Source of the DNA: Candidatus Kapaibacterium sp.
Lineage (GTDB): Bacteria > Bacteroidota > Ignavibacteria > Kapaibacteriales > NICIL-2
Length of the DNA stretch: 64,000 nucleotides
Reading direction: 5' to 3'
NCBI GenBank assembly: GCA_025055755.1
Contig: JANWWF010000004.1
Span: 810-64,809, forward strand
Every line of letters starts with the position of its first letter. Position 1 is the first letter of the stretch. A program made the translations under genes and the position numbers. Below the pieces are notes generated by a model. The model worked only from the letters and a program-made list of their open reading frames with translations, did no database searches and was not told the DNA's origin. Of this stretch, positions 1 to 64,000 are shown piece by piece.

Positions 1-1333
1 GCTCCATCTGCTGCACAAGTGTGTGAAGACGTTCTGCATCTGGATTGTACCGGAGCAGCTGACGGAGATACTCCACAAGCGCTGCCATACGCTCCGCATC
101 ATCATTGCGATGGAACTGCTCAAACTCTTCAAGGAGAGCACGCGCAATACGCTCCAGCCAAGCACGTTGTTCGACACTAAGCTGAAATATTACCGCCGGA
201 TCAATATCATCGAGTTCGACGAAGACTTCCGAAAGCTGTTCAATATCGCTCCCAAAGTGCTCCGTTGCATAGTGGGCAACCTTATGGGCAAGTTCCCCGA
301 TTAGCCGATCGAGCACACCAATATCGTGGGCAAGCATAGAACGACGCGCCGTAGTACTTGCCAGTTGTAACTGATGCTCCAATTGGCGGCGACGCTCTTG
401 GAGCTCCAACAGTCGCCGCGCGTCTGGAGTACCAAGTTTCCGGGCGTAGTACTCGACCATTGCAGGGTCAGGAACAATGCGCTCGTGACCGATTTTTACC
501 GCGTGGAGACGAATGCTTGTCCCCATCTTCTCTCGCAATCGCTCGATATCTAAATGCGCTGCACCATCGGTGATCACCAGAATCTCTGCATCACTCAAGC
601 TCTGGTGCTGCTGAATATCTTCGATTGCAGTCTCGATTGCCTCCTGGAGATTAGTCCCACGCCCGTGCGCTTCGAGCAAGAGGAGCATGCGCAAAAGCTG
701 GCGATACGACGGCACATCCTCCGCACTGAGCCGTGCTCCCACATGTTCGGCAAAGGTTCGAAAGTAGATTGTTCCTAACTCCTGCAGATTCCGCTCCAGA
801 AACACGTAGGCAATCGCCTTTGCCAGCGCAATGCGCCACCGCGTATTCATTGAACGCGACACGTCAAACAGCACATACACCTTTTGCTTCCGCGGATCTG
901 GTGCAAAGGTGTCACTTGCTGTGGGAAAACGATACAGCCGCGGAGGCACAGGGCGCGGCAGCCAGAGCGACCGCTCCGCCAGCCGTTGGTAGAACACCTC
1001 TTCCGGCAAAAGAAACTGGTAGGGATAAATCAGAGGAAGTTCGTGAAAGTGGCGTATCAAATCTGCTTCGTATTCTTCCGCAGCAACCGTCGGCAGGGGC
1101 GGTGCTGTCTCTTGTTCTCTTTGGTCAGTGCGCGCAAGAAGCGGTGCAAGACGCTGCCCCAGTGCTGTCTGGCTGGATGCAATAACTCGCGCAATTGCAA
1201 ATACAACCCACAAATGCTCTGGCAAACGTGCTGCCAACTCGGTGCCGATAAGCCCTGCCAGCTCGAATTCTGCAAAAAGGGGCTCTTCTTCAATCAGTGC
1301 TCGCTGGCTGCGAAGGTGGTCCTCATGTGCCAT
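1..1333 (-). CDS. von Willebrand factor A (VWA) domain protein, partial (the 3' end runs off the window start). Not in the ORF track because there is no in-window stop. The N-terminus MAHEDHLRSQRALIEE starts at 1333.
   Basis: I translated the minus strand by hand: open from the ATG at 1331-1333 to position 1, more than 440 aa. MIDAS-like motif VYVLFDVSRSMN, later ILVITDGAAH. Its start sits one codon after the UspA stop. Confidence 0.6.
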   Translation of the reverse strand, partial: MAHEDHLRSQRALIEEEPLFAEFELAGLIGTELAARLPEHLWVVFAIARVIASSQTALGQRLAPLLARTDQREQETAPPLPTVAAEEYEADLIRHFHELPLIYPYQFLLPEEVFYQRLAERSLWLPRPVPPRLYRFPTASDTFAPDPRKQKVYVLFDVSRSMNTRWRIALAKAIAYVFLERNLQELGTIYFRTFAEHVGARLSAEDVPSYRQLLRMLLLLEAHGRGTNLQEAIETAIEDIQQHQSLSDAEILVITDGAAHLDIERLREKMGTSIRLHAVKIGHERIVPDPAMVEYYARKLGTPDARRLLELQERRRQLEHQLQLASTTARRSMLAHDIGVLDRLIGELAHKVAHYATEHFGSDIEQLSEVFVELDDIDPAVIFQLSVEQRAWLERIARALLEEFEQFHRNDDAERMAALVEYLRQLLRYNPDAERLHTLVQQME

Positions 1334-1336
1334 CGT

Positions 1337-1771
1337 CTATGGGGCATGAGGGACAACAATCACTGGCACGGAAGAATGCCGCAGAATGTACTCGGAAACA
1401 CTCCCTTCGACTAAGCGGGCAATCCCTTTACGTCCGTGCGTACCGACAACAATTGCATCAGCACCAACGTGGTCAGCAGCCCGCAGAATCTCGTGCTTTG
1501 GCTCTCCCTCGATGAGCATCGTGCGGAGTGGTACATCACCGACCTCCGCTTTGGCCTGTTCCAATGCCTGTTCAGCTTCCCTACGTACAACCATGCGTGC
1601 TTCTTCAATACCAATACCTGCGTCAATGTCACCGATGGCTTTCGTTCGATCAATGACACTGATTAAGACGATCTCTGCACCGAGCCGACGTGCAAGTTCC
1701 CCCGCTACTCGTGCTGCAGAAAGAGAAGGTAACGAGGTATCAACACCGACCGCAAGAATCCTCCATGGCAT
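1337..1771 (-). CDS. universal stress protein UspA family
   Basis: 144 aa. Motifs VGVDTS, IVVGTHGRKG and VSEYILRHSSVPVIVV are typical of the Usp fold. Confidence 0.8.
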   Translation of the reverse strand: MPWRILAVGVDTSLPSLSAARVAGELARRLGAEIVLISVIDRTKAIGDIDAGIGIEEARMVVRREAEQALEQAKAEVGDVPLRTMLIEGEPKHEILRAADHVGADAIVVGTHGRKGIARLVEGSVSEYILRHSSVPVIVVPHAP

Positions 1772-1789
1772 TGCTCCATCCTCCGATTG

Positions 1790-2161
1790 TTATCGTGTAA
1801 GGGCAAGTCCCGTCACTGTTGCAAGAAGCGCCAGCAAAGTCGTGCTCACGACGTACAACGCCAGCATTGCGTATTGTCCTGCCTCTATCATTTCTACTGC
1901 TTCGTACATCAGTGATGAATACGTGGTAAAACCGCCGCAAAAACCTGTCGCAAGGAGTAATCGCCATTCAAGCGATAGAAAGCCCAATCGTCCAGCTGCA
2001 CCCAAAATAAGCCCAATCAAAAAACACCCAGCAATGTTGACGGTAAAAGTTCCAAAGGGGAACCCTATCGGCAACCGTTGGGAAAACCACACTGCAACCA
2101 GATAGCGGGCAATGCTGCCAACCATGCCACCAACGCCAACCAGCAGGATATTCCGGAGCAT
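1790..2161 (-). CDS. crcB: fluoride ion channel CrcB/FluC
   Basis: 123 aa, four TM segments, GTFTVN and GGFTTYSS motifs of the CrcB family. Confidence 0.85.
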   Translation of the reverse strand: MLRNILLVGVGGMVGSIARYLVAVWFSQRLPIGFPFGTFTVNIAGCFLIGLILGAAGRLGFLSLEWRLLLATGFCGGFTTYSSLMYEAVEMIEAGQYAMLALYVVSTTLLALLATVTGLALTR

Positions 2162-2245
2162 TAGACTGACACACTATGCAACCACGCTAAAAAAATACGG
2201 CGCATCTCCTTGCATCTGTACCAGCACGTCGGCAAGACAGTGACG

Positions 2246-2578
2246 CTACAATCGCGTGATGCGCGTAATCAGGCAATCCATGTTGTCAACAATTATGCTG
2301 TCGCCAGGACAAATAAACGTCTTGGTAAAACGAATCTGAGAAGTGCTCAACACAATACATCCCGCCACCTGAATTACTGCGTAGGCTCTACTGCCAACAT
2401 ACAGCACGATTGTGCGTGAGTCGAGATATTTCCACCCGCTTACGCCAATTACGTCCACACAGGTAGCCCACAGTGTGCCGCTGCTCGCGAGCAATGCAAC
2501 ACCAAGGAGAAGGATTCGAGCAAGCCGGACCATAGTACACTCCATTGAAGGTGAAACATCCCAGCTCCGACGAGCCAT
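2246..2578 (-). CDS. hypothetical membrane protein, possibly a short NfeD-like OB-fold protein
   Basis: N-terminal hydrophobic segment followed by a beta-rich region (VDVIGVSGW ... IVLYVGSRAYAVIQVAG), loosely like short NfeD homologs. Weak assignment. Confidence 0.3.
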   Translation of the reverse strand: MARRSWDVSPSMECTMVRLARILLLGVALLASSGTLWATCVDVIGVSGWKYLDSRTIVLYVGSRAYAVIQVAGCIVLSTSQIRFTKTFICPGDSIIVDNMDCLITRITRL

Positions 2579-2672
2579 TCAAGAAACAACAGGAGAATGC
2601 ACTTAGTGCACGTGGCGGGCGAAAAAGAAGGTTCTTTTCTCTCCCCAGCAGTGGAAAGGGATCTCCTTCTGC

Positions 2673-3356
2673 CTATGAAATGGGACGGTCGCTCGAGGGC
2701 GGAGAAAAGTCTGCTGCATGAACGGGGATGCTGATTATTTCGAGGACGGTCCCCTCTGCATCAAGTCGAAGTGCACTCAGCTTGTGCCCTCGCCGCGCAT
2801 TGGTATCAATACGCCAGCAGTGTTCCAGACGGCTATATGTTGGCTCCTCGACAGGGACATGCCCGACGACTTGCAGTTTGCCAATGTGCTGGAGTGGTCC
2901 GCGGTACCACACTACCCCCGCTGGATTGCGAGGATTGTAGGGATCATCGGTTGGACCAACACCAGCATGAGAGATAAACACTGCATTGTTTTCCCAGAAC
3001 AGAGGCATTGTGTTGAACCACTCTACATCGTTTGCCAGTGAAAACCCACGGCGTGCGTATGCATGGAGCATCTGGCTTCCCCCCTGGCGAAGCCATTGGT
3101 TTGGCATTTGTCGCTCAAAGTATTCGACGACCTGCTGCTCGTGGTTGCCACGTAAAAACACTACCTGCCCCGGATATTGCTGTTCCAGCCGGCGAGCCAG
3201 TGCCACAACCTCCGGAGAGTAATTCCCACCGACGACAAGATCCCCCACCTGCACAAGCATCTCGCGCTCGGTGTTCCACCGCTTGAGGACATCTACAAAC
3301 GTATGCAGACATCCATGCACGTCACCAACAACGAATATGCCTGTTCCCATTGCCAT
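2673..3356 (-). CDS. metallophosphoesterase (PPP-family Ser/Thr phosphatase or ApaH-like)
   Basis: GDVHG, GDLVVGG and GNHE motifs in the correct order for calcineurin-like phosphoesterases. Confidence 0.75.
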   Translation of the reverse strand: MAMGTGIFVVGDVHGCLHTFVDVLKRWNTEREMLVQVGDLVVGGNYSPEVVALARRLEQQYPGQVVFLRGNHEQQVVEYFERQMPNQWLRQGGSQMLHAYARRGFSLANDVEWFNTMPLFWENNAVFISHAGVGPTDDPYNPRNPAGVVWYRGPLQHIGKLQVVGHVPVEEPTYSRLEHCWRIDTNARRGHKLSALRLDAEGTVLEIISIPVHAADFSPPSSDRPIS

Positions 3357-3406
3357 CAGGAGCTACGGCATAAGAAGATATTCCTCTGGTCATCACCAGC
3401 CAAGAC

Positions 3407-4873
3407 TCAATATGCACAAGCAAATAGCACACGTCGGTGCGATGGTTTACCGGTCAGAACACACCGTCCCGCTTCAGCAGGACTATCGAGCGGAATACAG
3501 CGGATGGTTGCCTTAGTCAGTTCTTTGATGCGTGCTTCTGTTTCCGCTGTTCCATCCCAATGCGCAAGGATAAATCCTCCCCGCTCCTCGATGATGCGTT
3601 GAAAATCGTCGAAGCTGTCCACCACATGCGTGTTCTCGCGAACAAAGCGTCGTGCCCGTTGCAAGAGATTGTGCTGAATTTCCTCCAGCAGTGCTTGCAC
3701 GTGTTCGACGATTGTTTCCCGTCGAATAGTGACCTTTTCCTTCGTATCGCGGCGTGCAACCTCGACAGTTCCTTGCTCGACATCACGCCTACCGATCGCA
3801 ATGCGAATGGGAATCCCGCGTAACTCGTACTCGGCAAACTTAAATCCCGCACGCTTGGTATCATCCGTATCGACGTGGACGCGGACACCTGCCGTCTGCA
3901 GCTTCTCGGCAATTTCCCGCGCTACGCTCATCTGGGGCTCTTCCACTGTTGGGATAGTGACAAACACGACCTGAATAGGTGCCAGCCGTGGCGGCAGCAC
4001 TAAGCCATCATCGTCGGAGTGTGTCATGACAAGTGCCCCAATGAGGCGCGTCGAAACACCCCAGGACGTTGCCCACACGTACTGGCGTTGATTGTTTCGA
4101 TCGAGGAACGTCACATCAAATGCCTTTGCGAAATTTTGTCCAAGAAAATGAGACGTCCCTGCCTGGAGCGCTTTGCCATCTTGCATAAGGGCTTCAATGC
4201 AGTAGGTTTCCTCTGCACCGGCAAAACGTTCCGATGGCGTCTTGATGCCTCGCACAACGGGCATCGCCATGTACTCTTCGGCAAAGCGTGCGTAGATGTC
4301 AAGCATGCGCTCAGCTTCGGCAATCGCTTCTTCCCGTGTTGCATGAGCAGTGTGCCCTTCTTGCCAGAGGAATTCTGCTGTGCGTAAAAATGGGCGAGTG
4401 CGCATCTCCCACCGAACAACATTTGCCCACTGGTTGATGAGGAGCGGAAGATCGCGGTAGCTTTGAATCCAATCCCGATAGGTATGCCAAATGATTGTCT
4501 CCGACGTTGGGCGGACAATAAGCTCTTCTTCCAGCTTGGCATCGGGATCGACAACAACACCACTTCCATCCTCGGCAAGCTTGAGCCGGTGGTGTGTCAC
4601 GACTGCACATTCTTTTGCAAAACCTTCGACATGCTGCGCTTCGCGGCTAAGGAAGCTTTTGGGAATAAACAGAGGGAAGTATGCATTGACATGCCCTGTT
4701 TCCTTGAACATGCGGTCGAGAACTGCACGCATATTTTCCCACAGCGCATATCCTAAGGGCTTGATAATCATGCACCCGCGAACTGCAGAATAGTCGGCAA
4801 GCCCACTGTGAATGACCAAATCATTGTACCACTGCGCATAATCTACATGCCGGGGAGTAATCACCTTTGCCAT
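3407..4873 (-). CDS. proS: prolyl-tRNA synthetase, archaeal/eukaryotic-type class II
   Basis: Begins [19 protein letters not shown]. Class II aaRS motifs follow and the C-terminus is ProRS type 3-like. The ORF track begins 56 codons upstream, but the true start is probably the ATG at 4871-4873. Confidence 0.9.
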
Positions 4874-4913
4874 GGTGCCAAAGCGTGTGCAAATGAAAAC
4901 ACAAAACACAAAA

Positions 4914-5897
4914 CTACTGCCGCAGGACCAGCAGTCGGATGCCGGCGCGGCGGAATGCCTCGACACAGGCACGCACTGCTGCCGTGCGGACTTCGAACAT
5001 CGCTTGCACATTGTGAGCAGAAACCCACACGTGCATCGCAACTCCTAACGAAGTTGTCTCTGCATAGCGCACCAATGGAGGTGGGTTGTCGATCAATCCC
5101 TCGACCTTCCCTGATGCAATCAGCTCCGCCAGTGCTTCCTGCACAATAGTTTCTGCCTGTTCGACCCCCTCACTGGGTTCGAGTAAGAACTCTAGCCGCA
5201 CGCGAATTGGTGACTCATCCGCACGGAAGACGGTCAGCACTGAACTGCTCATGCGCTGGTTTGGTACGATCAACACCGCATTGGTTGCTCGGCGGAGTAT
5301 TGTCGTTCGCCAGGTGATGTCTTCGATTGTGCCATCGAAGCCGTCGAATTGGACGTAGTCTCCCACTTTGAACTTGCCCGTCAGCAGGATGTACAATCCC
5401 GCAAAAAAGTTTGCCAACGTCTCCTGCAATGCCAAACCGATAATCAAACTGCCTGCACCGAGGGCTGCTACCATGCCGGTGATATTGACCCCCACTGCAT
5501 CGAGAATGATGATAGCAGCAAGCACATACACGATGGCAGCAACGATGGTTTGAACAAACGAGGCAGCCAGCGTTGCTGCCCCTTCTTTCCCAACATTCCC
5601 GCTGATAAGTTCACGCGCCAGTCGGACCGCCACTATAGCACTGACCACCGCAAGCACAGCAGTGGTCAGAGCCTGCTGCCACTTTGGCGGCAGAATTGAT
5701 ATGTCAACAAGCGGCGCAAGGGCTATCGCTGCTCCAGCAGCACCATACATCAGCGCAGCTCGCTCAAGGACGCGGAGAATGCGGGGTGCCAGCCGACCAG
5801 TGCGACGTTCTACAGCTCGGCGAACTGCCGCCAGCACTTGCCATACCACTGCTCCCAGCGCTAATGCTATGGCTGCGTTGACAAGATGTACCATCAT
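4914..5897 (-). CDS. mechanosensitive ion channel, MscS family
   Basis: TM helices followed by the MscS beta-domain signature ([24 protein letters not shown]). Confidence 0.8.
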
Positions 5898-6607
5898 GAC
5901 TCAGGGGCAGAGGAACGAGGTGGAGACTGATCCGTATCTGGGCGAGCTGTAAGCTGCTCGAAAAGCTCCAACAGGCGCCGCATGCCGCCTGCAGGAAGGG
6001 TATCCATCTGTTGAGCAAAGTCTTCTGCACGCCGACGGAACAGTTCGTCTATCTCGCGGGGCTTGGGTAAATCATCCAGCGATGCTAACCCAAACGTGCG
6101 TAAGAATTCATCGGTCGTCTCGTAGAGCAATGGCTTACCGAGCGTTGGGCTCCTACCCGCAATGCGAAGGAGTCCCCGTTCGAGCAAGGTAGCAAGCGCC
6201 TCGCTGGAGTTAACTCCTCGAATAGCATCAATTTCACTTTTGGTAACTGGCTGCTTGTAAGCAACGATGGCAAGCACTTCGAGCGCAGCCCGGGAAAGAC
6301 GTCGCTGCTCCTTGCGTTGGAGATATTCGGCCACCAATGCTCCGTATTCAGGCAAGGTAGCAAACTGCCAGCCTCCCGCTACAGCAACAATTCGGTAGGG
6401 GCGATCGGTAGCTTCCAGCTCCGCATTGATGTCCGCAATACGCTGGTGCACGATTGCTGCAAGTTCGGCTTCATCGGAGCAGTGAAAAAGGGAGCCCAGT
6501 TGTGCCAGCGTCACAGGCTGGTCGCTGGCGAAAATCAGTGTTTCGAGAATCCGGCATTGTCGCTGCCGGGACAGCTCTAAAAATGGTAGGTCGAAGGGCA
6601 AATTCAT
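5894..6607 (-). CDS. scpB: segregation and condensation protein B
   Basis: ScpB winged-helix repeats (LEVLAIVAYKQPVTKSEIDAIRG). Overlaps scpA by 4 nt. Confidence 0.8.
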   Translation of the reverse strand: MNLPFDLPFLELSRQRQCRILETLIFASDQPVTLAQLGSLFHCSDEAELAAIVHQRIADINAELEATDRPYRIVAVAGGWQFATLPEYGALVAEYLQRKEQRRLSRAALEVLAIVAYKQPVTKSEIDAIRGVNSSEALATLLERGLLRIAGRSPTLGKPLLYETTDEFLRTFGLASLDDLPKPREIDELFRRRAEDFAQQMDTLPAGGMRRLLELFEQLTARPDTDQSPPRSSAPES

Positions 6608-7341
6608 AGAACCGATGCTTCCGCTGATTGTGCTACTGTAGTTGCTTCGACGATAATATCACCGTCACTTCCCTGCCGCAGCCGCACCACGCCATTTTTG
6701 CACAGCTCCAGCATTGCTAGAAATGTCGCAACTACATAGGCACGCGAGCGCTGGCGCGTAAAGGCTGCAAAGGACAGAAACGGCTGTTCTGCCAGGGCTG
6801 CAACAAGAGCAGCAGCCTGTTCTTCCACACTGTACTGTTCACGAGTGAGCTGGTGAAAAACCTGCTGCTGTTGACCGCTGCGCCGTAGCGCATCGTACAA
6901 TGCGCTAAGCAAATCAAAAAGCGTAGCATTACGGTACTCTATCTGGGCTGGTGGCGGTTGGGCAGCTAACATGCTGCGGTAGAAGACATACCGTTGTTGC
7001 TCATAGCGGCTGCCCAATTCGTCCGCGACGTCGCGATAGCGGCTATACTCGATAAGCTGATGCACCAGTTCGGTGCGGGGATCTTCGGCTGGTGCTGGAG
7101 TGTCTTCACTTTGCGGACGGGGCAAGAGCATACGCGCTTTGATTTGGAGAAGTGTTGCTGCCATGACAAGAAATTCCCCCGCCAGCTCCAAATCGAGAAG
7201 CTCCATTAAGCGCACGTATGCGAGAAATTCCTCGGTGATACGTGCGATGGGAATATCGTAAATGTCCAACTCGTCCCGACGGACAAAGTAGAGCAATAGC
7301 TCGAGCGGACCTTCAAAGTTCGGTAGCCGAACTGTGTACAT
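6604..7341 (-). CDS. scpA: segregation and condensation protein A
   Basis: ScpA kleisin N-terminus (GPLELLLYFVRRDELDIYDIPIARITEEF). Operon with scpB. Confidence 0.8.
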   Translation of the reverse strand: MYTVRLPNFEGPLELLLYFVRRDELDIYDIPIARITEEFLAYVRLMELLDLELAGEFLVMAATLLQIKARMLLPRPQSEDTPAPAEDPRTELVHQLIEYSRYRDVADELGSRYEQQRYVFYRSMLAAQPPPAQIEYRNATLFDLLSALYDALRRSGQQQQVFHQLTREQYSVEEQAAALVAALAEQPFLSFAAFTRQRSRAYVVATFLAMLELCKNGVVRLRQGSDGDIIVEATTVAQSAEASVL

Positions 7342-7465
7342 CTATGAAGTCTCTTCGCTACTTTCGAACGCAGCAAATATACTTGCCACAGGTGAGCGTG
7401 TTTTCATGCTCTGTTCATCGAAAGTGTCGCAATTTTGTGCGTGCTATTGTTGCCCTTTGCCTATC

Positions 7466-8605
7466 CCGATGCAGCACCGAGCTTCGACGGAGCGACTTGC
7501 CGAATTGGACGCCGCTAAGTTTCTTGCCATGGTGGCAATGGTCACCGGGCACGTGCTCGATGCCCTGGTGCGAAGCGACCAATTAGACATAAACCGCTTT
7601 CCATGGTCGCTTTGGCATTGGTGGCGCGGGATCACCGCCCCGATATTTCTGACCATCTCGGGAATCTTGTTTGCCCTGACAATGCAGAGAAACAAGCAAG
7701 GTGTCATCGAAGCGGGCATCCTACGGCGGCGTGTTCTCCGAGCTGCGCAGTTGCTTGCTATTGGCTATCTGCTGGTTTTCCCGGCTAACCGCATTTTCGA
7801 TTTACCGTTTGTCGAAGATCAAGTCCTGCAAGCGTTTTTCCAAGTAAACATTCTCCAGTTGGTAGCGGTAAGTTTGCTTCTTTTGGTCGTGATCGCCCTG
7901 CTTTTCCCAAATCCTGGGGCATTTCGCTACGCTACACTGGGAACAGGCATCGGCATAAGTCTTCTGACGCCTTTTGTGCACAGCATCCCGTGGTACGAGC
8001 AGATTCCCGCTCCCCTTGCTGCTTACGTCAGCTATGAGGGCGGTTCACTGTTCCCCATTTTTCCGTTCTCTGCTTACATGGCGCTTGGTGCCTGGATAGG
8101 AACTCTCTTGGTAGATGTGAAAACCAGCCGCGTCGTGTGGCTACGCCGATTCTGCTTTGCTGCAGGCGGAGCGTTAGTCGTGGGTGGAGCCGCAATGAGC
8201 CTCCTCCTTTCTCTGCCCCAAGTGGACCTCTACCGATACACGCCGATGGGAGTGGCAATTCGCCAGGGTACTGCTCTTCTTTTCATTGGGGGAGTTTCGT
8301 TGCTGATGCCTTTGCTCCGGAGTGTCCAGTCCTTGCTGGCACTTTTCGGCAAGCAGGCACTGACGATATACGTTCTCCACCTGGTGCTGCTTTTTGGCAC
8401 TCCCTGGTTTTCCAGTATCGGGCGATGGTATCCGAAAGCCTTGTCGCTGGAAGAAGGCATCGCAGCAGCGGGAGTAATTCTTGGGATCACGCTGGGAAGT
8501 GTACTTGCGTACCAGTGGATCCGCCCCCTTCTGGTGCGTCCCCCTGTGCTTCGCCTGGTACGGATTGGAGTCGCTGGTGCTATTGCCTACCTCCTGCTGG
8601 CGTAG
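7466..8605 (+). CDS. polytopic membrane protein, acyltransferase-3 / DUF1624-like
   Basis: At least 9 predicted TM helices. N-terminal RLAELDAAKFLAMVAMVTGH resembles the DUF1624/OpgC acyltransferase start. Start codon uncertain (the ORF is open from 7334). Confidence 0.45.
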   Translation, partial: PMQHRASTERLAELDAAKFLAMVAMVTGHVLDALVRSDQLDINRFPWSLWHWWRGITAPIFLTISGILFALTMQRNKQGVIEAGILRRRVLRAAQLLAIGYLLVFPANRIFDLPFVEDQVLQAFFQVNILQLVAVSLLLLVVIALLFPNPGAFRYATLGTGIGISLLTPFVHSIPWYEQIPAPLAAYVSYEGGSLFPIFPFSAYMALGAWIGTLLVDVKTSRVVWLRRFCFAAGGALVVGGAAMSLLLSLPQVDLYRYTPMGVAIRQGTALLFIGGVSLLMPLLRSVQSLLALFGKQALTIYVLHLVLLFGTPWFSSIGRWYPKALSLEEGIAAAGVILGITLGSVLAYQWIRPLLVRPPVLRLVRIGVAGAIAYLLLA

Positions 8606-8679
8606 AACACTACACAAAAAATCCTGCAATACCTAACTTCGTAGTGCAGCTTTTTTCACTGCTCCATGCGTAGCGCTTA

Positions 8680-9489
8680 ATGGACTCTCCGATCCGCATC
8701 CTTTTCATCGGCGACATTGTGGGCACTCCCACGTTGGAACGTTTGTGTGGCATGCTTGGGACACTCCGCACACAGTACGCCGCAGACCTTATCATCGCAA
8801 ATGCTGAAAATGTCTGCGATGGAAAAGGTCCGGGCAAAGCGGAAGCCGAGCAACTTTTTGCAGCAGGCGTAGATGTTATCACCACGGGCAACCACGTGTG
8901 GGAGAACTGGAAATCACGTCCGTTACTGGCGAGCAATCCGCGTGTGCTCCGTCCGCAGAATTATCCAGCGGGGAATCCAGGCAGTGGCGTTGTCATCGTG
9001 GAAACGCCGAAGGGGCCAGTTGGTGTGTTGCAAGTGCAAGGACGCGTGTATATGCCACCGATTGATTGCCCCTTCCGCACTGCTCAACGTGCTGTTGAAC
9101 AGTTACGCACGCGCACTTTGGTAATTGTGGTGGACTTCCATGCCGAAGCAACAGCAGAAAAAATTGCGCTGGCACGATATCTCGACGGGAGTGTGACAGC
9201 AGTGCTCGGTACACATACGCACGTGCAGACCAACGACGCCCGCATTCTCCCTAATGGCACGGCATTTGTGACAGATGTCGGTATGAGTGGCGCGTTCAAT
9301 TCGGTCATCGGCATGGCTACCGAGGTAGCGCTCCGCCGGTTTCTCTACCAAACCGCCCATAAGTTCGAGTTGGCAAGCGGAGACTGGCGAATTAGTGGTG
9401 CTGTCGTCACCGCTGATCCTTCGACGGGCAAAGCGCTCACCATCGAGACATTTTGCCTGCCGTGCCCAGAGCCGACAAGCACCGTGTAA
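8680..9489 (+). CDS. ymdB: YmdB-like metallophosphoesterase (TIGR00282 family)
   Basis: ILFIGDIVG, GNHVWE, DFHAEATAEK and GTHTHVQTND motifs. Confidence 0.8.
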   Translation: MDSPIRILFIGDIVGTPTLERLCGMLGTLRTQYAADLIIANAENVCDGKGPGKAEAEQLFAAGVDVITTGNHVWENWKSRPLLASNPRVLRPQNYPAGNPGSGVVIVETPKGPVGVLQVQGRVYMPPIDCPFRTAQRAVEQLRTRTLVIVVDFHAEATAEKIALARYLDGSVTAVLGTHTHVQTNDARILPNGTAFVTDVGMSGAFNSVIGMATEVALRRFLYQTAHKFELASGDWRISGAVVTADPSTGKALTIETFCLPCPEPTSTV

Positions 9490-9588
9490 GTACTGCATTT
9501 CTGTAGTCGCGTTGGTAGTACTGTCGCACGGGTGATCGGACTGACGCCCTTTCCCCTAAACACACCATTTACTGCAGGAGGCACTGCA

Positions 9589-10836
9589 ATGAAAACAGCG
9601 CTCATCACCGGCATCACAGGGCAGGATGGATCGTACCTGACAGAATTTCTCCTTGCGCAAGGGTACACGGTGCACGGTATAATCCGCCGTTCGAGTGTCT
9701 TCAACACTAACCGCATTGACCACGTGTACAAAGACCCAAACGTGGTCAACGGAGAAGCACAATTGTTTCTCCACTACGGTGACCTCAGCGATCCTGGACT
9801 ATTAACTGAACTCATCTACAACATACGCCCTGACGAAGTGTACCATCTTGGGGCGCAAAGCCATGTACGCGTTTCCTTCGACATGCCCGAATACACGGGC
9901 AACATTACCGCCCTCGGCACAACACGACTACTGGAAGCAATACGGCGGAGTGGAATTCGCCCACGCTTTTACCAAGCCTCTTCCAGCGAAATGTTTGGTG
10001 CCGCGCCCCCTCCCCAGAATGAACATACTCCCTTTGCACCGCAAAGTCCTTACGCCATCGCAAAACTCTATGCCTACTGGATGACGTGCAACTATCGGGA
10101 TGCATACGGACTGTTCGCATGTAATGGCATTCTTTTCAACCACGAATCCCCACGTCGAGGAGAGACGTTTTTGACCCGCAAAGTCACCCGTGCTCTTGCA
10201 TTCATGCTGAGTGGTAAGCAGCGGACAGTGTACCTGGGCAATCTCGATGCACGGCGTGACTGGGGCTACGCGCCTGAATACGTGCAAATGATGTGGCTGA
10301 TGCTTCAACAAGATCGCCCCGATGATTATGTCGTCGGCACTGGAGAAACGCATAGTGTCCGTGAATTTGTCGAAGAGGCGTTTTCCTACGTAGGCATTGA
10401 GCTGGAATGGCGTGGCGAGCGATGCAATCAGCAAGGTATCGTCGCCAGCGTTGCCGAGCGGTGGGATCATGTCCTCCGCCCAGGGGATGTTGTCGTTCAG
10501 GTTCTCCCGAAGTACTTCCGACCAACCGAAGTTGATGTGCTACAGGCGGATATTACCAAAGCTCGCCAACAGCTTGGTTGGGAGCCGCAAGTCCACTATC
10601 GCGACTTAGTGCGTATTATGGTGGACTACGATCTGCTCTTTGAAGGTATCGAGCCGCCCGGTGAAGGCATCGCTATCGAACAACAGCTCGGCTATACATG
10701 GATTCAGCAGCCACCATACAACGTCACCGGTGGATTGGATTCTTACCAGCGGCTTCCCATCAAGACAGAGCGGCGGCTGGTCCAGACCGTTGCCGAACTG
10801 CTTGCTCATGTCGAACAGGAGGAACACGATCTTTGA
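9589..10836 (+). CDS. gmd: GDP-mannose 4,6-dehydratase with roughly 60-aa C-terminal extension
   Basis: [22 protein letters not shown] Rossmann start, catalytic YAIAK, typical Gmd core. The extra tail lies after the conserved end. Confidence 0.85.
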
Positions 10837-10953
10837 CGCATACCATCTTGCGCAGACCGCGTGCTTTTTCTGAGCAGTGGCGCTCAACAACCATTTTTGG
10901 TGCACAAAGGGAGCTAATTTTGTCGTAGCATAGTTTCCCACCCGGAGCTTTCC

Positions 10954-13776
10954 ATGAAAGCTTTCTCCAGCGCAACTGCACTCTTTCCCTTTTTGGCATT
11001 TCTGCTTTTTGCCCAGCCTTCTCCCATTCCCCAGGACCCCGCACTCCGCAGTGGCAAGCTCTCGAACGGATTGCGATACTTTCTCCTGCCCCACAAAATG
11101 CCTGCTCAGCGGCTTTGGATTATGCTCTCCGTAGGGGCAGGATCCATGGAAGAAGATGACGACCAGCGCGGACTGGCACACTTTGTCGAGCATATGGGCT
11201 TCAACGGAACCCGCCACTTCCCGAAGCAACAGCTTATAGAAACCCTTGAGTCATTCGGCATGCGCTTTGGGGCGGACTTGAATGCATTCACCGGCTATGA
11301 AAGCACCAACTATATTCTCCAAGTGCCCTCTGATCGCCCTGATGCTCTTGACACTGCACTTCTAATCCTCCTCGATTGGGCAACAGGGATACAGCTGGAT
11401 TCCCTCGAATTTGAGAAGGAGCGACCAGTCATTATCGAAGAGTGGCGATTGGGAAAAGGGGCAGAGGACCGCATGTGGCAGAAGCAGGCACCAATTGTGT
11501 ACCAAGGCACGCGCTACGCCGACCGCGATCCAATAGGCGATACTGCTGTGCTACTTCGTGCCCCTCTGGAAGCTGCCCTCCGGTACTACCGCACCTGGTA
11601 TCGCCCCGACTTGATTGATATCATCGCTGTCGGCGATGCGGAGATGGAGCAGGTAGAGCGTAAAATCCGCCAGTTGTTTGATACGATAGCTTCTTCTTCT
11701 ATTCGCCCGCGTCAGCGGGAGCTGTTGCCCATTCTTGCACAGCCTATCGTCGCTGTTGCTGCAGACCCTGAAGCAATGTTGACCCAAGTGCAGTTCACTC
11801 TCCGCTTGCCTTATACCCCGCCGCGCACTCTCGATGACTGGCGTCAGAACCTGATAGAACGGCTGCTGGCAGAGATCATCGACGCTGAACTGGAAGAACG
11901 AATCAAGCAACCGAATCCACCCTGTCGCTTTATCAGTACAAGCCTAAGGAAATCGACCGGTGGCCGCCGGGAGCTGAGTTTTAGCGCTCTTCTTGTTGTG
12001 CCAGGAGGCATTGAATCTGCTCTTTGCATGGTAGGCACCGAAATTGAACGCGCTCGTCAGCACCGCTTCACTCAATCGCAGTTGGATCAAGCCCGCCAGA
12101 AGCTACTCCGAGAGTACGAACGCCAGTGGACAAACCGCAATAAGGAGGAAAGTGAAAATCTGCTTTTTGAGTTGTGGAGAAAAATTGAGGCTGACGAGGT
12201 ACCCACCAGCCCAGAATTCCGCTACAAGTCTGCCCAAGCAATTTTGCCGACGGTGACACTCGAGGAGTTAGAGCAGACAAAAGCACAGCTTTTACGCCGG
12301 GAGGGGACTGTGGTGATCGTCTCGTCGGAGGAAAACAAAGACGTTCCGCCACCGACCGAGGACCGTATCCGTGCTCTTCTTGATTCGATCGCTTCTGTTG
12401 CCCATCCACCATACCAGGAGGTTGCAGTACCACAGACACTGCTTGAGTCGCCTCCAAAACCAGGCACAATTCGCAGTGAAAAGACTCTCCCCCGCAGTGG
12501 AATACGCCTGTGGACCCTTTCCAACGGTATTCGCGTGGTGCTTAAGCCAACAACCAACAGCGACGATGAATTCCACATTCGCCTATTCCGTTCAGGCGGC
12601 CATTCTCTTGCCAGCGATGCCGATTTTCCCTCGGCATACTTTGCAGCGGAGATTGCGGCTGAATGTGGCGTTGGGCGTTTCTCACTGGTAGAAATCGAGC
12701 GCTTCTTGAAGGGGAAGATTGTAAAAGTCAGTCCTTTCATCCGCGAACTGCTCGAGGGCATAGAAGGGAGCGCTTCGTGGAAGGATGCAAAGACGCTTTT
12801 CGAGTTGCTGTACCTTCATGTAACCGCTCCCCGTTTCGACAGCAGCTGTTTTGCCAGCTTTCTAGCAAAGAACACAGCTTATTACGAAAATTTGAGCCGT
12901 CTTCCCGATCTACGATTCTACGATACGCTCGAGTGGGCAGCAGTTAGCTACCACCCGCGGCGTCAACCCATAGGAACTGCCTTGCTCAATGCCATCAGGC
13001 TCGACCGCGCAGCAGCATTCTACCGTGCTCGATTCCAGGACATGGCAGGTGCAACAGTAATCATCGTCGGACGATTTGATCCCGACTCCCTTCGCCCATT
13101 GGTCGAGCGCTATCTGGCAAGCTTACCTGCCCGCCGCATCACCCATCGCTGGCGCGACCGTGGCATCCGCTTTATCCGTGACACCGCTTGGCGATATATC
13201 TACGCTGGCATCGAACCAAAAAGTTATGTCAATCTGCGATTATTCGGCACTACGGTGCGTCCGACGCTGCGCGAGGAAATCGCTGCTCAGCTCCTACAGT
13301 ACGTGCTCGATCGTCGCATAATGGAGATTGTGCGAGAAGAGAAGGGCGCCAGCTACTCCCCTGGAGCAAGCGTTAGGATTCTCCGTCGTCCTGAGCTGCA
13401 GCCGATTGTGAACATGTTCGCTTCGTGTGCACCGGATAGTGTGCAGGAGGTTCTGAAAACGTTCTGGAGCATTGCTGACACATTGGGTACCGCACCGCCG
13501 GACACAGCGCGCCTGGCACAAGGAAAGGTAATTCTCCTCCGCGAGCATGAGCGCGCACTCCAGGCTGACCGGCAAATCCTCGGTAAGCTCACGGAGGCGT
13601 ACTGGTATGGTGATGATCCCGAGCAGTGGCTGCTGGCGTATCCAGCTGTGGTGCGGTCGGTGAGTGCCTCGGAAGTCCGCGATCTTGCTCGCCGATACCT
13701 TTCGCGTTCGCGCTGGCTTGCCTGCGTGCTTATGCCAGTATCTCTTCCGCCACAGGCAACCGGACACGGTAAATAA
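10954..13776 (+). CDS. M16 family (pitrilysin/insulinase-like) zinc peptidase, both halves fused, secreted
   Basis: Signal peptide, inverted zincin motif HFVEHMGFNG (HxxEH), 940 aa. Confidence 0.8.
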   Translation: MKAFSSATALFPFLAFLLFAQPSPIPQDPALRSGKLSNGLRYFLLPHKMPAQRLWIMLSVGAGSMEEDDDQRGLAHFVEHMGFNGTRHFPKQQLIETLESFGMRFGADLNAFTGYESTNYILQVPSDRPDALDTALLILLDWATGIQLDSLEFEKERPVIIEEWRLGKGAEDRMWQKQAPIVYQGTRYADRDPIGDTAVLLRAPLEAALRYYRTWYRPDLIDIIAVGDAEMEQVERKIRQLFDTIASSSIRPRQRELLPILAQPIVAVAADPEAMLTQVQFTLRLPYTPPRTLDDWRQNLIERLLAEIIDAELEERIKQPNPPCRFISTSLRKSTGGRRELSFSALLVVPGGIESALCMVGTEIERARQHRFTQSQLDQARQKLLREYERQWTNRNKEESENLLFELWRKIEADEVPTSPEFRYKSAQAILPTVTLEELEQTKAQLLRREGTVVIVSSEENKDVPPPTEDRIRALLDSIASVAHPPYQEVAVPQTLLESPPKPGTIRSEKTLPRSGIRLWTLSNGIRVVLKPTTNSDDEFHIRLFRSGGHSLASDADFPSAYFAAEIAAECGVGRFSLVEIERFLKGKIVKVSPFIRELLEGIEGSASWKDAKTLFELLYLHVTAPRFDSSCFASFLAKNTAYYENLSRLPDLRFYDTLEWAAVSYHPRRQPIGTALLNAIRLDRAAAFYRARFQDMAGATVIIVGRFDPDSLRPLVERYLASLPARRITHRWRDRGIRFIRDTAWRYIYAGIEPKSYVNLRLFGTTVRPTLREEIAAQLLQYVLDRRIMEIVREEKGASYSPGASVRILRRPELQPIVNMFASCAPDSVQEVLKTFWSIADTLGTAPPDTARLAQGKVILLREHERALQADRQILGKLTEAYWYGDDPEQWLLAYPAVVRSVSASEVRDLARRYLSRSRWLACVLMPVSLPPQATGHGK

Positions 13777-13907
13777 TTCGATGCGGACGGCATCCAGTAG
13801 GGTGTGTTAAGCGAGAACAACGGTTCGTAAGTTTGCGCTTTGTGTGCAGGGCACTCCCCTGGACGCGGGAGCTGCACAGGGATGTTCATTCACTTGTGAG
13901 TTTGTTC

Positions 13908-15368
13908 ATGGCACCAAACGACAAAATCGCGGTTACGCTTATCCCGGGCGATGGCATAGGTCCAGAGTGTATCGAGAGTGCACGCCGCATTATTGACGCT
14001 GCTGGAGCTGGCATTGAATGGGAAGTCTGCGAAGCGGGTGAGAGCGTGTTCAAAAAGGGCATTCCTTCGGGAGTCCCCAAAGAAACAATTGACTCCATCC
14101 ACCGCACGCGGTGCGTGTTCAAAGGTCCACTGGGAACACCGGTCGGTTATGGCGAAAAGTCGGCGAACGTCACGCTCCGCAAGCTATTTGAAACGTTTGC
14201 GAATGTTCGTCCCGTCCGCGAAATGCCCGGTGTGCCGACTCCTTATAGCGGCCGCGGCATTGACTTGGTGGTGGTCCGTGAAAACGTCGAGGACCTCTAC
14301 GCCGGCATCGAGCACATGCAAACGCCTGGCGTTGCGCAGTGTCTCAAGCTCATCAGCCGCAAAGGAAGCGAGAAAGTCATTCGCTTGGCGTTCGAGCTTG
14401 CTCGTGCGGAAGGACGCCGAAGCGTTGCCTGTGCCACCAAATCCAACATCATGAAGCTGACCGAAGGAACATTCAAGCGTACCTTCGAACGGGTTGCCCA
14501 AGAGTATCCCGATATCCAAGCATGGCACGTCATCGTGGACAATTGCGCACACCAGCTTGTCAAAAAGCCTGAGCAGTTTGACGTTATCGTTACCACAAAC
14601 ATGAATGGGGACATTCTGTCGGACTTGACCAGTGCGCTCATCGGTGGATTAGGCTTTGCACCCAGTGCCAATTTGGGCAACGAAGTTGCGATCTTCGAAG
14701 CCGTTCATGGCACCGCACCGAAGTATGCCGGCAAGAATGTTATTAACCCCACGGCGGTTATCATGAGTGGGATTTTGATGCTGCGCTACTTAGGCAAGTT
14801 CGAGGCAGCAACGCTTGTGGAAAATGCGCTCCTGGTCACCCTTGAGGAAGGAAAGTACCGCACTGGGGACGTTGTCGGCTATGATAGCGGTCTTGCTGCC
14901 ACCACAACTCAGTACACTGATGCGATCATTGCCAATCTCGGGAAAGTACCACAGCGCACCCCGGTGCGGCAATACAAGCCACTTTCGATTCCTCGGTTGC
15001 CTTCCGACCCGGTAATGGTGCGTCCCTCATCGCGGCGAGTAGTGGGCGTGGACATTTTCATCGAAAGTCCCCTGTTGCCTGCCGAGCTTGGACCATCGCT
15101 TGAGCAGCTTACCGAGGGAACGGCACTCAAGCTCAAGATGGTCTCCAATCGCGGCACACAAGTCTATCCCGACAAGGGCACCATCATTGACTGCGTGGAC
15201 CACTATCGCTGTCGCTTTATTGCCCGCGATCCCGCTGCGGACTTGCGCGATGAAGACCTCTACCAGCTCATTGAGCGAGTGGCAACGGCTCACCGCTGGG
15301 TGCACATCGAAAAGCTCCAGGAATTCGACGGCGAACCTGGCTTTACCAAAGCCCAGGGCGAAGACTAA
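13908..15368 (+). CDS. icd: isocitrate dehydrogenase, isocitrate/isopropylmalate DH family, with about 130-aa C-terminal extension
   Basis: IPGDGIGPE start, NMNGDILSDL, GLGFAPSANLG, HGTAPKYAGK. Family assignment is solid. Isocitrate specificity is inferred. Confidence 0.7.
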   Translation: MAPNDKIAVTLIPGDGIGPECIESARRIIDAAGAGIEWEVCEAGESVFKKGIPSGVPKETIDSIHRTRCVFKGPLGTPVGYGEKSANVTLRKLFETFANVRPVREMPGVPTPYSGRGIDLVVVRENVEDLYAGIEHMQTPGVAQCLKLISRKGSEKVIRLAFELARAEGRRSVACATKSNIMKLTEGTFKRTFERVAQEYPDIQAWHVIVDNCAHQLVKKPEQFDVIVTTNMNGDILSDLTSALIGGLGFAPSANLGNEVAIFEAVHGTAPKYAGKNVINPTAVIMSGILMLRYLGKFEAATLVENALLVTLEEGKYRTGDVVGYDSGLAATTTQYTDAIIANLGKVPQRTPVRQYKPLSIPRLPSDPVMVRPSSRRVVGVDIFIESPLLPAELGPSLEQLTEGTALKLKMVSNRGTQVYPDKGTIIDCVDHYRCRFIARDPAADLRDEDLYQLIERVATAHRWVHIEKLQEFDGEPGFTKAQGED

Positions 15369-15407
15369 GCTACATCGCCGGTTTATCGCAACATCGCCGA
15401 AATAACG

Positions 15408-15448
15408 CACGAGCGCGGAGACCAGATGCTCCGCGCTCGTGGTTTTTT
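15408..15448 (+). terminator. rho-independent terminator after icd
   Basis: Stem CACGAGCGCGGAG / CTCCGCGCTCGTG with 8-nt loop, followed by TTTTTT. Sits between convergent icd and dnaK. Confidence 0.6.
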
Positions 15449-15474
15449 CGCCCAGTTTAGGGTTGATAGTCGCG

Positions 15475-17376
15475 TTACTTGTCGTCCACAACGGTAAACT
15501 CGGCGTCTTCGACGCCCGGTGTGCTGGATGCACCGCCGTCGCTTCCGCGAGCACCGCTTGTCGTAGATGAGGCACTGGTCGCCTGATACATCGCCGCGCT
15601 GGCGTCGTTCCACGCCTTTGTCAGCGCGTCCATTGCGGGACGAATATCGCTCGGGTTGTTCTTGATTGCATCGCTGAGACGTTCTTTCGCCTGCTCAAGA
15701 CGGGTGCGATGTTCCGCCGGAATCTTATCGCCAAACTCCCGAAGTTGCTTTTCGGTTTGATAGACAAGCTGATCGGCTTGGTTGCGCAGCTCGACTTCCT
15801 CCCGCCGTTTCTTGTCCTCTGCCGCGTGTTCTTGCGCTTCTCGTTTCATGCGTTCGATTTCTTCCCTGCTCAAGCCTGACGATGCAGTGATGCGAATGTC
15901 CTGCTGCTTTCCAGTTGCTTTGTCGCGAGCAGTAACTGTGAGGATGCCGTTCGCATCAATGTCGAAGGTCACCTCGATTTGCGGCACACCGCGCGGCGCA
16001 GGAGGAATACCGTCGAGATGGAACCGCCCAAGCGAGCGGTTGTCGCGTGCCATCGGGCGTTCGCCCTGGAGCACGTGAATTTCCACTGAGGTTTGGTTGT
16101 CCGTTGCTGTGGAGAAGATTTCCGTCTTCCGCGTTGGGATGGTGGTATTCGCCGGAATCATCGGCGTCATCACACCACCGAGCGTTTCGATCCCGAGTGT
16201 CAGCGGAGTGACATCGAGCAGGAGCACATCGGTCACTTCACCAGCAAGGACTGCTCCTTGAATTGCTGCACCGACGGCAACGACTTCGTCCGGATTGACG
16301 CTCTTCGATGGCTCTTTGCCGAAGAAATTCCGCACCAGCTCTTGGATCCGCGGAATGCGGGTAGAGCCACCGACGAGAATGACTTCGTCGATCTTGTCCG
16401 GCGTCAATTTAGCCGCTTGGAGCGCTTGCTCGCATGGCTTGAGCGTTCGCTCGAACAAATCGTTGCATAGCTGCTCGAATTTTGCCCGCGTGATGGTCAT
16501 TTGCAGGTGCTTTGGACCATCCGCTGTTGCGGTGATAAACGGCAGGTTGATTTCAGTCTGCAGCATTTGCGACAGCTCGATCTTGGCTTTTTCTGCTGCC
16601 TCGCGGAGCCGCTGCAGTGCCATCGGATCGTTGCGCAGATCAATGCCTTCCTGCCGCTTGAATTCGTCAGCGATGTAGTCGATCAAGCGTTGATCGAAGT
16701 TGTCGCCGCCCAGGTGCGTATCACCGCTGGTTGCTTTGACCTCGAAGACGCCTTCGCCAATTTCAAGGATCGAAATGTCGAACGTCCCGCCGCCTAAGTC
16801 ATAGACGGCAACGGTCATCGTGCGACCGCGCTTGTCAAGCCCGTAGGCAAGTGCTGCTGCTGTCGGCTCATTGATAATCCGGCGGACGTTGAGTCCTGCG
16901 ATTTCCCCTGCTTCTTTTGTCGCTTGCCGTTGGGCATCGTTGAAGTATGCGGGAACTGTGATCACCGCATCGGTGACCTTTTGCCCCAGGTAATCCTCGG
17001 CGGTTTGCTTCATTTTCTGGAGAATCATCGCCGAGATTTCCGGTGGAGCATACAGGCGTCCTTCGATCTCCACGCGGACGGTGCCACCATCGGGACCGGG
17101 GACAACCTTATAGGGCACCATCTTCGCTTCTTCGGTGACCTCGTCCCACCGGCGCCCCATGAAGCGCTTGATCGAGTAGATGGTGTTGCGGGGGTTGGTA
17201 ATTGCTTGCCGCTTTGCCGCTTGTCCGACAAGACGCTCACCCGTTTTGGTAAACGCCACAACCGATGGTGTCGTTCGGCTTCCTTCGCTGTTGGCAATGA
17301 CGACGGGCTGCGTGCCCTCCATTACCGCGACAACAGAGTTTGTCGTTCCTAAATCAATGCCAATGATTTTGCCCAT
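15475..17376 (-). CDS. dnaK: molecular chaperone DnaK (Hsp70)
   Basis: [21 protein letters not shown] start, full Hsp70 signature set, 633 aa. Confidence 0.95.
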
Positions 17377-17613
17377 TGCACTTTCGCAAAAGAAAGTTTT
17401 ACATCTACCTAATTCTCCGTACAGGAATCATGCCAATGCACAAACCGCAGCCAGTATGACAGAAAAACGTGGCATTTTTTCGGCACTTGTGCAGCTTGGC
17501 AGAGTTGTGGCAGGATTTCTATCTTTTCTGGGGGGAAAGAAGGGCAGCAAGCTTGGATATGATAATGCAATGCCACAAGCTCGTTCCAACAGCGCAACGC
17601 CTCAACGGTGGCT

Positions 17614-17991
17614 TTATCTTCTTCCCAGCACGCTATGACTGTCCGGCAGCTGAATCTCTGCTGCCTGACAGACGGCCCTGATGAGTGCGTCAGGAACAGT
17701 GCCAGTAGTACTGCGTTCGAGTTTCCCCAATCGCACGTGGAGGGGATCAGTTCCAACAACATCGCAGCACTGCTCGAGCACCGATTCAACCAACGCAATG
17801 AGAGCTACTTCAGACGCTTCAATAGCGCCGCGCCATCGGCAGAATTCTTCCGGCTTAGCGGTAACAATGATTGCGTGGGTACAGCAGTTGAGAATCCGTT
17901 GCGTCTTGCGATCAATTTTGCCCCCCGTATCCACCAGCACAAGACGCTTCGTCTGCTGAAGGTTGGTGATCGAGTCCTCTGCAAAGAGCTG
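17614..17991 (-). pseudogene. decayed ORF of unknown family. A TAA at 17992-17994 is in frame, preceded by a 14-codon ATG-initiated stub.
   Basis: Hand translation gives MEGRLWIISPFSTT-stop-QLFAEDSITNLQQTKRLVLVDTGGKIDRK...IIVTAKPEEF. The VLVDTGG / IIVTAKPE segment resembles the middle of ParA/MinD-type ATPases, but no Walker A region exists upstream. Confidence 0.25.
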
Positions 17992-18045
17992 TTATGTAGT
18001 GCTGAAGGGTGAGATAATCCAAAGTCTTCCTTCCATAGCAAACCA

Positions 18046-19161
18046 TCACTCCGCCACTGCCCGTATGAACATCTTGCCGGGCAATTGCCGCACCATGCCG
18101 CGGAATTCCATCATTAGCAGCGCCCCGAGCACTTCGCCAATCGACATCCCCACAGCCGCAGCGATGTCGTCCACATGCTGCGGCTCACTCGACAGTTGCT
18201 GCCAGAGCTGCTCTTCCAGCGGGGACTCAAACTGCAGGGTCGGCTGCTGCGGTGCGGCGGAGGGTTGTACGCCCAGCTCGGCAAGCAGGAGTTCGGGGCT
18301 GACGGCTGCCTGCGCTTTTTGCTGCGCTATCAGCAGATTTGTGCCCTCGCTGGTGGGCGCAAGGATGGACCCTGGCACCGCAAATAGCTCGCGTGATTGA
18401 TCGAGCGCAAACTGCGCTGTGATGAGCGAGCCTCCCGTGCGCCGGCTTTCCACTACCAGCACCGCGCGTGCGATGCCGCTAATGATGCGATTGCGCTGCG
18501 GAAAGTAGCCAGGACGGGCAACTGTGCCCAGGGGATATTCACTCAGCACTGCGCCACCGGTGCGAACAATGTGCTCGGCAAGCCGCCGCGCCGACGTTGG
18601 CGCAAGCCGATCGAGCCCCGAGCCTATGACGGCATACGTTATGCCACCTGCCTCAAGCGTGGCGGTGTGTGCAATCGAGTCAATGCCGGTGGCAAGTCCG
18701 CTGACGACAATGCAGCCAGCGCGTGCTATCTCGCTGGCAAAGCGCTCGGCACAGAGCTTGCCGTAGGTGGTGCAGCGCCGCGTACCGACGATAGCAATTG
18801 CCAGCGCATCGGCTGGCTGCAGCGTGCCCTGGACGTAGAGCACCACGGGCGGATAGGGAATCTCGCGCAGCAAAGCGGGATAGTCGTCGTCCCAGAAGGT
18901 CACTGCTCGCGCATTGAGTGCTGCTAAGCGTTCGCTGTGCTCTTGTGCGCGGCGGCGAAGTTCTTCTGGTTGCAGAGGGTCGAAAAGATGTTCCTGCCGC
19001 AGCCGCTTTTCCATGCGCGGCGGGGGATGAGCCATCGCTGCTTCGAGCGAGGGGCACTCCTCGACCGCGGTGCGGATGTCCACGCTGGCAAGTCCGCGCA
19101 CAAGGGCAAGCGCCAGAATGTCCTGCCGCGACCAGCCGTCGGGCAGTGGGGGCACTACCAT
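18046..19161 (-). CDS. dprA: DNA processing protein DprA (Smf)
   Basis: IVGTRRCTTYG, VVSGLATGIDS, RNRIISG Rossmann-like DprA core. Start chosen at the ATG at 19159-19161, which overlaps the upstream aminotransferase stop (ATGGTAG). Confidence 0.8.
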   Translation of the reverse strand: MVVPPLPDGWSRQDILALALVRGLASVDIRTAVEECPSLEAAMAHPPPRMEKRLRQEHLFDPLQPEELRRRAQEHSERLAALNARAVTFWDDDYPALLREIPYPPVVLYVQGTLQPADALAIAIVGTRRCTTYGKLCAERFASEIARAGCIVVSGLATGIDSIAHTATLEAGGITYAVIGSGLDRLAPTSARRLAEHIVRTGGAVLSEYPLGTVARPGYFPQRNRIISGIARAVLVVESRRTGGSLITAQFALDQSRELFAVPGSILAPTSEGTNLLIAQQKAQAAVSPELLLAELGVQPSAAPQQPTLQFESPLEEQLWQQLSSEPQHVDDIAAAVGMSIGEVLGALLMMEFRGMVRQLPGKMFIRAVAE

Positions 19162-20324
19162 CGGAGTGCAGCAGCATGGGCAACAAGACGCTCCGCGGCA
19201 GCGAGAAGCGTTTCCTCCCGCTTGCAGAAGGCAAAGCGCACCAGGCTGCGTCCGTGTGCAGGGTCCAGGTAGAACATCTCCAGCGGAATTGCCGCAACAC
19301 CGACGTGCTCGGCGAGCCAGCGGCACCACTGGTATCCGCTTGTGCCATTAGCAACGGTGCTAATGTCCGCGACCACGTAGTAGGCGCCTTCGGGTGGGAA
19401 CACCTTCAGCGGCGTCTGGGCAAGTGCTTCCAGCAGTACCGCACGGCGCCGTGTGTAGTCGGCTTGCAACGTGGCGAAAAACTCATCGCCCAGTCGCAAG
19501 CCCTCGGCAATAGCGTACTGGAAAGGAGTTGCGCTGGCAAAGGTGGTAAATTGATGTACGCGGCGAATTGCAGTGATCAGCGGCTCCGGTCCGATTGCCC
19601 AGCCACACTTCCAGCCCGTTGCGGCAAATGTCTTGGCGCCGCTGGAGATGGTGATGGTCCGCTCTGCCATGCCGTCGAGTGTGGCAAGCCGAATGTGCCT
19701 GTGGGGCGCAAAGACAATGTGCTCATAGACCTCGTCGGCAATGGCAACCAGGTCATGTTCGATGCAGAGCTGGGCGATTGCAGCAAGTTCCTCGGGCGAA
19801 AAGACGCGTCCGGTAGGGTTGTGTGGCGTGTTGACGATGATTGCCCGGGTGCGCGGGCTCACAGCGGCACGGAGAGCATCCGGGTCGAGCCGAAAATCGG
19901 GGGGCTGGAGCACCACGGGCACAGGCACAGCTCGCACCATGCGGATATCGGGCACATACACATCGAATGTTGGCTCCAGCACAATCACCTCGTCGCCCGG
20001 CCCGACGACCGCTTGGACGGCGCACCAGAGCGCCTCGCTGGCACCACAGGTGACGCATACATTGCAGTCGGGATCAATGTGCTGTCCATACCAGCGGGCG
20101 GCATGCTCGGCAATTGCCTGGCGCAGCGCAGGCTCGCCGTGGGAGATAGCGTATTGGTTATGGCCCTCTTCTATCGCGCGGCAGGCAGCAGCCATTAGGG
20201 TTGCGGGGGGATCGAAATCGGGAAAGCCTTGTCCGAGATTGATTGCCCCCACCGACTGTGCCAATGCCGACATCTCCGAAAAAATCGAGCTGCCAAACTC
20301 AGCAACAACGCCAGAAATGCGCAT
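19155..20324 (-). CDS. class I/II PLP aminotransferase (YbdL or kynurenine-aminotransferase-like)
   Basis: INLGQGFPDF, NPTGRVF and SGAKTF (lysine site) motifs. Probable start MRISGVVAEF. Confidence 0.8.
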   Translation of the reverse strand: MRISGVVAEFGSSIFSEMSALAQSVGAINLGQGFPDFDPPATLMAAACRAIEEGHNQYAISHGEPALRQAIAEHAARWYGQHIDPDCNVCVTCGASEALWCAVQAVVGPGDEVIVLEPTFDVYVPDIRMVRAVPVPVVLQPPDFRLDPDALRAAVSPRTRAIIVNTPHNPTGRVFSPEELAAIAQLCIEHDLVAIADEVYEHIVFAPHRHIRLATLDGMAERTITISSGAKTFAATGWKCGWAIGPEPLITAIRRVHQFTTFASATPFQYAIAEGLRLGDEFFATLQADYTRRRAVLLEALAQTPLKVFPPEGAYYVVADISTVANGTSGYQWCRWLAEHVGVAAIPLEMFYLDPAHGRSLVRFAFCKREETLLAAAERLVAHAAALRW

Positions 20325-20446
20325 CGCTCGTCTTGATGGCTGTGTGGTTGTATGCAAAGTTAGGTGGCATATCGTTTGGTGCAAGCGGCAATTGTAGAGC
20401 CCGTGCCGTAGATTTGCCACTGAGCGTTACACTCCCCAGAAGTATG

Positions 20447-20806
20447 CCCATGCTCGAGCAGTATGTTCCCGTGCTGGTGATGATGGCACTTGGGTTGTTT
20501 TTCGGCATCGTCAATGTGCTCATTGCCGAGTACATCGGACCTCGCCGCGCAACACGGGAGAAAAATTCCACCTACGAATCCGGTATGGAACCATTCAAGA
20601 CGGCACGGGAACGCTTTTCGGTCAAGTTCTACATGGTTGCCATGCTGTTTATCTTGTTTGACATCGAGATTGTGTTCATGTATCCCTGGGCAATCCAGGT
20701 GCGGAACTTAGGCGCCATTGGCTTTGTTGCGATGGTGTTGTTTATGGTGTTGCTTTTTGCTGGCTACGTGTACATCGTCAAAAAAGGAGCACTGTCATGG
20801 GAGTGA
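20447..20806 (+). CDS. nuoA: NADH-quinone oxidoreductase subunit A
   Basis: 119 aa, ESGMEPF and [12 protein letters not shown] motifs. Confidence 0.85.
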
Positions 20807-21348
20807 TTAATCCTCTTGCCAACGGTGGCTTTCTGACCACGACGGTCGAAGCAGCCATCAACTGGGCGCAGGCGAATTCGCTGTGGCCAATGCCGCTGGG
20901 CATATCGTGCTGCGGCATTGAGATGATGGCGTTTGCGGCATCGCGCTTCGATGTCGCCCGCTTCGGTTCCGAGAAGATGGGCTTTACCCCACGCCAATCG
21001 GACCTGTTGATTGTTGCAGGCACAGTGACCTATAAGATGGCGTGGGTGGTCCGCAAGATTTACGATCAAATGCCCGATCCGAAGTGGGTGATTTCGATGG
21101 GTGTGTGTGCCTCCACTGGTGGGATGTTCCGCAGCTACTCGGTCGTGCAGGGCATAGACCAGTTCATTCCGGTGGATGTGTACGTGTCGGGTTGTCCGCC
21201 GCGCCCCGAAGCGCTCATCAAGGCGCTGATGACCATCCAGGAGAAAATTAAGCGGACCCGTCCGATTCTGATTGATTCGGAGGCAACGCCCGTCGAAGCC
21301 ATCGAAGTTGAGCGCACGCCGAGCGGCTTGCTGGTACCGGCGCAGTAG
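20797..21348 (+). CDS. nuoB: NADH-quinone oxidoreductase subunit B
   Basis: [30 protein letters not shown] (N2 Fe-S cluster ligands). Confidence 0.9.
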
Positions 21349-22041
21349 CTAATCCACCACCACAACCGCGGAGTCGCTACCGCTGGTAGTATCCAGCCGC
21401 AAAAGGTAAAGCCCTGGCGCGCTACCAAGCGGCAACTGAAGGACAATGCGATAGACTCCCCGCTCCTGCTGCTGTTTTGCTTCCAGCACTTGCCGCCCCA
21501 GAAGATCAAACAGTCGAATCCGAACTTCAGAACGAATATCCAGCCCGACGTAGATGACAAAGGGTTCGTCCCGCTCGATGGGGTGAGGATAGGGACCTTC
21601 CAGCCGTGCAAAGCGCACATACGGTAATGGTGGACCAATCGAACGGACGACAACCACCTGTACACGGCGCATAAGATTAATGTCGCATCCCTGCACCGAA
21701 TCGAGCGTCACGATACACACCGAATCCGAACCTGCCAACACAACACCACAAAGCTCCAAGGTGTGCTCTCCATCTGGAGCGATCATGCCCCCAACCAGCC
21801 AAAGCGAGTCATTGCGGCGTTCGAGGCGGAGCGTATCGTTCCCCACTCGTGCCTGAAGCGGATACCACACTGTTGGGTTGCTCAAGCGGAGAGTAGCGCT
21901 AAAAAGGCAATCTCCATTGGGGAGTGCTATTTGCCATTGCACACAGAGCGTGCGACCGACGATGCCCCGCGTTGTGTCGGACTGAGCTTGTGCCGGCATC
22001 GAAAGACAAAGCAGTACAGCAAGAATAAGGGCATTCTTCAC
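21349..22041 (-). CDS. secreted protein with C-terminal T9SS sorting domain
   Basis: Signal peptide KNALILAVLLCLSMPAQA, then C-terminal PYPHPIERDEPFVIYVGLDIRSEVRIRLFDLLGRQV...GLYLLRLD matching the T9SS type-A C-terminal domain pattern. GTG start overlapping the upstream stop (GTGA) is inferred. Confidence 0.55.
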   Translation of the reverse strand: MKNALILAVLLCLSMPAQAQSDTTRGIVGRTLCVQWQIALPNGDCLFSATLRLSNPTVWYPLQARVGNDTLRLERRNDSLWLVGGMIAPDGEHTLELCGVVLAGSDSVCIVTLDSVQGCDINLMRRVQVVVVRSIGPPLPYVRFARLEGPYPHPIERDEPFVIYVGLDIRSEVRIRLFDLLGRQVLEAKQQQERGVYRIVLQLPLGSAPGLYLLRLDTTSGSDSAVVVVD

Positions 22042-22805
22042 TTGGCTACGCGCTTCGCAGGTGATTTGGCTTGGGGCGATCCACTCGGCTTGACGATGAT
22101 AAAAGGCGTACAAGCGCATTGCTCAGCAACGAGCGGTCGTGCTTTTTCCGCTGCTTCGCGGGAATTGTAGTCACCAATCGTAACTGCGTACAGCGAGGGG
22201 GCTTTCTCAATGACTTCTACGATCAAGCGGCGTTCCCGAAATCGCGCTGCTTCTTGTTCGGCGACTTCCCTGGTCGAGTAGGCACCAATTTGAAGTGTGT
22301 AGCGGTCGGCAACAGGTTGGGCTGTGGGGTCCTGCCCTGCTTGCCCACGGCTATCGGAGGCGATGGTTACTCGTCCGCGCTGGTGCATGGGGTCAAGCCC
22401 TACGGTTGCCTGGACAAGGTTCTGGGCATGGATGAGAAACTCCGACAGCGGATAGCGTTGCTGATATTCCGCCAACGCAGCACGTGCTGCCGCGGTATCC
22501 CGCAGCAAGGCGTAATACTGGACAATCCGCCATTGGGAATCATCTGCCCATTCGGAGGTGGGGAACTCTCGCACAATGCGCTGATAGAGCTGGAGCGCTT
22601 TTGGTCCATCGTTTTCCACGATGGCGCTCAAAAAGAGCACGCCGGGGTCGTTGGGATATTCGTTGAGCAGGGCAGGGATTTGGCGTCGAATCTCCTCCAC
22701 TCGTCCCTCCGCAACAGCAAGAATTTTTGCCCGAATCGAAGCGTGCTGGCTCCACAGCGGGAATGCACCTGTAAGCAATCCGATTGCAATCACACGACCA
22801 ACCAT
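22038..22805 (-). CDS. SPOR domain protein with TPR-like N-terminal region
   Basis: C-terminal YTLQIGAYSTREVAEQEAARFRERRLIVEVIEKAPSLYAVTIGDYNSREAAEKA is a SPOR peptidoglycan-binding domain. Confidence 0.65.
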   Translation of the reverse strand: MVGRVIAIGLLTGAFPLWSQHASIRAKILAVAEGRVEEIRRQIPALLNEYPNDPGVLFLSAIVENDGPKALQLYQRIVREFPTSEWADDSQWRIVQYYALLRDTAAARAALAEYQQRYPLSEFLIHAQNLVQATVGLDPMHQRGRVTIASDSRGQAGQDPTAQPVADRYTLQIGAYSTREVAEQEAARFRERRLIVEVIEKAPSLYAVTIGDYNSREAAEKARPLVAEQCACTPFIIVKPSGSPQAKSPAKRVAK

Positions 22806-22965
22806 CCTCGACCTGCTGTATGGTGAAACACCCTGCGCGTTGCCGCTTACGTGCGGCGCAATACTTTTGCGTCGTGCGTGAGCCAGCTGTGGCAGCGGTA
22901 ACCGTCGAATGTGCCTACTGCTGGGCTGAACTACTTATCACCATTGCACCGAACGCGTAGCAAAA

Positions 22966-24072
22966 ATGCAGAATCCATCAGCGGTTTCCATCCTTGTCGC
23001 TGCGGGGGGAACAGGCGGAGACCTTTTCCCTGTCCTTGCAGTAGTTGAACGCCTCCGGCAGCTCGGTTGTCCTCAGGGGACGATCGAGCCACTGTTTGTT
23101 GGCAACCCAGACCGTATCGAGGGACGCATACTCCCTGCGCGCGGATACTCGTTCGTTCCGATTCCCATGCGTGGCTACTACGGCGTGCGCTCGTTGCGAA
23201 CCTATTCCCTTGCATGGCGACTGCCTTCTTCGATCCTTCGGGTATGGCACGCTGTTCTTCGGGTGCGCCCACGGCTGGCGCTGCTGGCAGGAGCCTACCT
23301 GGGAATTCCCGCCGGCATTGTGGCACGGCTGCACAGGATACCGATTGTGCTTGTGGAAATCAACGCAACTCCTGGCAAGGCGAACCGGCTTCTGGCACAG
23401 TGGGCACACCAAATCCTTGTAAGCAGCGAAGAATGTCGCGCCGCATTTCCTGCTGCTGTCCGTTCGCGCGTAGTTGTCACCGGAACCCCAATCCGTCCAG
23501 CACTCCAGCAGCTCCCTCCGGTCGCCCAGGCTCGGATGCGATTTGGTTTGGCCCCTGATCGCCCTGTGCTGTTAGTACTCGGTGGTTCGCTGGGAGCACA
23601 CTCGATTAATCGGGCAATTGCAGCTCACCTTACCGCAATCTGTGCGTGCGGCTGGCAGATCCTATGGCAAACAGGCAGTGCAGAAATTCCTTCATCCCCT
23701 CCTGGCGTAGTTGTCCTCCCGTTTATCGAGGACATGGCATCTGCCTATGCAGCAGCAGAGCTGGCAATTTCTCGCGCAGGGGGCAGTACGGTTGCCGAGC
23801 TTGCCGTTACCAAGACCCCAGCAATTTTGGTTCCTTACCCTCATGCAGCGAACCGTGAGCAAGACCGGAATGCTGCCTTTCTTGCTCACTCTGGCGGCGC
23901 GGTTGTGATAGCGGATACGCAGCTGGACCATGCACTGTGGCAGGTGTTAGCACCGCTGCTTGGTGACCCAGAGCGGCGCAGCCAAATGCGCAGGGCTCTG
24001 GGGGAGGTAGCTCGTCCCCATGCAACCGACGAGGCTGCCACTATTCTCCGCGCGATGCTCTGCAGCGATTAG
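22966..24072 (+). CDS. murG: GT28 glycosyltransferase, MurG-like
   Basis: AAGGTGGDLFP, GGSLGA and FIEDMASAYAAAELAISRAGGSTVAELA align with E. coli MurG landmarks. Not in a dcw cluster. Confidence 0.7.
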   Translation: MQNPSAVSILVAAGGTGGDLFPVLAVVERLRQLGCPQGTIEPLFVGNPDRIEGRILPARGYSFVPIPMRGYYGVRSLRTYSLAWRLPSSILRVWHAVLRVRPRLALLAGAYLGIPAGIVARLHRIPIVLVEINATPGKANRLLAQWAHQILVSSEECRAAFPAAVRSRVVVTGTPIRPALQQLPPVAQARMRFGLAPDRPVLLVLGGSLGAHSINRAIAAHLTAICACGWQILWQTGSAEIPSSPPGVVVLPFIEDMASAYAAAELAISRAGGSTVAELAVTKTPAILVPYPHAANREQDRNAAFLAHSGGAVVIADTQLDHALWQVLAPLLGDPERRSQMRRALGEVARPHATDEAATILRAMLCSD

Positions 24073-24440
24073 TGGAGTTTCTGTACCTCAGGCGGCACCA
24101 TCATGTTGGGGTCGGCCACCATGATCTCGCCGTACTGTTGTTCATACCGGGCTATATTCTCGCCTAACGCCGCCAGAAGCAGCTTCGCATGCTGAGGCGT
24201 CATGATAATCCGTGCATGGACACGGGCTTTTGGTACCCCAGGCAGGAGCCGAGTAAAGTCAATGACAAACTCGGCAGGGGAATGCGAAATAATAGCCAGG
24301 TTCGAGTAGATGCCTTCGGCTTCTTTTTCTCCCAGCTCGATGTTGATTTGCTGGGGCATAGGTTGATCGTGTTGTGGCATAGGTTGCTCATCGTAATTGT
24401 GAACACACGAGAGTGCAATAACGAGTGCCATGCTTTCCAA
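24069..24440 (-). CDS. DUF3467 family protein
   Basis: YSNLAIISHSPAEFVIDF motif characteristic of DUF3467. Confidence 0.55.
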   Translation of the reverse strand: MESMALVIALSCVHNYDEQPMPQHDQPMPQQINIELGEKEAEGIYSNLAIISHSPAEFVIDFTRLLPGVPKARVHARIIMTPQHAKLLLAALGENIARYEQQYGEIMVADPNMMVPPEVQKLH

Positions 24441-24443
24441 TTG

Positions 24444-25976
24444 TCACTGCTGCTTACGCAGTGTGTCGGCACGTTTGTATGCACGTTCGGCTTTGTCCAT
24501 TTGGTTGTTCCGTGCGTAGTAGCCGCCCAAAATCTCCCAGTACCGAGGATTCTCGCTGTATTGTGGCTCCATTGCTTCCAATTCTACCACCAGCTGACGC
24601 AGCTTATCCTTCTGGCGAATGGTCTCGTAAATGTTGAGCATGTGCTCAAGAGCGGTCAAATCGTTGCGGTGTTCGGGCAGTTGCCGATAGCGGTTGAAAT
24701 AATCAGCTGCCTTGATAAGCAACGGGAAGTAGCGCTGTTCATTTTCCTTGTACTTGGGGTCCTTTTCCTTCCGCTCACGCTCTTCTTTTTGAATCTGGGC
24801 TGCACGGTTTTTCAGGGCTGCTGCTGCATTGAATAGCGCTACATCATAGGCAGGATCAAGCTGCAGTGCTTTTTCATACTCTGCGATTGCTTCCTCATAG
24901 CGCTCTTGCTGGAACAGGAACAAAGCGTAGTTGGCAATGTAGTATTTGTTCGTTGGATTGCGCTCGATAAGCTGCCGCAGTTCTGCCAATGCTTGGTCAA
25001 TTTTGCCTTGGTCGCGGTAAATCTGTAGGCGGAGATTTTGTACCGCTTCTTCATCGGGGGTCAACACCAGCAGAGGATTGAGTGCTCCAAGTGCATCGTC
25101 GAATTGGCGCCGATTGTAGTAAATCGTTGCCGATTGGAGGTAAGGACCAAGCGATATTGGCGCATAGCGGAAGCGCTCGTCAATAGACCAGCTGGAGGGG
25201 GGATTGACACGCCAGCCTTCCACACGATAGCCTTGCTGCGACTTAGCAAGACTGGACACGAACACCGTGTCGGTGCCACGCACGAAGCGGTCGACAACCA
25301 TCGAGTCACCGGTGGTGCTCCGACTTGTCCGGCTTTGAAGAGGAGCACCAAGTGCATCAATAACTTTGTCACGCGAGATACCAAGGGAAAGCCCCGTTCG
25401 CTGGGCAAAATCAACAGCCGGCTGTAGCAATTCAATGTAGCGGCGGTATGCCACCAGTGCCTCGGCTGTATCGCCTTGCAGTTCAGCAAGGCGCCCTTTG
25501 AGGTCGTAGTTCTCTACTGCTTCTGGGCGGAGCAGAATTGCTTTATCCACCATGGACAATGCACGGTCAATATCACTCCGGTCGCGCCCTGAGACAGCGC
25601 GGTTATAAAGCTCGACAGCATTGTTATAAAGCTCTGCCCAGGCGACGTAGAAAATCTGCGGCAAGGCACGGCGCCGATCCTCATTCAAGCCGGGCTCTGC
25701 ACGCCGATATGCTTCGATCATGCCTTGCACGTCGCCCAGTTCCTTCCGCACTGCACCCAAATCGTACCATGCTTCAGCGTTTTGCGGATTGCGCTGGACT
25801 TCGCGCTCAAGCAACACACGCGCTGAATCCCACTGGGAACGTTGCATAAATTGCCGTGCACGGGCATGATCAGGAGTTAAGCGCATCAATCCTGCACATC
25901 CGCCCCACACGGCTGCCACCAGCACAACGGCAGACACCCATCGCTGTTTCACACGGAAACTCCAAGTGTTCGACAA
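24444..25976 (-). CDS. TPR-repeat protein with signal peptide
   Basis: Multiple 34-residue W/Y/A-rich repeats (AEAWYDLGAV, AIAEYEKALQLDP and others). N-terminal hydrophobic segment. Confidence 0.7.
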   Translation of the reverse strand: MSNTWSFRVKQRWVSAVVLVAAVWGGCAGLMRLTPDHARARQFMQRSQWDSARVLLEREVQRNPQNAEAWYDLGAVRKELGDVQGMIEAYRRAEPGLNEDRRRALPQIFYVAWAELYNNAVELYNRAVSGRDRSDIDRALSMVDKAILLRPEAVENYDLKGRLAELQGDTAEALVAYRRYIELLQPAVDFAQRTGLSLGISRDKVIDALGAPLQSRTSRSTTGDSMVVDRFVRGTDTVFVSSLAKSQQGYRVEGWRVNPPSSWSIDERFRYAPISLGPYLQSATIYYNRRQFDDALGALNPLLVLTPDEEAVQNLRLQIYRDQGKIDQALAELRQLIERNPTNKYYIANYALFLFQQERYEEAIAEYEKALQLDPAYDVALFNAAAALKNRAAQIQKEERERKEKDPKYKENEQRYFPLLIKAADYFNRYRQLPEHRNDLTALEHMLNIYETIRQKDKLRQLVVELEAMEPQYSENPRYWEILGGYYARNNQMDKAERAYKRADTLRKQQ

Positions 25977-26196
25977 GATCGCAAGGGAAAATTACGGAAC
26001 TGCTTCTGTGCAGCGGATACCGTAGAATTACGGAAAAGCCACCTACCAGTAGCCTGTCGCTGCTTTGAGCACTCCGCTGGTGAAGACAAAACTTTGCCAA
26101 TAAGCACGATGCTCCGCATTACGCGCTCTTTCGCTGCAAAGTCAAGCACAAGCATTTTTGTAACATTGCGTAGTTCCATCTACGGACTATCCCAAA

Positions 26197-27528
26197 GTGA
26201 TGAGCATCTGCAGTCCTGATAGTCCCCTTGCCGAGCAGGCGCGCGCATTCGATGCCCAGGACGACCTTGCTGCATTTCGGGAAGAATTTGTTTTCCCGAC
26301 GTCCAACGGCCAGCAGTGTGCATACTTTGCGGGGAATTCGCTTGGCTTGATGCCACGGGCAGCACGTGTGGCGGTGGAGGAAGTACTTCACGAATGGGGC
26401 ACACTGGCTGTTGCAGGACATCACGAAGCACGCATCCCATGGTACCGCTACCACGAAGACCTTGCTCCGTACTTAGCCGAGCTTGTCGGTGCCGCACCGC
26501 ATGAAGTAGTGGCAATGAACAGCTTGACGGTGAACTTACACCTTATGCTGGCATCCTTTTACCAGCCACGCGGTATGCGGCGAAAAATTCTCCTTTTGCC
26601 CGCCGAATTTCCTAGTGACCGTTACGCAGTCGAAAGTCATGCCCGATGGCACACCATCGCACGGGACGACGCCATCGTCGAGCTGCCAATGGACTCCACT
26701 ATGCGCCTTTCTACTGAGGCAATCATCAATGCAATTGAAACACTCGGCGAGCAGCTCGCCCTTGTGCACATGAGTGCGGTACACTATCTAACGGGACAAT
26801 TTTTCGATGTTGCGGCAATCACTGCGGCTGCACACCGCGTTGGTGCTATTGCAGGATGGGACTTAGCGCACGCTATTGGGAACGTTCCTCTCCACCTCCA
26901 CGCCTGGGATGTGGACTATGCGGTGTGGTGTTCGTACAAGTACCTCAACTCTGGTCCAGGAGGCGTCGGTGGCGTATTCGTCCACGAGCGGCATGTTCGC
27001 AATCGTGAGCTTGTGCGGTTGGCAGGATGGTGGGGCAACGACCCCGCAACACGCTTTACCATGCCACAGTGGTTCGAGCCAGTGCCCAGTGCCGATAGCT
27101 GGCAGCTAAGTAATGCACCCGTCCTCGCGATGGCAGTCCATCGCATCGCTTTGGAGCAATTCCATCGGGCAGGCATAGAGCGGCTTCGCCAAAAGAGTAT
27201 TCGCTTGACGGGATTTTTGGAAACTGTGCTCCAGAGCCTTGCAGTACACTATCCGCAGCTTGGCATCGAGATTGTCACCCCGTCTGACCCTGCCCAACGG
27301 GGAGCACAGTTATCGGTACGGTTTAGGGCAGGACGTGCCGTACACGACCATTTGCTTTCCCGGGGTATTGTTGTGGATTGGCGCTCACCGGATATTATCC
27401 GGATGGCACCAGCGCCGCTGTATTGCTCGTTTTTCGATGTCCTTCGTCTTGGTAGCGCAGTGGAAGAATTCGCCAGTGGTGTTTCTTCGGAAGCAGCGTA
27501 TGCCTCAACACAATCGGTATCAGCGTAG
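26197..27528 (+). CDS. kynU: kynureninase
   Basis: Class V fold with kynureninase-specific blocks (YFAGNSLGLMP, CSYKYLNSGPGGVGG). Confidence 0.85.
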   Translation: MMSICSPDSPLAEQARAFDAQDDLAAFREEFVFPTSNGQQCAYFAGNSLGLMPRAARVAVEEVLHEWGTLAVAGHHEARIPWYRYHEDLAPYLAELVGAAPHEVVAMNSLTVNLHLMLASFYQPRGMRRKILLLPAEFPSDRYAVESHARWHTIARDDAIVELPMDSTMRLSTEAIINAIETLGEQLALVHMSAVHYLTGQFFDVAAITAAAHRVGAIAGWDLAHAIGNVPLHLHAWDVDYAVWCSYKYLNSGPGGVGGVFVHERHVRNRELVRLAGWWGNDPATRFTMPQWFEPVPSADSWQLSNAPVLAMAVHRIALEQFHRAGIERLRQKSIRLTGFLETVLQSLAVHYPQLGIEIVTPSDPAQRGAQLSVRFRAGRAVHDHLLSRGIVVDWRSPDIIRMAPAPLYCSFFDVLRLGSAVEEFASGVSSEAAYASTQSVSA

Positions 27529-27754
27529 ATTCCCCTGGGCGCTTGTGTACACGACCAATACCGTCTGGGAAGCAGAATTGGTCCGCGGGTACTTGCACGC
27601 CCGAGGGATCAAGGCAGTGGTTGTCTCGCAAGTTGACTCGATGCGGGGACTCACTGTCGGTGCACTGGCTATCGCGAAGGTGTATGTTCCTTCCCCCCTA
27701 TACGGACAAGCTCAACGTCTGCTTGCTGCATATGGACGCAAGCAGAGTAAGTGA
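27512..27754 (+). CDS. DUF2007-like small protein
   Basis: WALVYTTNTVWEAELVRGYLHARGIKAVV resembles the DUF2007 fold. Start uncertain, and the ORF overlaps the kynU end. Confidence 0.3.
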   Translation, partial: NRYQRRFPWALVYTTNTVWEAELVRGYLHARGIKAVVVSQVDSMRGLTVGALAIAKVYVPSPLYGQAQRLLAAYGRKQSK

Positions 27755-27916
27755 GACTGCCAACTAACCAGACACACGCGAGCAGGAGGTCACCTGTCCT
27801 AAGACCCCAATATCTGGCTTCCGTTTGCTCTGTTACAACCTTCTGCCTCCTCCTATGACATCCTCGAAGGCTTTATCCATCAAGTAGAGTGATATCGTTT
27901 CGCTAACACCTCCCAC

Positions 27917-29494
27917 CTATTCTACCACCAATTGCCCACGGAAGAATTGGTTTCCTGCTCGGACAGTACAGAACACAACACCCGGTAATTCCACCGGAGG
28001 TAGAAAACATTCTTGATGCCCAGCATCGAGGTAGCCAAGCGACATTCGACTGAACGACCGACCTGTTTCATCGTGGAGGGTTATCTCAACCTCAGCTGGT
28101 CCAGTCAATCGAAAGGTGATTTTTGCTCGCTGCCCACACGGGGTTGGATTTGGAAATATCTCCAGGTTAGTTCCACCGACGAGGGTCGTTTCAGTTGCAG
28201 AGGTTGTGCCAGTTTGGATAATTGGGATAGTCGGGAAATCACGGAGCATGACGGTTCGCAGCAGGTCACGATCAACACCAAACCACTGGGCGAGGATCGA
28301 AGTGTACACTTGCCGGAAATCATACTGCATGAGAAGATTTCCATTTGCATCCAGCTCAGTCAAACTCGGATTTGTCCCACGGATTCCCGGTATAACCTGC
28401 GTACCGAACACGAACATCGGAGCTGCAGTGCCATGATCAGTGCCATAGCTCGCGTTTGATGCAACCCGGCGACCGAATTCGGAAAAGGTCATCGCAATAA
28501 CCCTGTCCTGCAATCCGTGCTGCCGCAGATCATCGAAGAACGCGTACACTGCACTGGAAAGTCGTCCTAACAGGGTCGCGTGTATCCCTTGTGTTGTATT
28601 CCCCTCTTCAACTTGTGCTGCATGGGTGTCGAATCCATTGATTGAAACGAGATACACGCGGGTCTGAAGTCCTCCAGCGATAAGTCGTGCTACAATACGG
28701 AGTTGATCGGCAAGAGTATTATTGCTTGGATATGATGCGCGGTTCTGAGCACGGTCAGCTGCTGCCTTAATGCATGCAGAATACTGTTGAGATTGGAGTT
28801 CCACTTGGCGGAGATAGGCAAGTTCTCTGCCGGGACGCGTATCAGGGGTCTGGCCACCTGCGGTACCTTCCACACCATTGACGATATTGTAAAATGTTTC
28901 TGGGTCTTGCAACGCTAATCCCATCGAGGCATGAGATCCATGCAATGCCAACGCCATGATCGCTCCTATTTGAATTGCTGGAGGATCTGGTGTAGAGGCA
29001 TTTGGATACCCACTTGGATAATTCGGAAAGAGCGTGTTTAGGTAGCGTCCCATCCAACCCGTCTTTAGATATTCGTTATAGTCGGATGCAGTCATCCAAA
29101 TGTCCGTCGAGCGGAAGTGGGATAGATTCGTGTTCGGATATGCAACCCCTTGGATAATGGTAACCATCCCTTCGTTGTACATCCGCTGAATTTCCGTCAT
29201 AGCGGGATGGAGCGCGGCAGAGTTGGTGATAGGCAGCAAACTCGATTCGGGTAACGCAACGTGTTCCCGAACTCGGTAATACGCACTGAGCTGGTCCAGA
29301 GGAATAACCGTGTTTATTCCATCGTTGCCCCCGTTGAGTTGGATAAGAACCAAGACACGGTCAGTGGTACTAAGCACCCTCCACAATGTGTCAAGAACCC
29401 GTGTGCGACCAATTGCATGAATAGGCAACCCTCCAATGACCAGTGGGAGAGTAATGAGAGGAGTTGTCGTTTTGAGAAAATCTCGGCGTTTCAT
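27917..29494 (-). CDS. DUF1501 protein with Tat signal and C-terminal T9SS sorting domain
   Basis: MKRRDFLKTT twin-arginine signal, DHGTAAPMFVFG DUF1501 motif. Last ~85 aa (LEIFPNPTPCG...ITFRL...VEITLHDETGRSF...GVVFCTVRAG...QLVV) fit the T9SS C-terminal domain pattern. Confidence 0.75.
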   Translation of the reverse strand: MKRRDFLKTTTPLITLPLVIGGLPIHAIGRTRVLDTLWRVLSTTDRVLVLIQLNGGNDGINTVIPLDQLSAYYRVREHVALPESSLLPITNSAALHPAMTEIQRMYNEGMVTIIQGVAYPNTNLSHFRSTDIWMTASDYNEYLKTGWMGRYLNTLFPNYPSGYPNASTPDPPAIQIGAIMALALHGSHASMGLALQDPETFYNIVNGVEGTAGGQTPDTRPGRELAYLRQVELQSQQYSACIKAAADRAQNRASYPSNNTLADQLRIVARLIAGGLQTRVYLVSINGFDTHAAQVEEGNTTQGIHATLLGRLSSAVYAFFDDLRQHGLQDRVIAMTFSEFGRRVASNASYGTDHGTAAPMFVFGTQVIPGIRGTNPSLTELDANGNLLMQYDFRQVYTSILAQWFGVDRDLLRTVMLRDFPTIPIIQTGTTSATETTLVGGTNLEIFPNPTPCGQRAKITFRLTGPAEVEITLHDETGRSFSRMSLGYLDAGHQECFLPPVELPGVVFCTVRAGNQFFRGQLVVE

Positions 29495-29515
29495 GTGGGT
29501 ATCTCCGTGGTGATG

Positions 29516-31087
29516 TCACATCAATTGGTATTCCGCCATTCGGAAGATTGCCCGGATCAAACTCTGCAATCGTTGCTGGGCTGCACCCCGCGCAGTCGGA
29601 TTATTGGGATTTGCTTTGTAAGCAGACCATATTTGCCCCCACTCATAGACCTGTCCCCCTGCCATGAGCACATTTCGTGCAAGATGGTCACGTTGTTGGT
29701 CGCTCGGGGGATAGGCAGGAAGGAGCTCCTCGACAAGATCATCAACAAGCTGGCGGTAATCACCCGGATTAGAGCTGACTTTTTCAGCGAAGCCTAACAC
29801 GTCGAGGACGTAGCGTCGGGGTAACGCATTGCCCCCCATGACCACCGCATCAGTGAGGGCATAGCGGGCAGAGAGGGTGGCACTGTTGATCCAAAAGCGA
29901 TAATAATCCGGGGTTTGATAGTATGCCGGCCATCCCGCAACACTCGGTGGATCCATTGGGTCTTGTTGCTGGAGAATTGCTTGAGTCACAAGGGATGTTA
30001 GAATTCGTCGCTTCTCTTGCAGCCCCGTTGGCAAGGTAAAGCCCACCGCGGTAAACAACTGGACAATGAAATCAAGCGGGCTTTTGATCATTGCTCCAAT
30101 ATTTTGCTCGTCGAAAAAACGCTGACTCTTAAGGAGAACACGGAGAACAGGTTTCACCTCGTAATTCGATTGACGGAGAAGCTGCGCTAAGGGTTCGATT
30201 ACCTCTTGCTCTGTCTGTTGATCAATGTCGTAGAAGACAAACCACCGGTATAGTTTCCGCACATAAAACCGTGCAGTCTCTGGCTGAGCGAAAATCATGT
30301 CGAGTAATTCATTAATCTCTTCAAGACCACCTTCAGGGGTACTCCTCCCATGAATGACACGGTTCCCAAATGCAGAGGAGAACTGTTTGTCACCGCGGTC
30401 GTGCAACGCAACATTATACACGCTTATACTTGGATCCCCTCGTCGTTGGATACGCCAGCCGGTGAGAACACGAGCAGCTTCCTGGACATCACGTTCCGTG
30501 TAATTGGTATAATCACCATCAGCTCGCTCTGGACCCTTGCCTATAGTGAAAAGCTCAAATAACTCGCGAGCGTAATTCTCATTTGGTTTCTGCGCAGTGT
30601 TTTGATCGCCGTTCAGGTACCGAAGCATCCCTGGGTCAATTGTAATTTGTCGTGTCAACTCTTGGATATTGCCCAGGGCATACCGACGAAGCTTAGCATT
30701 GTGATGATATGCAAAGCGAGCATCCGCGATTACCATAAGCTCCGTCGCGAAGAAATTATGCCAAAAAAGTGTCATCTTCTCAACGATTGAAAGCCTATCT
30801 GTGCGGAGCATCTGCTCGAGCCACCACCCCTTGAGTATCGTAAAGTACTGCCCATCGTTTTGTAAGGGTGTTTGACTGTTGACAAAGTCTTCTCCCGTAG
30901 TCGGATCTTTCGGCGGATCTGGCATGGGTTGATTAGCAAGGAGATGATCTACAGCAGCGTCCAATCCCATCTCCAGCAGCTGCCGTGCAAACCTGCGGGA
31001 GTTAAGAAACGTCGCCCGCCGAAGGAGATGACCGGCGCGGCGCTCATCCCAAGGACCGATATAACGATCAAGAGCACCCATAAGCAC
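29516..31087 (-). CDS. DUF1800 protein
   Basis: N-terminal RRAGHLLRRATF and overall architecture of DUF1800. The conserved DUF1800-DUF1501 gene pair. Confidence 0.75.
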   Translation of the reverse strand: MLMGALDRYIGPWDERRAGHLLRRATFLNSRRFARQLLEMGLDAAVDHLLANQPMPDPPKDPTTGEDFVNSQTPLQNDGQYFTILKGWWLEQMLRTDRLSIVEKMTLFWHNFFATELMVIADARFAYHHNAKLRRYALGNIQELTRQITIDPGMLRYLNGDQNTAQKPNENYARELFELFTIGKGPERADGDYTNYTERDVQEAARVLTGWRIQRRGDPSISVYNVALHDRGDKQFSSAFGNRVIHGRSTPEGGLEEINELLDMIFAQPETARFYVRKLYRWFVFYDIDQQTEQEVIEPLAQLLRQSNYEVKPVLRVLLKSQRFFDEQNIGAMIKSPLDFIVQLFTAVGFTLPTGLQEKRRILTSLVTQAILQQQDPMDPPSVAGWPAYYQTPDYYRFWINSATLSARYALTDAVVMGGNALPRRYVLDVLGFAEKVSSNPGDYRQLVDDLVEELLPAYPPSDQQRDHLARNVLMAGGQVYEWGQIWSAYKANPNNPTARGAAQQRLQSLIRAIFRMAEYQLM

Positions 31088-31124
31088 TCTCCTGAAAGTA
31101 GTTAGGCCTCAATGCATCGAATAA

Positions 31125-31198
31125 CTATCAAATGACTATCAAATATCGTACCGTCGCAACAACCAGAGTTTACACTTGCAGTGACACTCAAAGTGTAA
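31125..31198. promoter_or_regulatory. repeat-bearing region upstream of the DUF1800/DUF1501 pair
   Basis: Tandem CTATCAAATGA / CTATCAAATAT (31125-31146) and inverted repeat TTACACTTG ... CAAGTGTAA (31170-31198), about 40-110 nt upstream of the DUF1800 start. Confidence 0.25.
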
Positions 31199-31243
31199 GA
31201 AGGTTACAAGAGCACAAAAAATTCGTCCCTTAAGCGGAGGTCC

Positions 31244-32023
31244 TCAGACCACATACCCAAACAGTGCATCGAGCACCAAGATCGAGGCAGCAGAAATAGT
31301 AAATGCCCGCACAGTGCTATTGCCCACTCCTTCTGCTCCGCCAGTGGTTTGCATGCCCACATAGCAACCAATCAATGCAGTCGTTCCCCCAAACACCATG
31401 GATTTGACCAGCCCGATTGTCACTTCACTGGTGCGGAAAAATCGCACGATTGAGTCGAAAAACATCGGCGCAGAAAATCCAAACTTCAACGCGGTTAAGA
31501 CAAATGCGCCTACCAACGCAACAACATTCGAGAACACTGCCAGTACAGGCATCATTGTGAGCGCTGCCACCACGCGGGGCATACCCAAATACCGATCGCG
31601 ATCAATTGCCATCATCTCGAGAGCATCGAGCTGCTCGGAGACTGCCATTGTTCCGATCTGCGCTGCAATTGCTCCCCCTACCCGTCCCGCAATCACCAGC
31701 GCGGTCAGTACTGGTGTTAGTTCCGTGAACACTACTGTCGCAATTGATCCTCCGATGTAGGGACGCGCAATGGCAATAAGGTTGAACTTGGCAAAAAGGT
31801 TAGTTGCCTGCAACGCTGCAATCGCACCGGTGAACGAGCCAATCAACACAACCAGCGGTAAGGAATCTGCCCCCACGATCGCCATCTGCTGGAGAACAAG
31901 ATGTCGATCGCGGAATGCTCGCGGTATGTAGCGGGCAATTCGCACCAGAAGCTCAAGGATGCTGCCAAGTTGCTCCAAAAAACTCAGCACGCCACGCCCA
32001 ATCCATGCCAACAGACGCCTCAT
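31244..32023 (-). CDS. mlaE: ABC transporter permease MlaE (phospholipid / organic-solvent resistance)
   Basis: 259 aa, MlaE/YrbE family blocks (FTGAIAALQ, VFTELTPVLTALVIAGRVGGAIAA). Confidence 0.8.
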   Translation of the reverse strand: MRRLLAWIGRGVLSFLEQLGSILELLVRIARYIPRAFRDRHLVLQQMAIVGADSLPLVVLIGSFTGAIAALQATNLFAKFNLIAIARPYIGGSIATVVFTELTPVLTALVIAGRVGGAIAAQIGTMAVSEQLDALEMMAIDRDRYLGMPRVVAALTMMPVLAVFSNVVALVGAFVLTALKFGFSAPMFFDSIVRFFRTSEVTIGLVKSMVFGGTTALIGCYVGMQTTGGAEGVGNSTVRAFTISAASILVLDALFGYVV

Positions 32024-32040
32024 GCCCGAAACCGCAGTGG

Positions 32041-33369
32041 TTAGAACTGCACAAAGCTACGCACCAGCCCAGCCGCCAGAACGACAGCCGAGGCACCAAG
32101 AGAAAGTATCGCAATGCGACGGACAGTCCGCTCCCCACGAAGCACAGCAATGCTAAGCTTCACCAGCGTATTGGCGAGCATGGCAGCAATGACAGTAGCT
32201 GCTGCATCCTCAACGGCAATGGTATTCGCAGCTGCCTCTTTGCCCATCGCGATTGTGATTGCATCGAGGTCAGCAAGACCACTTGCTGCTCCCAGGCTGA
32301 TCAGAGCACCGCTCCCAAGCATATCATGGAGAACTGCCCCCAGCGTTGCAACGGCGGCATAGAAAGCCCCAAAGAGCATAGCAGATTTCAACCGTGCAGG
32401 ATTCCCTGGTGTTGGCGACGACACCGGAGAGTGCGTATCTCCCTCTGCACCCCATTTACCCTGTGTCACCAGCCAGAGTATGGCAAGTCCTACTGCGGCG
32501 GTTGCCAGCAAGACCGGGAGGAGTTCTGCAATGAATCGCCGCGATAACACCGCTGCAAAAAAACCCACCCGAGCGAACATGACTCCTGATGCCAGGGCTA
32601 TGCCAATTCCACAGAGTGTCGCTTGCCGCGGGTTATCCCGGCTTTGGGATGCCAACGACCAAGTCACCGCTGTCGAAGACACCAAACTTCCAATGATCGC
32701 ACTAAGCAATAAACTTTGGCGAGCACTTAGATATTTTGTGGCAACATACCCTGCAACATTGACTGCTGTCACCAGCGCAACCACACTCCACAGTTGCCGT
32801 GGATTGAGAACCCCTCGCGGTCCCAGTGGGACATCCGGCAGCAAGGGAAGAACCACCGCAGCAACGACTGCAAACGTGATAATAGCTCGAATGTCCTCTG
32901 GAGTGAGTGATTCAACCCATCGGTGTAGTTGTACCTTCTGGGACAGGAGCACTGCCCCGATGACTGCTCCAAGCAATGCTGGTACCATGGCACCACTGCC
33001 AAGCGCTACTCCGACAACACCTGTCAGCATAAGAGCAAGCTCGGTTGTGATCCCCCGCGTCTGCCCCCGCGCACCCACTGCGACAGCAATTGCAGCAATC
33101 CCCACTATCCCTGCTGCTGCAACGATACCACCCCACCGACCACTGAGGAACCCCACCAAGTATCCGATGACACTGCTCAACGGGAATGTCCGAATACCCC
33201 CAATGGCTGTATGGTGGACGCGCTTGGATACTTCACGCTCTGCCCCCATAAGTAACCCAAGCGCAAGCGCAATAGCAAAGTTGACCAAATGTGTTGTGTC
33301 AAAAGCAAGGTCCATCGTCGTGCCAAGAGAATAACCAACATTTCTTAGCGCATCTACCGTGCGCTGCAT
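32041..33369 (-). CDS. MgtC/SapB family membrane protein with DUF4010-like C-terminal half
   Basis: LVNFAIALALGLLMGAEREV matches the MgtC N-terminal signature, followed by more than 8 TM helices. Start ambiguous. The longest ORF (to 33462) would overlap the flhA start. Confidence 0.5.
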   Translation of the reverse strand: MQRTVDALRNVGYSLGTTMDLAFDTTHLVNFAIALALGLLMGAEREVSKRVHHTAIGGIRTFPLSSVIGYLVGFLSGRWGGIVAAAGIVGIAAIAVAVGARGQTRGITTELALMLTGVVGVALGSGAMVPALLGAVIGAVLLSQKVQLHRWVESLTPEDIRAIITFAVVAAVVLPLLPDVPLGPRGVLNPRQLWSVVALVTAVNVAGYVATKYLSARQSLLLSAIIGSLVSSTAVTWSLASQSRDNPRQATLCGIGIALASGVMFARVGFFAAVLSRRFIAELLPVLLATAAVGLAILWLVTQGKWGAEGDTHSPVSSPTPGNPARLKSAMLFGAFYAAVATLGAVLHDMLGSGALISLGAASGLADLDAITIAMGKEAAANTIAVEDAAATVIAAMLANTLVKLSIAVLRGERTVRRIAILSLGASAVVLAAGLVRSFVQF

Positions 33370-33440
33370 ACAAATTTCGTTCTCCTTTGCAGCGCTCCAG
33401 AAAAAACTAACCAGCCTTGCCGGTTGGCACATAGCTTGCA

Positions 33441-35624
33441 GTGAATACTGCACGTGTTCCACCTATCATGCCACGGATGGCCCAACTTCCTGCTGCTGGA
33501 ACATCTTCCCCAGCGTTGCCGCCAAACTTAGAAGCCGTGCTGAGCAATTTCGACCGCTACCGAGATCTTCTGCTGGTTGCGGGAATTCTCGGAGTGCTGG
33601 GATTGCTTATCGTGCCACTGCCACCGTTTCTCCTTGACCTTCTGCTGGGGCTGAACATCGCGCTGTCGGTTCTTATTCTGATGGTGGTGGTGTACATCAG
33701 CTCCCCGCTCGATATCAGTACTTTCCCAACCATCCTATTGGTGGCAACCCTTTTTCGCCTCGGTATGAATATCGCCTCGACCCGCCTCATACTGAGTGAA
33801 GCCTCCGCAGGCAAGATTATTCATGCCTTTGGCACCTTTGTCGTCAGCGGCAATTTTGTCGTCGGTATTGTGGTGTTCCTGATTTTGTTGGTGATCAACT
33901 TTGTCGTCATCATCAAGGGATCGACCCGCATTGCAGAAGTTGCCGCACGCTTTACGCTCGATGCCCTCCCCGGAAAACAGATGAGCATTGACGCTGATCT
34001 CAACGCAGGCTTTATTGACGAAAAGGAAGCTCGTCGCCGCCGCGAACAACTCCAACGCGAAGCGGAGTTCTACGGCGCTATGGACGGCGCATCGAAATTC
34101 GTCAAGGGCGATGCTATTGCAGGCTTGGTGATTACGGGGATCAACATCCTTGGCGGCTTTGCTATAGGCGTGCTCCAGCGGGGCATGGACATTAGCGCCG
34201 CACTGAAGACTTACACCATCTTGACCATTGGCGATGGTTTGGTTTCCCAGGTACCGGCATTGCTTGTCTCGGTTGCAGCAGGGCTTATCATTTCACGGAC
34301 AAGCTCGGCAACCTCTCTCGATAAGGACCTGAGCACACAGTTGACCGGCAAGCCACGTCCCTTGCTCGTTGTTGCTGCTGTATCGTTCGGGATGGGATTA
34401 TTGCCCGGCTTCCCGTTCTTTCCTTTTGCGCTGCTGGCACTTTCGATCGGAGCAATTGCCCTCCTCCGGCGCAGGCAAATCGGAGTAGCAGAGCGGGAAA
34501 AACTCCGGCAAGAACTTGCTCAGGCAGAAACAACACGGAAACAGCCCGAGCAGCCTATCGAAGAGCTCGTCAAAGTAGATCCGGTCGAGGTGGAAATTGG
34601 GCTGAATCTGCTTCCCCTTGCCGATGAGCAGCACGGAGGCGATCTTTTCCGGCGAATAGCAAACATCCGCCGCCAATTAGCAACTGAGCTGGGCGTGATT
34701 CTTCCTCCTGTCCGTGTTCGGGATAATCTTGCGCTCGAGCCAGACGAATACGTCATCAAGCTCCGTGGCAATATCGTTGCCCGAAACCGACTCTACGTTG
34801 GCATGCTGCTGGCAATGAATCCCGGCAATGCTGAGGGCACGCTGCGTGGTATTGATGTACAGGAGCCTGTCTTCGGACTACCCGCAACGTGGATTCCTCT
34901 TCATGAACGCGAGAACGCAGAACTGTCCGGCTACACCGTCGTCGAACCCGCAACGGTGCTGGCAACCCATCTTTCCGAAATTCTCCGCCGCAATGCAGAT
35001 AAGCTCCTCACGCGTCAGGATGTACGGCAACTGGTCGAAGCGCTCAAGAAAGACTATCCCGCTCTTGTCGAGGAAATCACACCCGATAATCTCCCACTGG
35101 GCACTGTGCAGAAAGTCTTGCAGAATCTCCTCCGCGAACAAATCCCCATTCGCGATCTCCCGACAATTCTCGAAGCACTGCTCGACTACTTCAAGGTCAC
35201 GAAAAACACCGACGTCCTGACTGAATACGTGCGCCATCATTTGGGCGACACTATCAAACGGCTATTCCAAGACCCCAATGGTGTCATCCATGCAGCCAGT
35301 CTCGATCCGAGCATCGAAAATCTCCTTACCACAACACTGCAGAATAATCCCTCTGCTCAGTCCAGCCCAACGCTGGGACTTTCACCCGAAGTCGTCCGCT
35401 CGCTTCTGCGCAATGTTGGAACTGCACTGGACCACCTAACGATGCTCGGCTACCAGCCGGTAATTATCTGTTCGGCACCAGTGCGTCCCTATCTGTATCG
35501 CCTGATACGCTCCCAATACCCCATTGCAAATGTCATCAGCTACAGTGAACTCCCACCAGAAACAAGCGTGAATGTAGTAACCCGAATTGCACTGCATGAA
35601 AGCACAGAATCGGTTGCGGCATAA
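33441..35624 (+). CDS. flhA: FHIPEP family export-gate protein (FlhA/SctV)
   Basis: LPPFLLDLLLGLNIALSVLIL, FRLGMNIASTRLIL, NFVVIIKGSTRIAEVAARFTLDALPGKQMSIDADLNAG and FYGAMDGASKFVKGDAIAG are FHIPEP hallmarks. 727 aa. Confidence 0.8.
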   Translation: MNTARVPPIMPRMAQLPAAGTSSPALPPNLEAVLSNFDRYRDLLLVAGILGVLGLLIVPLPPFLLDLLLGLNIALSVLILMVVVYISSPLDISTFPTILLVATLFRLGMNIASTRLILSEASAGKIIHAFGTFVVSGNFVVGIVVFLILLVINFVVIIKGSTRIAEVAARFTLDALPGKQMSIDADLNAGFIDEKEARRRREQLQREAEFYGAMDGASKFVKGDAIAGLVITGINILGGFAIGVLQRGMDISAALKTYTILTIGDGLVSQVPALLVSVAAGLIISRTSSATSLDKDLSTQLTGKPRPLLVVAAVSFGMGLLPGFPFFPFALLALSIGAIALLRRRQIGVAEREKLRQELAQAETTRKQPEQPIEELVKVDPVEVEIGLNLLPLADEQHGGDLFRRIANIRRQLATELGVILPPVRVRDNLALEPDEYVIKLRGNIVARNRLYVGMLLAMNPGNAEGTLRGIDVQEPVFGLPATWIPLHERENAELSGYTVVEPATVLATHLSEILRRNADKLLTRQDVRQLVEALKKDYPALVEEITPDNLPLGTVQKVLQNLLREQIPIRDLPTILEALLDYFKVTKNTDVLTEYVRHHLGDTIKRLFQDPNGVIHAASLDPSIENLLTTTLQNNPSAQSSPTLGLSPEVVRSLLRNVGTALDHLTMLGYQPVIICSAPVRPYLYRLIRSQYPIANVISYSELPPETSVNVVTRIALHESTESVAA

Positions 35625-35696
35625 TCTCCGCTGGGAGCATGCTGCTTTGTTCATCTATTGCTCCAGGAGGCAAAAAGGCGGTTCAGCACCTTGGCT

Positions 35697-36116
35697 TTAC
35701 AGCTCCAAACTGCGTGCAAATGCCCATTGAATGGTCTTCCGATCGCGGGCAACATCGGTACAGAGGAAGCGAGGATTCGGATAGATTCCCACTCGTCCTA
35801 AGTCAAGGCGGTCTGCATCCCAGCAGGTTTGAACAGTCACATCTGCCTCGGTTAGTCCATGGGCATGCCACGTACAGGCATAGACAAGCAGCTCTGTTTC
35901 CTCCGGCGAAAGGGTGAAGTAAGTCCCCACCAACTTGCGAACAAGCTCGCCTGCCCGTTTGCCATGGTCTGGGTCGTCTCCTTCGTTCCACCGACATGCA
36001 TCATGCAGATAGGCAAAAAGCTCCACTATGCGGAGATTCGCTCCCGTGCGCTCTGCGAGAAAAAGGCCATTTTCATGCACTCTTTGCCAGTAGGAAAGCC
36101 ATGGATACCATCCCAC
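35697..36116 (-). CDS. HD-domain phosphohydrolase, possibly frameshifted at the 5' end
   Basis: RVHENG...LFAYLHDACR...WDADRLD (H...HD...D). A 71-aa ORF in another frame (36026-36241) overlaps its start. Confidence 0.45.
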   Translation of the reverse strand: MGWYPWLSYWQRVHENGLFLAERTGANLRIVELFAYLHDACRWNEGDDPDHGKRAGELVRKLVGTYFTLSPEETELLVYACTWHAHGLTEADVTVQTCWDADRLDLGRVGIYPNPRFLCTDVARDRKTIQWAFARSLEL

Positions 36117-36493
36117 GAGAGCCGGTACACCGATCGAATGTAATCAAGCAGCGCAGGGGTAACAACGGTGAGCTCCATCTTTCCTTTCTCCAGTGATACT
36201 TGGCACAAAGCGACGTTCAACTCCCCCGCATATTTGGGCAAGCGAACCTTCTCACGATTTGTCGCTTTGGTCCGCAGGCTTTAGGGCGATCCGGTACCAT
36301 GCACTCCCATCATACCTGCAATGGCTGACTGCACTTACTTGAGCACCGCTTGCTCCCTCGCATTCCGTCTTGCTGTTGCATCTCCTCAAACAAGCGTTGA
36401 TCCTTGTGCGCGCTATAGGGGGAACAGAGTTTTTCGCTCGACGACCTTGAAATGCAGAAAGCACAGCAACTTCTTCCCTGCACTGCACCACGG

Positions 36494-36991
36494 TTAGCGA
36501 AGGTCCTTTGGCGTGCGGTGGAACATGAGCCTGCAGCAGCCCTTGCGCACTTGATTCCATGCGGTTTGCTCTGTCTGGAGCACCGCGATTGCGCACGTAG
36601 GCATTGATACGTGCTCCTCGCCAGTAAGGTATTCGAGCAAGTCGCTTATTGAGGGATTATGGCCCACCAGCGCAACTGTTGTGAGCTCAGGATCAAGTCC
36701 CCAAATCGTTGCCAGCAGTGTGTCCAACGAGGGGAGGTAGAGCGCATCGTCGTATTCAACCGAAGGCATGCCGTCTTGCCATGCCTTGAGAAGGTAGTCT
36801 GCTGTTTGGCGAGTGCGAACGGAAGAGCTTGCAACAACTCGTTCAAGCTGAGGCACCATTGCGTGCAGCCACATTCCCATGCGTTCAGCATCCCGGCGAC
36901 CGCGCTCGGTCAGCGGTCGCTCTTGGTCCGCACCCGCAAATTCCTCCGCAGGCACAGCCTTGGCGTGGCGTATCAAGATGAGCTGTTTCAT
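36494..36991 (-). CDS. sixA: phosphohistidine phosphatase SixA
   Basis: LILIRHAKA, TERGRRDA and GHNP of the histidine-phosphatase fold. ATGA start/stop overlap with the upstream patatin gene. Confidence 0.7.
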   Translation of the reverse strand: MKQLILIRHAKAVPAEEFAGADQERPLTERGRRDAERMGMWLHAMVPQLERVVASSSVRTRQTADYLLKAWQDGMPSVEYDDALYLPSLDTLLATIWGLDPELTTVALVGHNPSISDLLEYLTGEEHVSMPTCAIAVLQTEQTAWNQVRKGCCRLMFHRTPKDLR

Positions 36992-39627
36992 TGGATGCGC
37001 ATGCCGATACTGAAGTAACCCAGCAGCGGTCCAAGCGTGAGCTCATGCAGAGCGCCTCGAAAATAGAACGCCCGCCCCAGTGAAAAGCGTGCTGGTCCAA
37101 TCGGTGTGTCAAATGCCAGCATAAGGCCAACACCATGCTTGAGATTGTCGAACTTGACTGCTTGAACAATCTGCCACACCGCCCCAATGTCATAGCGCAG
37201 CGATAGATACGTCGGGAACACAAGCTCTATTGGGGAGCGCAGACGGTATTCAAGTTGTCCCAGTGCAAGCTGTCGCCCTCGCTCCTCCTCTTCTCGCATG
37301 CCGTAAAACAAGTCCTCGCCTCCGAGATTGAACGCCTCGGGAAGCGGCAATGTGTTTGCCGCAATACCAAATCGCACCGACCATCGCACCGCATGGTGGC
37401 GTGCCAGCGTGTGCGTCATGCGGAGCATTGCATCGGTTTTGAAAAACTGCAGCCATCCTGGCGCATCAAGGATGGTGCGTTCGATCGCCAGTCGCAAGTA
37501 GCTTCCTCGACTGGGAAAGTCAGCCCGATCTTCGTTATCAAGCGTTGTGCTCCAGCCCAGTGCAAGCAACGGTGCAAATCTGCGCGATTGAACGTAATCC
37601 CCCAGACGGAAACCGCGTTGTCCCTCGTAGCGGAGAGTGACCACGACCTTGCCCAGTGTCTCGACATTGCTGCCAACCGATGCTCGAATGCCCAGATGCT
37701 GCTCGATTCGTTCCCCTATGCGCACTCGTTCGTAGCGAGCTGGAGGCAGATTGTCAATCAAACGGTACAGGTAGATATTCCGTGAGTCCCAGTAGCCCTC
37801 GATGCTTGCGGTCCAGTAGCTATCCAAAATGCGGGGGACATCCAGGCGGAGCATTCCAATGCTGTTGCGCCCTCCTCCCCCAATTCGGGCAGTAGCCCGT
37901 ATGCCGCTGGAGAGGAGATTTAAGTCTGCCAGTTCCGCAGTGGGCTGGACGTTTCGCTCGTTGTCAATGCGCCCACCGATGCGAAGAAGCTGACTTCCTC
38001 GCTCACGAACCTGCACCCGCAGTGCAACTGCATCGCTTTGGTCGTCGATATACCGTACCGATAGGAGCACATGACTGAACAGGTCTGTCGCGAGCAAACG
38101 CTCCCAACTTTCTAGAAGTGCCGCCGTACGGATTGGCTCTCCAATCGGTGTCCGCAGCTCTCGCTGGACGACAAGATCAGTAGCACTGCAGTTGCCCACC
38201 AATTCAACTGCTCGAAGCCGACCGCTATCGAGCACGACATGGAGCAGATGCTGGATGCTGTCGAAGGTTATCCGCACTCGTGCTGCAGCTAAGCCCTCCT
38301 GGCGAAGGCGGCGTTGCAAGGCATGTGTCAGTGAATCAGCAAGCGCCCGCGAATACGAGCAACCCACAAGTGCATTGAGCGAGGCTGCCCACTGTTCACT
38401 TGGCCCAGCGACTGCCGCAATTTTTCGCTCCGGCGATGGCATAATCTCCGCTATTTCCCCGCTGGAGTCCAAGCGGCAAATCACAGCACCATAGCGTTCC
38501 ACCATCTCGACCAGTGCTGCGGTAGAGCCATACTCGCCGAAAAGAAGATCGCTTGGTGTAGGAAGCGCTGCAACAGAAGTTGCCATCCTCCTCGTAAGGG
38601 AACTTCCCAGATGCCCTATTGCTCGTTGCTGCTGTCGTTCCAGCTCGGCTTGCAGTCTTGTCACAACAGCGCGGCATGCTATTTCCCCTTGAGCAACAAG
38701 CCACTCGAAACGCGAAAAATCCAAGGTGGCGTGGTCTTCCAGCGAAGGTGTAATCGTTAGCCATGCGGCACGTGTTGCGGCTGCGTTGAGCCGTTGCATC
38801 ATCAACGTTACCACCTGATCAGCAACATTCCAGGGCTTGTCGAGGGCTGAGCGGGGCTGCAGCGGTGCAGTGGTATTGACTGCGACCACAAAGTCGGGAT
38901 GAAACTCTGCGTACGCAACCTCGACAGGAATGTTCGCCAGCAAGCCGCCATCAACTAGCACGGCTGAATCCTGGCGAATTGGCGTATAGCGCAAGGGGAA
39001 TGTGCTGCTGGCTCGCACTGCTGTGACCAAGTCCCCCTGGCGAAGCACGACTGTTTCCCCTCGCACCAAGTCTGTTGCGACGGCACGGAAGGGAATACGG
39101 AGCCGGTCAAATGAGCTATTGCATGCTATCGGAGCACGCCAGAGTAGCTCCGCTAAGAGCAATTCCAACCGCTGCCCAGAACTGATTGCCTCTGGAATAA
39201 GAGGCTGAAAGTCCTGCATTCGTACGGAGAACACTGTTCGGTCGTACTCCACCTTTTGGTCGAGAAACAATTCCTCCCGCGATCGTTCATCGCCTATACG
39301 GAAGAGGTCTTGCCATTCCACTCGGCGGACAATCGAGTCAATTTCATCAGCTGAGTATCCTGCACACCACAGTGCACCAATCACTGCACCAATGCTTGTT
39401 CCCACAACCGCAGCAGGATAGAGCCGTTCTTGCTCGAGCACGCGCAGCACTCCAATCTGCGCAAGTCCACGTGCACCGCCGCCACTGAGGACAAGCACCC
39501 ATCGAGGACGAGGGAGCGAGTAATCGTCGAGCACAATGGTTCTCCCTCCATCGCCCCTGGCGACGGTTGACCATGCGGCAACCGCTGCAGCAATAGTCCA
39601 GGCTATTGTGTTAGCGACGTGCTTCAT
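36988..39627 (-). CDS. patatin-like phospholipase fused to Omp85/BamA-type C-terminal beta-barrel (PlpD-like, type Vd autotransporter architecture)
   Basis: Signal peptide MKHVANTIAWTIAAAVAAWS, SGGGARG oxyanion motif, GTSIG nucleophile elbow, VDGGLLANIPV. C-terminal 300 aa have alternating beta-strand pattern ending GYFSIGMRIQ. Confidence 0.65.
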   Translation of the reverse strand: MKHVANTIAWTIAAAVAAWSTVARGDGGRTIVLDDYSLPRPRWVLVLSGGGARGLAQIGVLRVLEQERLYPAAVVGTSIGAVIGALWCAGYSADEIDSIVRRVEWQDLFRIGDERSREELFLDQKVEYDRTVFSVRMQDFQPLIPEAISSGQRLELLLAELLWRAPIACNSSFDRLRIPFRAVATDLVRGETVVLRQGDLVTAVRASSTFPLRYTPIRQDSAVLVDGGLLANIPVEVAYAEFHPDFVVAVNTTAPLQPRSALDKPWNVADQVVTLMMQRLNAAATRAAWLTITPSLEDHATLDFSRFEWLVAQGEIACRAVVTRLQAELERQQQRAIGHLGSSLTRRMATSVAALPTPSDLLFGEYGSTAALVEMVERYGAVICRLDSSGEIAEIMPSPERKIAAVAGPSEQWAASLNALVGCSYSRALADSLTHALQRRLRQEGLAAARVRITFDSIQHLLHVVLDSGRLRAVELVGNCSATDLVVQRELRTPIGEPIRTAALLESWERLLATDLFSHVLLSVRYIDDQSDAVALRVQVRERGSQLLRIGGRIDNERNVQPTAELADLNLLSSGIRATARIGGGGRNSIGMLRLDVPRILDSYWTASIEGYWDSRNIYLYRLIDNLPPARYERVRIGERIEQHLGIRASVGSNVETLGKVVVTLRYEGQRGFRLGDYVQSRRFAPLLALGWSTTLDNEDRADFPSRGSYLRLAIERTILDAPGWLQFFKTDAMLRMTHTLARHHAVRWSVRFGIAANTLPLPEAFNLGGEDLFYGMREEEERGRQLALGQLEYRLRSPIELVFPTYLSLRYDIGAVWQIVQAVKFDNLKHGVGLMLAFDTPIGPARFSLGRAFYFRGALHELTLGPLLGYFSIGMRIQ

Positions 39628-40516
39628 ATGCCTCCCGCATACCCAGGAGCAACGGCAGCATTGCCTCTTCGTACGCACGACGGCTGCGAAGCGCCAGCGC
39701 AACAAGCTCCTCTGAGCCTTCGTGGGTAAAGACATCCCGCCCTGGTGGCGCCTCAACTGCGGCAATGATCTGTTGGGCAACCTCTGCGGCGCTCATCATG
39801 CGCTGTAAAGGAGCCCGCGGAATGTTCCGCTGCTGCGCAATAGCACGAGACCGCACGATCCCTTCGGCAAAAAGGTCGCCAATTGGCGCGCCATCGGTCA
39901 CCTGTGCCCATTCGGTTTGAACGCCGGAGGGACACACCACTGTTGCTTCGACTCCCGTTTCTACCAGCTCAGTGCGCAATGCCGCGATAAATCCAACGAC
40001 TGCATGCTTAGCGGCAACGTATGCAGCGTTGTAGGGATAGGCAATCTTTCCCACAATGCTCGAGACTGCAATAATGTGCCCACGCCGTTGCGCTTTCATC
40101 ACCGGGAGAGCAGGACGCACAAGGTACCACAGCTGATACACGTTGAGTGCGAACATTGCCTGGAGCACGTCAGTAGTAGTGTCTTCCACACTGGCGCAGT
40201 GCCCCCGCCCCGCATTGAGAATGAGCACATCGAGCCGATTGTCATATGCCGCAAGAGTCTGCGTGATGAACTGTTCTGCCTCTTTTTCGACGGATACATC
40301 CACAACCATATCGAGCACGGCTGCAGCTCCGCGCTGGCGCGCTTGTGCTGCTACTTCTGCCAGTCGGTCGCGCCGCCGTGCGCAGAGTGCCAGTCGCACT
40401 CCCCGCGCTCCAAGCTGTTCGGCAAGTGCAGCTCCAATCCCAGACGATGCACCTGTAATAGCAACAACTGTTTCTGCGGTTAGGGGAATACCGGCCTGCA
40501 TGGTAGAAAAGCCCAA
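39611..40516 (-). CDS. short-chain dehydrogenase/reductase
   Basis: TGASSGIG, NAG and YNAAYVAAK (YxxxK). Confidence 0.8.
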   Translation of the reverse strand: MGFSTMQAGIPLTAETVVAITGASSGIGAALAEQLGARGVRLALCARRRDRLAEVAAQARQRGAAAVLDMVVDVSVEKEAEQFITQTLAAYDNRLDVLILNAGRGHCASVEDTTTDVLQAMFALNVYQLWYLVRPALPVMKAQRRGHIIAVSSIVGKIAYPYNAAYVAAKHAVVGFIAALRTELVETGVEATVVCPSGVQTEWAQVTDGAPIGDLFAEGIVRSRAIAQQRNIPRAPLQRMMSAAEVAQQIIAAVEAPPGRDVFTHEGSEELVALALRSRRAYEEAMLPLLLGMREAYEARR

Positions 40517-40558
40517 CGTTACACTTTCACCGTTTTGCGCCCGCTGGAAAAGACAGCG

Positions 40559-40843
40559 TTAGGGAGCAATGCGAAAATCCTTCCATTGACCCTGTGGCGT
40601 GCTCCAGGTAACGCTTACGTCCTCGACATAAGCACGCGGCGGACCTTGCCAGCAGCGTGCGACAAGTTGTTCAACTGCTCCACGAGGTCCTTCTACTTCT
40701 GCAATAACCGTCTGCCCATCGGATGCGTTTCGCACATAACCAACCAAGCCCAGTTCTATTGCAACGCGATAGACAAACATCCGGTAGCCAACACCTTGCA
40801 CGCGTCCTCGCACGACGATGTATGCTCGTGTATGCTCATCCAT
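40559..40843 (-). CDS. acyP: acylphosphatase
   Basis: 94 aa, VRGRVQGVGYR and GYVRNASDG signatures. Confidence 0.8.
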   Translation of the reverse strand: MDEHTRAYIVVRGRVQGVGYRMFVYRVAIELGLVGYVRNASDGQTVIAEVEGPRGAVEQLVARCWQGPPRAYVEDVSVTWSTPQGQWKDFRIAP

Positions 40844-40844
40844 G

Positions 40845-42206
40845 TTACTTGGCTACGATGACAACTTCAGTACGACGGTTGAGTGCACGACCAAATTCCG
40901 TAGTGTTATCGGCGATAGGGCGCGTGTCGCCATAGCCAATTGTCTGAATACGTGATGGATCAATGCCCTTTTTTCTTGTCAAATAGTCCTTAACACTTTC
41001 GGCTCGTGCTTGGGAGAGACGTTGATTGAACCACTTGGCGCCGCGGTTGTCAGTGTGTCCCTCGACTCGGATCACAACACGAGGATTATTCTTCATGAAT
41101 TGCGCCAGGACTTCTAACTCTGGCACATGATCGGGAAGCGTTGCACTGGCAGTTTCGAACAAAAGATTTTCGATGATAAGCTTTCGCCCAAGTTCGACAA
41201 CAGGAATTGTCTTGCGTACCAATTCCTGGCGACGTTGGTTGAGAATAGCAACATTGATGGAGTCCGGAATTGCGGGCAAGTCTGTGCGATAGGTGATCGA
41301 GAAAAGGTTCGTCAATTGGGTCGAGTAGGCGTTCAGGATACGGGCAAATGGCTGCCCGATGTCGAACATTGTACCGCGGGTTGCTTTTGCAATAGTGTCG
41401 TATTGGGTGAGTACAAGGGGGGCTATACAGAAGGTCCGCACGTTTGCCCTTTGGAGCATTTCGATAGCTGACTGCGTTGTGAGGTCAGTTCGCCCATTGC
41501 CGCGCTCTCCTGCCTGATGGTAGGGCGCATCGGTAATCAAAATAGCAACGCGATTGGCAGAGGGGCGATAGTCTAGCTTAGTCGCTTGCCGGAGTGCTTC
41601 GAGCGCATTTTCCTTTTCATCGAATCCTCCCCATGCTCGTGCTCGCGACACCCAGGTGATAAACTCGTTGACATCGCTGGTGAAGGGGTAAACTTTCTCG
41701 ATCACATCGGAAAACAGCACTAACGCAAGGCGGTAGTCAATGCCCCGGGCAAGCAAACTGCGAACAAACTGCGCAATATTATCGCGTACAGCATTGATGT
41801 GGACTTGCATAGTTGCTGTCACATCGAGCACTACCGCGATATCAACCGGTACCCGTTCTTTGACGCTCAACTTAGTCACCGAGAGGACCTGCTTTTCAAC
41901 GCCGTTTTCAAGCACCACAACGTCGCTGGCACGAAGCGTATCGAGCGGGTCACCATTTAGATCGACTGCTTCGACTATGAGGCTAATCTGGGGATAATAC
42001 TTGATGTCAACATTCTGGATGGTCAAGTGGAAACGGTCACTCCGGGGACGGAGCTGTGTTTGGAGTAACACCTGCTGGGGCTCGAGGGAATCTTCCTCTA
42101 CTGGTAAGGATTCTGCCCCTATTACTGGGCTTAGCTGGAAAAGGACATACAGGATAATCCAGCCGATAGAGGACCACATCGGGCGAACTGCCCAAGCATT
42201 GCTCAT
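40845..42206 (-). CDS. exported VWA-domain protein with C-terminal OmpA-like peptidoglycan-binding domain
   Basis: N-terminal hydrophobic segment, VWA block IAVVLDVTATM...ILITDA, and C-terminal OmpA_C (GHTDNRGAKWFNQRLSQARAESV...NRRTEVVIV). Confidence 0.7.
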   Translation of the reverse strand: MSNAWAVRPMWSSIGWIILYVLFQLSPVIGAESLPVEEDSLEPQQVLLQTQLRPRSDRFHLTIQNVDIKYYPQISLIVEAVDLNGDPLDTLRASDVVVLENGVEKQVLSVTKLSVKERVPVDIAVVLDVTATMQVHINAVRDNIAQFVRSLLARGIDYRLALVLFSDVIEKVYPFTSDVNEFITWVSRARAWGGFDEKENALEALRQATKLDYRPSANRVAILITDAPYHQAGERGNGRTDLTTQSAIEMLQRANVRTFCIAPLVLTQYDTIAKATRGTMFDIGQPFARILNAYSTQLTNLFSITYRTDLPAIPDSINVAILNQRRQELVRKTIPVVELGRKLIIENLLFETASATLPDHVPELEVLAQFMKNNPRVVIRVEGHTDNRGAKWFNQRLSQARAESVKDYLTRKKGIDPSRIQTIGYGDTRPIADNTTEFGRALNRRTEVVIVAK

Positions 42207-42306
42207 CGGACGACAGCGGTGGACGCGTTCTGAGTGCCTGTGTGCGGTTACAAAACTACGGTGCTTTTCCTAACCAGAGAGGCGCGGGACACGCCTTTTT
42301 GCGGAA

Positions 42307-43713
42307 CTACCGTATCGTTAATCGCAGCACTGGCGAAATCATGAAAAAGTTTCTGATCTCCCACGGACGTGGCTCTGCTCGCAGGGGAGTGGAATACTTG
42401 CCCTCTAAGTAGAGCCACTCTCCAACCAGCGGCACATATGCCCGTGCAAAAAGCATTTGGTTAGAATACTGCAAGGCGATCCCAAAGGGAAAGGTTGCTT
42501 GATTGCGGTATTCTATCCGCGCATACAGCCAATCTGCTGCAGTAGTTGGATGGTAGAGCTGCAATCCGGGAATATTCCGAACGAACGTAGTATCCCCCGT
42601 CGCGGGATTACGACGATAAGCCCATTCTTGAACCTCAACGTAGCAAATTCCCAAATCAAAGCGGAAGAAGTTTTCCGGATGCTTCGGATCAAGCCACCAG
42701 TTGTAGAATACTGCTGCATGTCCTGTGGTTCGGAGCACAGGAATAACTGTTGTGGCATCTACACCAGCTGTTCTCCGCAGCTCTGCTTGGCGTTGGAGCG
42801 AGGGAGCATATCCTGCCCACGTGTTCTTCTCTGCACGACCTGTGGTATCCGGACCAACAATAGGGAACTCCACATTGACAGTCACCCCCAGCTGAGGATG
42901 GAACGGGGCATTGATGTCAAGCCCAAGCGATGCTTTGCCGGGGTTTGCATTGAGCTGGCGCTCTGGCAAAAAGCTCAGTAGCCGGTTCGCTAATCCTCCG
43001 CGCAACCGATACACTCCTCCCAGGCGCAAGTTGATGAGGTAGGGGATTGGCTTGTTCGATGCAGGATCGAGATTTTCGTAGAGTGGACGCTGGAGAATCA
43101 CCCGCGATTCCCCTGCAGACCAGAAATGGTAGCCGATGTTATCAGTCCCAAGAATAGAGCGAAGCCAAAAACCGGTCTCCCCAATCTTGAGCGATTGCTC
43201 GAAAGCGGAAATAGCAATGGAATGGGTTACATCGGTTGGCATCATAAAACTGGTGATCACCCGATACTGCCGTTCCGTTGGCGGCATTTCAGGAGGAATC
43301 TCCCGGTAGCAGTAGGGACGCTGTGGATCGCTGAGTGTACCGGCAAGTTTGCGCATGTAGGCATCTACTTCCGATGCCACAAAATACTCCTCCCCGCATT
43401 CGACCAGGAGAATGGTATAGTAGTCGTTGGGATCGCTTTTAGGCGCAGCAGTAATAACGATGTTCTGCATGTCCAGTTTTTCCTTATCGCGCCCATAAAG
43501 GATAAACGTTTGCCGAATTTGCAACTGTAGGTTTGGCTCGCACACACGCCATCGGGGAAAATAGCGCACGATTTCTGGGTCAATAGTCTTGAGTGCCTGC
43601 ATGATGGAGTCCCGCTCAGGGTCCTGCGCATACATCAGGAGTGGGTGGAGTGCTACCAGCACTACACCAGCAATCGCCCGAAGAAATGTTACCGGAGGGA
43701 GAATCGCCTTCAT
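42307..43713 (-). CDS. exported protein of unknown family (paralog of the upstream gene), beta-rich C-terminal half
   Basis: Signal peptide MKAILPPVTFLRAIAGVVLVALHPLLMYAQ. C-terminal FPFGIALQY...LYLEGKY...PRPWEI...ISPVLRL aligns to the C-terminus of the 43728-45458 product. Confidence 0.45.
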   Translation of the reverse strand: MKAILPPVTFLRAIAGVVLVALHPLLMYAQDPERDSIMQALKTIDPEIVRYFPRWRVCEPNLQLQIRQTFILYGRDKEKLDMQNIVITAAPKSDPNDYYTILLVECGEEYFVASEVDAYMRKLAGTLSDPQRPYCYREIPPEMPPTERQYRVITSFMMPTDVTHSIAISAFEQSLKIGETGFWLRSILGTDNIGYHFWSAGESRVILQRPLYENLDPASNKPIPYLINLRLGGVYRLRGGLANRLLSFLPERQLNANPGKASLGLDINAPFHPQLGVTVNVEFPIVGPDTTGRAEKNTWAGYAPSLQRQAELRRTAGVDATTVIPVLRTTGHAAVFYNWWLDPKHPENFFRFDLGICYVEVQEWAYRRNPATGDTTFVRNIPGLQLYHPTTAADWLYARIEYRNQATFPFGIALQYSNQMLFARAYVPLVGEWLYLEGKYSTPLRAEPRPWEIRNFFMISPVLRLTIR

Positions 43714-43727
43714 TGCTGCACTACTGC

Positions 43728-45458
43728 TTAAAAGTTGTAAATCACACGGAGCGTGGGGATAAAGACACTTGCTACTTCCCACTCATGGGGATCCCGTAGG
43801 ATGGGCGCAAAGTACTGCCCATCGACGCGCAATCCTATTTGCTGGCTAATCGGGATAAGAAGCCATGCTTGGGCGTAGATGGCATCATCAAAGTACTGCA
43901 AACCGAAGCCATAAGGAGTTGTCACTCGCTGTGCCATAAAATCAATTCGTGCGGAGACACCTCCAATAAAGCGCGTATCTGTGCGGAACCAGCGGTTGAT
44001 GACAAATGCAGAATCGCGCCGAATAATGCCGCGTTGGTCAATTTCCTGATAGCGTCCGCTGCCGTTGTTTTCTTCCCAAATCTCGCGCGAGTAGAGCGCA
44101 CCACCTATTCGGAAGCGGAAGAAGTTTCCGCTGTCAATCGCAATCGCAAAAGAGTAGTGTACCTGAGCAGCAAAGCGAATCAGGTAATCCAGCGCACGCG
44201 AGTAACTTTGATTGTTGACAAGAGTATCAGTTCCGCGCAATTGGCGGGTAATTGTTGTCACTGTTTCGAGTTGACGCTGATGATCAGACTGCCGGGCTTC
44301 CCCAAAAACATATGACGCAGCAACGTTGAACACACCCGTATTCGCATTGGTAATCTTCAGTGGAAAATCGAACACACCATTGATGCCCCACCCTGCATAC
44401 GTCATCGTCCGCTGTACTCCGAAGGTTCTTGCCACCGACGCCCAGCCGCTGGTAGGGAGAATTACTCCCAGCCGATTTGACCCCCATAACGCATTGAGCG
44501 TGACCCGATCGCTGAAAAATGAGGGATAATTGATTGTTTCTAATCCATACCGAAGCTCAACCCCATACTTTGGCAACGTCCGATTGTACACAAATCCTTC
44601 CGTTGCCGCACTGGGGTCACTGGGAGTATAGTCGCGATAACTAATCAGATCCGGGCTTACCATAAGCTCGCGGCTGCGCATATAGTCCATCGCCTGCCCA
44701 TCGGTGGTACGGACGTATGCGGTGACATCGTCTTCCCTGACCTGGAGACTGACGCCGTAGAGCTTCGGAATAAACTGCTCGTCACCAAGCCCTTGTGCTT
44801 CCGCTGTCACATTGATTCCCTCTGCCTCGCTTTGCTGAATGACAAAGTTGTACAGATACTCGTACAGAGTCTTTGCTGGGGAGCCTGCAGGAGCCGCACT
44901 CTGTCGTAGTTGGGTGTACGTGTAGATATCACGGGGCGAAGCGAGCACATTTGCCAGTACCCGACTTTCGCTATTGGAGGTAAGGAGAGCAATGACCTTG
45001 AAGTCTCTACCCGCAATATACCGGGTTGTAACAACATAGGCACGCTTGAACGTATTGCATTCCCACTGCTTGCGTGCGATTGCATACTTGGCGTAATCAA
45101 TGCATTCCCCTCGGAGGACGCGTTTGATTTCCTCGTCATCTTGCAATGCGCTGAGGTCTGCAGCGCATCCCAGTTCAGCGACTTTGTCGTCAATTTGAGT
45201 TTGACGCGCAGGACTGCACGCTTTTGCCGACTCTGTGATGACCGGTTCTGGATTAAGGAGCTGGGTGACCCCCTTCATCGTTTCCGCATCCAGCTGGAAT
45301 ATCGAGATATTGCCGTAGCGGTAATTTTTGAACTTGCTCATAATGGAGCGCAACTGTGCATCGCTTGTCTGGGAGAAGACACTATTCCTCCCCAGACCTC
45401 CCACAAGAAGTATAGCAAGCGCATGCACGCACACCCTGAAAAGGCAGGTATGTTTCAT
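43728..45458 (-). CDS. exported protein of unknown family, C-terminus ends in aromatic VIYNF (outer-membrane beta-barrel-like)
   Basis: Signal peptide MKHTCLFRVCVHALAILLVGG, Cys-containing N-terminal domain. C-terminal PYGFGLQY...LRVDGQY...PHEWEV...IPTLRVIYNF is shared with the downstream paralog. Confidence 0.45.
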   Translation of the reverse strand: MKHTCLFRVCVHALAILLVGGLGRNSVFSQTSDAQLRSIMSKFKNYRYGNISIFQLDAETMKGVTQLLNPEPVITESAKACSPARQTQIDDKVAELGCAADLSALQDDEEIKRVLRGECIDYAKYAIARKQWECNTFKRAYVVTTRYIAGRDFKVIALLTSNSESRVLANVLASPRDIYTYTQLRQSAAPAGSPAKTLYEYLYNFVIQQSEAEGINVTAEAQGLGDEQFIPKLYGVSLQVREDDVTAYVRTTDGQAMDYMRSRELMVSPDLISYRDYTPSDPSAATEGFVYNRTLPKYGVELRYGLETINYPSFFSDRVTLNALWGSNRLGVILPTSGWASVARTFGVQRTMTYAGWGINGVFDFPLKITNANTGVFNVAASYVFGEARQSDHQRQLETVTTITRQLRGTDTLVNNQSYSRALDYLIRFAAQVHYSFAIAIDSGNFFRFRIGGALYSREIWEENNGSGRYQEIDQRGIIRRDSAFVINRWFRTDTRFIGGVSARIDFMAQRVTTPYGFGLQYFDDAIYAQAWLLIPISQQIGLRVDGQYFAPILRDPHEWEVASVFIPTLRVIYNF

Positions 45459-45498
45459 GCGTTCGTTCCTCCAGAATTGATCATCCGTTCGTTGCACA

Positions 45499-47694
45499 TC
45501 AATAGGTAATGGGGACGTTGATGACAGCTTTCCCATCGGCGGAGACTTCGCCATTACACTTGTTTTTTGCTTTGGCAGAAACAATGAGGGTAACGTTCCC
45601 TTCTACCTTCCCCCGCCGCAAGGGAGGTCCATCCAGCCGTAGCTCCACTTCGTATCCACCCGCTGCCGCGCGGGGATTCTGTGCTGTGACCTTGTATCCC
45701 GCAATGTCCGCTTTTTGAATGACCACCTTAAAGTCGAAAATATCGTTGGGACCAGCTTTCGCCCCCCCAACATCTATGATAGGCGGCAAGATTTTGATGT
45801 TCTTGACCACCACCACCGGCACGCGGGGATCAACAATCTGATCGTATTTGACATCGGTTGTCACGATCTTCGGAGGACGCTGCTTTGGAGTTCCCTGGAG
45901 TGGACCGCTCGGCAACAGCGACACCCGCTCCTTGGTGTCTGGGTCCTCCCACAAGATATCAACGGAGACGGAGTTTGCACCGCAGGGGATCTCCCGCCGA
46001 TATTGCAAGCCACGAACAGGCTGGGATTGCTCATTGCCGATAATAGCGTTGATGAGGTACTGTCCAGCAGAAATCTTCTTCCCGTCAGCTGGAACTGGCA
46101 GTATTTCCAGCTCAGAGCCGAAGTAGCAGTTTTCTACATTTGCTCGCACGTCGTCGAGATTTTCGAGCTTGCTTTCAAAGGATTTTAGCAGCACAGTTTT
46201 GTCGGTAGTCTTCCCTATCCGGTTCGCATGGGTAATAGTCAGCTCGTAATCTCCTGCTGGTATGCTCTGTTCAATGACAATCTTATAGTTCCGGGCTTGA
46301 GCCGTTGGATCACTCGAGGCAGCTGCTTGCTGCGCTGGACCCACATCCACAACTTTCACCGGCAAGACAGGATTTGATCGCACTGTCGGCAGTTTTGCTG
46401 GATCATAAGGACTTGCAGTAAAGGGTATCTCCACTCGTGGCAAGCGATCGAACACATACTTAGCATCCGCAGCATATACTACGGGATCAGAAGGCGGAGG
46501 AATGTTAGGCTTGACCACCCGCACGTTGATTGCATAGGAAGCACGATTCTGGTCAAAGAATGCAGAAGCGCCCGGCGCAAGGAGCTTAGCAATGTAGCTA
46601 TACAGCTCAATGCGACGCATCCGTTCTTGGGCTTTGGGATCATCGGCATCGGATTCATCTTTGACGCGTTTAATCACTGCTTGAATCTGCTCATCAAATT
46701 CGTCAACTGTGATTTTCCCCTGTGCTAAGTCGTCGGAGGAGGGCAGCGGTATACCGCTGAGTTGCTCAACGATGTTCTTTTTGACTTGCAACAAGTCTTT
46801 GATCTTGAGCTGAACGGTACCGATGTTGACTTTCTCTTCCAGTGGCACTTCAGTTGGTGGCACATCGCTCCGAACGCCGAGGATTCGGTTAGTCCGCGAT
46901 GCAAACCGGAGTTTGTACCATCCTGGTTGTCCTGCTGGCTGGAAGCGAACCAAGAAATAGCGCTTTTTGTAGCGTCCTCCACTGTTCCGCGCCTCTTCAT
47001 CGGTCAAATTTTGCAAATAGATGAAGGCCGAATCTGCCGCCGTCGGAGGAGCAAATCGTCGAATATCCCCAATCTTCAGCGTTGATTTGTACACAGGACG
47101 ACGGTAGTCGCTTACTTGGTCCACTTGGAGCTCTAAGCGCTCAAGTGCAAGAAGCTTCCATCGTGCACCATCAACGGCATCCCCGAATTCTTGCCCTTCG
47201 GAGAACCTACTAAAGTCAATTCGCATCTTGCGCAAGCTATCATCGGAAGGGAATGGTGGTGCTCGATCAGGAACATTGCTGGGATGGTAAAAAATTTGGT
47301 AGTCCAGCTCTTGCACATTCGCCAGTTTGATAAGATTGCGCATTTTCTCTGCGGCTTCTTTTGGATCGAGCCCTTCCAATTTATCGGCGGTGCTTACATC
47401 AGTAACTCCTACAATCACCTCATACAGGCGGTCTTGCTTGATCTGTGGCCCCCCTGCAACTCGCATCGAAGCATCTTGCAACGTGATTTCGTCTTGTGGA
47501 CGTGTGCTGATACCTTCTGTCCCTGTCCCTACCTGGAGTTGCGAGAGTATGCTCTCGACAATTTTCATCGACTCTTTCTGCTTCTGAATCAGGTGCTCCT
47601 CGGCCTCATCGCGTTCGACGATGATGATCAGGAGCTCCAGAATAACTGCCAGGTAAAGCACAAAATATACCTTACCCGCACCGCCTTTAGCCAT
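45499..47694 (-). CDS. 731-aa bitopic membrane protein, large beta-rich exported domain, no confident family
   Basis: MAKGGAGKVYFVLYLAVILELLIIIV N-terminal anchor, then a charged coiled region and a long beta-rich C-terminal portion. The anchor loosely resembles the GldM/PorM N-terminus. Confidence 0.5.
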   Translation of the reverse strand: MAKGGAGKVYFVLYLAVILELLIIIVERDEAEEHLIQKQKESMKIVESILSQLQVGTGTEGISTRPQDEITLQDASMRVAGGPQIKQDRLYEVIVGVTDVSTADKLEGLDPKEAAEKMRNLIKLANVQELDYQIFYHPSNVPDRAPPFPSDDSLRKMRIDFSRFSEGQEFGDAVDGARWKLLALERLELQVDQVSDYRRPVYKSTLKIGDIRRFAPPTAADSAFIYLQNLTDEEARNSGGRYKKRYFLVRFQPAGQPGWYKLRFASRTNRILGVRSDVPPTEVPLEEKVNIGTVQLKIKDLLQVKKNIVEQLSGIPLPSSDDLAQGKITVDEFDEQIQAVIKRVKDESDADDPKAQERMRRIELYSYIAKLLAPGASAFFDQNRASYAINVRVVKPNIPPPSDPVVYAADAKYVFDRLPRVEIPFTASPYDPAKLPTVRSNPVLPVKVVDVGPAQQAAASSDPTAQARNYKIVIEQSIPAGDYELTITHANRIGKTTDKTVLLKSFESKLENLDDVRANVENCYFGSELEILPVPADGKKISAGQYLINAIIGNEQSQPVRGLQYRREIPCGANSVSVDILWEDPDTKERVSLLPSGPLQGTPKQRPPKIVTTDVKYDQIVDPRVPVVVVKNIKILPPIIDVGGAKAGPNDIFDFKVVIQKADIAGYKVTAQNPRAAAGGYEVELRLDGPPLRRGKVEGNVTLIVSAKAKNKCNGEVSADGKAVINVPITY

Positions 47695-47770
47695 TGCGCG
47701 TTCCTCTGGATGTGGACGATGGAATTGACACCGGAGGCATTAGGTAATTACGACCGCCACCAGAAAGACC

Positions 47771-48073
47771 TTAGCGCTTCGGTGGAGCACTTGGTTGGGC
47801 TGGAGCCGCATCCGCTTTCGCTGTTTCGACAGGTGTGGTGCTGTTCTCGTTTGCAGACGCAGGCTGCACGGTGTTCTCCTTTGCCTCTGGGGCATGTTGA
47901 GCAGCGCTACTGGCGCCATGCTTGAGGGAGCAAGAATTTTTCTTTGCTGATGCTTTCGACATGCAGCAAGAAGCCTTTTCCTTCCCGACGCACTTACCAT
48001 CGGGACCACATGCGGATGCAGCGACTGCTCCGCTCACTAACAGTGCAATTGCACTGACAATAAATGCTTTCAT
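47771..48073 (-). CDS. small secreted or lipo-protein, Cys-rich head and Ala/Pro/Ser-rich low-complexity tail
   Basis: MKAFIVSAIALLVSGAVAASAC (possible lipobox ASAC), then CGPDGKCVGKEKASCCMSKAS...NSC. Immediately downstream of nrdJ on the same strand. Confidence 0.35.
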   Translation of the reverse strand: MKAFIVSAIALLVSGAVAASACGPDGKCVGKEKASCCMSKASAKKNSCSLKHGASSAAQHAPEAKENTVQPASANENSTTPVETAKADAAPAQPSAPPKR

Positions 48074-48154
48074 GCTTAGCCTGGTAGTAGTGGAAACGAC
48101 GGTGCAAATATACCAGCTTTTCCCGTTATTACCAAACGCGTGTTGCATTTACTG

Positions 48155-51100
48155 TTATGAACAACCTGTCGTCGTACCGCAATCTTCGCATACGGTGCAG
48201 GAGCCATTTCGCTTGACCCGCATTGAGCCACATGAATAACATTGCTCGCCGGTGTATCCTTGTGCTTTTGCTTGCAAGACAACTTTTGGTTGTTCGCCGC
48301 TACTACTGCGCGGTGCAGCATTTACTTCGACCAACGGAGAAGGAGGTGGAGCAATTGGCGTAGCCTGTGGGACAGCAGAGGTAGGCTTGACCACTGCTTC
48401 CGGTGGAACTTCGTCCACTGCTTTGACGTGCACAAAATCAGTTCGGTTGAGATAGTCGTAGCCAATCGAGCGGAAGACAAAGTCCAGCACGCTGGTCGCA
48501 TACTTGATTGCTTCGTGGCCCTGCACCGGACCCGATGGCTCAAAGCGCGTGAACGTGAAGGTATCGACCAGCTCTTCCAACGGCATGCCGTACTGAAGCG
48601 CTTTCGATGCCAACACGGCAAAGCAGTTCATCAAGCCCTTAAAGGAGGCTCCTTCTTTGTACATATCGATGAAAATCTCGCCCACGGTGCCATCTTCATA
48701 CTCACCCGTGCGCACAAACACCTTATGCCCTCCGACATACGCTTCGCGGATAATTCCCTTCCGCTTTTTCGGCAGACGGCGACGCTCTGCTCGATGGTAC
48801 ACTCGCTCGACGATGCGCTCCTGGACGTACTGCGGTCCTTTCGTTTCATCAAGTGTTTCCTCGTCACCGAGCAGCACAATTTCATCCAGGTCATCATCAG
48901 CAGCAACATTGAGTGGCTGGGAAAGTTTGGAGCCATCTCGGTAGAGCGCAATTGCCTTCAAGCCCAGCTTCCAGGACTCAAGATGGACGTTGGCGATATC
49001 TTCGATGGTCGCCTCGGCAGGCATGTTGATAGTCTTGGAAATTGCACCCGAAATAAACGGCTGGGCGGCTGCCATCATGCGTACATGTGCCATAAAGGGA
49101 ATGTAACGCTGCCCACGCTTGCCGCACTTATTGGCACAATCGAATATCGGTAGATGCTCTGGCTTCAGATGAGGAGCCCCTTCAATCATCATGGTCCCGC
49201 ACACATAGTCGTTGGCCCGTTCGATTTCCTCCTTGGAAAATCCCAAAGCCGAAAGCATGTCGAACGATGGATCGTTCAATTGCTCGGAAGTAAAGCCAAG
49301 AACACGGGTGCAGAACTCTTCCCCAAGTGTCCATTTGTTGAACGCAAAGCGAATGTCAAACACTGTGTCAAGCTGTGCCTCAATTGCTGCAAGAGCCTCG
49401 TCGGTGAAACCTTTTTCCTTAAGTCGAGCACGATTGATCGTCGGGCAACCGACCAGCGTTCCATGTCCCTTGCAGTAGCGCTCAATATCCTCGATTTGTT
49501 CGGGGGTGTATCCCAGCCGTTTAAGCGCTTTCGGCACCGACTGATTGACGATTTTGAAGTATCCCCCACCTGCAAGTTTCTTGAACTTGACGATAGCAAA
49601 ATCTGGCTCGATTCCTGTGGTGTCGCAATCCATTAGCAATCCGATGGTACCGGTCGGTGCAATCACGGTTACCTGCGCATTGCGATAGCCATACTTTTCG
49701 CCCATCTCCAGAGCACGGTCCCACGCCTGGCGTGCTGCCGCAACAAGGTTTTTGTCGGGGCACTTGCTGCCGTCGAGTCCCATGGGAAGAATGGTCAGCC
49801 CCTCGTATTCATGGGGTGGAGCATTGTACGCAGCACGGCGATGATTGCGAATAACTCGGAGCATCGGCTCTCGATTCGCCTCAAAGCGAGGGAATGGTCC
49901 CAGCTCTCGTGCCATCTCTGCGCTGGTAGCATATGCTTCCCCGGTCATAAGCGCAGTAATAGCCCCACAGTATGCCAGTGCCTCGGGCGAATCATACGGA
50001 ATACCGAGAATCATCAAGATAGTCCCCAAGTTCGCATAGCCCAGCCCCAAAGTGCGATAGTCATAGCTTTTCTGTGCAATCGCTTTTGAGGGAAACTGGG
50101 CCATTAGCACGCTGATTTCAAGCACAATTGTCCACAACCGTACTGCATGGCGGAAGTCGTCAACGCGAAATTCTCCCGTTTCCTCATCGAGGAAGTGCGC
50201 CAAATTCAGCGACGCAAGGTTACATGCTGTATCATCAAGAAACATGTACTCGGAACAGGGATTCGAAGCATTGATGCGCCCGTCCACTGGACAGGTGTGC
50301 CACTCGTTGATGGTTGTATCAAATTGCAAGCCAGGGTCTGCACTTTTCCACGCACTGATGTTGATTTTATCCCACAGCTCCCGTGCTCGCACCGTGCGCG
50401 CAACTTGCCCCGTAGTGCGCCATCGCAAATGCCAGAGCCGGTCGGCAAGCACTGCTTCCATAAATTCGTTTGTGACCCGAACAGAATTGTTCGAATTCTG
50501 CCCCGAGACTGTCAGGTACGCCTCCCCTTCATAATGAGTATCGAGCACCTCCAGATCGATTGTGGTAATGCCCTGCCGCACCAGTGCCAGCGTCCGCTCG
50601 ATATAGGCACGGGGCACCCCTCGATGCAACGCGCGACGGACTAATGTTCGCAGTCGTGGATTGGTGGCATAGTCCGCCCCTCCTGCAGCGGCTTCATTGG
50701 CGATTGCTTGCAAAAAGGTCTTGTTGATCCGCGATCCAGTAACCAACGCGGCAACTTTTTCTTCCTCTTTTGCTTTCCACTCGATAAATTCTTCTACGTC
50801 GGGGTGGTCAATATTCACAATAACCATTTTGGCAGCACGACGTGTTGTCCCGCCGGACTTGATTGCGCCCGCAGCGCGATCGAAAACTTTCAAAAAGCTC
50901 ATCAATCCAGAAGACACGCCTCCACCGGAGAGTTTTTCGCCTTTAGCGCGCAGTGTCGAAAAATTTGTTCCTGTACCGGAGCCATACTTGAAAATGCGTG
51001 CTTCCCGCGTGACCAAGTCGAAAATGCCCCCTTCGTTGACCAAATCGTCCGCAACACTTTGGATAAAGCAGGCATGCGGTTGGGGGCGGGTGTATGCATC

Positions 51101-51616
51101 AGTGGACTGCTTGAGCTCACCGGTATCTGGGTCGACGTAGTAATGCCCTTGCGGAGAACCAGTGATGCCATATGCCCAGGCCAGCCCCGTATTGAACCAC
51201 TGAGGGGAATTGGGTGCGGCCATCTGTGCCAGCAGCATGTACACTAATTCATCGTAGAATGCTTGTGCATCCTCGTCGCTGTCGAAATAACCGTAGCGCT
51301 TTCCCCAGTCTGTCCAACATCCTGCCAAGCGGTGGACAACTTGCTTGACCGACCGCTCACTGCCCAGCACGGGTTTCCCATCGGGTCCAAGAAGGGGATT
51401 CCCCTCCGCATCGTATTGAGGCACTCCTGCTTTGCGGAAGTACTTCTGTGCCAAAATATCGGTAGCTACCTGCGACCAATGTGCAGGCACCTCGATATCG
51501 TCCATTTGAAACACAATCGATCCATCGGGATTTCGCAGGACAGACGAGCGCAACGTGTACTCAAACATCGAATAGGGGCTGACACCCGGCTTGGTAAAGC
51601 GACGTTGGATTTTCAT
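48155..51616 (-). CDS. nrdJ: adenosylcobalamin-dependent ribonucleotide reductase (class II)
   Basis: Class II RNR blocks throughout (about 1150 aa) and a C-terminal Cys-rich tail (CYSCGS...CTVCEDCG), as in monomeric or dimeric NrdJ. Confidence 0.9.
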   Translation of the reverse strand: MKIQRRFTKPGVSPYSMFEYTLRSSVLRNPDGSIVFQMDDIEVPAHWSQVATDILAQKYFRKAGVPQYDAEGNPLLGPDGKPVLGSERSVKQVVHRLAGCWTDWGKRYGYFDSDEDAQAFYDELVYMLLAQMAAPNSPQWFNTGLAWAYGITGSPQGHYYVDPDTGELKQSTDAYTRPQPHACFIQSVADDLVNEGGIFDLVTREARIFKYGSGTGTNFSTLRAKGEKLSGGGVSSGLMSFLKVFDRAAGAIKSGGTTRRAAKMVIVNIDHPDVEEFIEWKAKEEEKVAALVTGSRINKTFLQAIANEAAAGGADYATNPRLRTLVRRALHRGVPRAYIERTLALVRQGITTIDLEVLDTHYEGEAYLTVSGQNSNNSVRVTNEFMEAVLADRLWHLRWRTTGQVARTVRARELWDKINISAWKSADPGLQFDTTINEWHTCPVDGRINASNPCSEYMFLDDTACNLASLNLAHFLDEETGEFRVDDFRHAVRLWTIVLEISVLMAQFPSKAIAQKSYDYRTLGLGYANLGTILMILGIPYDSPEALAYCGAITALMTGEAYATSAEMARELGPFPRFEANREPMLRVIRNHRRAAYNAPPHEYEGLTILPMGLDGSKCPDKNLVAAARQAWDRALEMGEKYGYRNAQVTVIAPTGTIGLLMDCDTTGIEPDFAIVKFKKLAGGGYFKIVNQSVPKALKRLGYTPEQIEDIERYCKGHGTLVGCPTINRARLKEKGFTDEALAAIEAQLDTVFDIRFAFNKWTLGEEFCTRVLGFTSEQLNDPSFDMLSALGFSKEEIERANDYVCGTMMIEGAPHLKPEHLPIFDCANKCGKRGQRYIPFMAHVRMMAAAQPFISGAISKTINMPAEATIEDIANVHLESWKLGLKAIALYRDGSKLSQPLNVAADDDLDEIVLLGDEETLDETKGPQYVQERIVERVYHRAERRRLPKKRKGIIREAYVGGHKVFVRTGEYEDGTVGEIFIDMYKEGASFKGLMNCFAVLASKALQYGMPLEELVDTFTFTRFEPSGPVQGHEAIKYATSVLDFVFRSIGYDYLNRTDFVHVKAVDEVPPEAVVKPTSAVPQATPIAPPPSPLVEVNAAPRSSSGEQPKVVLQAKAQGYTGEQCYSCGSMRVKRNGSCTVCEDCGTTTGCS

Positions 51617-51643
51617 GGTGCTTTCTCGGGACAACACAATAGT

Positions 51644-51747
51644 GGAACACTGCTTATGGTATGTTCTCCAGTCGCTGCTGCCGTGCGACTGCCCGAGGAA
51701 TGATTATCGGAAGCAGTGGGAGAACATCTCAAAAATCGAGAACACTC
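51644..51747. promoter_or_regulatory. cluster of GAGAACA-like repeats upstream of nrdJ
   Basis: GGAACAC (51644-51650), reverse GGAGAACAT (51661-51669), GGGAGAACATCTC (51718-51730), GAGAACACTC (51738-51747), all within 110 nt of the nrdJ start. Confidence 0.2.
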
Positions 51748-51875
51748 TAACGCTTTCGCAAGAGTTGAAACAAATTTTTTTCACGGTTACCATGGCGCCA
51801 CTGGCACAGTTTTTACTGTGGGCACATGCCTGGGTAGTAGTTTTGTACTGAGTCGAGGCTTCTCCAGCAGATGTA

Positions 51876-52274
51876 ATGCTCTACCGTATCAATTACTTAC
51901 TCGGTATCATGGCAGTGCTCTTCGGACTGCTGTACCTGCTGTTCGGTATTGTGGGATTCAGCAGTGACGCACCCTCGGTAGCCGATCGGTGGATGCCTTT
52001 TGTCCTGGCAAGCATCCATGTGAGCGTTGCAGTGCTCCTTTTTTGGACCAGCAGTCGCCAGCGGCGGGTAGAGCAGCATCGGCTGGAGCGGCTATTGTCA
52101 CTTGCTCTACAAGAAAGCTCATCGGTTGGTGTGCGGGATTTTGCAGAGCTGGCGGGGATTTCCCCCGCGGAAGCGCAGGAATTTCTTCTCTGGTCCAGCC
52201 GTCGGCGGCGTGTTGTAGTAGTCGTTGGAAAAGGCACTACCCTTCGCGCCTGGGCACGGCATAGTCTCAACTGA
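51876..52274 (+). CDS. small membrane protein, hypothetical
   Basis: Two N-terminal TM helices, then a charged, Arg-rich tail. No recognisable family. Confidence 0.35.
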   Translation: MLYRINYLLGIMAVLFGLLYLLFGIVGFSSDAPSVADRWMPFVLASIHVSVAVLLFWTSSRQRRVEQHRLERLLSLALQESSSVGVRDFAELAGISPAEAQEFLLWSSRRRRVVVVVGKGTTLRAWARHSLN

Positions 52275-53226
52275 CCATACCCTCGATGGCGGCAATAGCT
52301 AAGCCAAGCACCATCAGACTGCCATAGAAGAGCTGCAATCGTGCATGCTGCACAACCACTGTTGCAAAATGCGGCGACGTAGGCTCATCGCTTCCTTTCA
52401 GACTTCGTAATGCTCGCCACGCCCACGGCATACTTACCCAAGCAAGCAGCGTCCATGCTGGAATGGGATAGTGGTTCCCTTGCGTTGCAAAGACTACCAT
52501 GCCATGCAGCAGGTAAGCACCCCATACTAAACTGTGAGCAAACACTATAGAACGGTGAGGCGAGCCCAGCAATAAGGACAGCGTTTGGGCCCCCGCAGCA
52601 CGATCTCCCCGCCGATCTCGGTGATTATTTGCGTGCAAAATCGCTGCTATCAACAGGCTTTGCGGTAGCGCCAGCAGCAAGACGCTAAGTTCCGATGCTA
52701 AATTCATCACCTGCCACGCTTGAACAATGTATGAGCCAAGCGTCATCAAGACACCAAACGAGAGCATCACTTGCACCTCCCCTAATCCGCGGTACTTTAG
52801 GGCAAATGGTGGTGCAGTATATGCCCACGCAGACACTGCACCAATGGCAATGATCCACCCAATTGCCGGACCACACACTGCCAGAAAATACAGCCCAATT
52901 GCAATCGCAATCGCTGCTATTTGCACGATAAGCTTTCGCATCTGGGCTAACGATAGAGTTCCCTGCACCAGTGGATTGCTTTGCCCTGAATTGTCCATGC
53001 GATCGAGTCCCGAGCGCCAATCGTAGTAATCGTTGAGCAAGTTACTTGTCGCATGAATAGCAATGCAGCCGAGCAGCGAAAGCCCTGCATGGAGCGGTGA
53101 AAAAGCAAAGCCTTCTTCTCCCTGGTGCAGGGTTAGTGCCGCAAGACTTCCAACCAGGGATGGAAATACCGAAGCGGGGAACGAAAACGGTCGCAATATG
53201 CGCCAATACATCCGCAGCGTCGGCAT
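52267..53226 (-). CDS. menA: UbiA-family prenyltransferase, 1,4-dihydroxy-2-naphthoate polyprenyltransferase-like
   Basis: NDYYDWRSGLD (NDxxDxxxD) plus a second Asp-rich block, 8-9 TM helices. Confidence 0.7.
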   Translation of the reverse strand: MPTLRMYWRILRPFSFPASVFPSLVGSLAALTLHQGEEGFAFSPLHAGLSLLGCIAIHATSNLLNDYYDWRSGLDRMDNSGQSNPLVQGTLSLAQMRKLIVQIAAIAIAIGLYFLAVCGPAIGWIIAIGAVSAWAYTAPPFALKYRGLGEVQVMLSFGVLMTLGSYIVQAWQVMNLASELSVLLLALPQSLLIAAILHANNHRDRRGDRAAGAQTLSLLLGSPHRSIVFAHSLVWGAYLLHGMVVFATQGNHYPIPAWTLLAWVSMPWAWRALRSLKGSDEPTSPHFATVVVQHARLQLFYGSLMVLGLAIAAIEGMVS

Positions 53227-53229
53227 TGC

Positions 53230-53604
53230 TTATGGTGCTTCGATAATCACACATGCAGCTGCATAGTGACGCGTGTGCGAAAGCGACAGATGCACAGGAT
53301 ACTTACCCCATCGTTCTGCCAGAATTCCAGAAAGTGCAATCTGTGGTTGTCCGCTTTCGGTGTGAACAACGCCACAATCACAGAGACGAAATCCGTGGCG
53401 CAGTCCTGTTCCAATAGCCTTGCTGAAAGCTTCTTTAGCTGCAAAACGTGCTGCGTAGTGGAGAAAGCGCTGCGATGCTGCCCGCTCGCAGTATGCGCGT
53501 TCGGTCTCGGTATAAACTCGCCGCAGAAACTGCTCGCCGTAGCGCTCGATTGCAGCTGCAATACGCTCGACTTCGACGATATCAATCCCGATGCCAATAA
53601 TCAT
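53230..53604 (-). CDS. acpS: holo-[acyl-carrier-protein] synthase
   Basis: MIIGIGIDIVEVERI and FAAKEAFSKA motifs. Overlaps pyrE by 4 nt. Confidence 0.8.
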   Translation of the reverse strand: MIIGIGIDIVEVERIAAAIERYGEQFLRRVYTETERAYCERAASQRFLHYAARFAAKEAFSKAIGTGLRHGFRLCDCGVVHTESGQPQIALSGILAERWGKYPVHLSLSHTRHYAAACVIIEAP

Positions 53605-54131
53605 TGCTCGGCTGCCGCTTTGAGAGCTTGCATAGTAAACACGGATCGCAGTTCAACGCCATGCTGGGCAAGCAGCTCGCTTCCTCCCTGCTGGCGGTCA
53701 ATCACGCATAAGGCGTGCTCGATGTGTGCTCCTTGCTGCCGAAGTGCCATAATACTTTCCGCAACCTGACCGCCACTGGTGACCACATCCTCGATGACAA
53801 CAACAGAGCGTCCCTCGATAGAAGCACCTTCGGCGAGTTTGCAGGTACCGTACTCCTTTGCTTTCTTGCGAACAAATGCCATGGGAAGCCCCGTTGCCAG
53901 CCCTACAGCAGTCGCAAGAGGTATTCCTCCCATTTCCAAGCCCGCCAGCACGTCGGTTCCTGGCGGCAACAGCCGGGCAAGTTCCCACGCAATCTGCTGC
54001 AGCAGCGATGGCTCGGATTCGAACAAGTATTTGTCGAAGTACTCACTACTTCGCTGCCCGGAGCGAAGGAGAAAGTCGCCTACTAAATGTGAGCGCTGAT
54101 AAATCTGTCGAGCAAGAGCGGTATTCATCGT
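53601..54131 (-). CDS. pyrE: orotate phosphoribosyltransferase
   Basis: VVVIEDVVTSGG PRPP-binding motif, OPRTase family length. Confidence 0.8.
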   Translation of the reverse strand, partial: TMNTALARQIYQRSHLVGDFLLRSGQRSSEYFDKYLFESEPSLLQQIAWELARLLPPGTDVLAGLEMGGIPLATAVGLATGLPMAFVRKKAKEYGTCKLAEGASIEGRSVVVIEDVVTSGGQVAESIMALRQQGAHIEHALCVIDRQQGGSELLAQHGVELRSVFTMQALKAAAEQ

Positions 54132-54228
54132 CTCATCCGAAAATCTACCTTGTCTGCGAAGATAGAAGATGCTGCTCTGAGAGCAACGGTAATTTCGCAC
54201 CTGTTTGTTTTACGCCCTGCAGCGATGT

Positions 54229-55494
54229 ATGCTGGACCTCCGTTTCATTCGCGAACATCCCAATCTGGTTGCACAGAATGCGCGCAATAAGCGACACGAG
54301 ATTGCTCTCGATCGCATCCTCGAATTAGACGTGCGTCGGCGTCAGCTTATCACGGAAACTGATGCTCTCAAGCATGAGCGTAACCGCGCCTCTGAGCACA
54401 TTGCACAGCTCAAAAAAGCCGGACAAGATGCTACCAGCGCCATCGCAGAGATGCGCAGCATTAGCGAACGCATCAAAGCCAATGACGAGCTCCTCCGCAC
54501 TATCGAGGCAGAGCTGGAGGAGCTTCTGCTGTGGATACCAAACATTGCGCACCAGAGCGTACCTGTGGGAGAAGATGCCAGTGCAAATGTCGTTGTGCGC
54601 TCGGTCGGAGAGCCTATTCCCGCCGAATGGCGCAAAGGACATCTGGAAATTGGTACAGTACTGGGCATCCTCGATTTTGAACGCGGCGCAAAGGTAACAG
54701 GCAGTGGTTTTGCTTTCTACGTTGGTTTAGGCGCAAAGCTTGAGCGGGCAATGATCAACTTGTTTTTGGATGTACACACCCAGCAGCATGGCTACAAGGA
54801 AATTATGCCCCCCTTCCTTACCAACCGGGCCTCGATGGTAGGAACAGGCCAATTGCCCAAACTTGCAGACGATATGTACCACTGCCCCACCGATGACCTG
54901 TTTTTGATCCCAACCGCTGAAGTTCCGTTGACAAACTACTTCCGCGGGGAAATTCTTCGAGAAAGAGACTTACCAATTAAGCTCTGCGGCTACTCGCCCT
55001 GCTTCCGACGTGAGGCGGGGAGCTACGGACGCGACACCCGTGGCTTTTTGCGCGTCCATCAATTCAACAAAGTTGAATTGGTCAAGTTTACCACCCCGGA
55101 AACATCCTACGACGAGCTGGAGCGTCTCGTCGCCGACGTTGAAGTGGTTCTCCGCCTACTGGAGTTACCCTACCGCGTCGTGCTGCTATGCACAGGAGAC
55201 ATGAGCTTTGCCAGTGCAAAAACCTACGACCTGGAAGTATGGTCACCAGTCGAGCAGCGGTATTTGGAGGTTTCTTCGTGTTCAAACTTCGAGGCATTTC
55301 AAGCACGGCGTGCACAGATACGCTATCGCCGCACCGACGGGCAACTCGATTATGTGCACACTCTCAATGGCAGTGGGCTGGCAACCTCGCGCATCATGGT
55401 AGCGCTGCTGGAACATCACCAGACAGCCGATGGACGAGTGCGTATTCCAGACGCCTTGCGCCCTTACGTCGGTTGCGATTACATTTCCTCATAG
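54229..55494 (+). CDS. serS: seryl-tRNA synthetase
   Basis: N-terminal coiled coil, class II motifs (FRRE, GSGLATSR). Confidence 0.9.
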   Translation: MLDLRFIREHPNLVAQNARNKRHEIALDRILELDVRRRQLITETDALKHERNRASEHIAQLKKAGQDATSAIAEMRSISERIKANDELLRTIEAELEELLLWIPNIAHQSVPVGEDASANVVVRSVGEPIPAEWRKGHLEIGTVLGILDFERGAKVTGSGFAFYVGLGAKLERAMINLFLDVHTQQHGYKEIMPPFLTNRASMVGTGQLPKLADDMYHCPTDDLFLIPTAEVPLTNYFRGEILRERDLPIKLCGYSPCFRREAGSYGRDTRGFLRVHQFNKVELVKFTTPETSYDELERLVADVEVVLRLLELPYRVVLLCTGDMSFASAKTYDLEVWSPVEQRYLEVSSCSNFEAFQARRAQIRYRRTDGQLDYVHTLNGSGLATSRIMVALLEHHQTADGRVRIPDALRPYVGCDYISS

Positions 55495-55688
55495 CGCCGA
55501 TGATGCAACACAGTCCAAAATTTGAGCAGGAGAATATCGAAGTAATCGCCCGCACTCCTCCCTTATTGCGGACACCTTTTGCCAACCGCATGCGATGAAA
55601 GGTTTTGTCACTGCTGCAAATAAGCAGCATAGCCATTCGTTTTGTGCCTTCGACCTAATTGTCGGTAAAACCATCACGGAATAGAACC

Positions 55689-56288
55689 TCAATGCAAGAA
55701 CCACAGCCGAAGCCTGAATTGACACCAGAACTGGAACGCAGTCTGATCGGAAGTACCATTGCACGGACGCTGCTGGAGCAGCGCAAAGTCTTCCTCTGGG
55801 GACAGGTCGACGACGACAGCGCCCGCGAGGTCATTGACCGCTTGCTGTACCTGGATGCAATCAATCCGGGGAAAGAAATCACGCTCTACATCAATTCGCC
55901 TGGCGGCTATGTGACCTCCGGCATGGCGATCTACGACTGCATACGGGCACTGCATTCTCCTGTCTCGACCGTCTGCATGGGACTGGCAGCCTCGATGGGC
56001 TCGATTCTCCTGTCGGCAGGAGTCAAAGGGCGCCGCTTCATCTTTCCCCACGGCCGTGTTATGATCCACCAACCCAGTGGCGGTGCCGCCGGCACAAGTT
56101 CGGACATTGAAATCCAAATGCGGGAAATCCTCAAGATCAAGGAGATCAGTGCTCGCATACTGGCGGAAAACACTGGTCAACCGATAGAACGCATTCTGCA
56201 AGACTTCGACCGGGACTATTGGATGGATGCACGGGAATCAGTCGAGTATGGAATCGTGGATGCCGTCATCGAGCGATTTGACAGATAG
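55689..56288 (+). CDS. clpP: ATP-dependent Clp protease proteolytic subunit
   Basis: INSPGG, GLAASMGS (Ser), MIHQPSGG (His) catalytic triad context. Confidence 0.9.
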   Translation, partial: SMQEPQPKPELTPELERSLIGSTIARTLLEQRKVFLWGQVDDDSAREVIDRLLYLDAINPGKEITLYINSPGGYVTSGMAIYDCIRALHSPVSTVCMGLAASMGSILLSAGVKGRRFIFPHGRVMIHQPSGGAAGTSSDIEIQMREILKIKEISARILAENTGQPIERILQDFDRDYWMDARESVEYGIVDAVIERFDR

Positions 56289-56727
56289 ATTTGAGATTCG
56301 CTCGCCGCAAACGGCGTATGAATGGGAGCAGTACTATCAGCTTCGCTACCGTATCCTCCGGCAGCCATGGGGAGCACCCCCTGGCTCTGAGCGAGACGAA
56401 CTGGAGGACTTTGCCATCCATCGCATCGTTGTTGAGCGAGCAACAGGACGCATCGTTGGATGCGGACGCATCCATCGTCGCCCGGATGGAAGTGCTCAAA
56501 TCCGCTTTATGGCTGTTGAAGAGGGCTACCGGAGTATGGGAATTGGTTCGTTGCTTCTTGGTTCACTCGAGGAATGGGCAAAAAGCCAAGGAATTGACAC
56601 CATCATCCTGTACGCTCGAACAACCGCCGTCCGATTTTATCTGCAGCATGGCTACGAACTTGTTGCTCGGGCGCACACGCTCTACGGCGCTATTGAGCAC
56701 GCTCTGATGCAGAAACGCGTAACGTAA
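56266..56727 (+). CDS. GNAT family N-acetyltransferase
   Basis: RIVGCGRI...IRFMAVEEGYRSMGIGSLLL acetyl-CoA binding motif. Start uncertain. Confidence 0.6.
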   Translation, partial: SSSDLTDRFEIRSPQTAYEWEQYYQLRYRILRQPWGAPPGSERDELEDFAIHRIVVERATGRIVGCGRIHRRPDGSAQIRFMAVEEGYRSMGIGSLLLGSLEEWAKSQGIDTIILYARTTAVRFYLQHGYELVARAHTLYGAIEHALMQKRVT

Positions 56728-57586
56728 GATCGTCGTGATCGTCGGGATGGTGAGCGCTTTCCAGATGACTGGTTACGTCACTGGGACGGTTGAGTGCTTC
56801 AGCGACGCGACGTTCTACCTCCGAGGCAATACGATGGGCTTCCTCGATAGGTGTGCCATCGGGGAATTGCAAGTGGAAGTCCACGTACATGCGTTCCCCT
56901 GCCTCTCGCATGCGAAGGCGATGGTAGCCCACCATGGGATGTTCGAGCATGAATGCATCCAGCACGGAGCGGACCTGCCCAACCAGGCGGGGATCAGCAG
57001 TGTCCATGAGCCCAAGAATTGCTCGCCGCACTAAGCTGTATCCTTGAGCGAGAATGTGTGCGCCAAATACCAGTGCGCAGAGGGGATCGAGCGCAAGCCA
57101 TCCCGTCCCCAATGCTGCTCCAAGCCCCAAGACTGCCCCCGCACTTGTCCACGCATCGGTAAGGATGTGGCGTCCATTTGCCTCCACAACCAGCGAATGG
57201 GTACTCTTCCCAACCTGAACCAGATACCACCCCAGCAGTCCGTTGACAGCACCTACGCCTGCTGTCAATGCTATGCCCAGACCCAGCTGGTGCAGTTGCA
57301 CCCCCTCGATAAGTTCACTAATAGCAGTAACGACAATGAAAATTCCTGCCAGCCCAACTAAGCCACCCTCGAAGCCAGCACTGAAGTAGGCAATTTTTTC
57401 ATGCCCATACGTGTGGTCTTCATCCGGGGGACGGTAACTCCACCGCAGGGATAACCACGCAAATGCCACTGCTACCTGGTGCACCACCGACTCCAACGCG
57501 TCCGAGAGAATCACTGTCGAACTGGTGCGGAGATATGCATACCACTTGACCCCGAGCAAAAGAATGCCTATCCCCAGGGAAAGATT
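56690..57586 (-). CDS. cation diffusion facilitator family transporter
   Basis: SDALESVVHQ, HTYGHEK, six TM helices and a C-terminal cytoplasmic domain. Start taken at MNLSLGIGILLL. Confidence 0.75.
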   Translation of the reverse strand, partial: NLSLGIGILLLGVKWYAYLRTSSTVILSDALESVVHQVAVAFAWLSLRWSYRPPDEDHTYGHEKIAYFSAGFEGGLVGLAGIFIVVTAISELIEGVQLHQLGLGIALTAGVGAVNGLLGWYLVQVGKSTHSLVVEANGRHILTDAWTSAGAVLGLGAALGTGWLALDPLCALVFGAHILAQGYSLVRRAILGLMDTADPRLVGQVRSVLDAFMLEHPMVGYHRLRMREAGERMYVDFHLQFPDGTPIEEAHRIASEVERRVAEALNRPSDVTSHLESAHHPDDHDDLTLRVSASERAQ

Positions 57587-57689
57587 CATTGCTCGCTGTT
57601 GCACGCTGCGGTGGAATAAGCCAAACGCCATGCAATGACGGCTAACAACTGTGGATGTATCTTTGTGCGAATGCACCACGAAATTAGCG

Positions 57690-58514
57690 ATGAGTAACCT
57701 TGCTTGGCGTGTTATTGTTGCAATTGTTGGTATCCCCGCCATCGTAGCGATTGTTGTTGCAGGGGGATGGTGGATGGCTGGTTTTCTTGCGCTTCTTTCT
57801 GCGGTTGGAGCGGGAGAGTTCTACCGCATGGCGGAAGTTCAGAATATTCGCCCTATCTGGGCACCGGGTATTGCAACCGCAGCTTTACTTCCGTTGCTGG
57901 TTGCTGCGGGCGATAGCAGGAGCATCCTTGCCCTCCTGGCATTGGGTGTCGCGGGAGCATTTACAGTCCAGCTGCAGCGAGGCATTCCGGGAGCATTCAC
58001 CGCAATTGCAACAACAGTTGCAGGAGCAGTGTATCCGGCAGCATTGTTGGTGTGGTTGCTGCTGCTGCGCCAATGGCACACGTCCCCATCCGATGGCGCA
58101 TGGCTGGTGATAGCACTGCTTGGGGGAATATGGCTATGTGACAGTAGTGCCTACTTTGTCGGCCGTGGCATGGGCAAACATCCACTTGCCCCCCGCCTCA
58201 GCCCAAAGAAAACTTGGGAAGGAGCAATCGCAGGTCTTGCAGCAGCAATAGCATGGTCGGCCATAGTGATTCCGACGGTACTTTCCTGGGGTACAGTGTG
58301 GCTGGGAGTACTGATTGGCATCATCATTGGCGTTGTCGGCCAAGGAGGGGATGTTGCAAAGTCGCTCCTCAAACGCGACGTCGGCATTAAGGACAGCTCT
58401 GCAATCATCCCTGGCCATGGCGGCGTACTCGATCGTTTCGACAGTGCTATGGCGGCAGCACCGGCAGTGTATTTACTGCTGATCGTGCTCCAACGGAGTG
58501 GTCTTATTCCATAG
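57690..58514 (+). CDS. cdsA: phosphatidate cytidylyltransferase
   Basis: CDSSAYFVGRGMGKHPLAPRLSPKKTWEG and GHGGVLDRFDS signature. Confidence 0.75.
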   Translation: MSNLAWRVIVAIVGIPAIVAIVVAGGWWMAGFLALLSAVGAGEFYRMAEVQNIRPIWAPGIATAALLPLLVAAGDSRSILALLALGVAGAFTVQLQRGIPGAFTAIATTVAGAVYPAALLVWLLLLRQWHTSPSDGAWLVIALLGGIWLCDSSAYFVGRGMGKHPLAPRLSPKKTWEGAIAGLAAAIAWSAIVIPTVLSWGTVWLGVLIGIIIGVVGQGGDVAKSLLKRDVGIKDSSAIIPGHGGVLDRFDSAMAAAPAVYLLLIVLQRSGLIP

Positions 58515-58525
58515 AACAACGACGA

Positions 58526-59608
58526 ATGAGCACTGCAGCACTTATCCTGGCAGGTGGCACAGGCGCCCGTCTCTATCCCCGAAGTCGGCAGGCACGCCCC
58601 AAACAGCTTATTCACCTTCTCGGCGAGGGCACCCTTATCCAAAACACCTTCGCGCGTCTTGCACCCCTTTTCGAGCCAGCCGACACGTATGTCGTCACAA
58701 CCGAAGAATTAGCGCCTCTTGTGGCAGAGCAACTTCCTGCCATTGATCCCCGCCATATCATCGTCGAGCCGTTTCGGCGCAATACAACCGCTGCTTTGGC
58801 GCTTTCAGCAGTCGTGCTCGAGCGGCAGTATGGTCCAGACTTAGTGATTGCCGCTCTTCCCTCCGATCACTTGATTTCCAACGTTCGTGAATTTCACCAA
58901 GCGTTGGAAGCAGCTATTGAAATCGCCCGTCGCCACGATGCCATCGTGACTATAGGGCTTGTTCCTACGCGAGCAGAAACTGCTTTCGGATACATTCAAG
59001 TTGCGGAAGAGCCATTACCCGAAGCCGCTACTGCGACGACCTATCGAGTCCGCGTGTTCGCCGAAAAACCCGATAGCGCTACTGCTGAGCGGTTCGTGAA
59101 TGCTGGTGACTTTCTCTGGAACAGTGGAATTTTTGTCTTCCGCCTCGATGTATTCTGGAACGAACTGAGCACTCACCTGCCCGAGCAAGCAGAGCTTTTC
59201 GCAGAACTGCGTCATGCACACGACCCGCAGGCTTTTCCCACGCTTGTTGAAAACATCTACGGTCGCATTCGTGCTATCTCGTTCGACTACGGGGTTTTAG
59301 AAAAAACAACAAATGTCCTGTGCGTGTTGGGAACGTTCGAATGGAGCGACCTTAGTTCATGGGATGAACTTTGGCGCCTGCAGAAAAAAGATCCTCGCCA
59401 AAACGTGCTCGAAGGAAGCATTTACCCCATCGATACCAAGCGATGCTACGTGAGTGCATTTACCAAGGTTGTTGCCTTGGTAGATGTCGAGGACTTAATT
59501 GTGGTGGATTCTGAGGACGTGTTGCTTATCTGCCGTCGTGGCTCAAGCCAACGTGTTGCGGAGGTGGTGGACCTATTCCGTCGGAAGGGGAATTCCGCCT
59601 TGCTCTAA
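58526..59608 (+). CDS. manC: mannose-1-phosphate guanylyltransferase
   Basis: LILAGGTGARLYPRS nucleotidyl-transferase start, GIFVFR. Same pathway as gmd elsewhere in the window. Confidence 0.8.
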   Translation: MSTAALILAGGTGARLYPRSRQARPKQLIHLLGEGTLIQNTFARLAPLFEPADTYVVTTEELAPLVAEQLPAIDPRHIIVEPFRRNTTAALALSAVVLERQYGPDLVIAALPSDHLISNVREFHQALEAAIEIARRHDAIVTIGLVPTRAETAFGYIQVAEEPLPEAATATTYRVRVFAEKPDSATAERFVNAGDFLWNSGIFVFRLDVFWNELSTHLPEQAELFAELRHAHDPQAFPTLVENIYGRIRAISFDYGVLEKTTNVLCVLGTFEWSDLSSWDELWRLQKKDPRQNVLEGSIYPIDTKRCYVSAFTKVVALVDVEDLIVVDSEDVLLICRRGSSQRVAEVVDLFRRKGNSALL

Positions 59609-59639
59609 GTGGCAAGGTATTTGCGCAGAGTCAAGCAGA

Positions 59640-60071
59640 ATGGACATGCAGCGAACGCTTGGCAAGCTTTTCGTCGGCATTGCTTTTTGCAGCATTCTCT
59701 TGAGTGGCTGCACTTCCGCTGTGCGCTACCGCAGCACCGTGCAGGAGGGTACACGCGCTGTACGTACTCCTCCTACTCCGCAGCGAGGGCTCGCATCGTA
59801 TTACCACGACGATTTCCATGGCAGACGCACCGCCAGCGGCGAAGTATTTCGCCAAGACCGCCTAACTGCTGCCCACCCGACCCTTCCATTTGGGACCCGT
59901 GTTCATGTGCGAAATCTGCGGAATGGCCGAAGTGTTGTCGTCCGCATTACTGACCGTGGTCCTTTTGTCCCTGGGCGTATCATTGACCTATCGCGTGCTG
60001 CAGCCGAACATCTCGGTATGCTTGCTGACGGAATCGCGGAGGTGGAAATCATACCGCTGGAAGAGCCTTGA
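59640..60071 (+). CDS. rlpA: septal ring lytic transglycosylase RlpA family lipoprotein
   Basis: Lipoprotein signal (ILLSGC), ASYYHDDFHGRRTASGE and VRITDRGPF DPBB motifs. Confidence 0.75.
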   Translation: MDMQRTLGKLFVGIAFCSILLSGCTSAVRYRSTVQEGTRAVRTPPTPQRGLASYYHDDFHGRRTASGEVFRQDRLTAAHPTLPFGTRVHVRNLRNGRSVVVRITDRGPFVPGRIIDLSRAAAEHLGMLADGIAEVEIIPLEEP

Positions 60072-60151
60072 CCGGTTCCCCATGCTGGGTATTGCTCCTT
60101 GTCAGCAACACGGCTAATTTCGTTCGCGTGTCTTTCTTGCTTGACTGCGTG

Positions 60152-60628
60152 ATGGTGCATTTTTTCTCATCGCTACTTGGAGCATTCTTGGTCGCTGGAA
60201 TGCTTAGCTGTTCGGAAGTGCCGCGATACGTGCTCCTTTACGAACAGAGCGGAGGATTAGGTGGCGTGCGAGAGTATCGCCTTCAGATTGACTCCAACCG
60301 ATGGTGTTCAGTCGAATTGCTCCAAAGCACAGACACCGTTCGACGCTTCCTGAGGCGACTGGATGCGCACACTTACGAGCGGCTTTGGCGTATGCTTTCG
60401 GCAGCAGAGCTTTGGTTGCCCGATACAGCGCATCAAGACGAGCCATTGCGAGCAGATGCTCCATACCGTGAGCTTCGCCTCCGCACAGGCGGGCAGGAAA
60501 AGTCCGTGATTGTTCGCCATGCACCATCGGACGCCTTGCAGCCACTGTTGGTGGCGCTCGATTCTCTGGCGGAAGGAATGCTCAGCTCCCCAACGGTCTC
60601 TCCTCGACAGTCTTCCCGCAGACAATAG
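60152..60628 (+). CDS. hypothetical lipoprotein
   Basis: MVHFFSSLLGAFLVAGMLSC lipobox-like signal. No family recognised. Confidence 0.35.
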   Translation: MVHFFSSLLGAFLVAGMLSCSEVPRYVLLYEQSGGLGGVREYRLQIDSNRWCSVELLQSTDTVRRFLRRLDAHTYERLWRMLSAAELWLPDTAHQDEPLRADAPYRELRLRTGGQEKSVIVRHAPSDALQPLLVALDSLAEGMLSSPTVSPRQSSRRQ

Positions 60629-60679
60629 AGCGCAACCGCTCGACGTTTTATCGCTTTACTGTATTTTGCTCAAAGTCCT

Positions 60680-62524
60680 ATGCATAGACGCTGGAGTGCT
60701 TACTTGCTGGTGTGGGTAGGAGTGCAGCATGCCGCTGGTGCTGCCACTGACTCGTATCGTGTGACGCTTGATCTTGCTGGCTGCCGCAACGATCAGATTC
60801 AAGTAACCGTCCAGCTCCCTACCACTGCTGCGTGCACCGAATGCCGGTTCGTATTCCCCCGTTCAGTGCCGGGCACTTATTCTCTCGACCGCTACGGGCG
60901 CTTCATCACCGATGCACGCGCATACGATGCCAACGGTGATTCGTTGCCGGTTAGTCGGGACGAGGACGACATTGTCACCAAAGGGAAGCCTGCTCGGATT
61001 ATCTACACGGTCAACGACACATGGGATGACCCGAAAGGCAAGGAAGTCTTCAATCCCACCGGCAGCAACATCCAATGTGACACAAACTTTGTGCTCAACT
61101 TCCACGCATTCGTCGGCTACCTGGATGGATACAAGCACTTGCCCTACGAAGTCACCATCCGTAAGCCCCAAGGTTTCTACGGAAGCACCTCACTTCGCCG
61201 CCTAAGCCAAAGCGACACTGCAGATGTTTTCCGCGCTCGCTCGTACATGGAGCTGGTGGATAACCCTGCGATGTATTGCATTCCCGACACTGTTAGCTTC
61301 ATCCAGAACGGAACGCAGGTACTGGTGGCGGTGTACTCCCCAAACAAAGTGATGCGTGCAGCATCCGTCGCAGAAATGCTCAAACCAACGCTTGCTGCTG
61401 TTGCCCGTATGCTTGGCACTATGCCCGTCGATCGCTACACGTTTCTTTTCTACTTTGCGGGACGTCACCAGCGGGACATCCTGGGAGACCTTTCTTTCGG
61501 AGCATTGGAGCATCCATACTCGTCGTTTTACTTTCTGCCCGAAGGACGCAGTGCGGATGAAACTGCTCGCTTTATGATTCAATCTACCGCGGCGCATGAG
61601 TTTTTGCACATTCTTGTCCCGCTGAATTTGCACAGTGAAGAGATCGCCGATTTCGACTTCCGCTCGCCAAAGATGTCGCGTCACTTGTGGCTTTATGAGG
61701 GCTGCACCGAATATTTCCAGCAGTTGGCACGAGCCCAGGATACTCTGTTGAGTCCCGAGGAATTTGTGCGGGATTTGCTGGGGAACATGCGAATGCTCCA
61801 GTACTTCTACCGGCAGCGTCCGATTTCGCTGGTTGAACTAAGCCAACGAGTGCTCGAACCTCAGTATCAGAAGCTCTACCCGGTCATCTATGCGCACGGA
61901 CCAGTGGTAGCATTCTGCCTGGACATTACTATACGCCGACTAAGCAAGGGCACACTGGACTTGCTTAGCGTCATTCGCACCCTTATGCACAAGTATGGAC
62001 CCGAGCGTCCTTTCCGCGATGATGCACTTTTCGACGAGTTTAGTGCCTTAGTTCATCCTTCGCTTCGAGAGTTCTTTCGTCGTTATGTGGAAGGAACCGA
62101 GCTGCCACCTATTGGGGAGTGCCTTGAAGCGCTTGGCTATCGCTACAGTGACAGCAGCCAGGTGGAGATGTACGAATTCTCCTCAACGTCGATTTCACTG
62201 CGTCGCAATGTAGAAGAGCCCATTATCGTCACCCGGCAGCCGGGCAACGATTTTGGCTTCCGCAATGGCGACACACTTGTGCGAATCAACAGCATGCTGG
62301 TAACACCAGAGAACAAGTACAACCTCGTAAGTCGCTTTATTTGGTCCCCTGAGTCTGCCGATACAGTGCGGGTGGTCGTGCGCCGAGCGGAAGGAGAAGT
62401 AGAGCTTCGTGCTGCACCCCGTCGGATTTATCGCACTATGCGATACGTTTTTCAGGACAATCCTCATCCGCCTGCGGAAGCGCTGGCACTGCGTGCAGCT
62501 TTCTTCCGCAAAAGCAGCCAGTAA
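60680..62524 (+). CDS. secreted HExxH zinc metallopeptidase with C-terminal PDZ domain (M61 glycyl-aminopeptidase-like)
   Basis: Signal peptide, AAHEFLHILVP zinc motif, C-terminal PDZ-like GFRNGDTLVRINSMLV. Confidence 0.6.
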   Translation: MHRRWSAYLLVWVGVQHAAGAATDSYRVTLDLAGCRNDQIQVTVQLPTTAACTECRFVFPRSVPGTYSLDRYGRFITDARAYDANGDSLPVSRDEDDIVTKGKPARIIYTVNDTWDDPKGKEVFNPTGSNIQCDTNFVLNFHAFVGYLDGYKHLPYEVTIRKPQGFYGSTSLRRLSQSDTADVFRARSYMELVDNPAMYCIPDTVSFIQNGTQVLVAVYSPNKVMRAASVAEMLKPTLAAVARMLGTMPVDRYTFLFYFAGRHQRDILGDLSFGALEHPYSSFYFLPEGRSADETARFMIQSTAAHEFLHILVPLNLHSEEIADFDFRSPKMSRHLWLYEGCTEYFQQLARAQDTLLSPEEFVRDLLGNMRMLQYFYRQRPISLVELSQRVLEPQYQKLYPVIYAHGPVVAFCLDITIRRLSKGTLDLLSVIRTLMHKYGPERPFRDDALFDEFSALVHPSLREFFRRYVEGTELPPIGECLEALGYRYSDSSQVEMYEFSSTSISLRRNVEEPIIVTRQPGNDFGFRNGDTLVRINSMLVTPENKYNLVSRFIWSPESADTVRVVVRRAEGEVELRAAPRRIYRTMRYVFQDNPHPPAEALALRAAFFRKSSQ

Positions 62525-62537
62525 ATCAAGATTCTTT

Positions 62538-62563
62538 CCCCGTCGCTGCGTAGTATGACGGGG
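62538..62563. terminator. hairpin between convergent M61 peptidase and NtrC-family genes
   Basis: CCCCGTC (62538-62544) / GACGGGG (62557-62563), 12-nt loop. T-tract weak on both strands. Confidence 0.3.
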
Positions 62564-62567
62564 TCCG

Positions 62568-64000
62568 TTAGCGCTTTGCAGAGACCTTGTTCGACGGCAA
62601 CTTTTCTGCTTTTTGCTTTGCGCTCACGTTTTTCTTTTTCTCTAACGGTGCCTCTTCCAGCCCATAGCGTCGGAGTAACTCTGCAAGCTGCTTTTCGCTT
62701 ATCGCAAGCATACGGGCAGCAGCAGTGTGATTTCCCCCTGCCAGTGCAAGCGTTTGAGCAATGAGCTCTCGGACAACTGTATCCAGCGGTGCACCGTTGT
62801 CGGAAATGACCAGCTGATACTCTCCCGGTGCTAAGGTGGAGCGCACACTTACTCCCTTCGTTGGTGGTGTCCAATCCATGCGCAAGAAGGACAACTGCTC
62901 GCGCGTAATGACCGGACCTGTGCTTAGAAGGACTGCGCGTTCGATTACATTTCGCAGCTCGCGCACGTTGCCTTTCCAGTGGTATTGCTGCAACAGCTCA
63001 GCTGCTTGCGGCTCAAATCCCTCGATTGCCTTGCCAAATTTTGCGTTGAACTCCTTGATAAACGCTGCTGCCAGGAGGGGAATATCCTCTTTTCGTTCGC
63101 GTAAAGGGGGCAAGTAGATTGTAGCCACATTGAGTCGATAGTAGAGGTCCTCCCGAAACTTCCCTTCCTCGACGAGTTTTTCCAGGTCGCGGTTGGTAGC
63201 TGCAATCACCCGTACATCTACGCTGATTTCCTTAGAGCCACCGAGGCGGTAGAACTTACGCTCCTGCAGTACCCGGAGCAGCTTTACCTGCATTTCGGGA
63301 CTGAGCTCACCAATTTCATCGAGAAGAATCGTACCACGATGTGCCTGTTCGAAACGTCCTTGGCGCACTTTGTCGGTGGCACCGGTAAACGCACCTCGCT
63401 CATAGCCGAACAGCTCGCTTTCTGCAAGCTCGCGGGGAATTGCTCCACAGTTGACCGTAATAAACGGTCCCTTTGCCCGTGCCGATTGTTGATGGATGAA
63501 GCGGGCAATGACTTCCTTGCCTGTCCCTGACTCCCCAAGAATGAGCGCTGTTGTATCGGGAGATTTGGCAACGATGGTCGCAATCTGGAGTGCCTTGCGA
63601 AGCGCCTCGCTCGAGCCGATGATATTGCTGGTAGTGTAGCGCGCCAATTCTTCCTCCAACATAGACACCTGCCGTCGCATTGCGTCGTGCTGGAGCACTC
63701 GTTCGACCACCACTTCGAGCTGCTCCAAATCGATTGGCTTGGCGATGAATTCATCGGCTCCCGCTTTCATCGCACGAACCGCGGTTTTAATGTCCCCAAA
63801 TCCTGTCATCACAATAACCGGCACACGGACTCCCTCTCGCCGTAGGTGTTCCAACAGGTCTATGCCATTAGCTCTGCCCAGGTAAATATCCAACAAAACC
63901 ACATCTGGTGCAATCGTTTCGAACTCTTCGAGCGCCTGTTGGGGATCGGGCACATGCACAACTCGTTCATATCGCACCGAGAGAGCATGGACGATAGATT
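62568..64000 (-). CDS. sigma-54-dependent response regulator (NtrC family), 5'-truncated by the window edge
   Basis: Receiver domain (VVLLDIYL...[11 protein letters not shown]), AAA+ sigma-54 interaction domain ([28 protein letters not shown]), C-terminal HTH. The reading frame stays open to position 64000. Confidence 0.85.

Follow-up and report, generated by a model that had tools for sequence, protein, structure and literature searches.

What kind of envelope structure could be encoded by three adjacent genes whose products all carry export signals and none of which resembles a known family? The question arises from a sequence-only reading of the window, by which is meant the whole 64,000-nucleotide stretch of Candidatus Kapaibacterium DNA that was analysed, where an operon of three such genes, termed here A, B and C, was proposed to form an undescribed envelope module. 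The open reading frames were found on the minus strand exactly where they had been placed (Table 1), with gaps of 40 nt between A and B and 14 nt between B and C (starts MKHT for B and MKAIL for C), while C is separated from the next gene, D, by 100 nt. The export signals were borne out as an N-terminal membrane anchor in A and signal peptides in B and C, and the absence of a confident family assignment also withstood scrutiny: the Pfam and NCBIfam models gave nothing at E ≤ 1 for A, B or C, PADLOC gave zero matches, and searches of the PDB sequences with single sequences and with family profiles returned no significant match. Literature searches found no paper on the ABCD module. Judged by these comparisons, three of the four module products (A, B and C) are outside any described protein family.

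The extent of the module was settled by a survey of 82 loci from about 80 species-level genomes, all of them uncultured metagenome-assembled genomes. A was present in 80 of these loci, B in 77, C in 74 and D in 68, where it follows C, and the order A-B-C-D was kept in all 68 loci that hold the four genes. The conserved unit is thus A-B-C-D, four genes including the VWA-OmpA gene D; the proposed grouping of A, B and C was correct, but its limit of three genes was not. Strict conservation of the ABCD module is recorded in 292 species-level genomes, complete Kapabacteria genomes with ABCD being for example CP058732.1, BPHK01000001.1, BPHJ01000001.1, OZ123195.1 and OY761611.1, and the fixed gene order in relatives, together with the lack of family matches for A, B and C, upholds the proposal of a conserved and undescribed envelope module. 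Beyond ABCD no conserved neighbour was observed in the 82 loci, the most frequent gene other than these four being found in just 17 of them. The codirectional block that had been described around the operon does contain both a VWA-OmpA and a patatin-Omp85 gene, as confirmed by Pfam, but the linkage of the latter is not conserved: it was rejected as a module member, being a neighbour in only 11 loci, all from close relatives. A small Cys-rich gene lying 76 nt upstream of A may be co-transcribed with A in the window; it is kept only in close relatives (8-9 loci) and is outside the conserved module. The two substrates with type IX secretion C-terminal domains that had been reported in the window could not be recovered, as no Por_Secre_tail match was obtained in the 20 other window ORFs scanned. 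Por_Secre_tail proteins do occur in the loci of relatives.

Table 1. Positions of the module genes, their domains and neighbouring genes in the window
Feature	Coordinates	Strand	Description or basis
Gene A	45499..47694	-	731-aa bitopic inner-membrane protein, single N-terminal transmembrane helix
A N-terminal module, residues 1-66	47497..47694	-	highest conservation in the operon
A transmembrane helix, residues 9-26	47617-47670	-	invariant in the N-terminal module: K8, Y10, Y14, E20, R28, D29
Gene B	43728..45458	-	576-aa exported protein, start MKHT, signal peptide
B barrel-homologous region, residues about 354-572	43743-44399	-	hhalign against the C family
Gene C	42307..43713	-	468-aa outer-membrane protein, start MKAIL, signal peptide
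C alpha/beta N-domain, residues 45-157	43243-43581	-	AlphaFold model
C beta-barrel, about 14 strands, residues 164-467	42313-43224	-	AlphaFold model
Gene D	40845..42206	-	453-aa exported VWA-OmpA protein; fourth module member, outside the interval first proposed
D VWA domain, residues 122-272	41391-41843	-	Pfam VWA, 5.8e-12, 46.6 bits (cut-off 23.8)
D OmpA-like peptidoglycan-binding domain, residues 349-444	40875-41162	-	Pfam OmpA, 2.9e-21, 76.1 bits (cut-off 27.2)
Patatin-POTRA-Omp85 gene	36988-39780	codirectional with module	Pfam
Small Cys-rich secreted protein gene	47771..48148	-	ORF, sequence
FlhA	33441-35624		within the window

Protein A begins with MAKGGAGKVYFVLYLAVILELLIIIVERDEAEE, and its AlphaFold model is composed of a transmembrane and long helix (residues 7-55), an invariant linker (56-66), an alpha/beta portion (67-297), a helical region (298-380) and about four Ig-like beta-sandwich domains (384-731), Ig-like folds being among the fold-search matches of the model; the models of A and C have a pLDDT of 86-88. 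The conservation of A is greatest near the N-terminus and falls off sharply along the chain: among 117 homologues, which are 37-92% identical overall, the column conservation is 87-96% in residues 1-66 as against 40-46% in the C-terminal Ig domains. In the transmembrane sequence itself, VYFVLYLAVILELLIIIV, 15 of 18 positions do not vary among the 117 homologues, the buried Glu20 being one of them, and the SHLS motif is absent.

The two genes downstream of A are predicted to encode outer-membrane proteins. By its modelled fold C is a genuine beta-barrel of the outer membrane, in which a signal peptide is combined with a closed antiparallel barrel and a periplasmic N-domain, in agreement with the barrel nature suggested earlier. 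When compared with the monomeric 12-14-stranded barrels Omp33, OmpG, BamG, PorV and FadL/TodX, C has a sequence identity of 6-10%, and its conserved 110-residue Cys-containing alpha/beta N-domain is absent from all of these; C was placed in none of their families. B is laid out as a signal peptide, found in every homologue of the family alignment, an N-terminal region that contains Cys, and a C-terminal region homologous to the C barrel; its C-terminus reads ...VIYNF, and the terminal N575 and F576 are nearly invariant in that alignment. The motifs PYGFGLQY, LRVDGQY, PHEWEV and PTLRV, on which the paralogy of the two proteins had been argued, were indeed located in B. Such paralogy holds in the C-terminal barrel half, where BLASTP gave 28% identity over 135 aa (E = 8e-9) and hhalign of the family profiles gave 96% probability (E = 4e-9) over only about 190 C-terminal columns, and does not extend beyond that half. 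In the fourth protein, D, the D..T of the MIDAS-like motif and the OmpA-type TD..G and NRRTE motifs are conserved across 75 homologues, and no named NCBIfam equivalog was matched above its cut-off.

A candidate further component was recognised in distant relatives, in which a shorter A-like protein (A') with the same transmembrane helix adjoins a polytopic membrane protein, L. The N-termini of A', such as MKAGVYFVLYLAVILEILIIIVERDEAED in locus L094, were matched by the A-family HMM at E = 2e-12 to 4e-16. The order L-A'-B'-C' was found in L086, L092, L094 and a fourth locus, whereas B'-C'-L-A' was found in L085 and L090, and two short contigs, L091 and L093, show the C'-L junction as well. The topology read from sequence is a transmembrane hairpin followed by a cytoplasmic C-terminal coiled coil, and an alignment of six L proteins revealed two invariant residues, a Glu within the last transmembrane helix (in LEF, VEF or LEM) and an Arg ending the preceding one (in G[LMF]R[GS]). 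The core of the L family reads Y-E-N-N-[VI]-Q ... G-A-A-x-L ... G-[LMF]-R-[GS] ... L-E-[FM]-[ST]-L-L ... F-[FY]-K-P-E. L itself matched nothing in Pfam or NCBIfam, scans of the distant relatives with Pfam, NCBIfam and PADLOC were likewise empty, and a metagenome scan with patterns from the L alignment, which were poor ones, returned two loci. Neither the window nor any one of 84 ABCD-type loci yielded an L homologue in a six-frame HMM search; in the lineage of the window the L gene is thus not adjacent to the module, and L would be encoded elsewhere. The L-bearing variants have no D nearby and may therefore be functionally different systems.

Most likely, the module builds a complex across both membranes, comprising an inner-membrane stalk, two outer-membrane barrels and a cell-wall anchor. 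The reading preferred here, at a probability of roughly 45%, is that A-B-C-D form one self-contained envelope-spanning complex, possibly with ion-driven, L-A-type energy coupling to the outer-membrane barrels. The rod of A would cross the periplasm and reach the B/C barrel pair, while D would fasten the assembly to the cell wall. Because nearly all positions of the A membrane helix are invariant, including the membrane-embedded Glu20, the helix would face no lipid and would instead be buried in a conserved inner-membrane partner, which in the distant relatives is probably the adjacent polytopic L. Such all-round invariance appears consistent with a 5:2 motor that encloses a single-pass helix. 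L and A would then act in the manner of GldL-GldM, MotA-MotB or ExbB-ExbD-TonB as an ion-driven inner-membrane unit, from which mechanical energy could pass via A to the outer-membrane barrels, with export, uptake and surface movement as candidate uses. The gene context of the distant relatives suggests, without proving, this motor coupling. Models of MotA/ExbB/TolQ, MotB/ExbD and the PADLOC ZorA/B (Pfam, NCBIfam and PADLOC) matched none of A, L and A', and the sole match to an ion-motor model was that of the generic OmpA domain of D to the C-termini of MotB and ZorB. The wider proposal that the A/L pair constitutes an undescribed family of ion-driven inner-membrane motors, unrelated in sequence to GldLM, MotAB, ExbBD and TolQR, which powers a dedicated two-barrel outer-membrane module (to which the Kapabacteria form adds a VWA-OmpA subunit anchoring it to peptidoglycan), is unlikely.

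The alternative that survives best, itself somewhat unlikely, is a passive structural tether, in which A to D would fasten the two membranes and the peptidoglycan to one another and so keep the envelope intact, much as OmpA, Pal or Lpp do, with no energy coupling, and the invariant helix of A would serve tight homo-oligomerisation only. This explanation is in keeping with the peptidoglycan-binding domain of D and its conserved motifs, with the lack of a stator-like gene in or near ABCD in 84 loci, and with the long helix of A, which could form a coiled coil. An invariant membrane-embedded Glu and a helix invariant all round are nevertheless unusual for a simple anchor, and in the relatives the same helix adjoins a polytopic protein bearing its own invariant membrane Glu.

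It had also been noticed that the start of A loosely resembles GldM/PorM. On this view A would be an orthologue of GldM/PorM that has diverged, and the operon would belong to the machinery of type IX secretion or gliding as a component specific to the lineage. As homology, the resemblance failed against Pfam, NCBIfam and PDB-derived HMMs; at the level of architecture it can be retained through the L-A' pair of the distant relatives. A possesses the single N-terminal transmembrane helix and the elongated periplasmic rod with terminal Ig-like domains of GldM/PorM, a layout which is generic and insufficient for membership; L resembles GldL/PorL in its hairpin with a conserved Glu in the last helix and its cytoplasmic C-terminal region; the order gldL-gldM (L then M) is paralleled by L-A', in the distant relatives only; and the hosts of GldLM and of the module belong to the same superphylum, with Por_Secre_tail proteins in the clade. 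On the other side, the GldM models of Pfam and NCBIfam gave nothing at E ≤ 1 with A and 24 diverse homologues, and an HMM made from the N-termini of four GldM/PorM sequences of the PDB matched no A or A'. The curated GldL models (Pfam, NCBIfam) did not match L, and the curated GldM and GldL models together remained unmatched at thresholds of E ≤ 1-10; a GldL HMM from five PDB species gave E = 6.5 when run on 2,749 proteins, which is not significant, and the L profile, searched against the PDB, aligned the hairpin of GldL (7sax_C) in register, yet at E = 3.9. Since the PDB-derived GldL and GldM HMMs match neither L nor A, the claim of sequence homology was rejected and the architectural analogy kept. 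Neither GldM nor PorM is among the top fold matches of A. In GldM/PorM crystal structures the D1 domain, the counterpart of the membrane-proximal domains of A, is helical, whereas these domains are modelled as alpha/beta in A, which also has a membrane Glu of its own. The reported absence of gldK-, gldL- and gldN-like neighbours was confirmed for the window and 84 related loci, and gldK- or gldN-like genes were never seen adjacent in about 90 loci, the distant L-bearing variants included. Unlike GldLM systems, moreover, the module has two beta-barrels and a VWA-OmpA protein as outer-membrane partners rather than GldK/GldN rings, and the lineage of the window has no L gene beside it. The analysis turned up no link between the module and type IX secretion, and the orthologue is very improbable. 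A flagellar motor accessory, for instance a stator scaffold or a disk of the periplasm or outer membrane, was brought to mind by FlhA in the window and by scores of the D OmpA domain with the MotB, MotD, MotS and MotY models, but these lie far under the family cut-offs and reflect the generic OmpA domain only, and the idea, extremely unlikely, was rejected as a leading one because no flagellar gene is conserved beside the module in about 80 loci.

The preferred energy-coupled complex may be set beside other trans-envelope systems. In a Tol-Pal or TonB-ExbBD scheme, A would occupy the TolA- or TonB-like role of a periplasm-spanning transducer anchored in the inner membrane, D the Pal-like role of an OmpA-type peptidoglycan-binding component, and the outer-membrane barrels that of targets. 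In contrast to those systems, the module contains no TolA, TonB, TolB or TonB_C domains (the TonB_C and TolA C-terminal domain models of Pfam and NCBIfam did not match A) and no tolQR or exbBD genes; B and C are predicted to be about 14-stranded rather than 22-stranded plugged barrels like TonB receptors; and D, unlike Pal, has an extra VWA domain and no lipobox. The Agl-Glt gliding machinery of Myxococcus is likewise trans-envelope, with two paralogous and mutually stabilising outer-membrane beta-barrels, GltA and GltB (PMC4488436), the VWA-domain protein CglB in its outer-membrane module (PMC9946355), and motor genes apart from the outer-membrane genes. The present module belongs to a different phylum and shares no sequence similarity with it: GltA and GltB are OmpA-like barrels of small size, unlike B and C, and CglB is a lipoprotein of the cell surface, while the peptidoglycan-binding domain of D is periplasmic.

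The module architecture connects the inner membrane, the cell wall and the outer membrane, and the near-perfect invariance of the A helix, taken with the charged polytopic protein that accompanies it in relatives, turns the idea of a new energy-transducing machine into a hypothesis that is concrete and can be tested. What is known of the envelope of Kapabacteria and Ignavibacteria-type lineages, which are widespread but uncultured, comes wholly from homology. Even if the module were a tether only, it would add the A rod, the B/C barrels and the L protein as three new families and provide an annotation target for hundreds of genomes; if the reading of A/L as a motor is true, uncultured lineages of the Bacteroidota group would possess a new machine that transduces energy across the envelope, serving secretion, uptake or surface motility.

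The three minus-strand, codirectional envelope genes A, B and C of the window form, together with the adjoining VWA-OmpA gene D, a real and conserved but unannotated envelope module, which is to be described as four genes. Related loci were compared by tblastn and all-against-all clustering of open reading frames (ORFs), and A, B, C and D were found in 80, 77, 74 and 68 of them, respectively, missing copies being mostly due to contig ends. The order A-B-C-D was kept in all 68 loci holding the four genes, with median spacings of about 44 (A-B), 43 (B-C) and 90 nt (C-D); the gaps in the window are 40, 14 and 100 nt. The same order was retained in an Ignavibacteria locus (L001, 37% A identity) and in L003 (HR21), where the flanks are entirely different. 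The three-gene operon put forward by the sequence-only reading is thus a genuine conserved unit that has to be enlarged by D, and the patatin-Omp85 gene is not part of the module, since a patatin-POTRA-Omp85 gene occurs in only 11 loci, all from close relatives. The next most frequent neighbour after A-D is the ribonucleotide reductase (17 loci), whose linkage is probably synteny within one subclade and not a functional link. The Cys-rich protein upstream of A, possibly metal-binding, is kept there only in close relatives (8-9 loci).

Positions of the features discussed, in the window or in the related locus named
Feature	Position	Strand	Remarks
Gene A (ORF)	45499-47694	-	731 aa
Gene B (ORF)	43728-45458	-	576 aa from MKHT start
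Gene C (ORF)	42307-43713	-	468 aa from MKAIL start
Gene D (VWA-OmpA)	40845-42206	-	Pfam VWA and OmpA
Secreted Cys-rich low-complexity protein	47771-48148	-	125 aa; 76 nt upstream of A
Class II (B12-type) ribonucleotide reductase	48155-51637	-	with TSCPD domain
FlhA, full-length	33441-35624	+	FHIPEP E=1.8e-266
DUF1501 and DUF1800 genes, adjacent	27917-31087	-	
Local GC peak	18001-20400		0.62 vs about 0.54 elsewhere
426-aa ORF	18918-20198		no Pfam match
L087, three barrel genes	6428-9977		B 669 aa, B' 462 aa, C 515 aa
L085, TPR and response-regulator receiver protein	13644-14804		386 aa
L090, TPR and response-regulator receiver protein	10128-11288		386 aa
L086, DUF4384-domain protein	6613-7440		

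Elsewhere in the window, FlhA, a component of the flagellar-type export gate, stands alone, flanked by an MgtC/DUF4010 gene on one side and small, unrelated ORFs on the other; the DUF1501/DUF1800 genes represent a recurrent pairing of uncharacterised exported proteins, and the GC peak harbors several long ORFs that overlap one another and lie on both strands.

When GTDB was scanned at one genome per species with two N-terminal peptide patterns of A, 292 genomes proved to encode a relative; the best 80 are MAGs labelled Kapabacteria, Ignavibacteria or Chlorobiota, a few with implausible bin labels. Sixty-one of the 353 stretches matching the patterns were unconfirmed as A relatives by tblastn, and could be either truncated contigs or other proteins with the invariant helix. 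A protein identical to A is on record from a Bacteroidota/Kapabacteria MAG (P0001). All homologues of A, B and C are annotated as hypothetical and carry no Pfam domain, and when 1.84 billion cluster representatives were searched exhaustively by HMMER, using the profile of the C family, only 127 matches were returned. Neither Pfam nor NCBIfam models matched A, B or C at E<=1, and PDB sequences gave no match to them, singly or as family profiles, which bears out the earlier statement that they lack a confident family.

The positions, export signals and 40- and 14-nt gaps of the three ORFs were likewise as first described. At its N-terminus, A has a short, basic tail on the cytoplasmic side and then a single hydrophobic helix (MAKGGAGK-VYFVLYLAVILELLIIIV-ERDEAEE); B and C each open with a Sec-type signal peptide that lacks a lipobox. 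In the public record, B (P0121, 537 aa) is annotated from an internal Met, which cuts off the signal peptide; MKHT at 45458 is the better start, because a hydrophobic leader is present in all B homologues. B and C share 28% identity over 135 residues (BLASTP, E=8e-9), and their profiles align with 96% probability (E=4e-9). The paralogy claimed for them stands on these comparisons, but is only partial, being confined to about 190 C-terminal columns. In D, the VWA and OmpA domains exceed the Pfam thresholds, and the Asp and Thr of a MIDAS-like motif and the OmpA-type TD..G and NRRTE motifs are kept in 75 homologues.

Among 117 A homologues (37-92% identical overall), residues 1-66 are 87-96% conserved, and conservation then drops step by step, reaching about 40% by the last Ig-like domains. 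Fifteen of the 18 positions of the transmembrane helix (residues 9-26) are identical in every sequence, the other three exchanging only among I, V and L. The residues K8, E20, R28 and D29 do not vary, E20 lying inside the membrane, and position 27 is occupied by Glu (110 sequences) or Asp (seven). Lipid-facing helices usually drift among hydrophobic residues, and such near-total invariance therefore suggests that a conserved partner protein surrounds the helix. In the model of A, built with the 117 homologues (mean pLDDT 86.4), the helix crosses the membrane and runs on to residue 55, followed by a linker of low confidence yet invariant sequence (56-66), alpha/beta domains (67-297), a helical region (298-380) and about four beta-sandwich domains (384-731); A is thus predicted to be anchored in the inner membrane and rod-like in the periplasm. 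In the model of C (mean pLDDT 87.6), the signal peptide is followed by an alpha/beta domain of 110 residues, in which cysteines are conserved, and by a barrel of about 14 strands, an outer-membrane fold. By sequence, B shares the C-terminal barrel half, and its homologues end in a near-invariant Asn-Phe.

The weaker, low-ranking matches to the C-family profile led to distant variant operons. The arrangement is A(800)-B-C-D in L088, A(641)-B-B'-C-D in L087 and A(529)-B-C without D in L089; the three barrel genes of L087 show that the barrel set is able to expand by duplication. Other variants encode a polytopic membrane protein, L, in the order L-A'-B'-C' (L086, L092, L094 and, at protein level only, a fourth locus with gene sizes 281-469-446-494) or B'-C'-L-A' (L085, L090), the C'-L junction being visible on the short contigs L091 and L093. 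The N-termini of A' (440-545 aa) are matched by the A-family HMM (E=2e-12 to 4e-16), and the A' start in L094, MKAGVYFVLYLAVILEILIIIVERDEAED, is nearly the same as that of A. L (270-329 aa, 3-5 predicted transmembrane helices) has a conserved core including a terminal transmembrane hairpin, in which the first helix is closed by an Arg (G[LMF]R[GS]) and the last helix contains a Glu (LEF, VEF or LEM), both of them invariant; a cytoplasmic coiled coil follows after a KPE-type exit. The L-A' and B'-C' adjacencies persist across both arrangements, which argues for functional coupling. The TPR-receiver protein directly after A' in L085 and L090 hints that a phosphorelay may regulate this variant. 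In two independent loci with the order L-A'-B'-C' (L086 and that of protein P0424), DUF4384-domain proteins are encoded nearby; L086 further carries, downstream, genes for a caspase-like Peptidase_C14 protein and a Ser/Thr kinase.

When all six frames were searched with the L-family HMM, L was found in the variant loci only, and not in the 64-kb window or the 84 ABCD-type loci (about 22 kb each). This absence is the main weakness of a motor reading: L may be encoded elsewhere in Kapabacteria genomes, A may have another partner, or ABCD may be stator-free. Moreover, no D lies near the L-bearing variants, so that the two forms may differ functionally. It is quite possible that the module is a passive envelope tether.

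The T9SS/gliding motor GldL-GldM is a proton-driven GldL5GldM2 complex with essential transmembrane protonatable residues (bioRxiv 10.1101/2022.01.28.478170). L-A' is alike in gene order and architecture, in that a bitopic, periplasm-spanning protein comes after a polytopic one that has a cytoplasmic tail and a conserved Glu in the membrane. Curated models matched none of A, A' and L. HMMs derived from PDB search alignments (GldL transmembrane hairpins of five species, GldM N-termini of four sequences) matched neither L nor A in a database of 2,749 proteins (best, the L of L086, E=6.5); the L-family profile aligned weakly, in register, with the GldL hairpin of 7sax_C (E=3.9). Membership of the GldLM family is therefore not supported, and the GldM/PorM likeness first noticed in A did not hold up as homology; the resemblance may lie in a way of working, not in ancestry visible to these tools. 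With these family tests failed and gldK/gldN neighbours missing, A is unlikely to be a divergent orthologue of GldM belonging to T9SS. PADLOC ZorA/ZorB and MotA/ExbB-type models gave no match except that of D's generic OmpA domain to MotB/ZorB C-termini; this domain and the FlhA gene at 33441-35624 are all that speaks for a flagellar accessory, which is very improbable.

An informative analogue, with no sequence relationship, is the Myxococcus Agl-Glt machinery, in which a remote motor is combined with a pair of paralogous outer-membrane barrels that stabilise each other, GltA and GltB (PMC4488436), and with the VWA-domain protein CglB (PMC9946355). A, B, C and D would make up a single assembly across the envelope, attached to peptidoglycan through D. 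With lower confidence, the helix of A might sit in an ion-conducting partner (L in the relatives), and A might pass work on to the barrels, the candidate outputs being export, import or surface movement. The module contains three new protein families, a fourth, L, being found in relatives, and as a putative trans-envelope complex it has a chance of roughly one in five of representing a new motor family.
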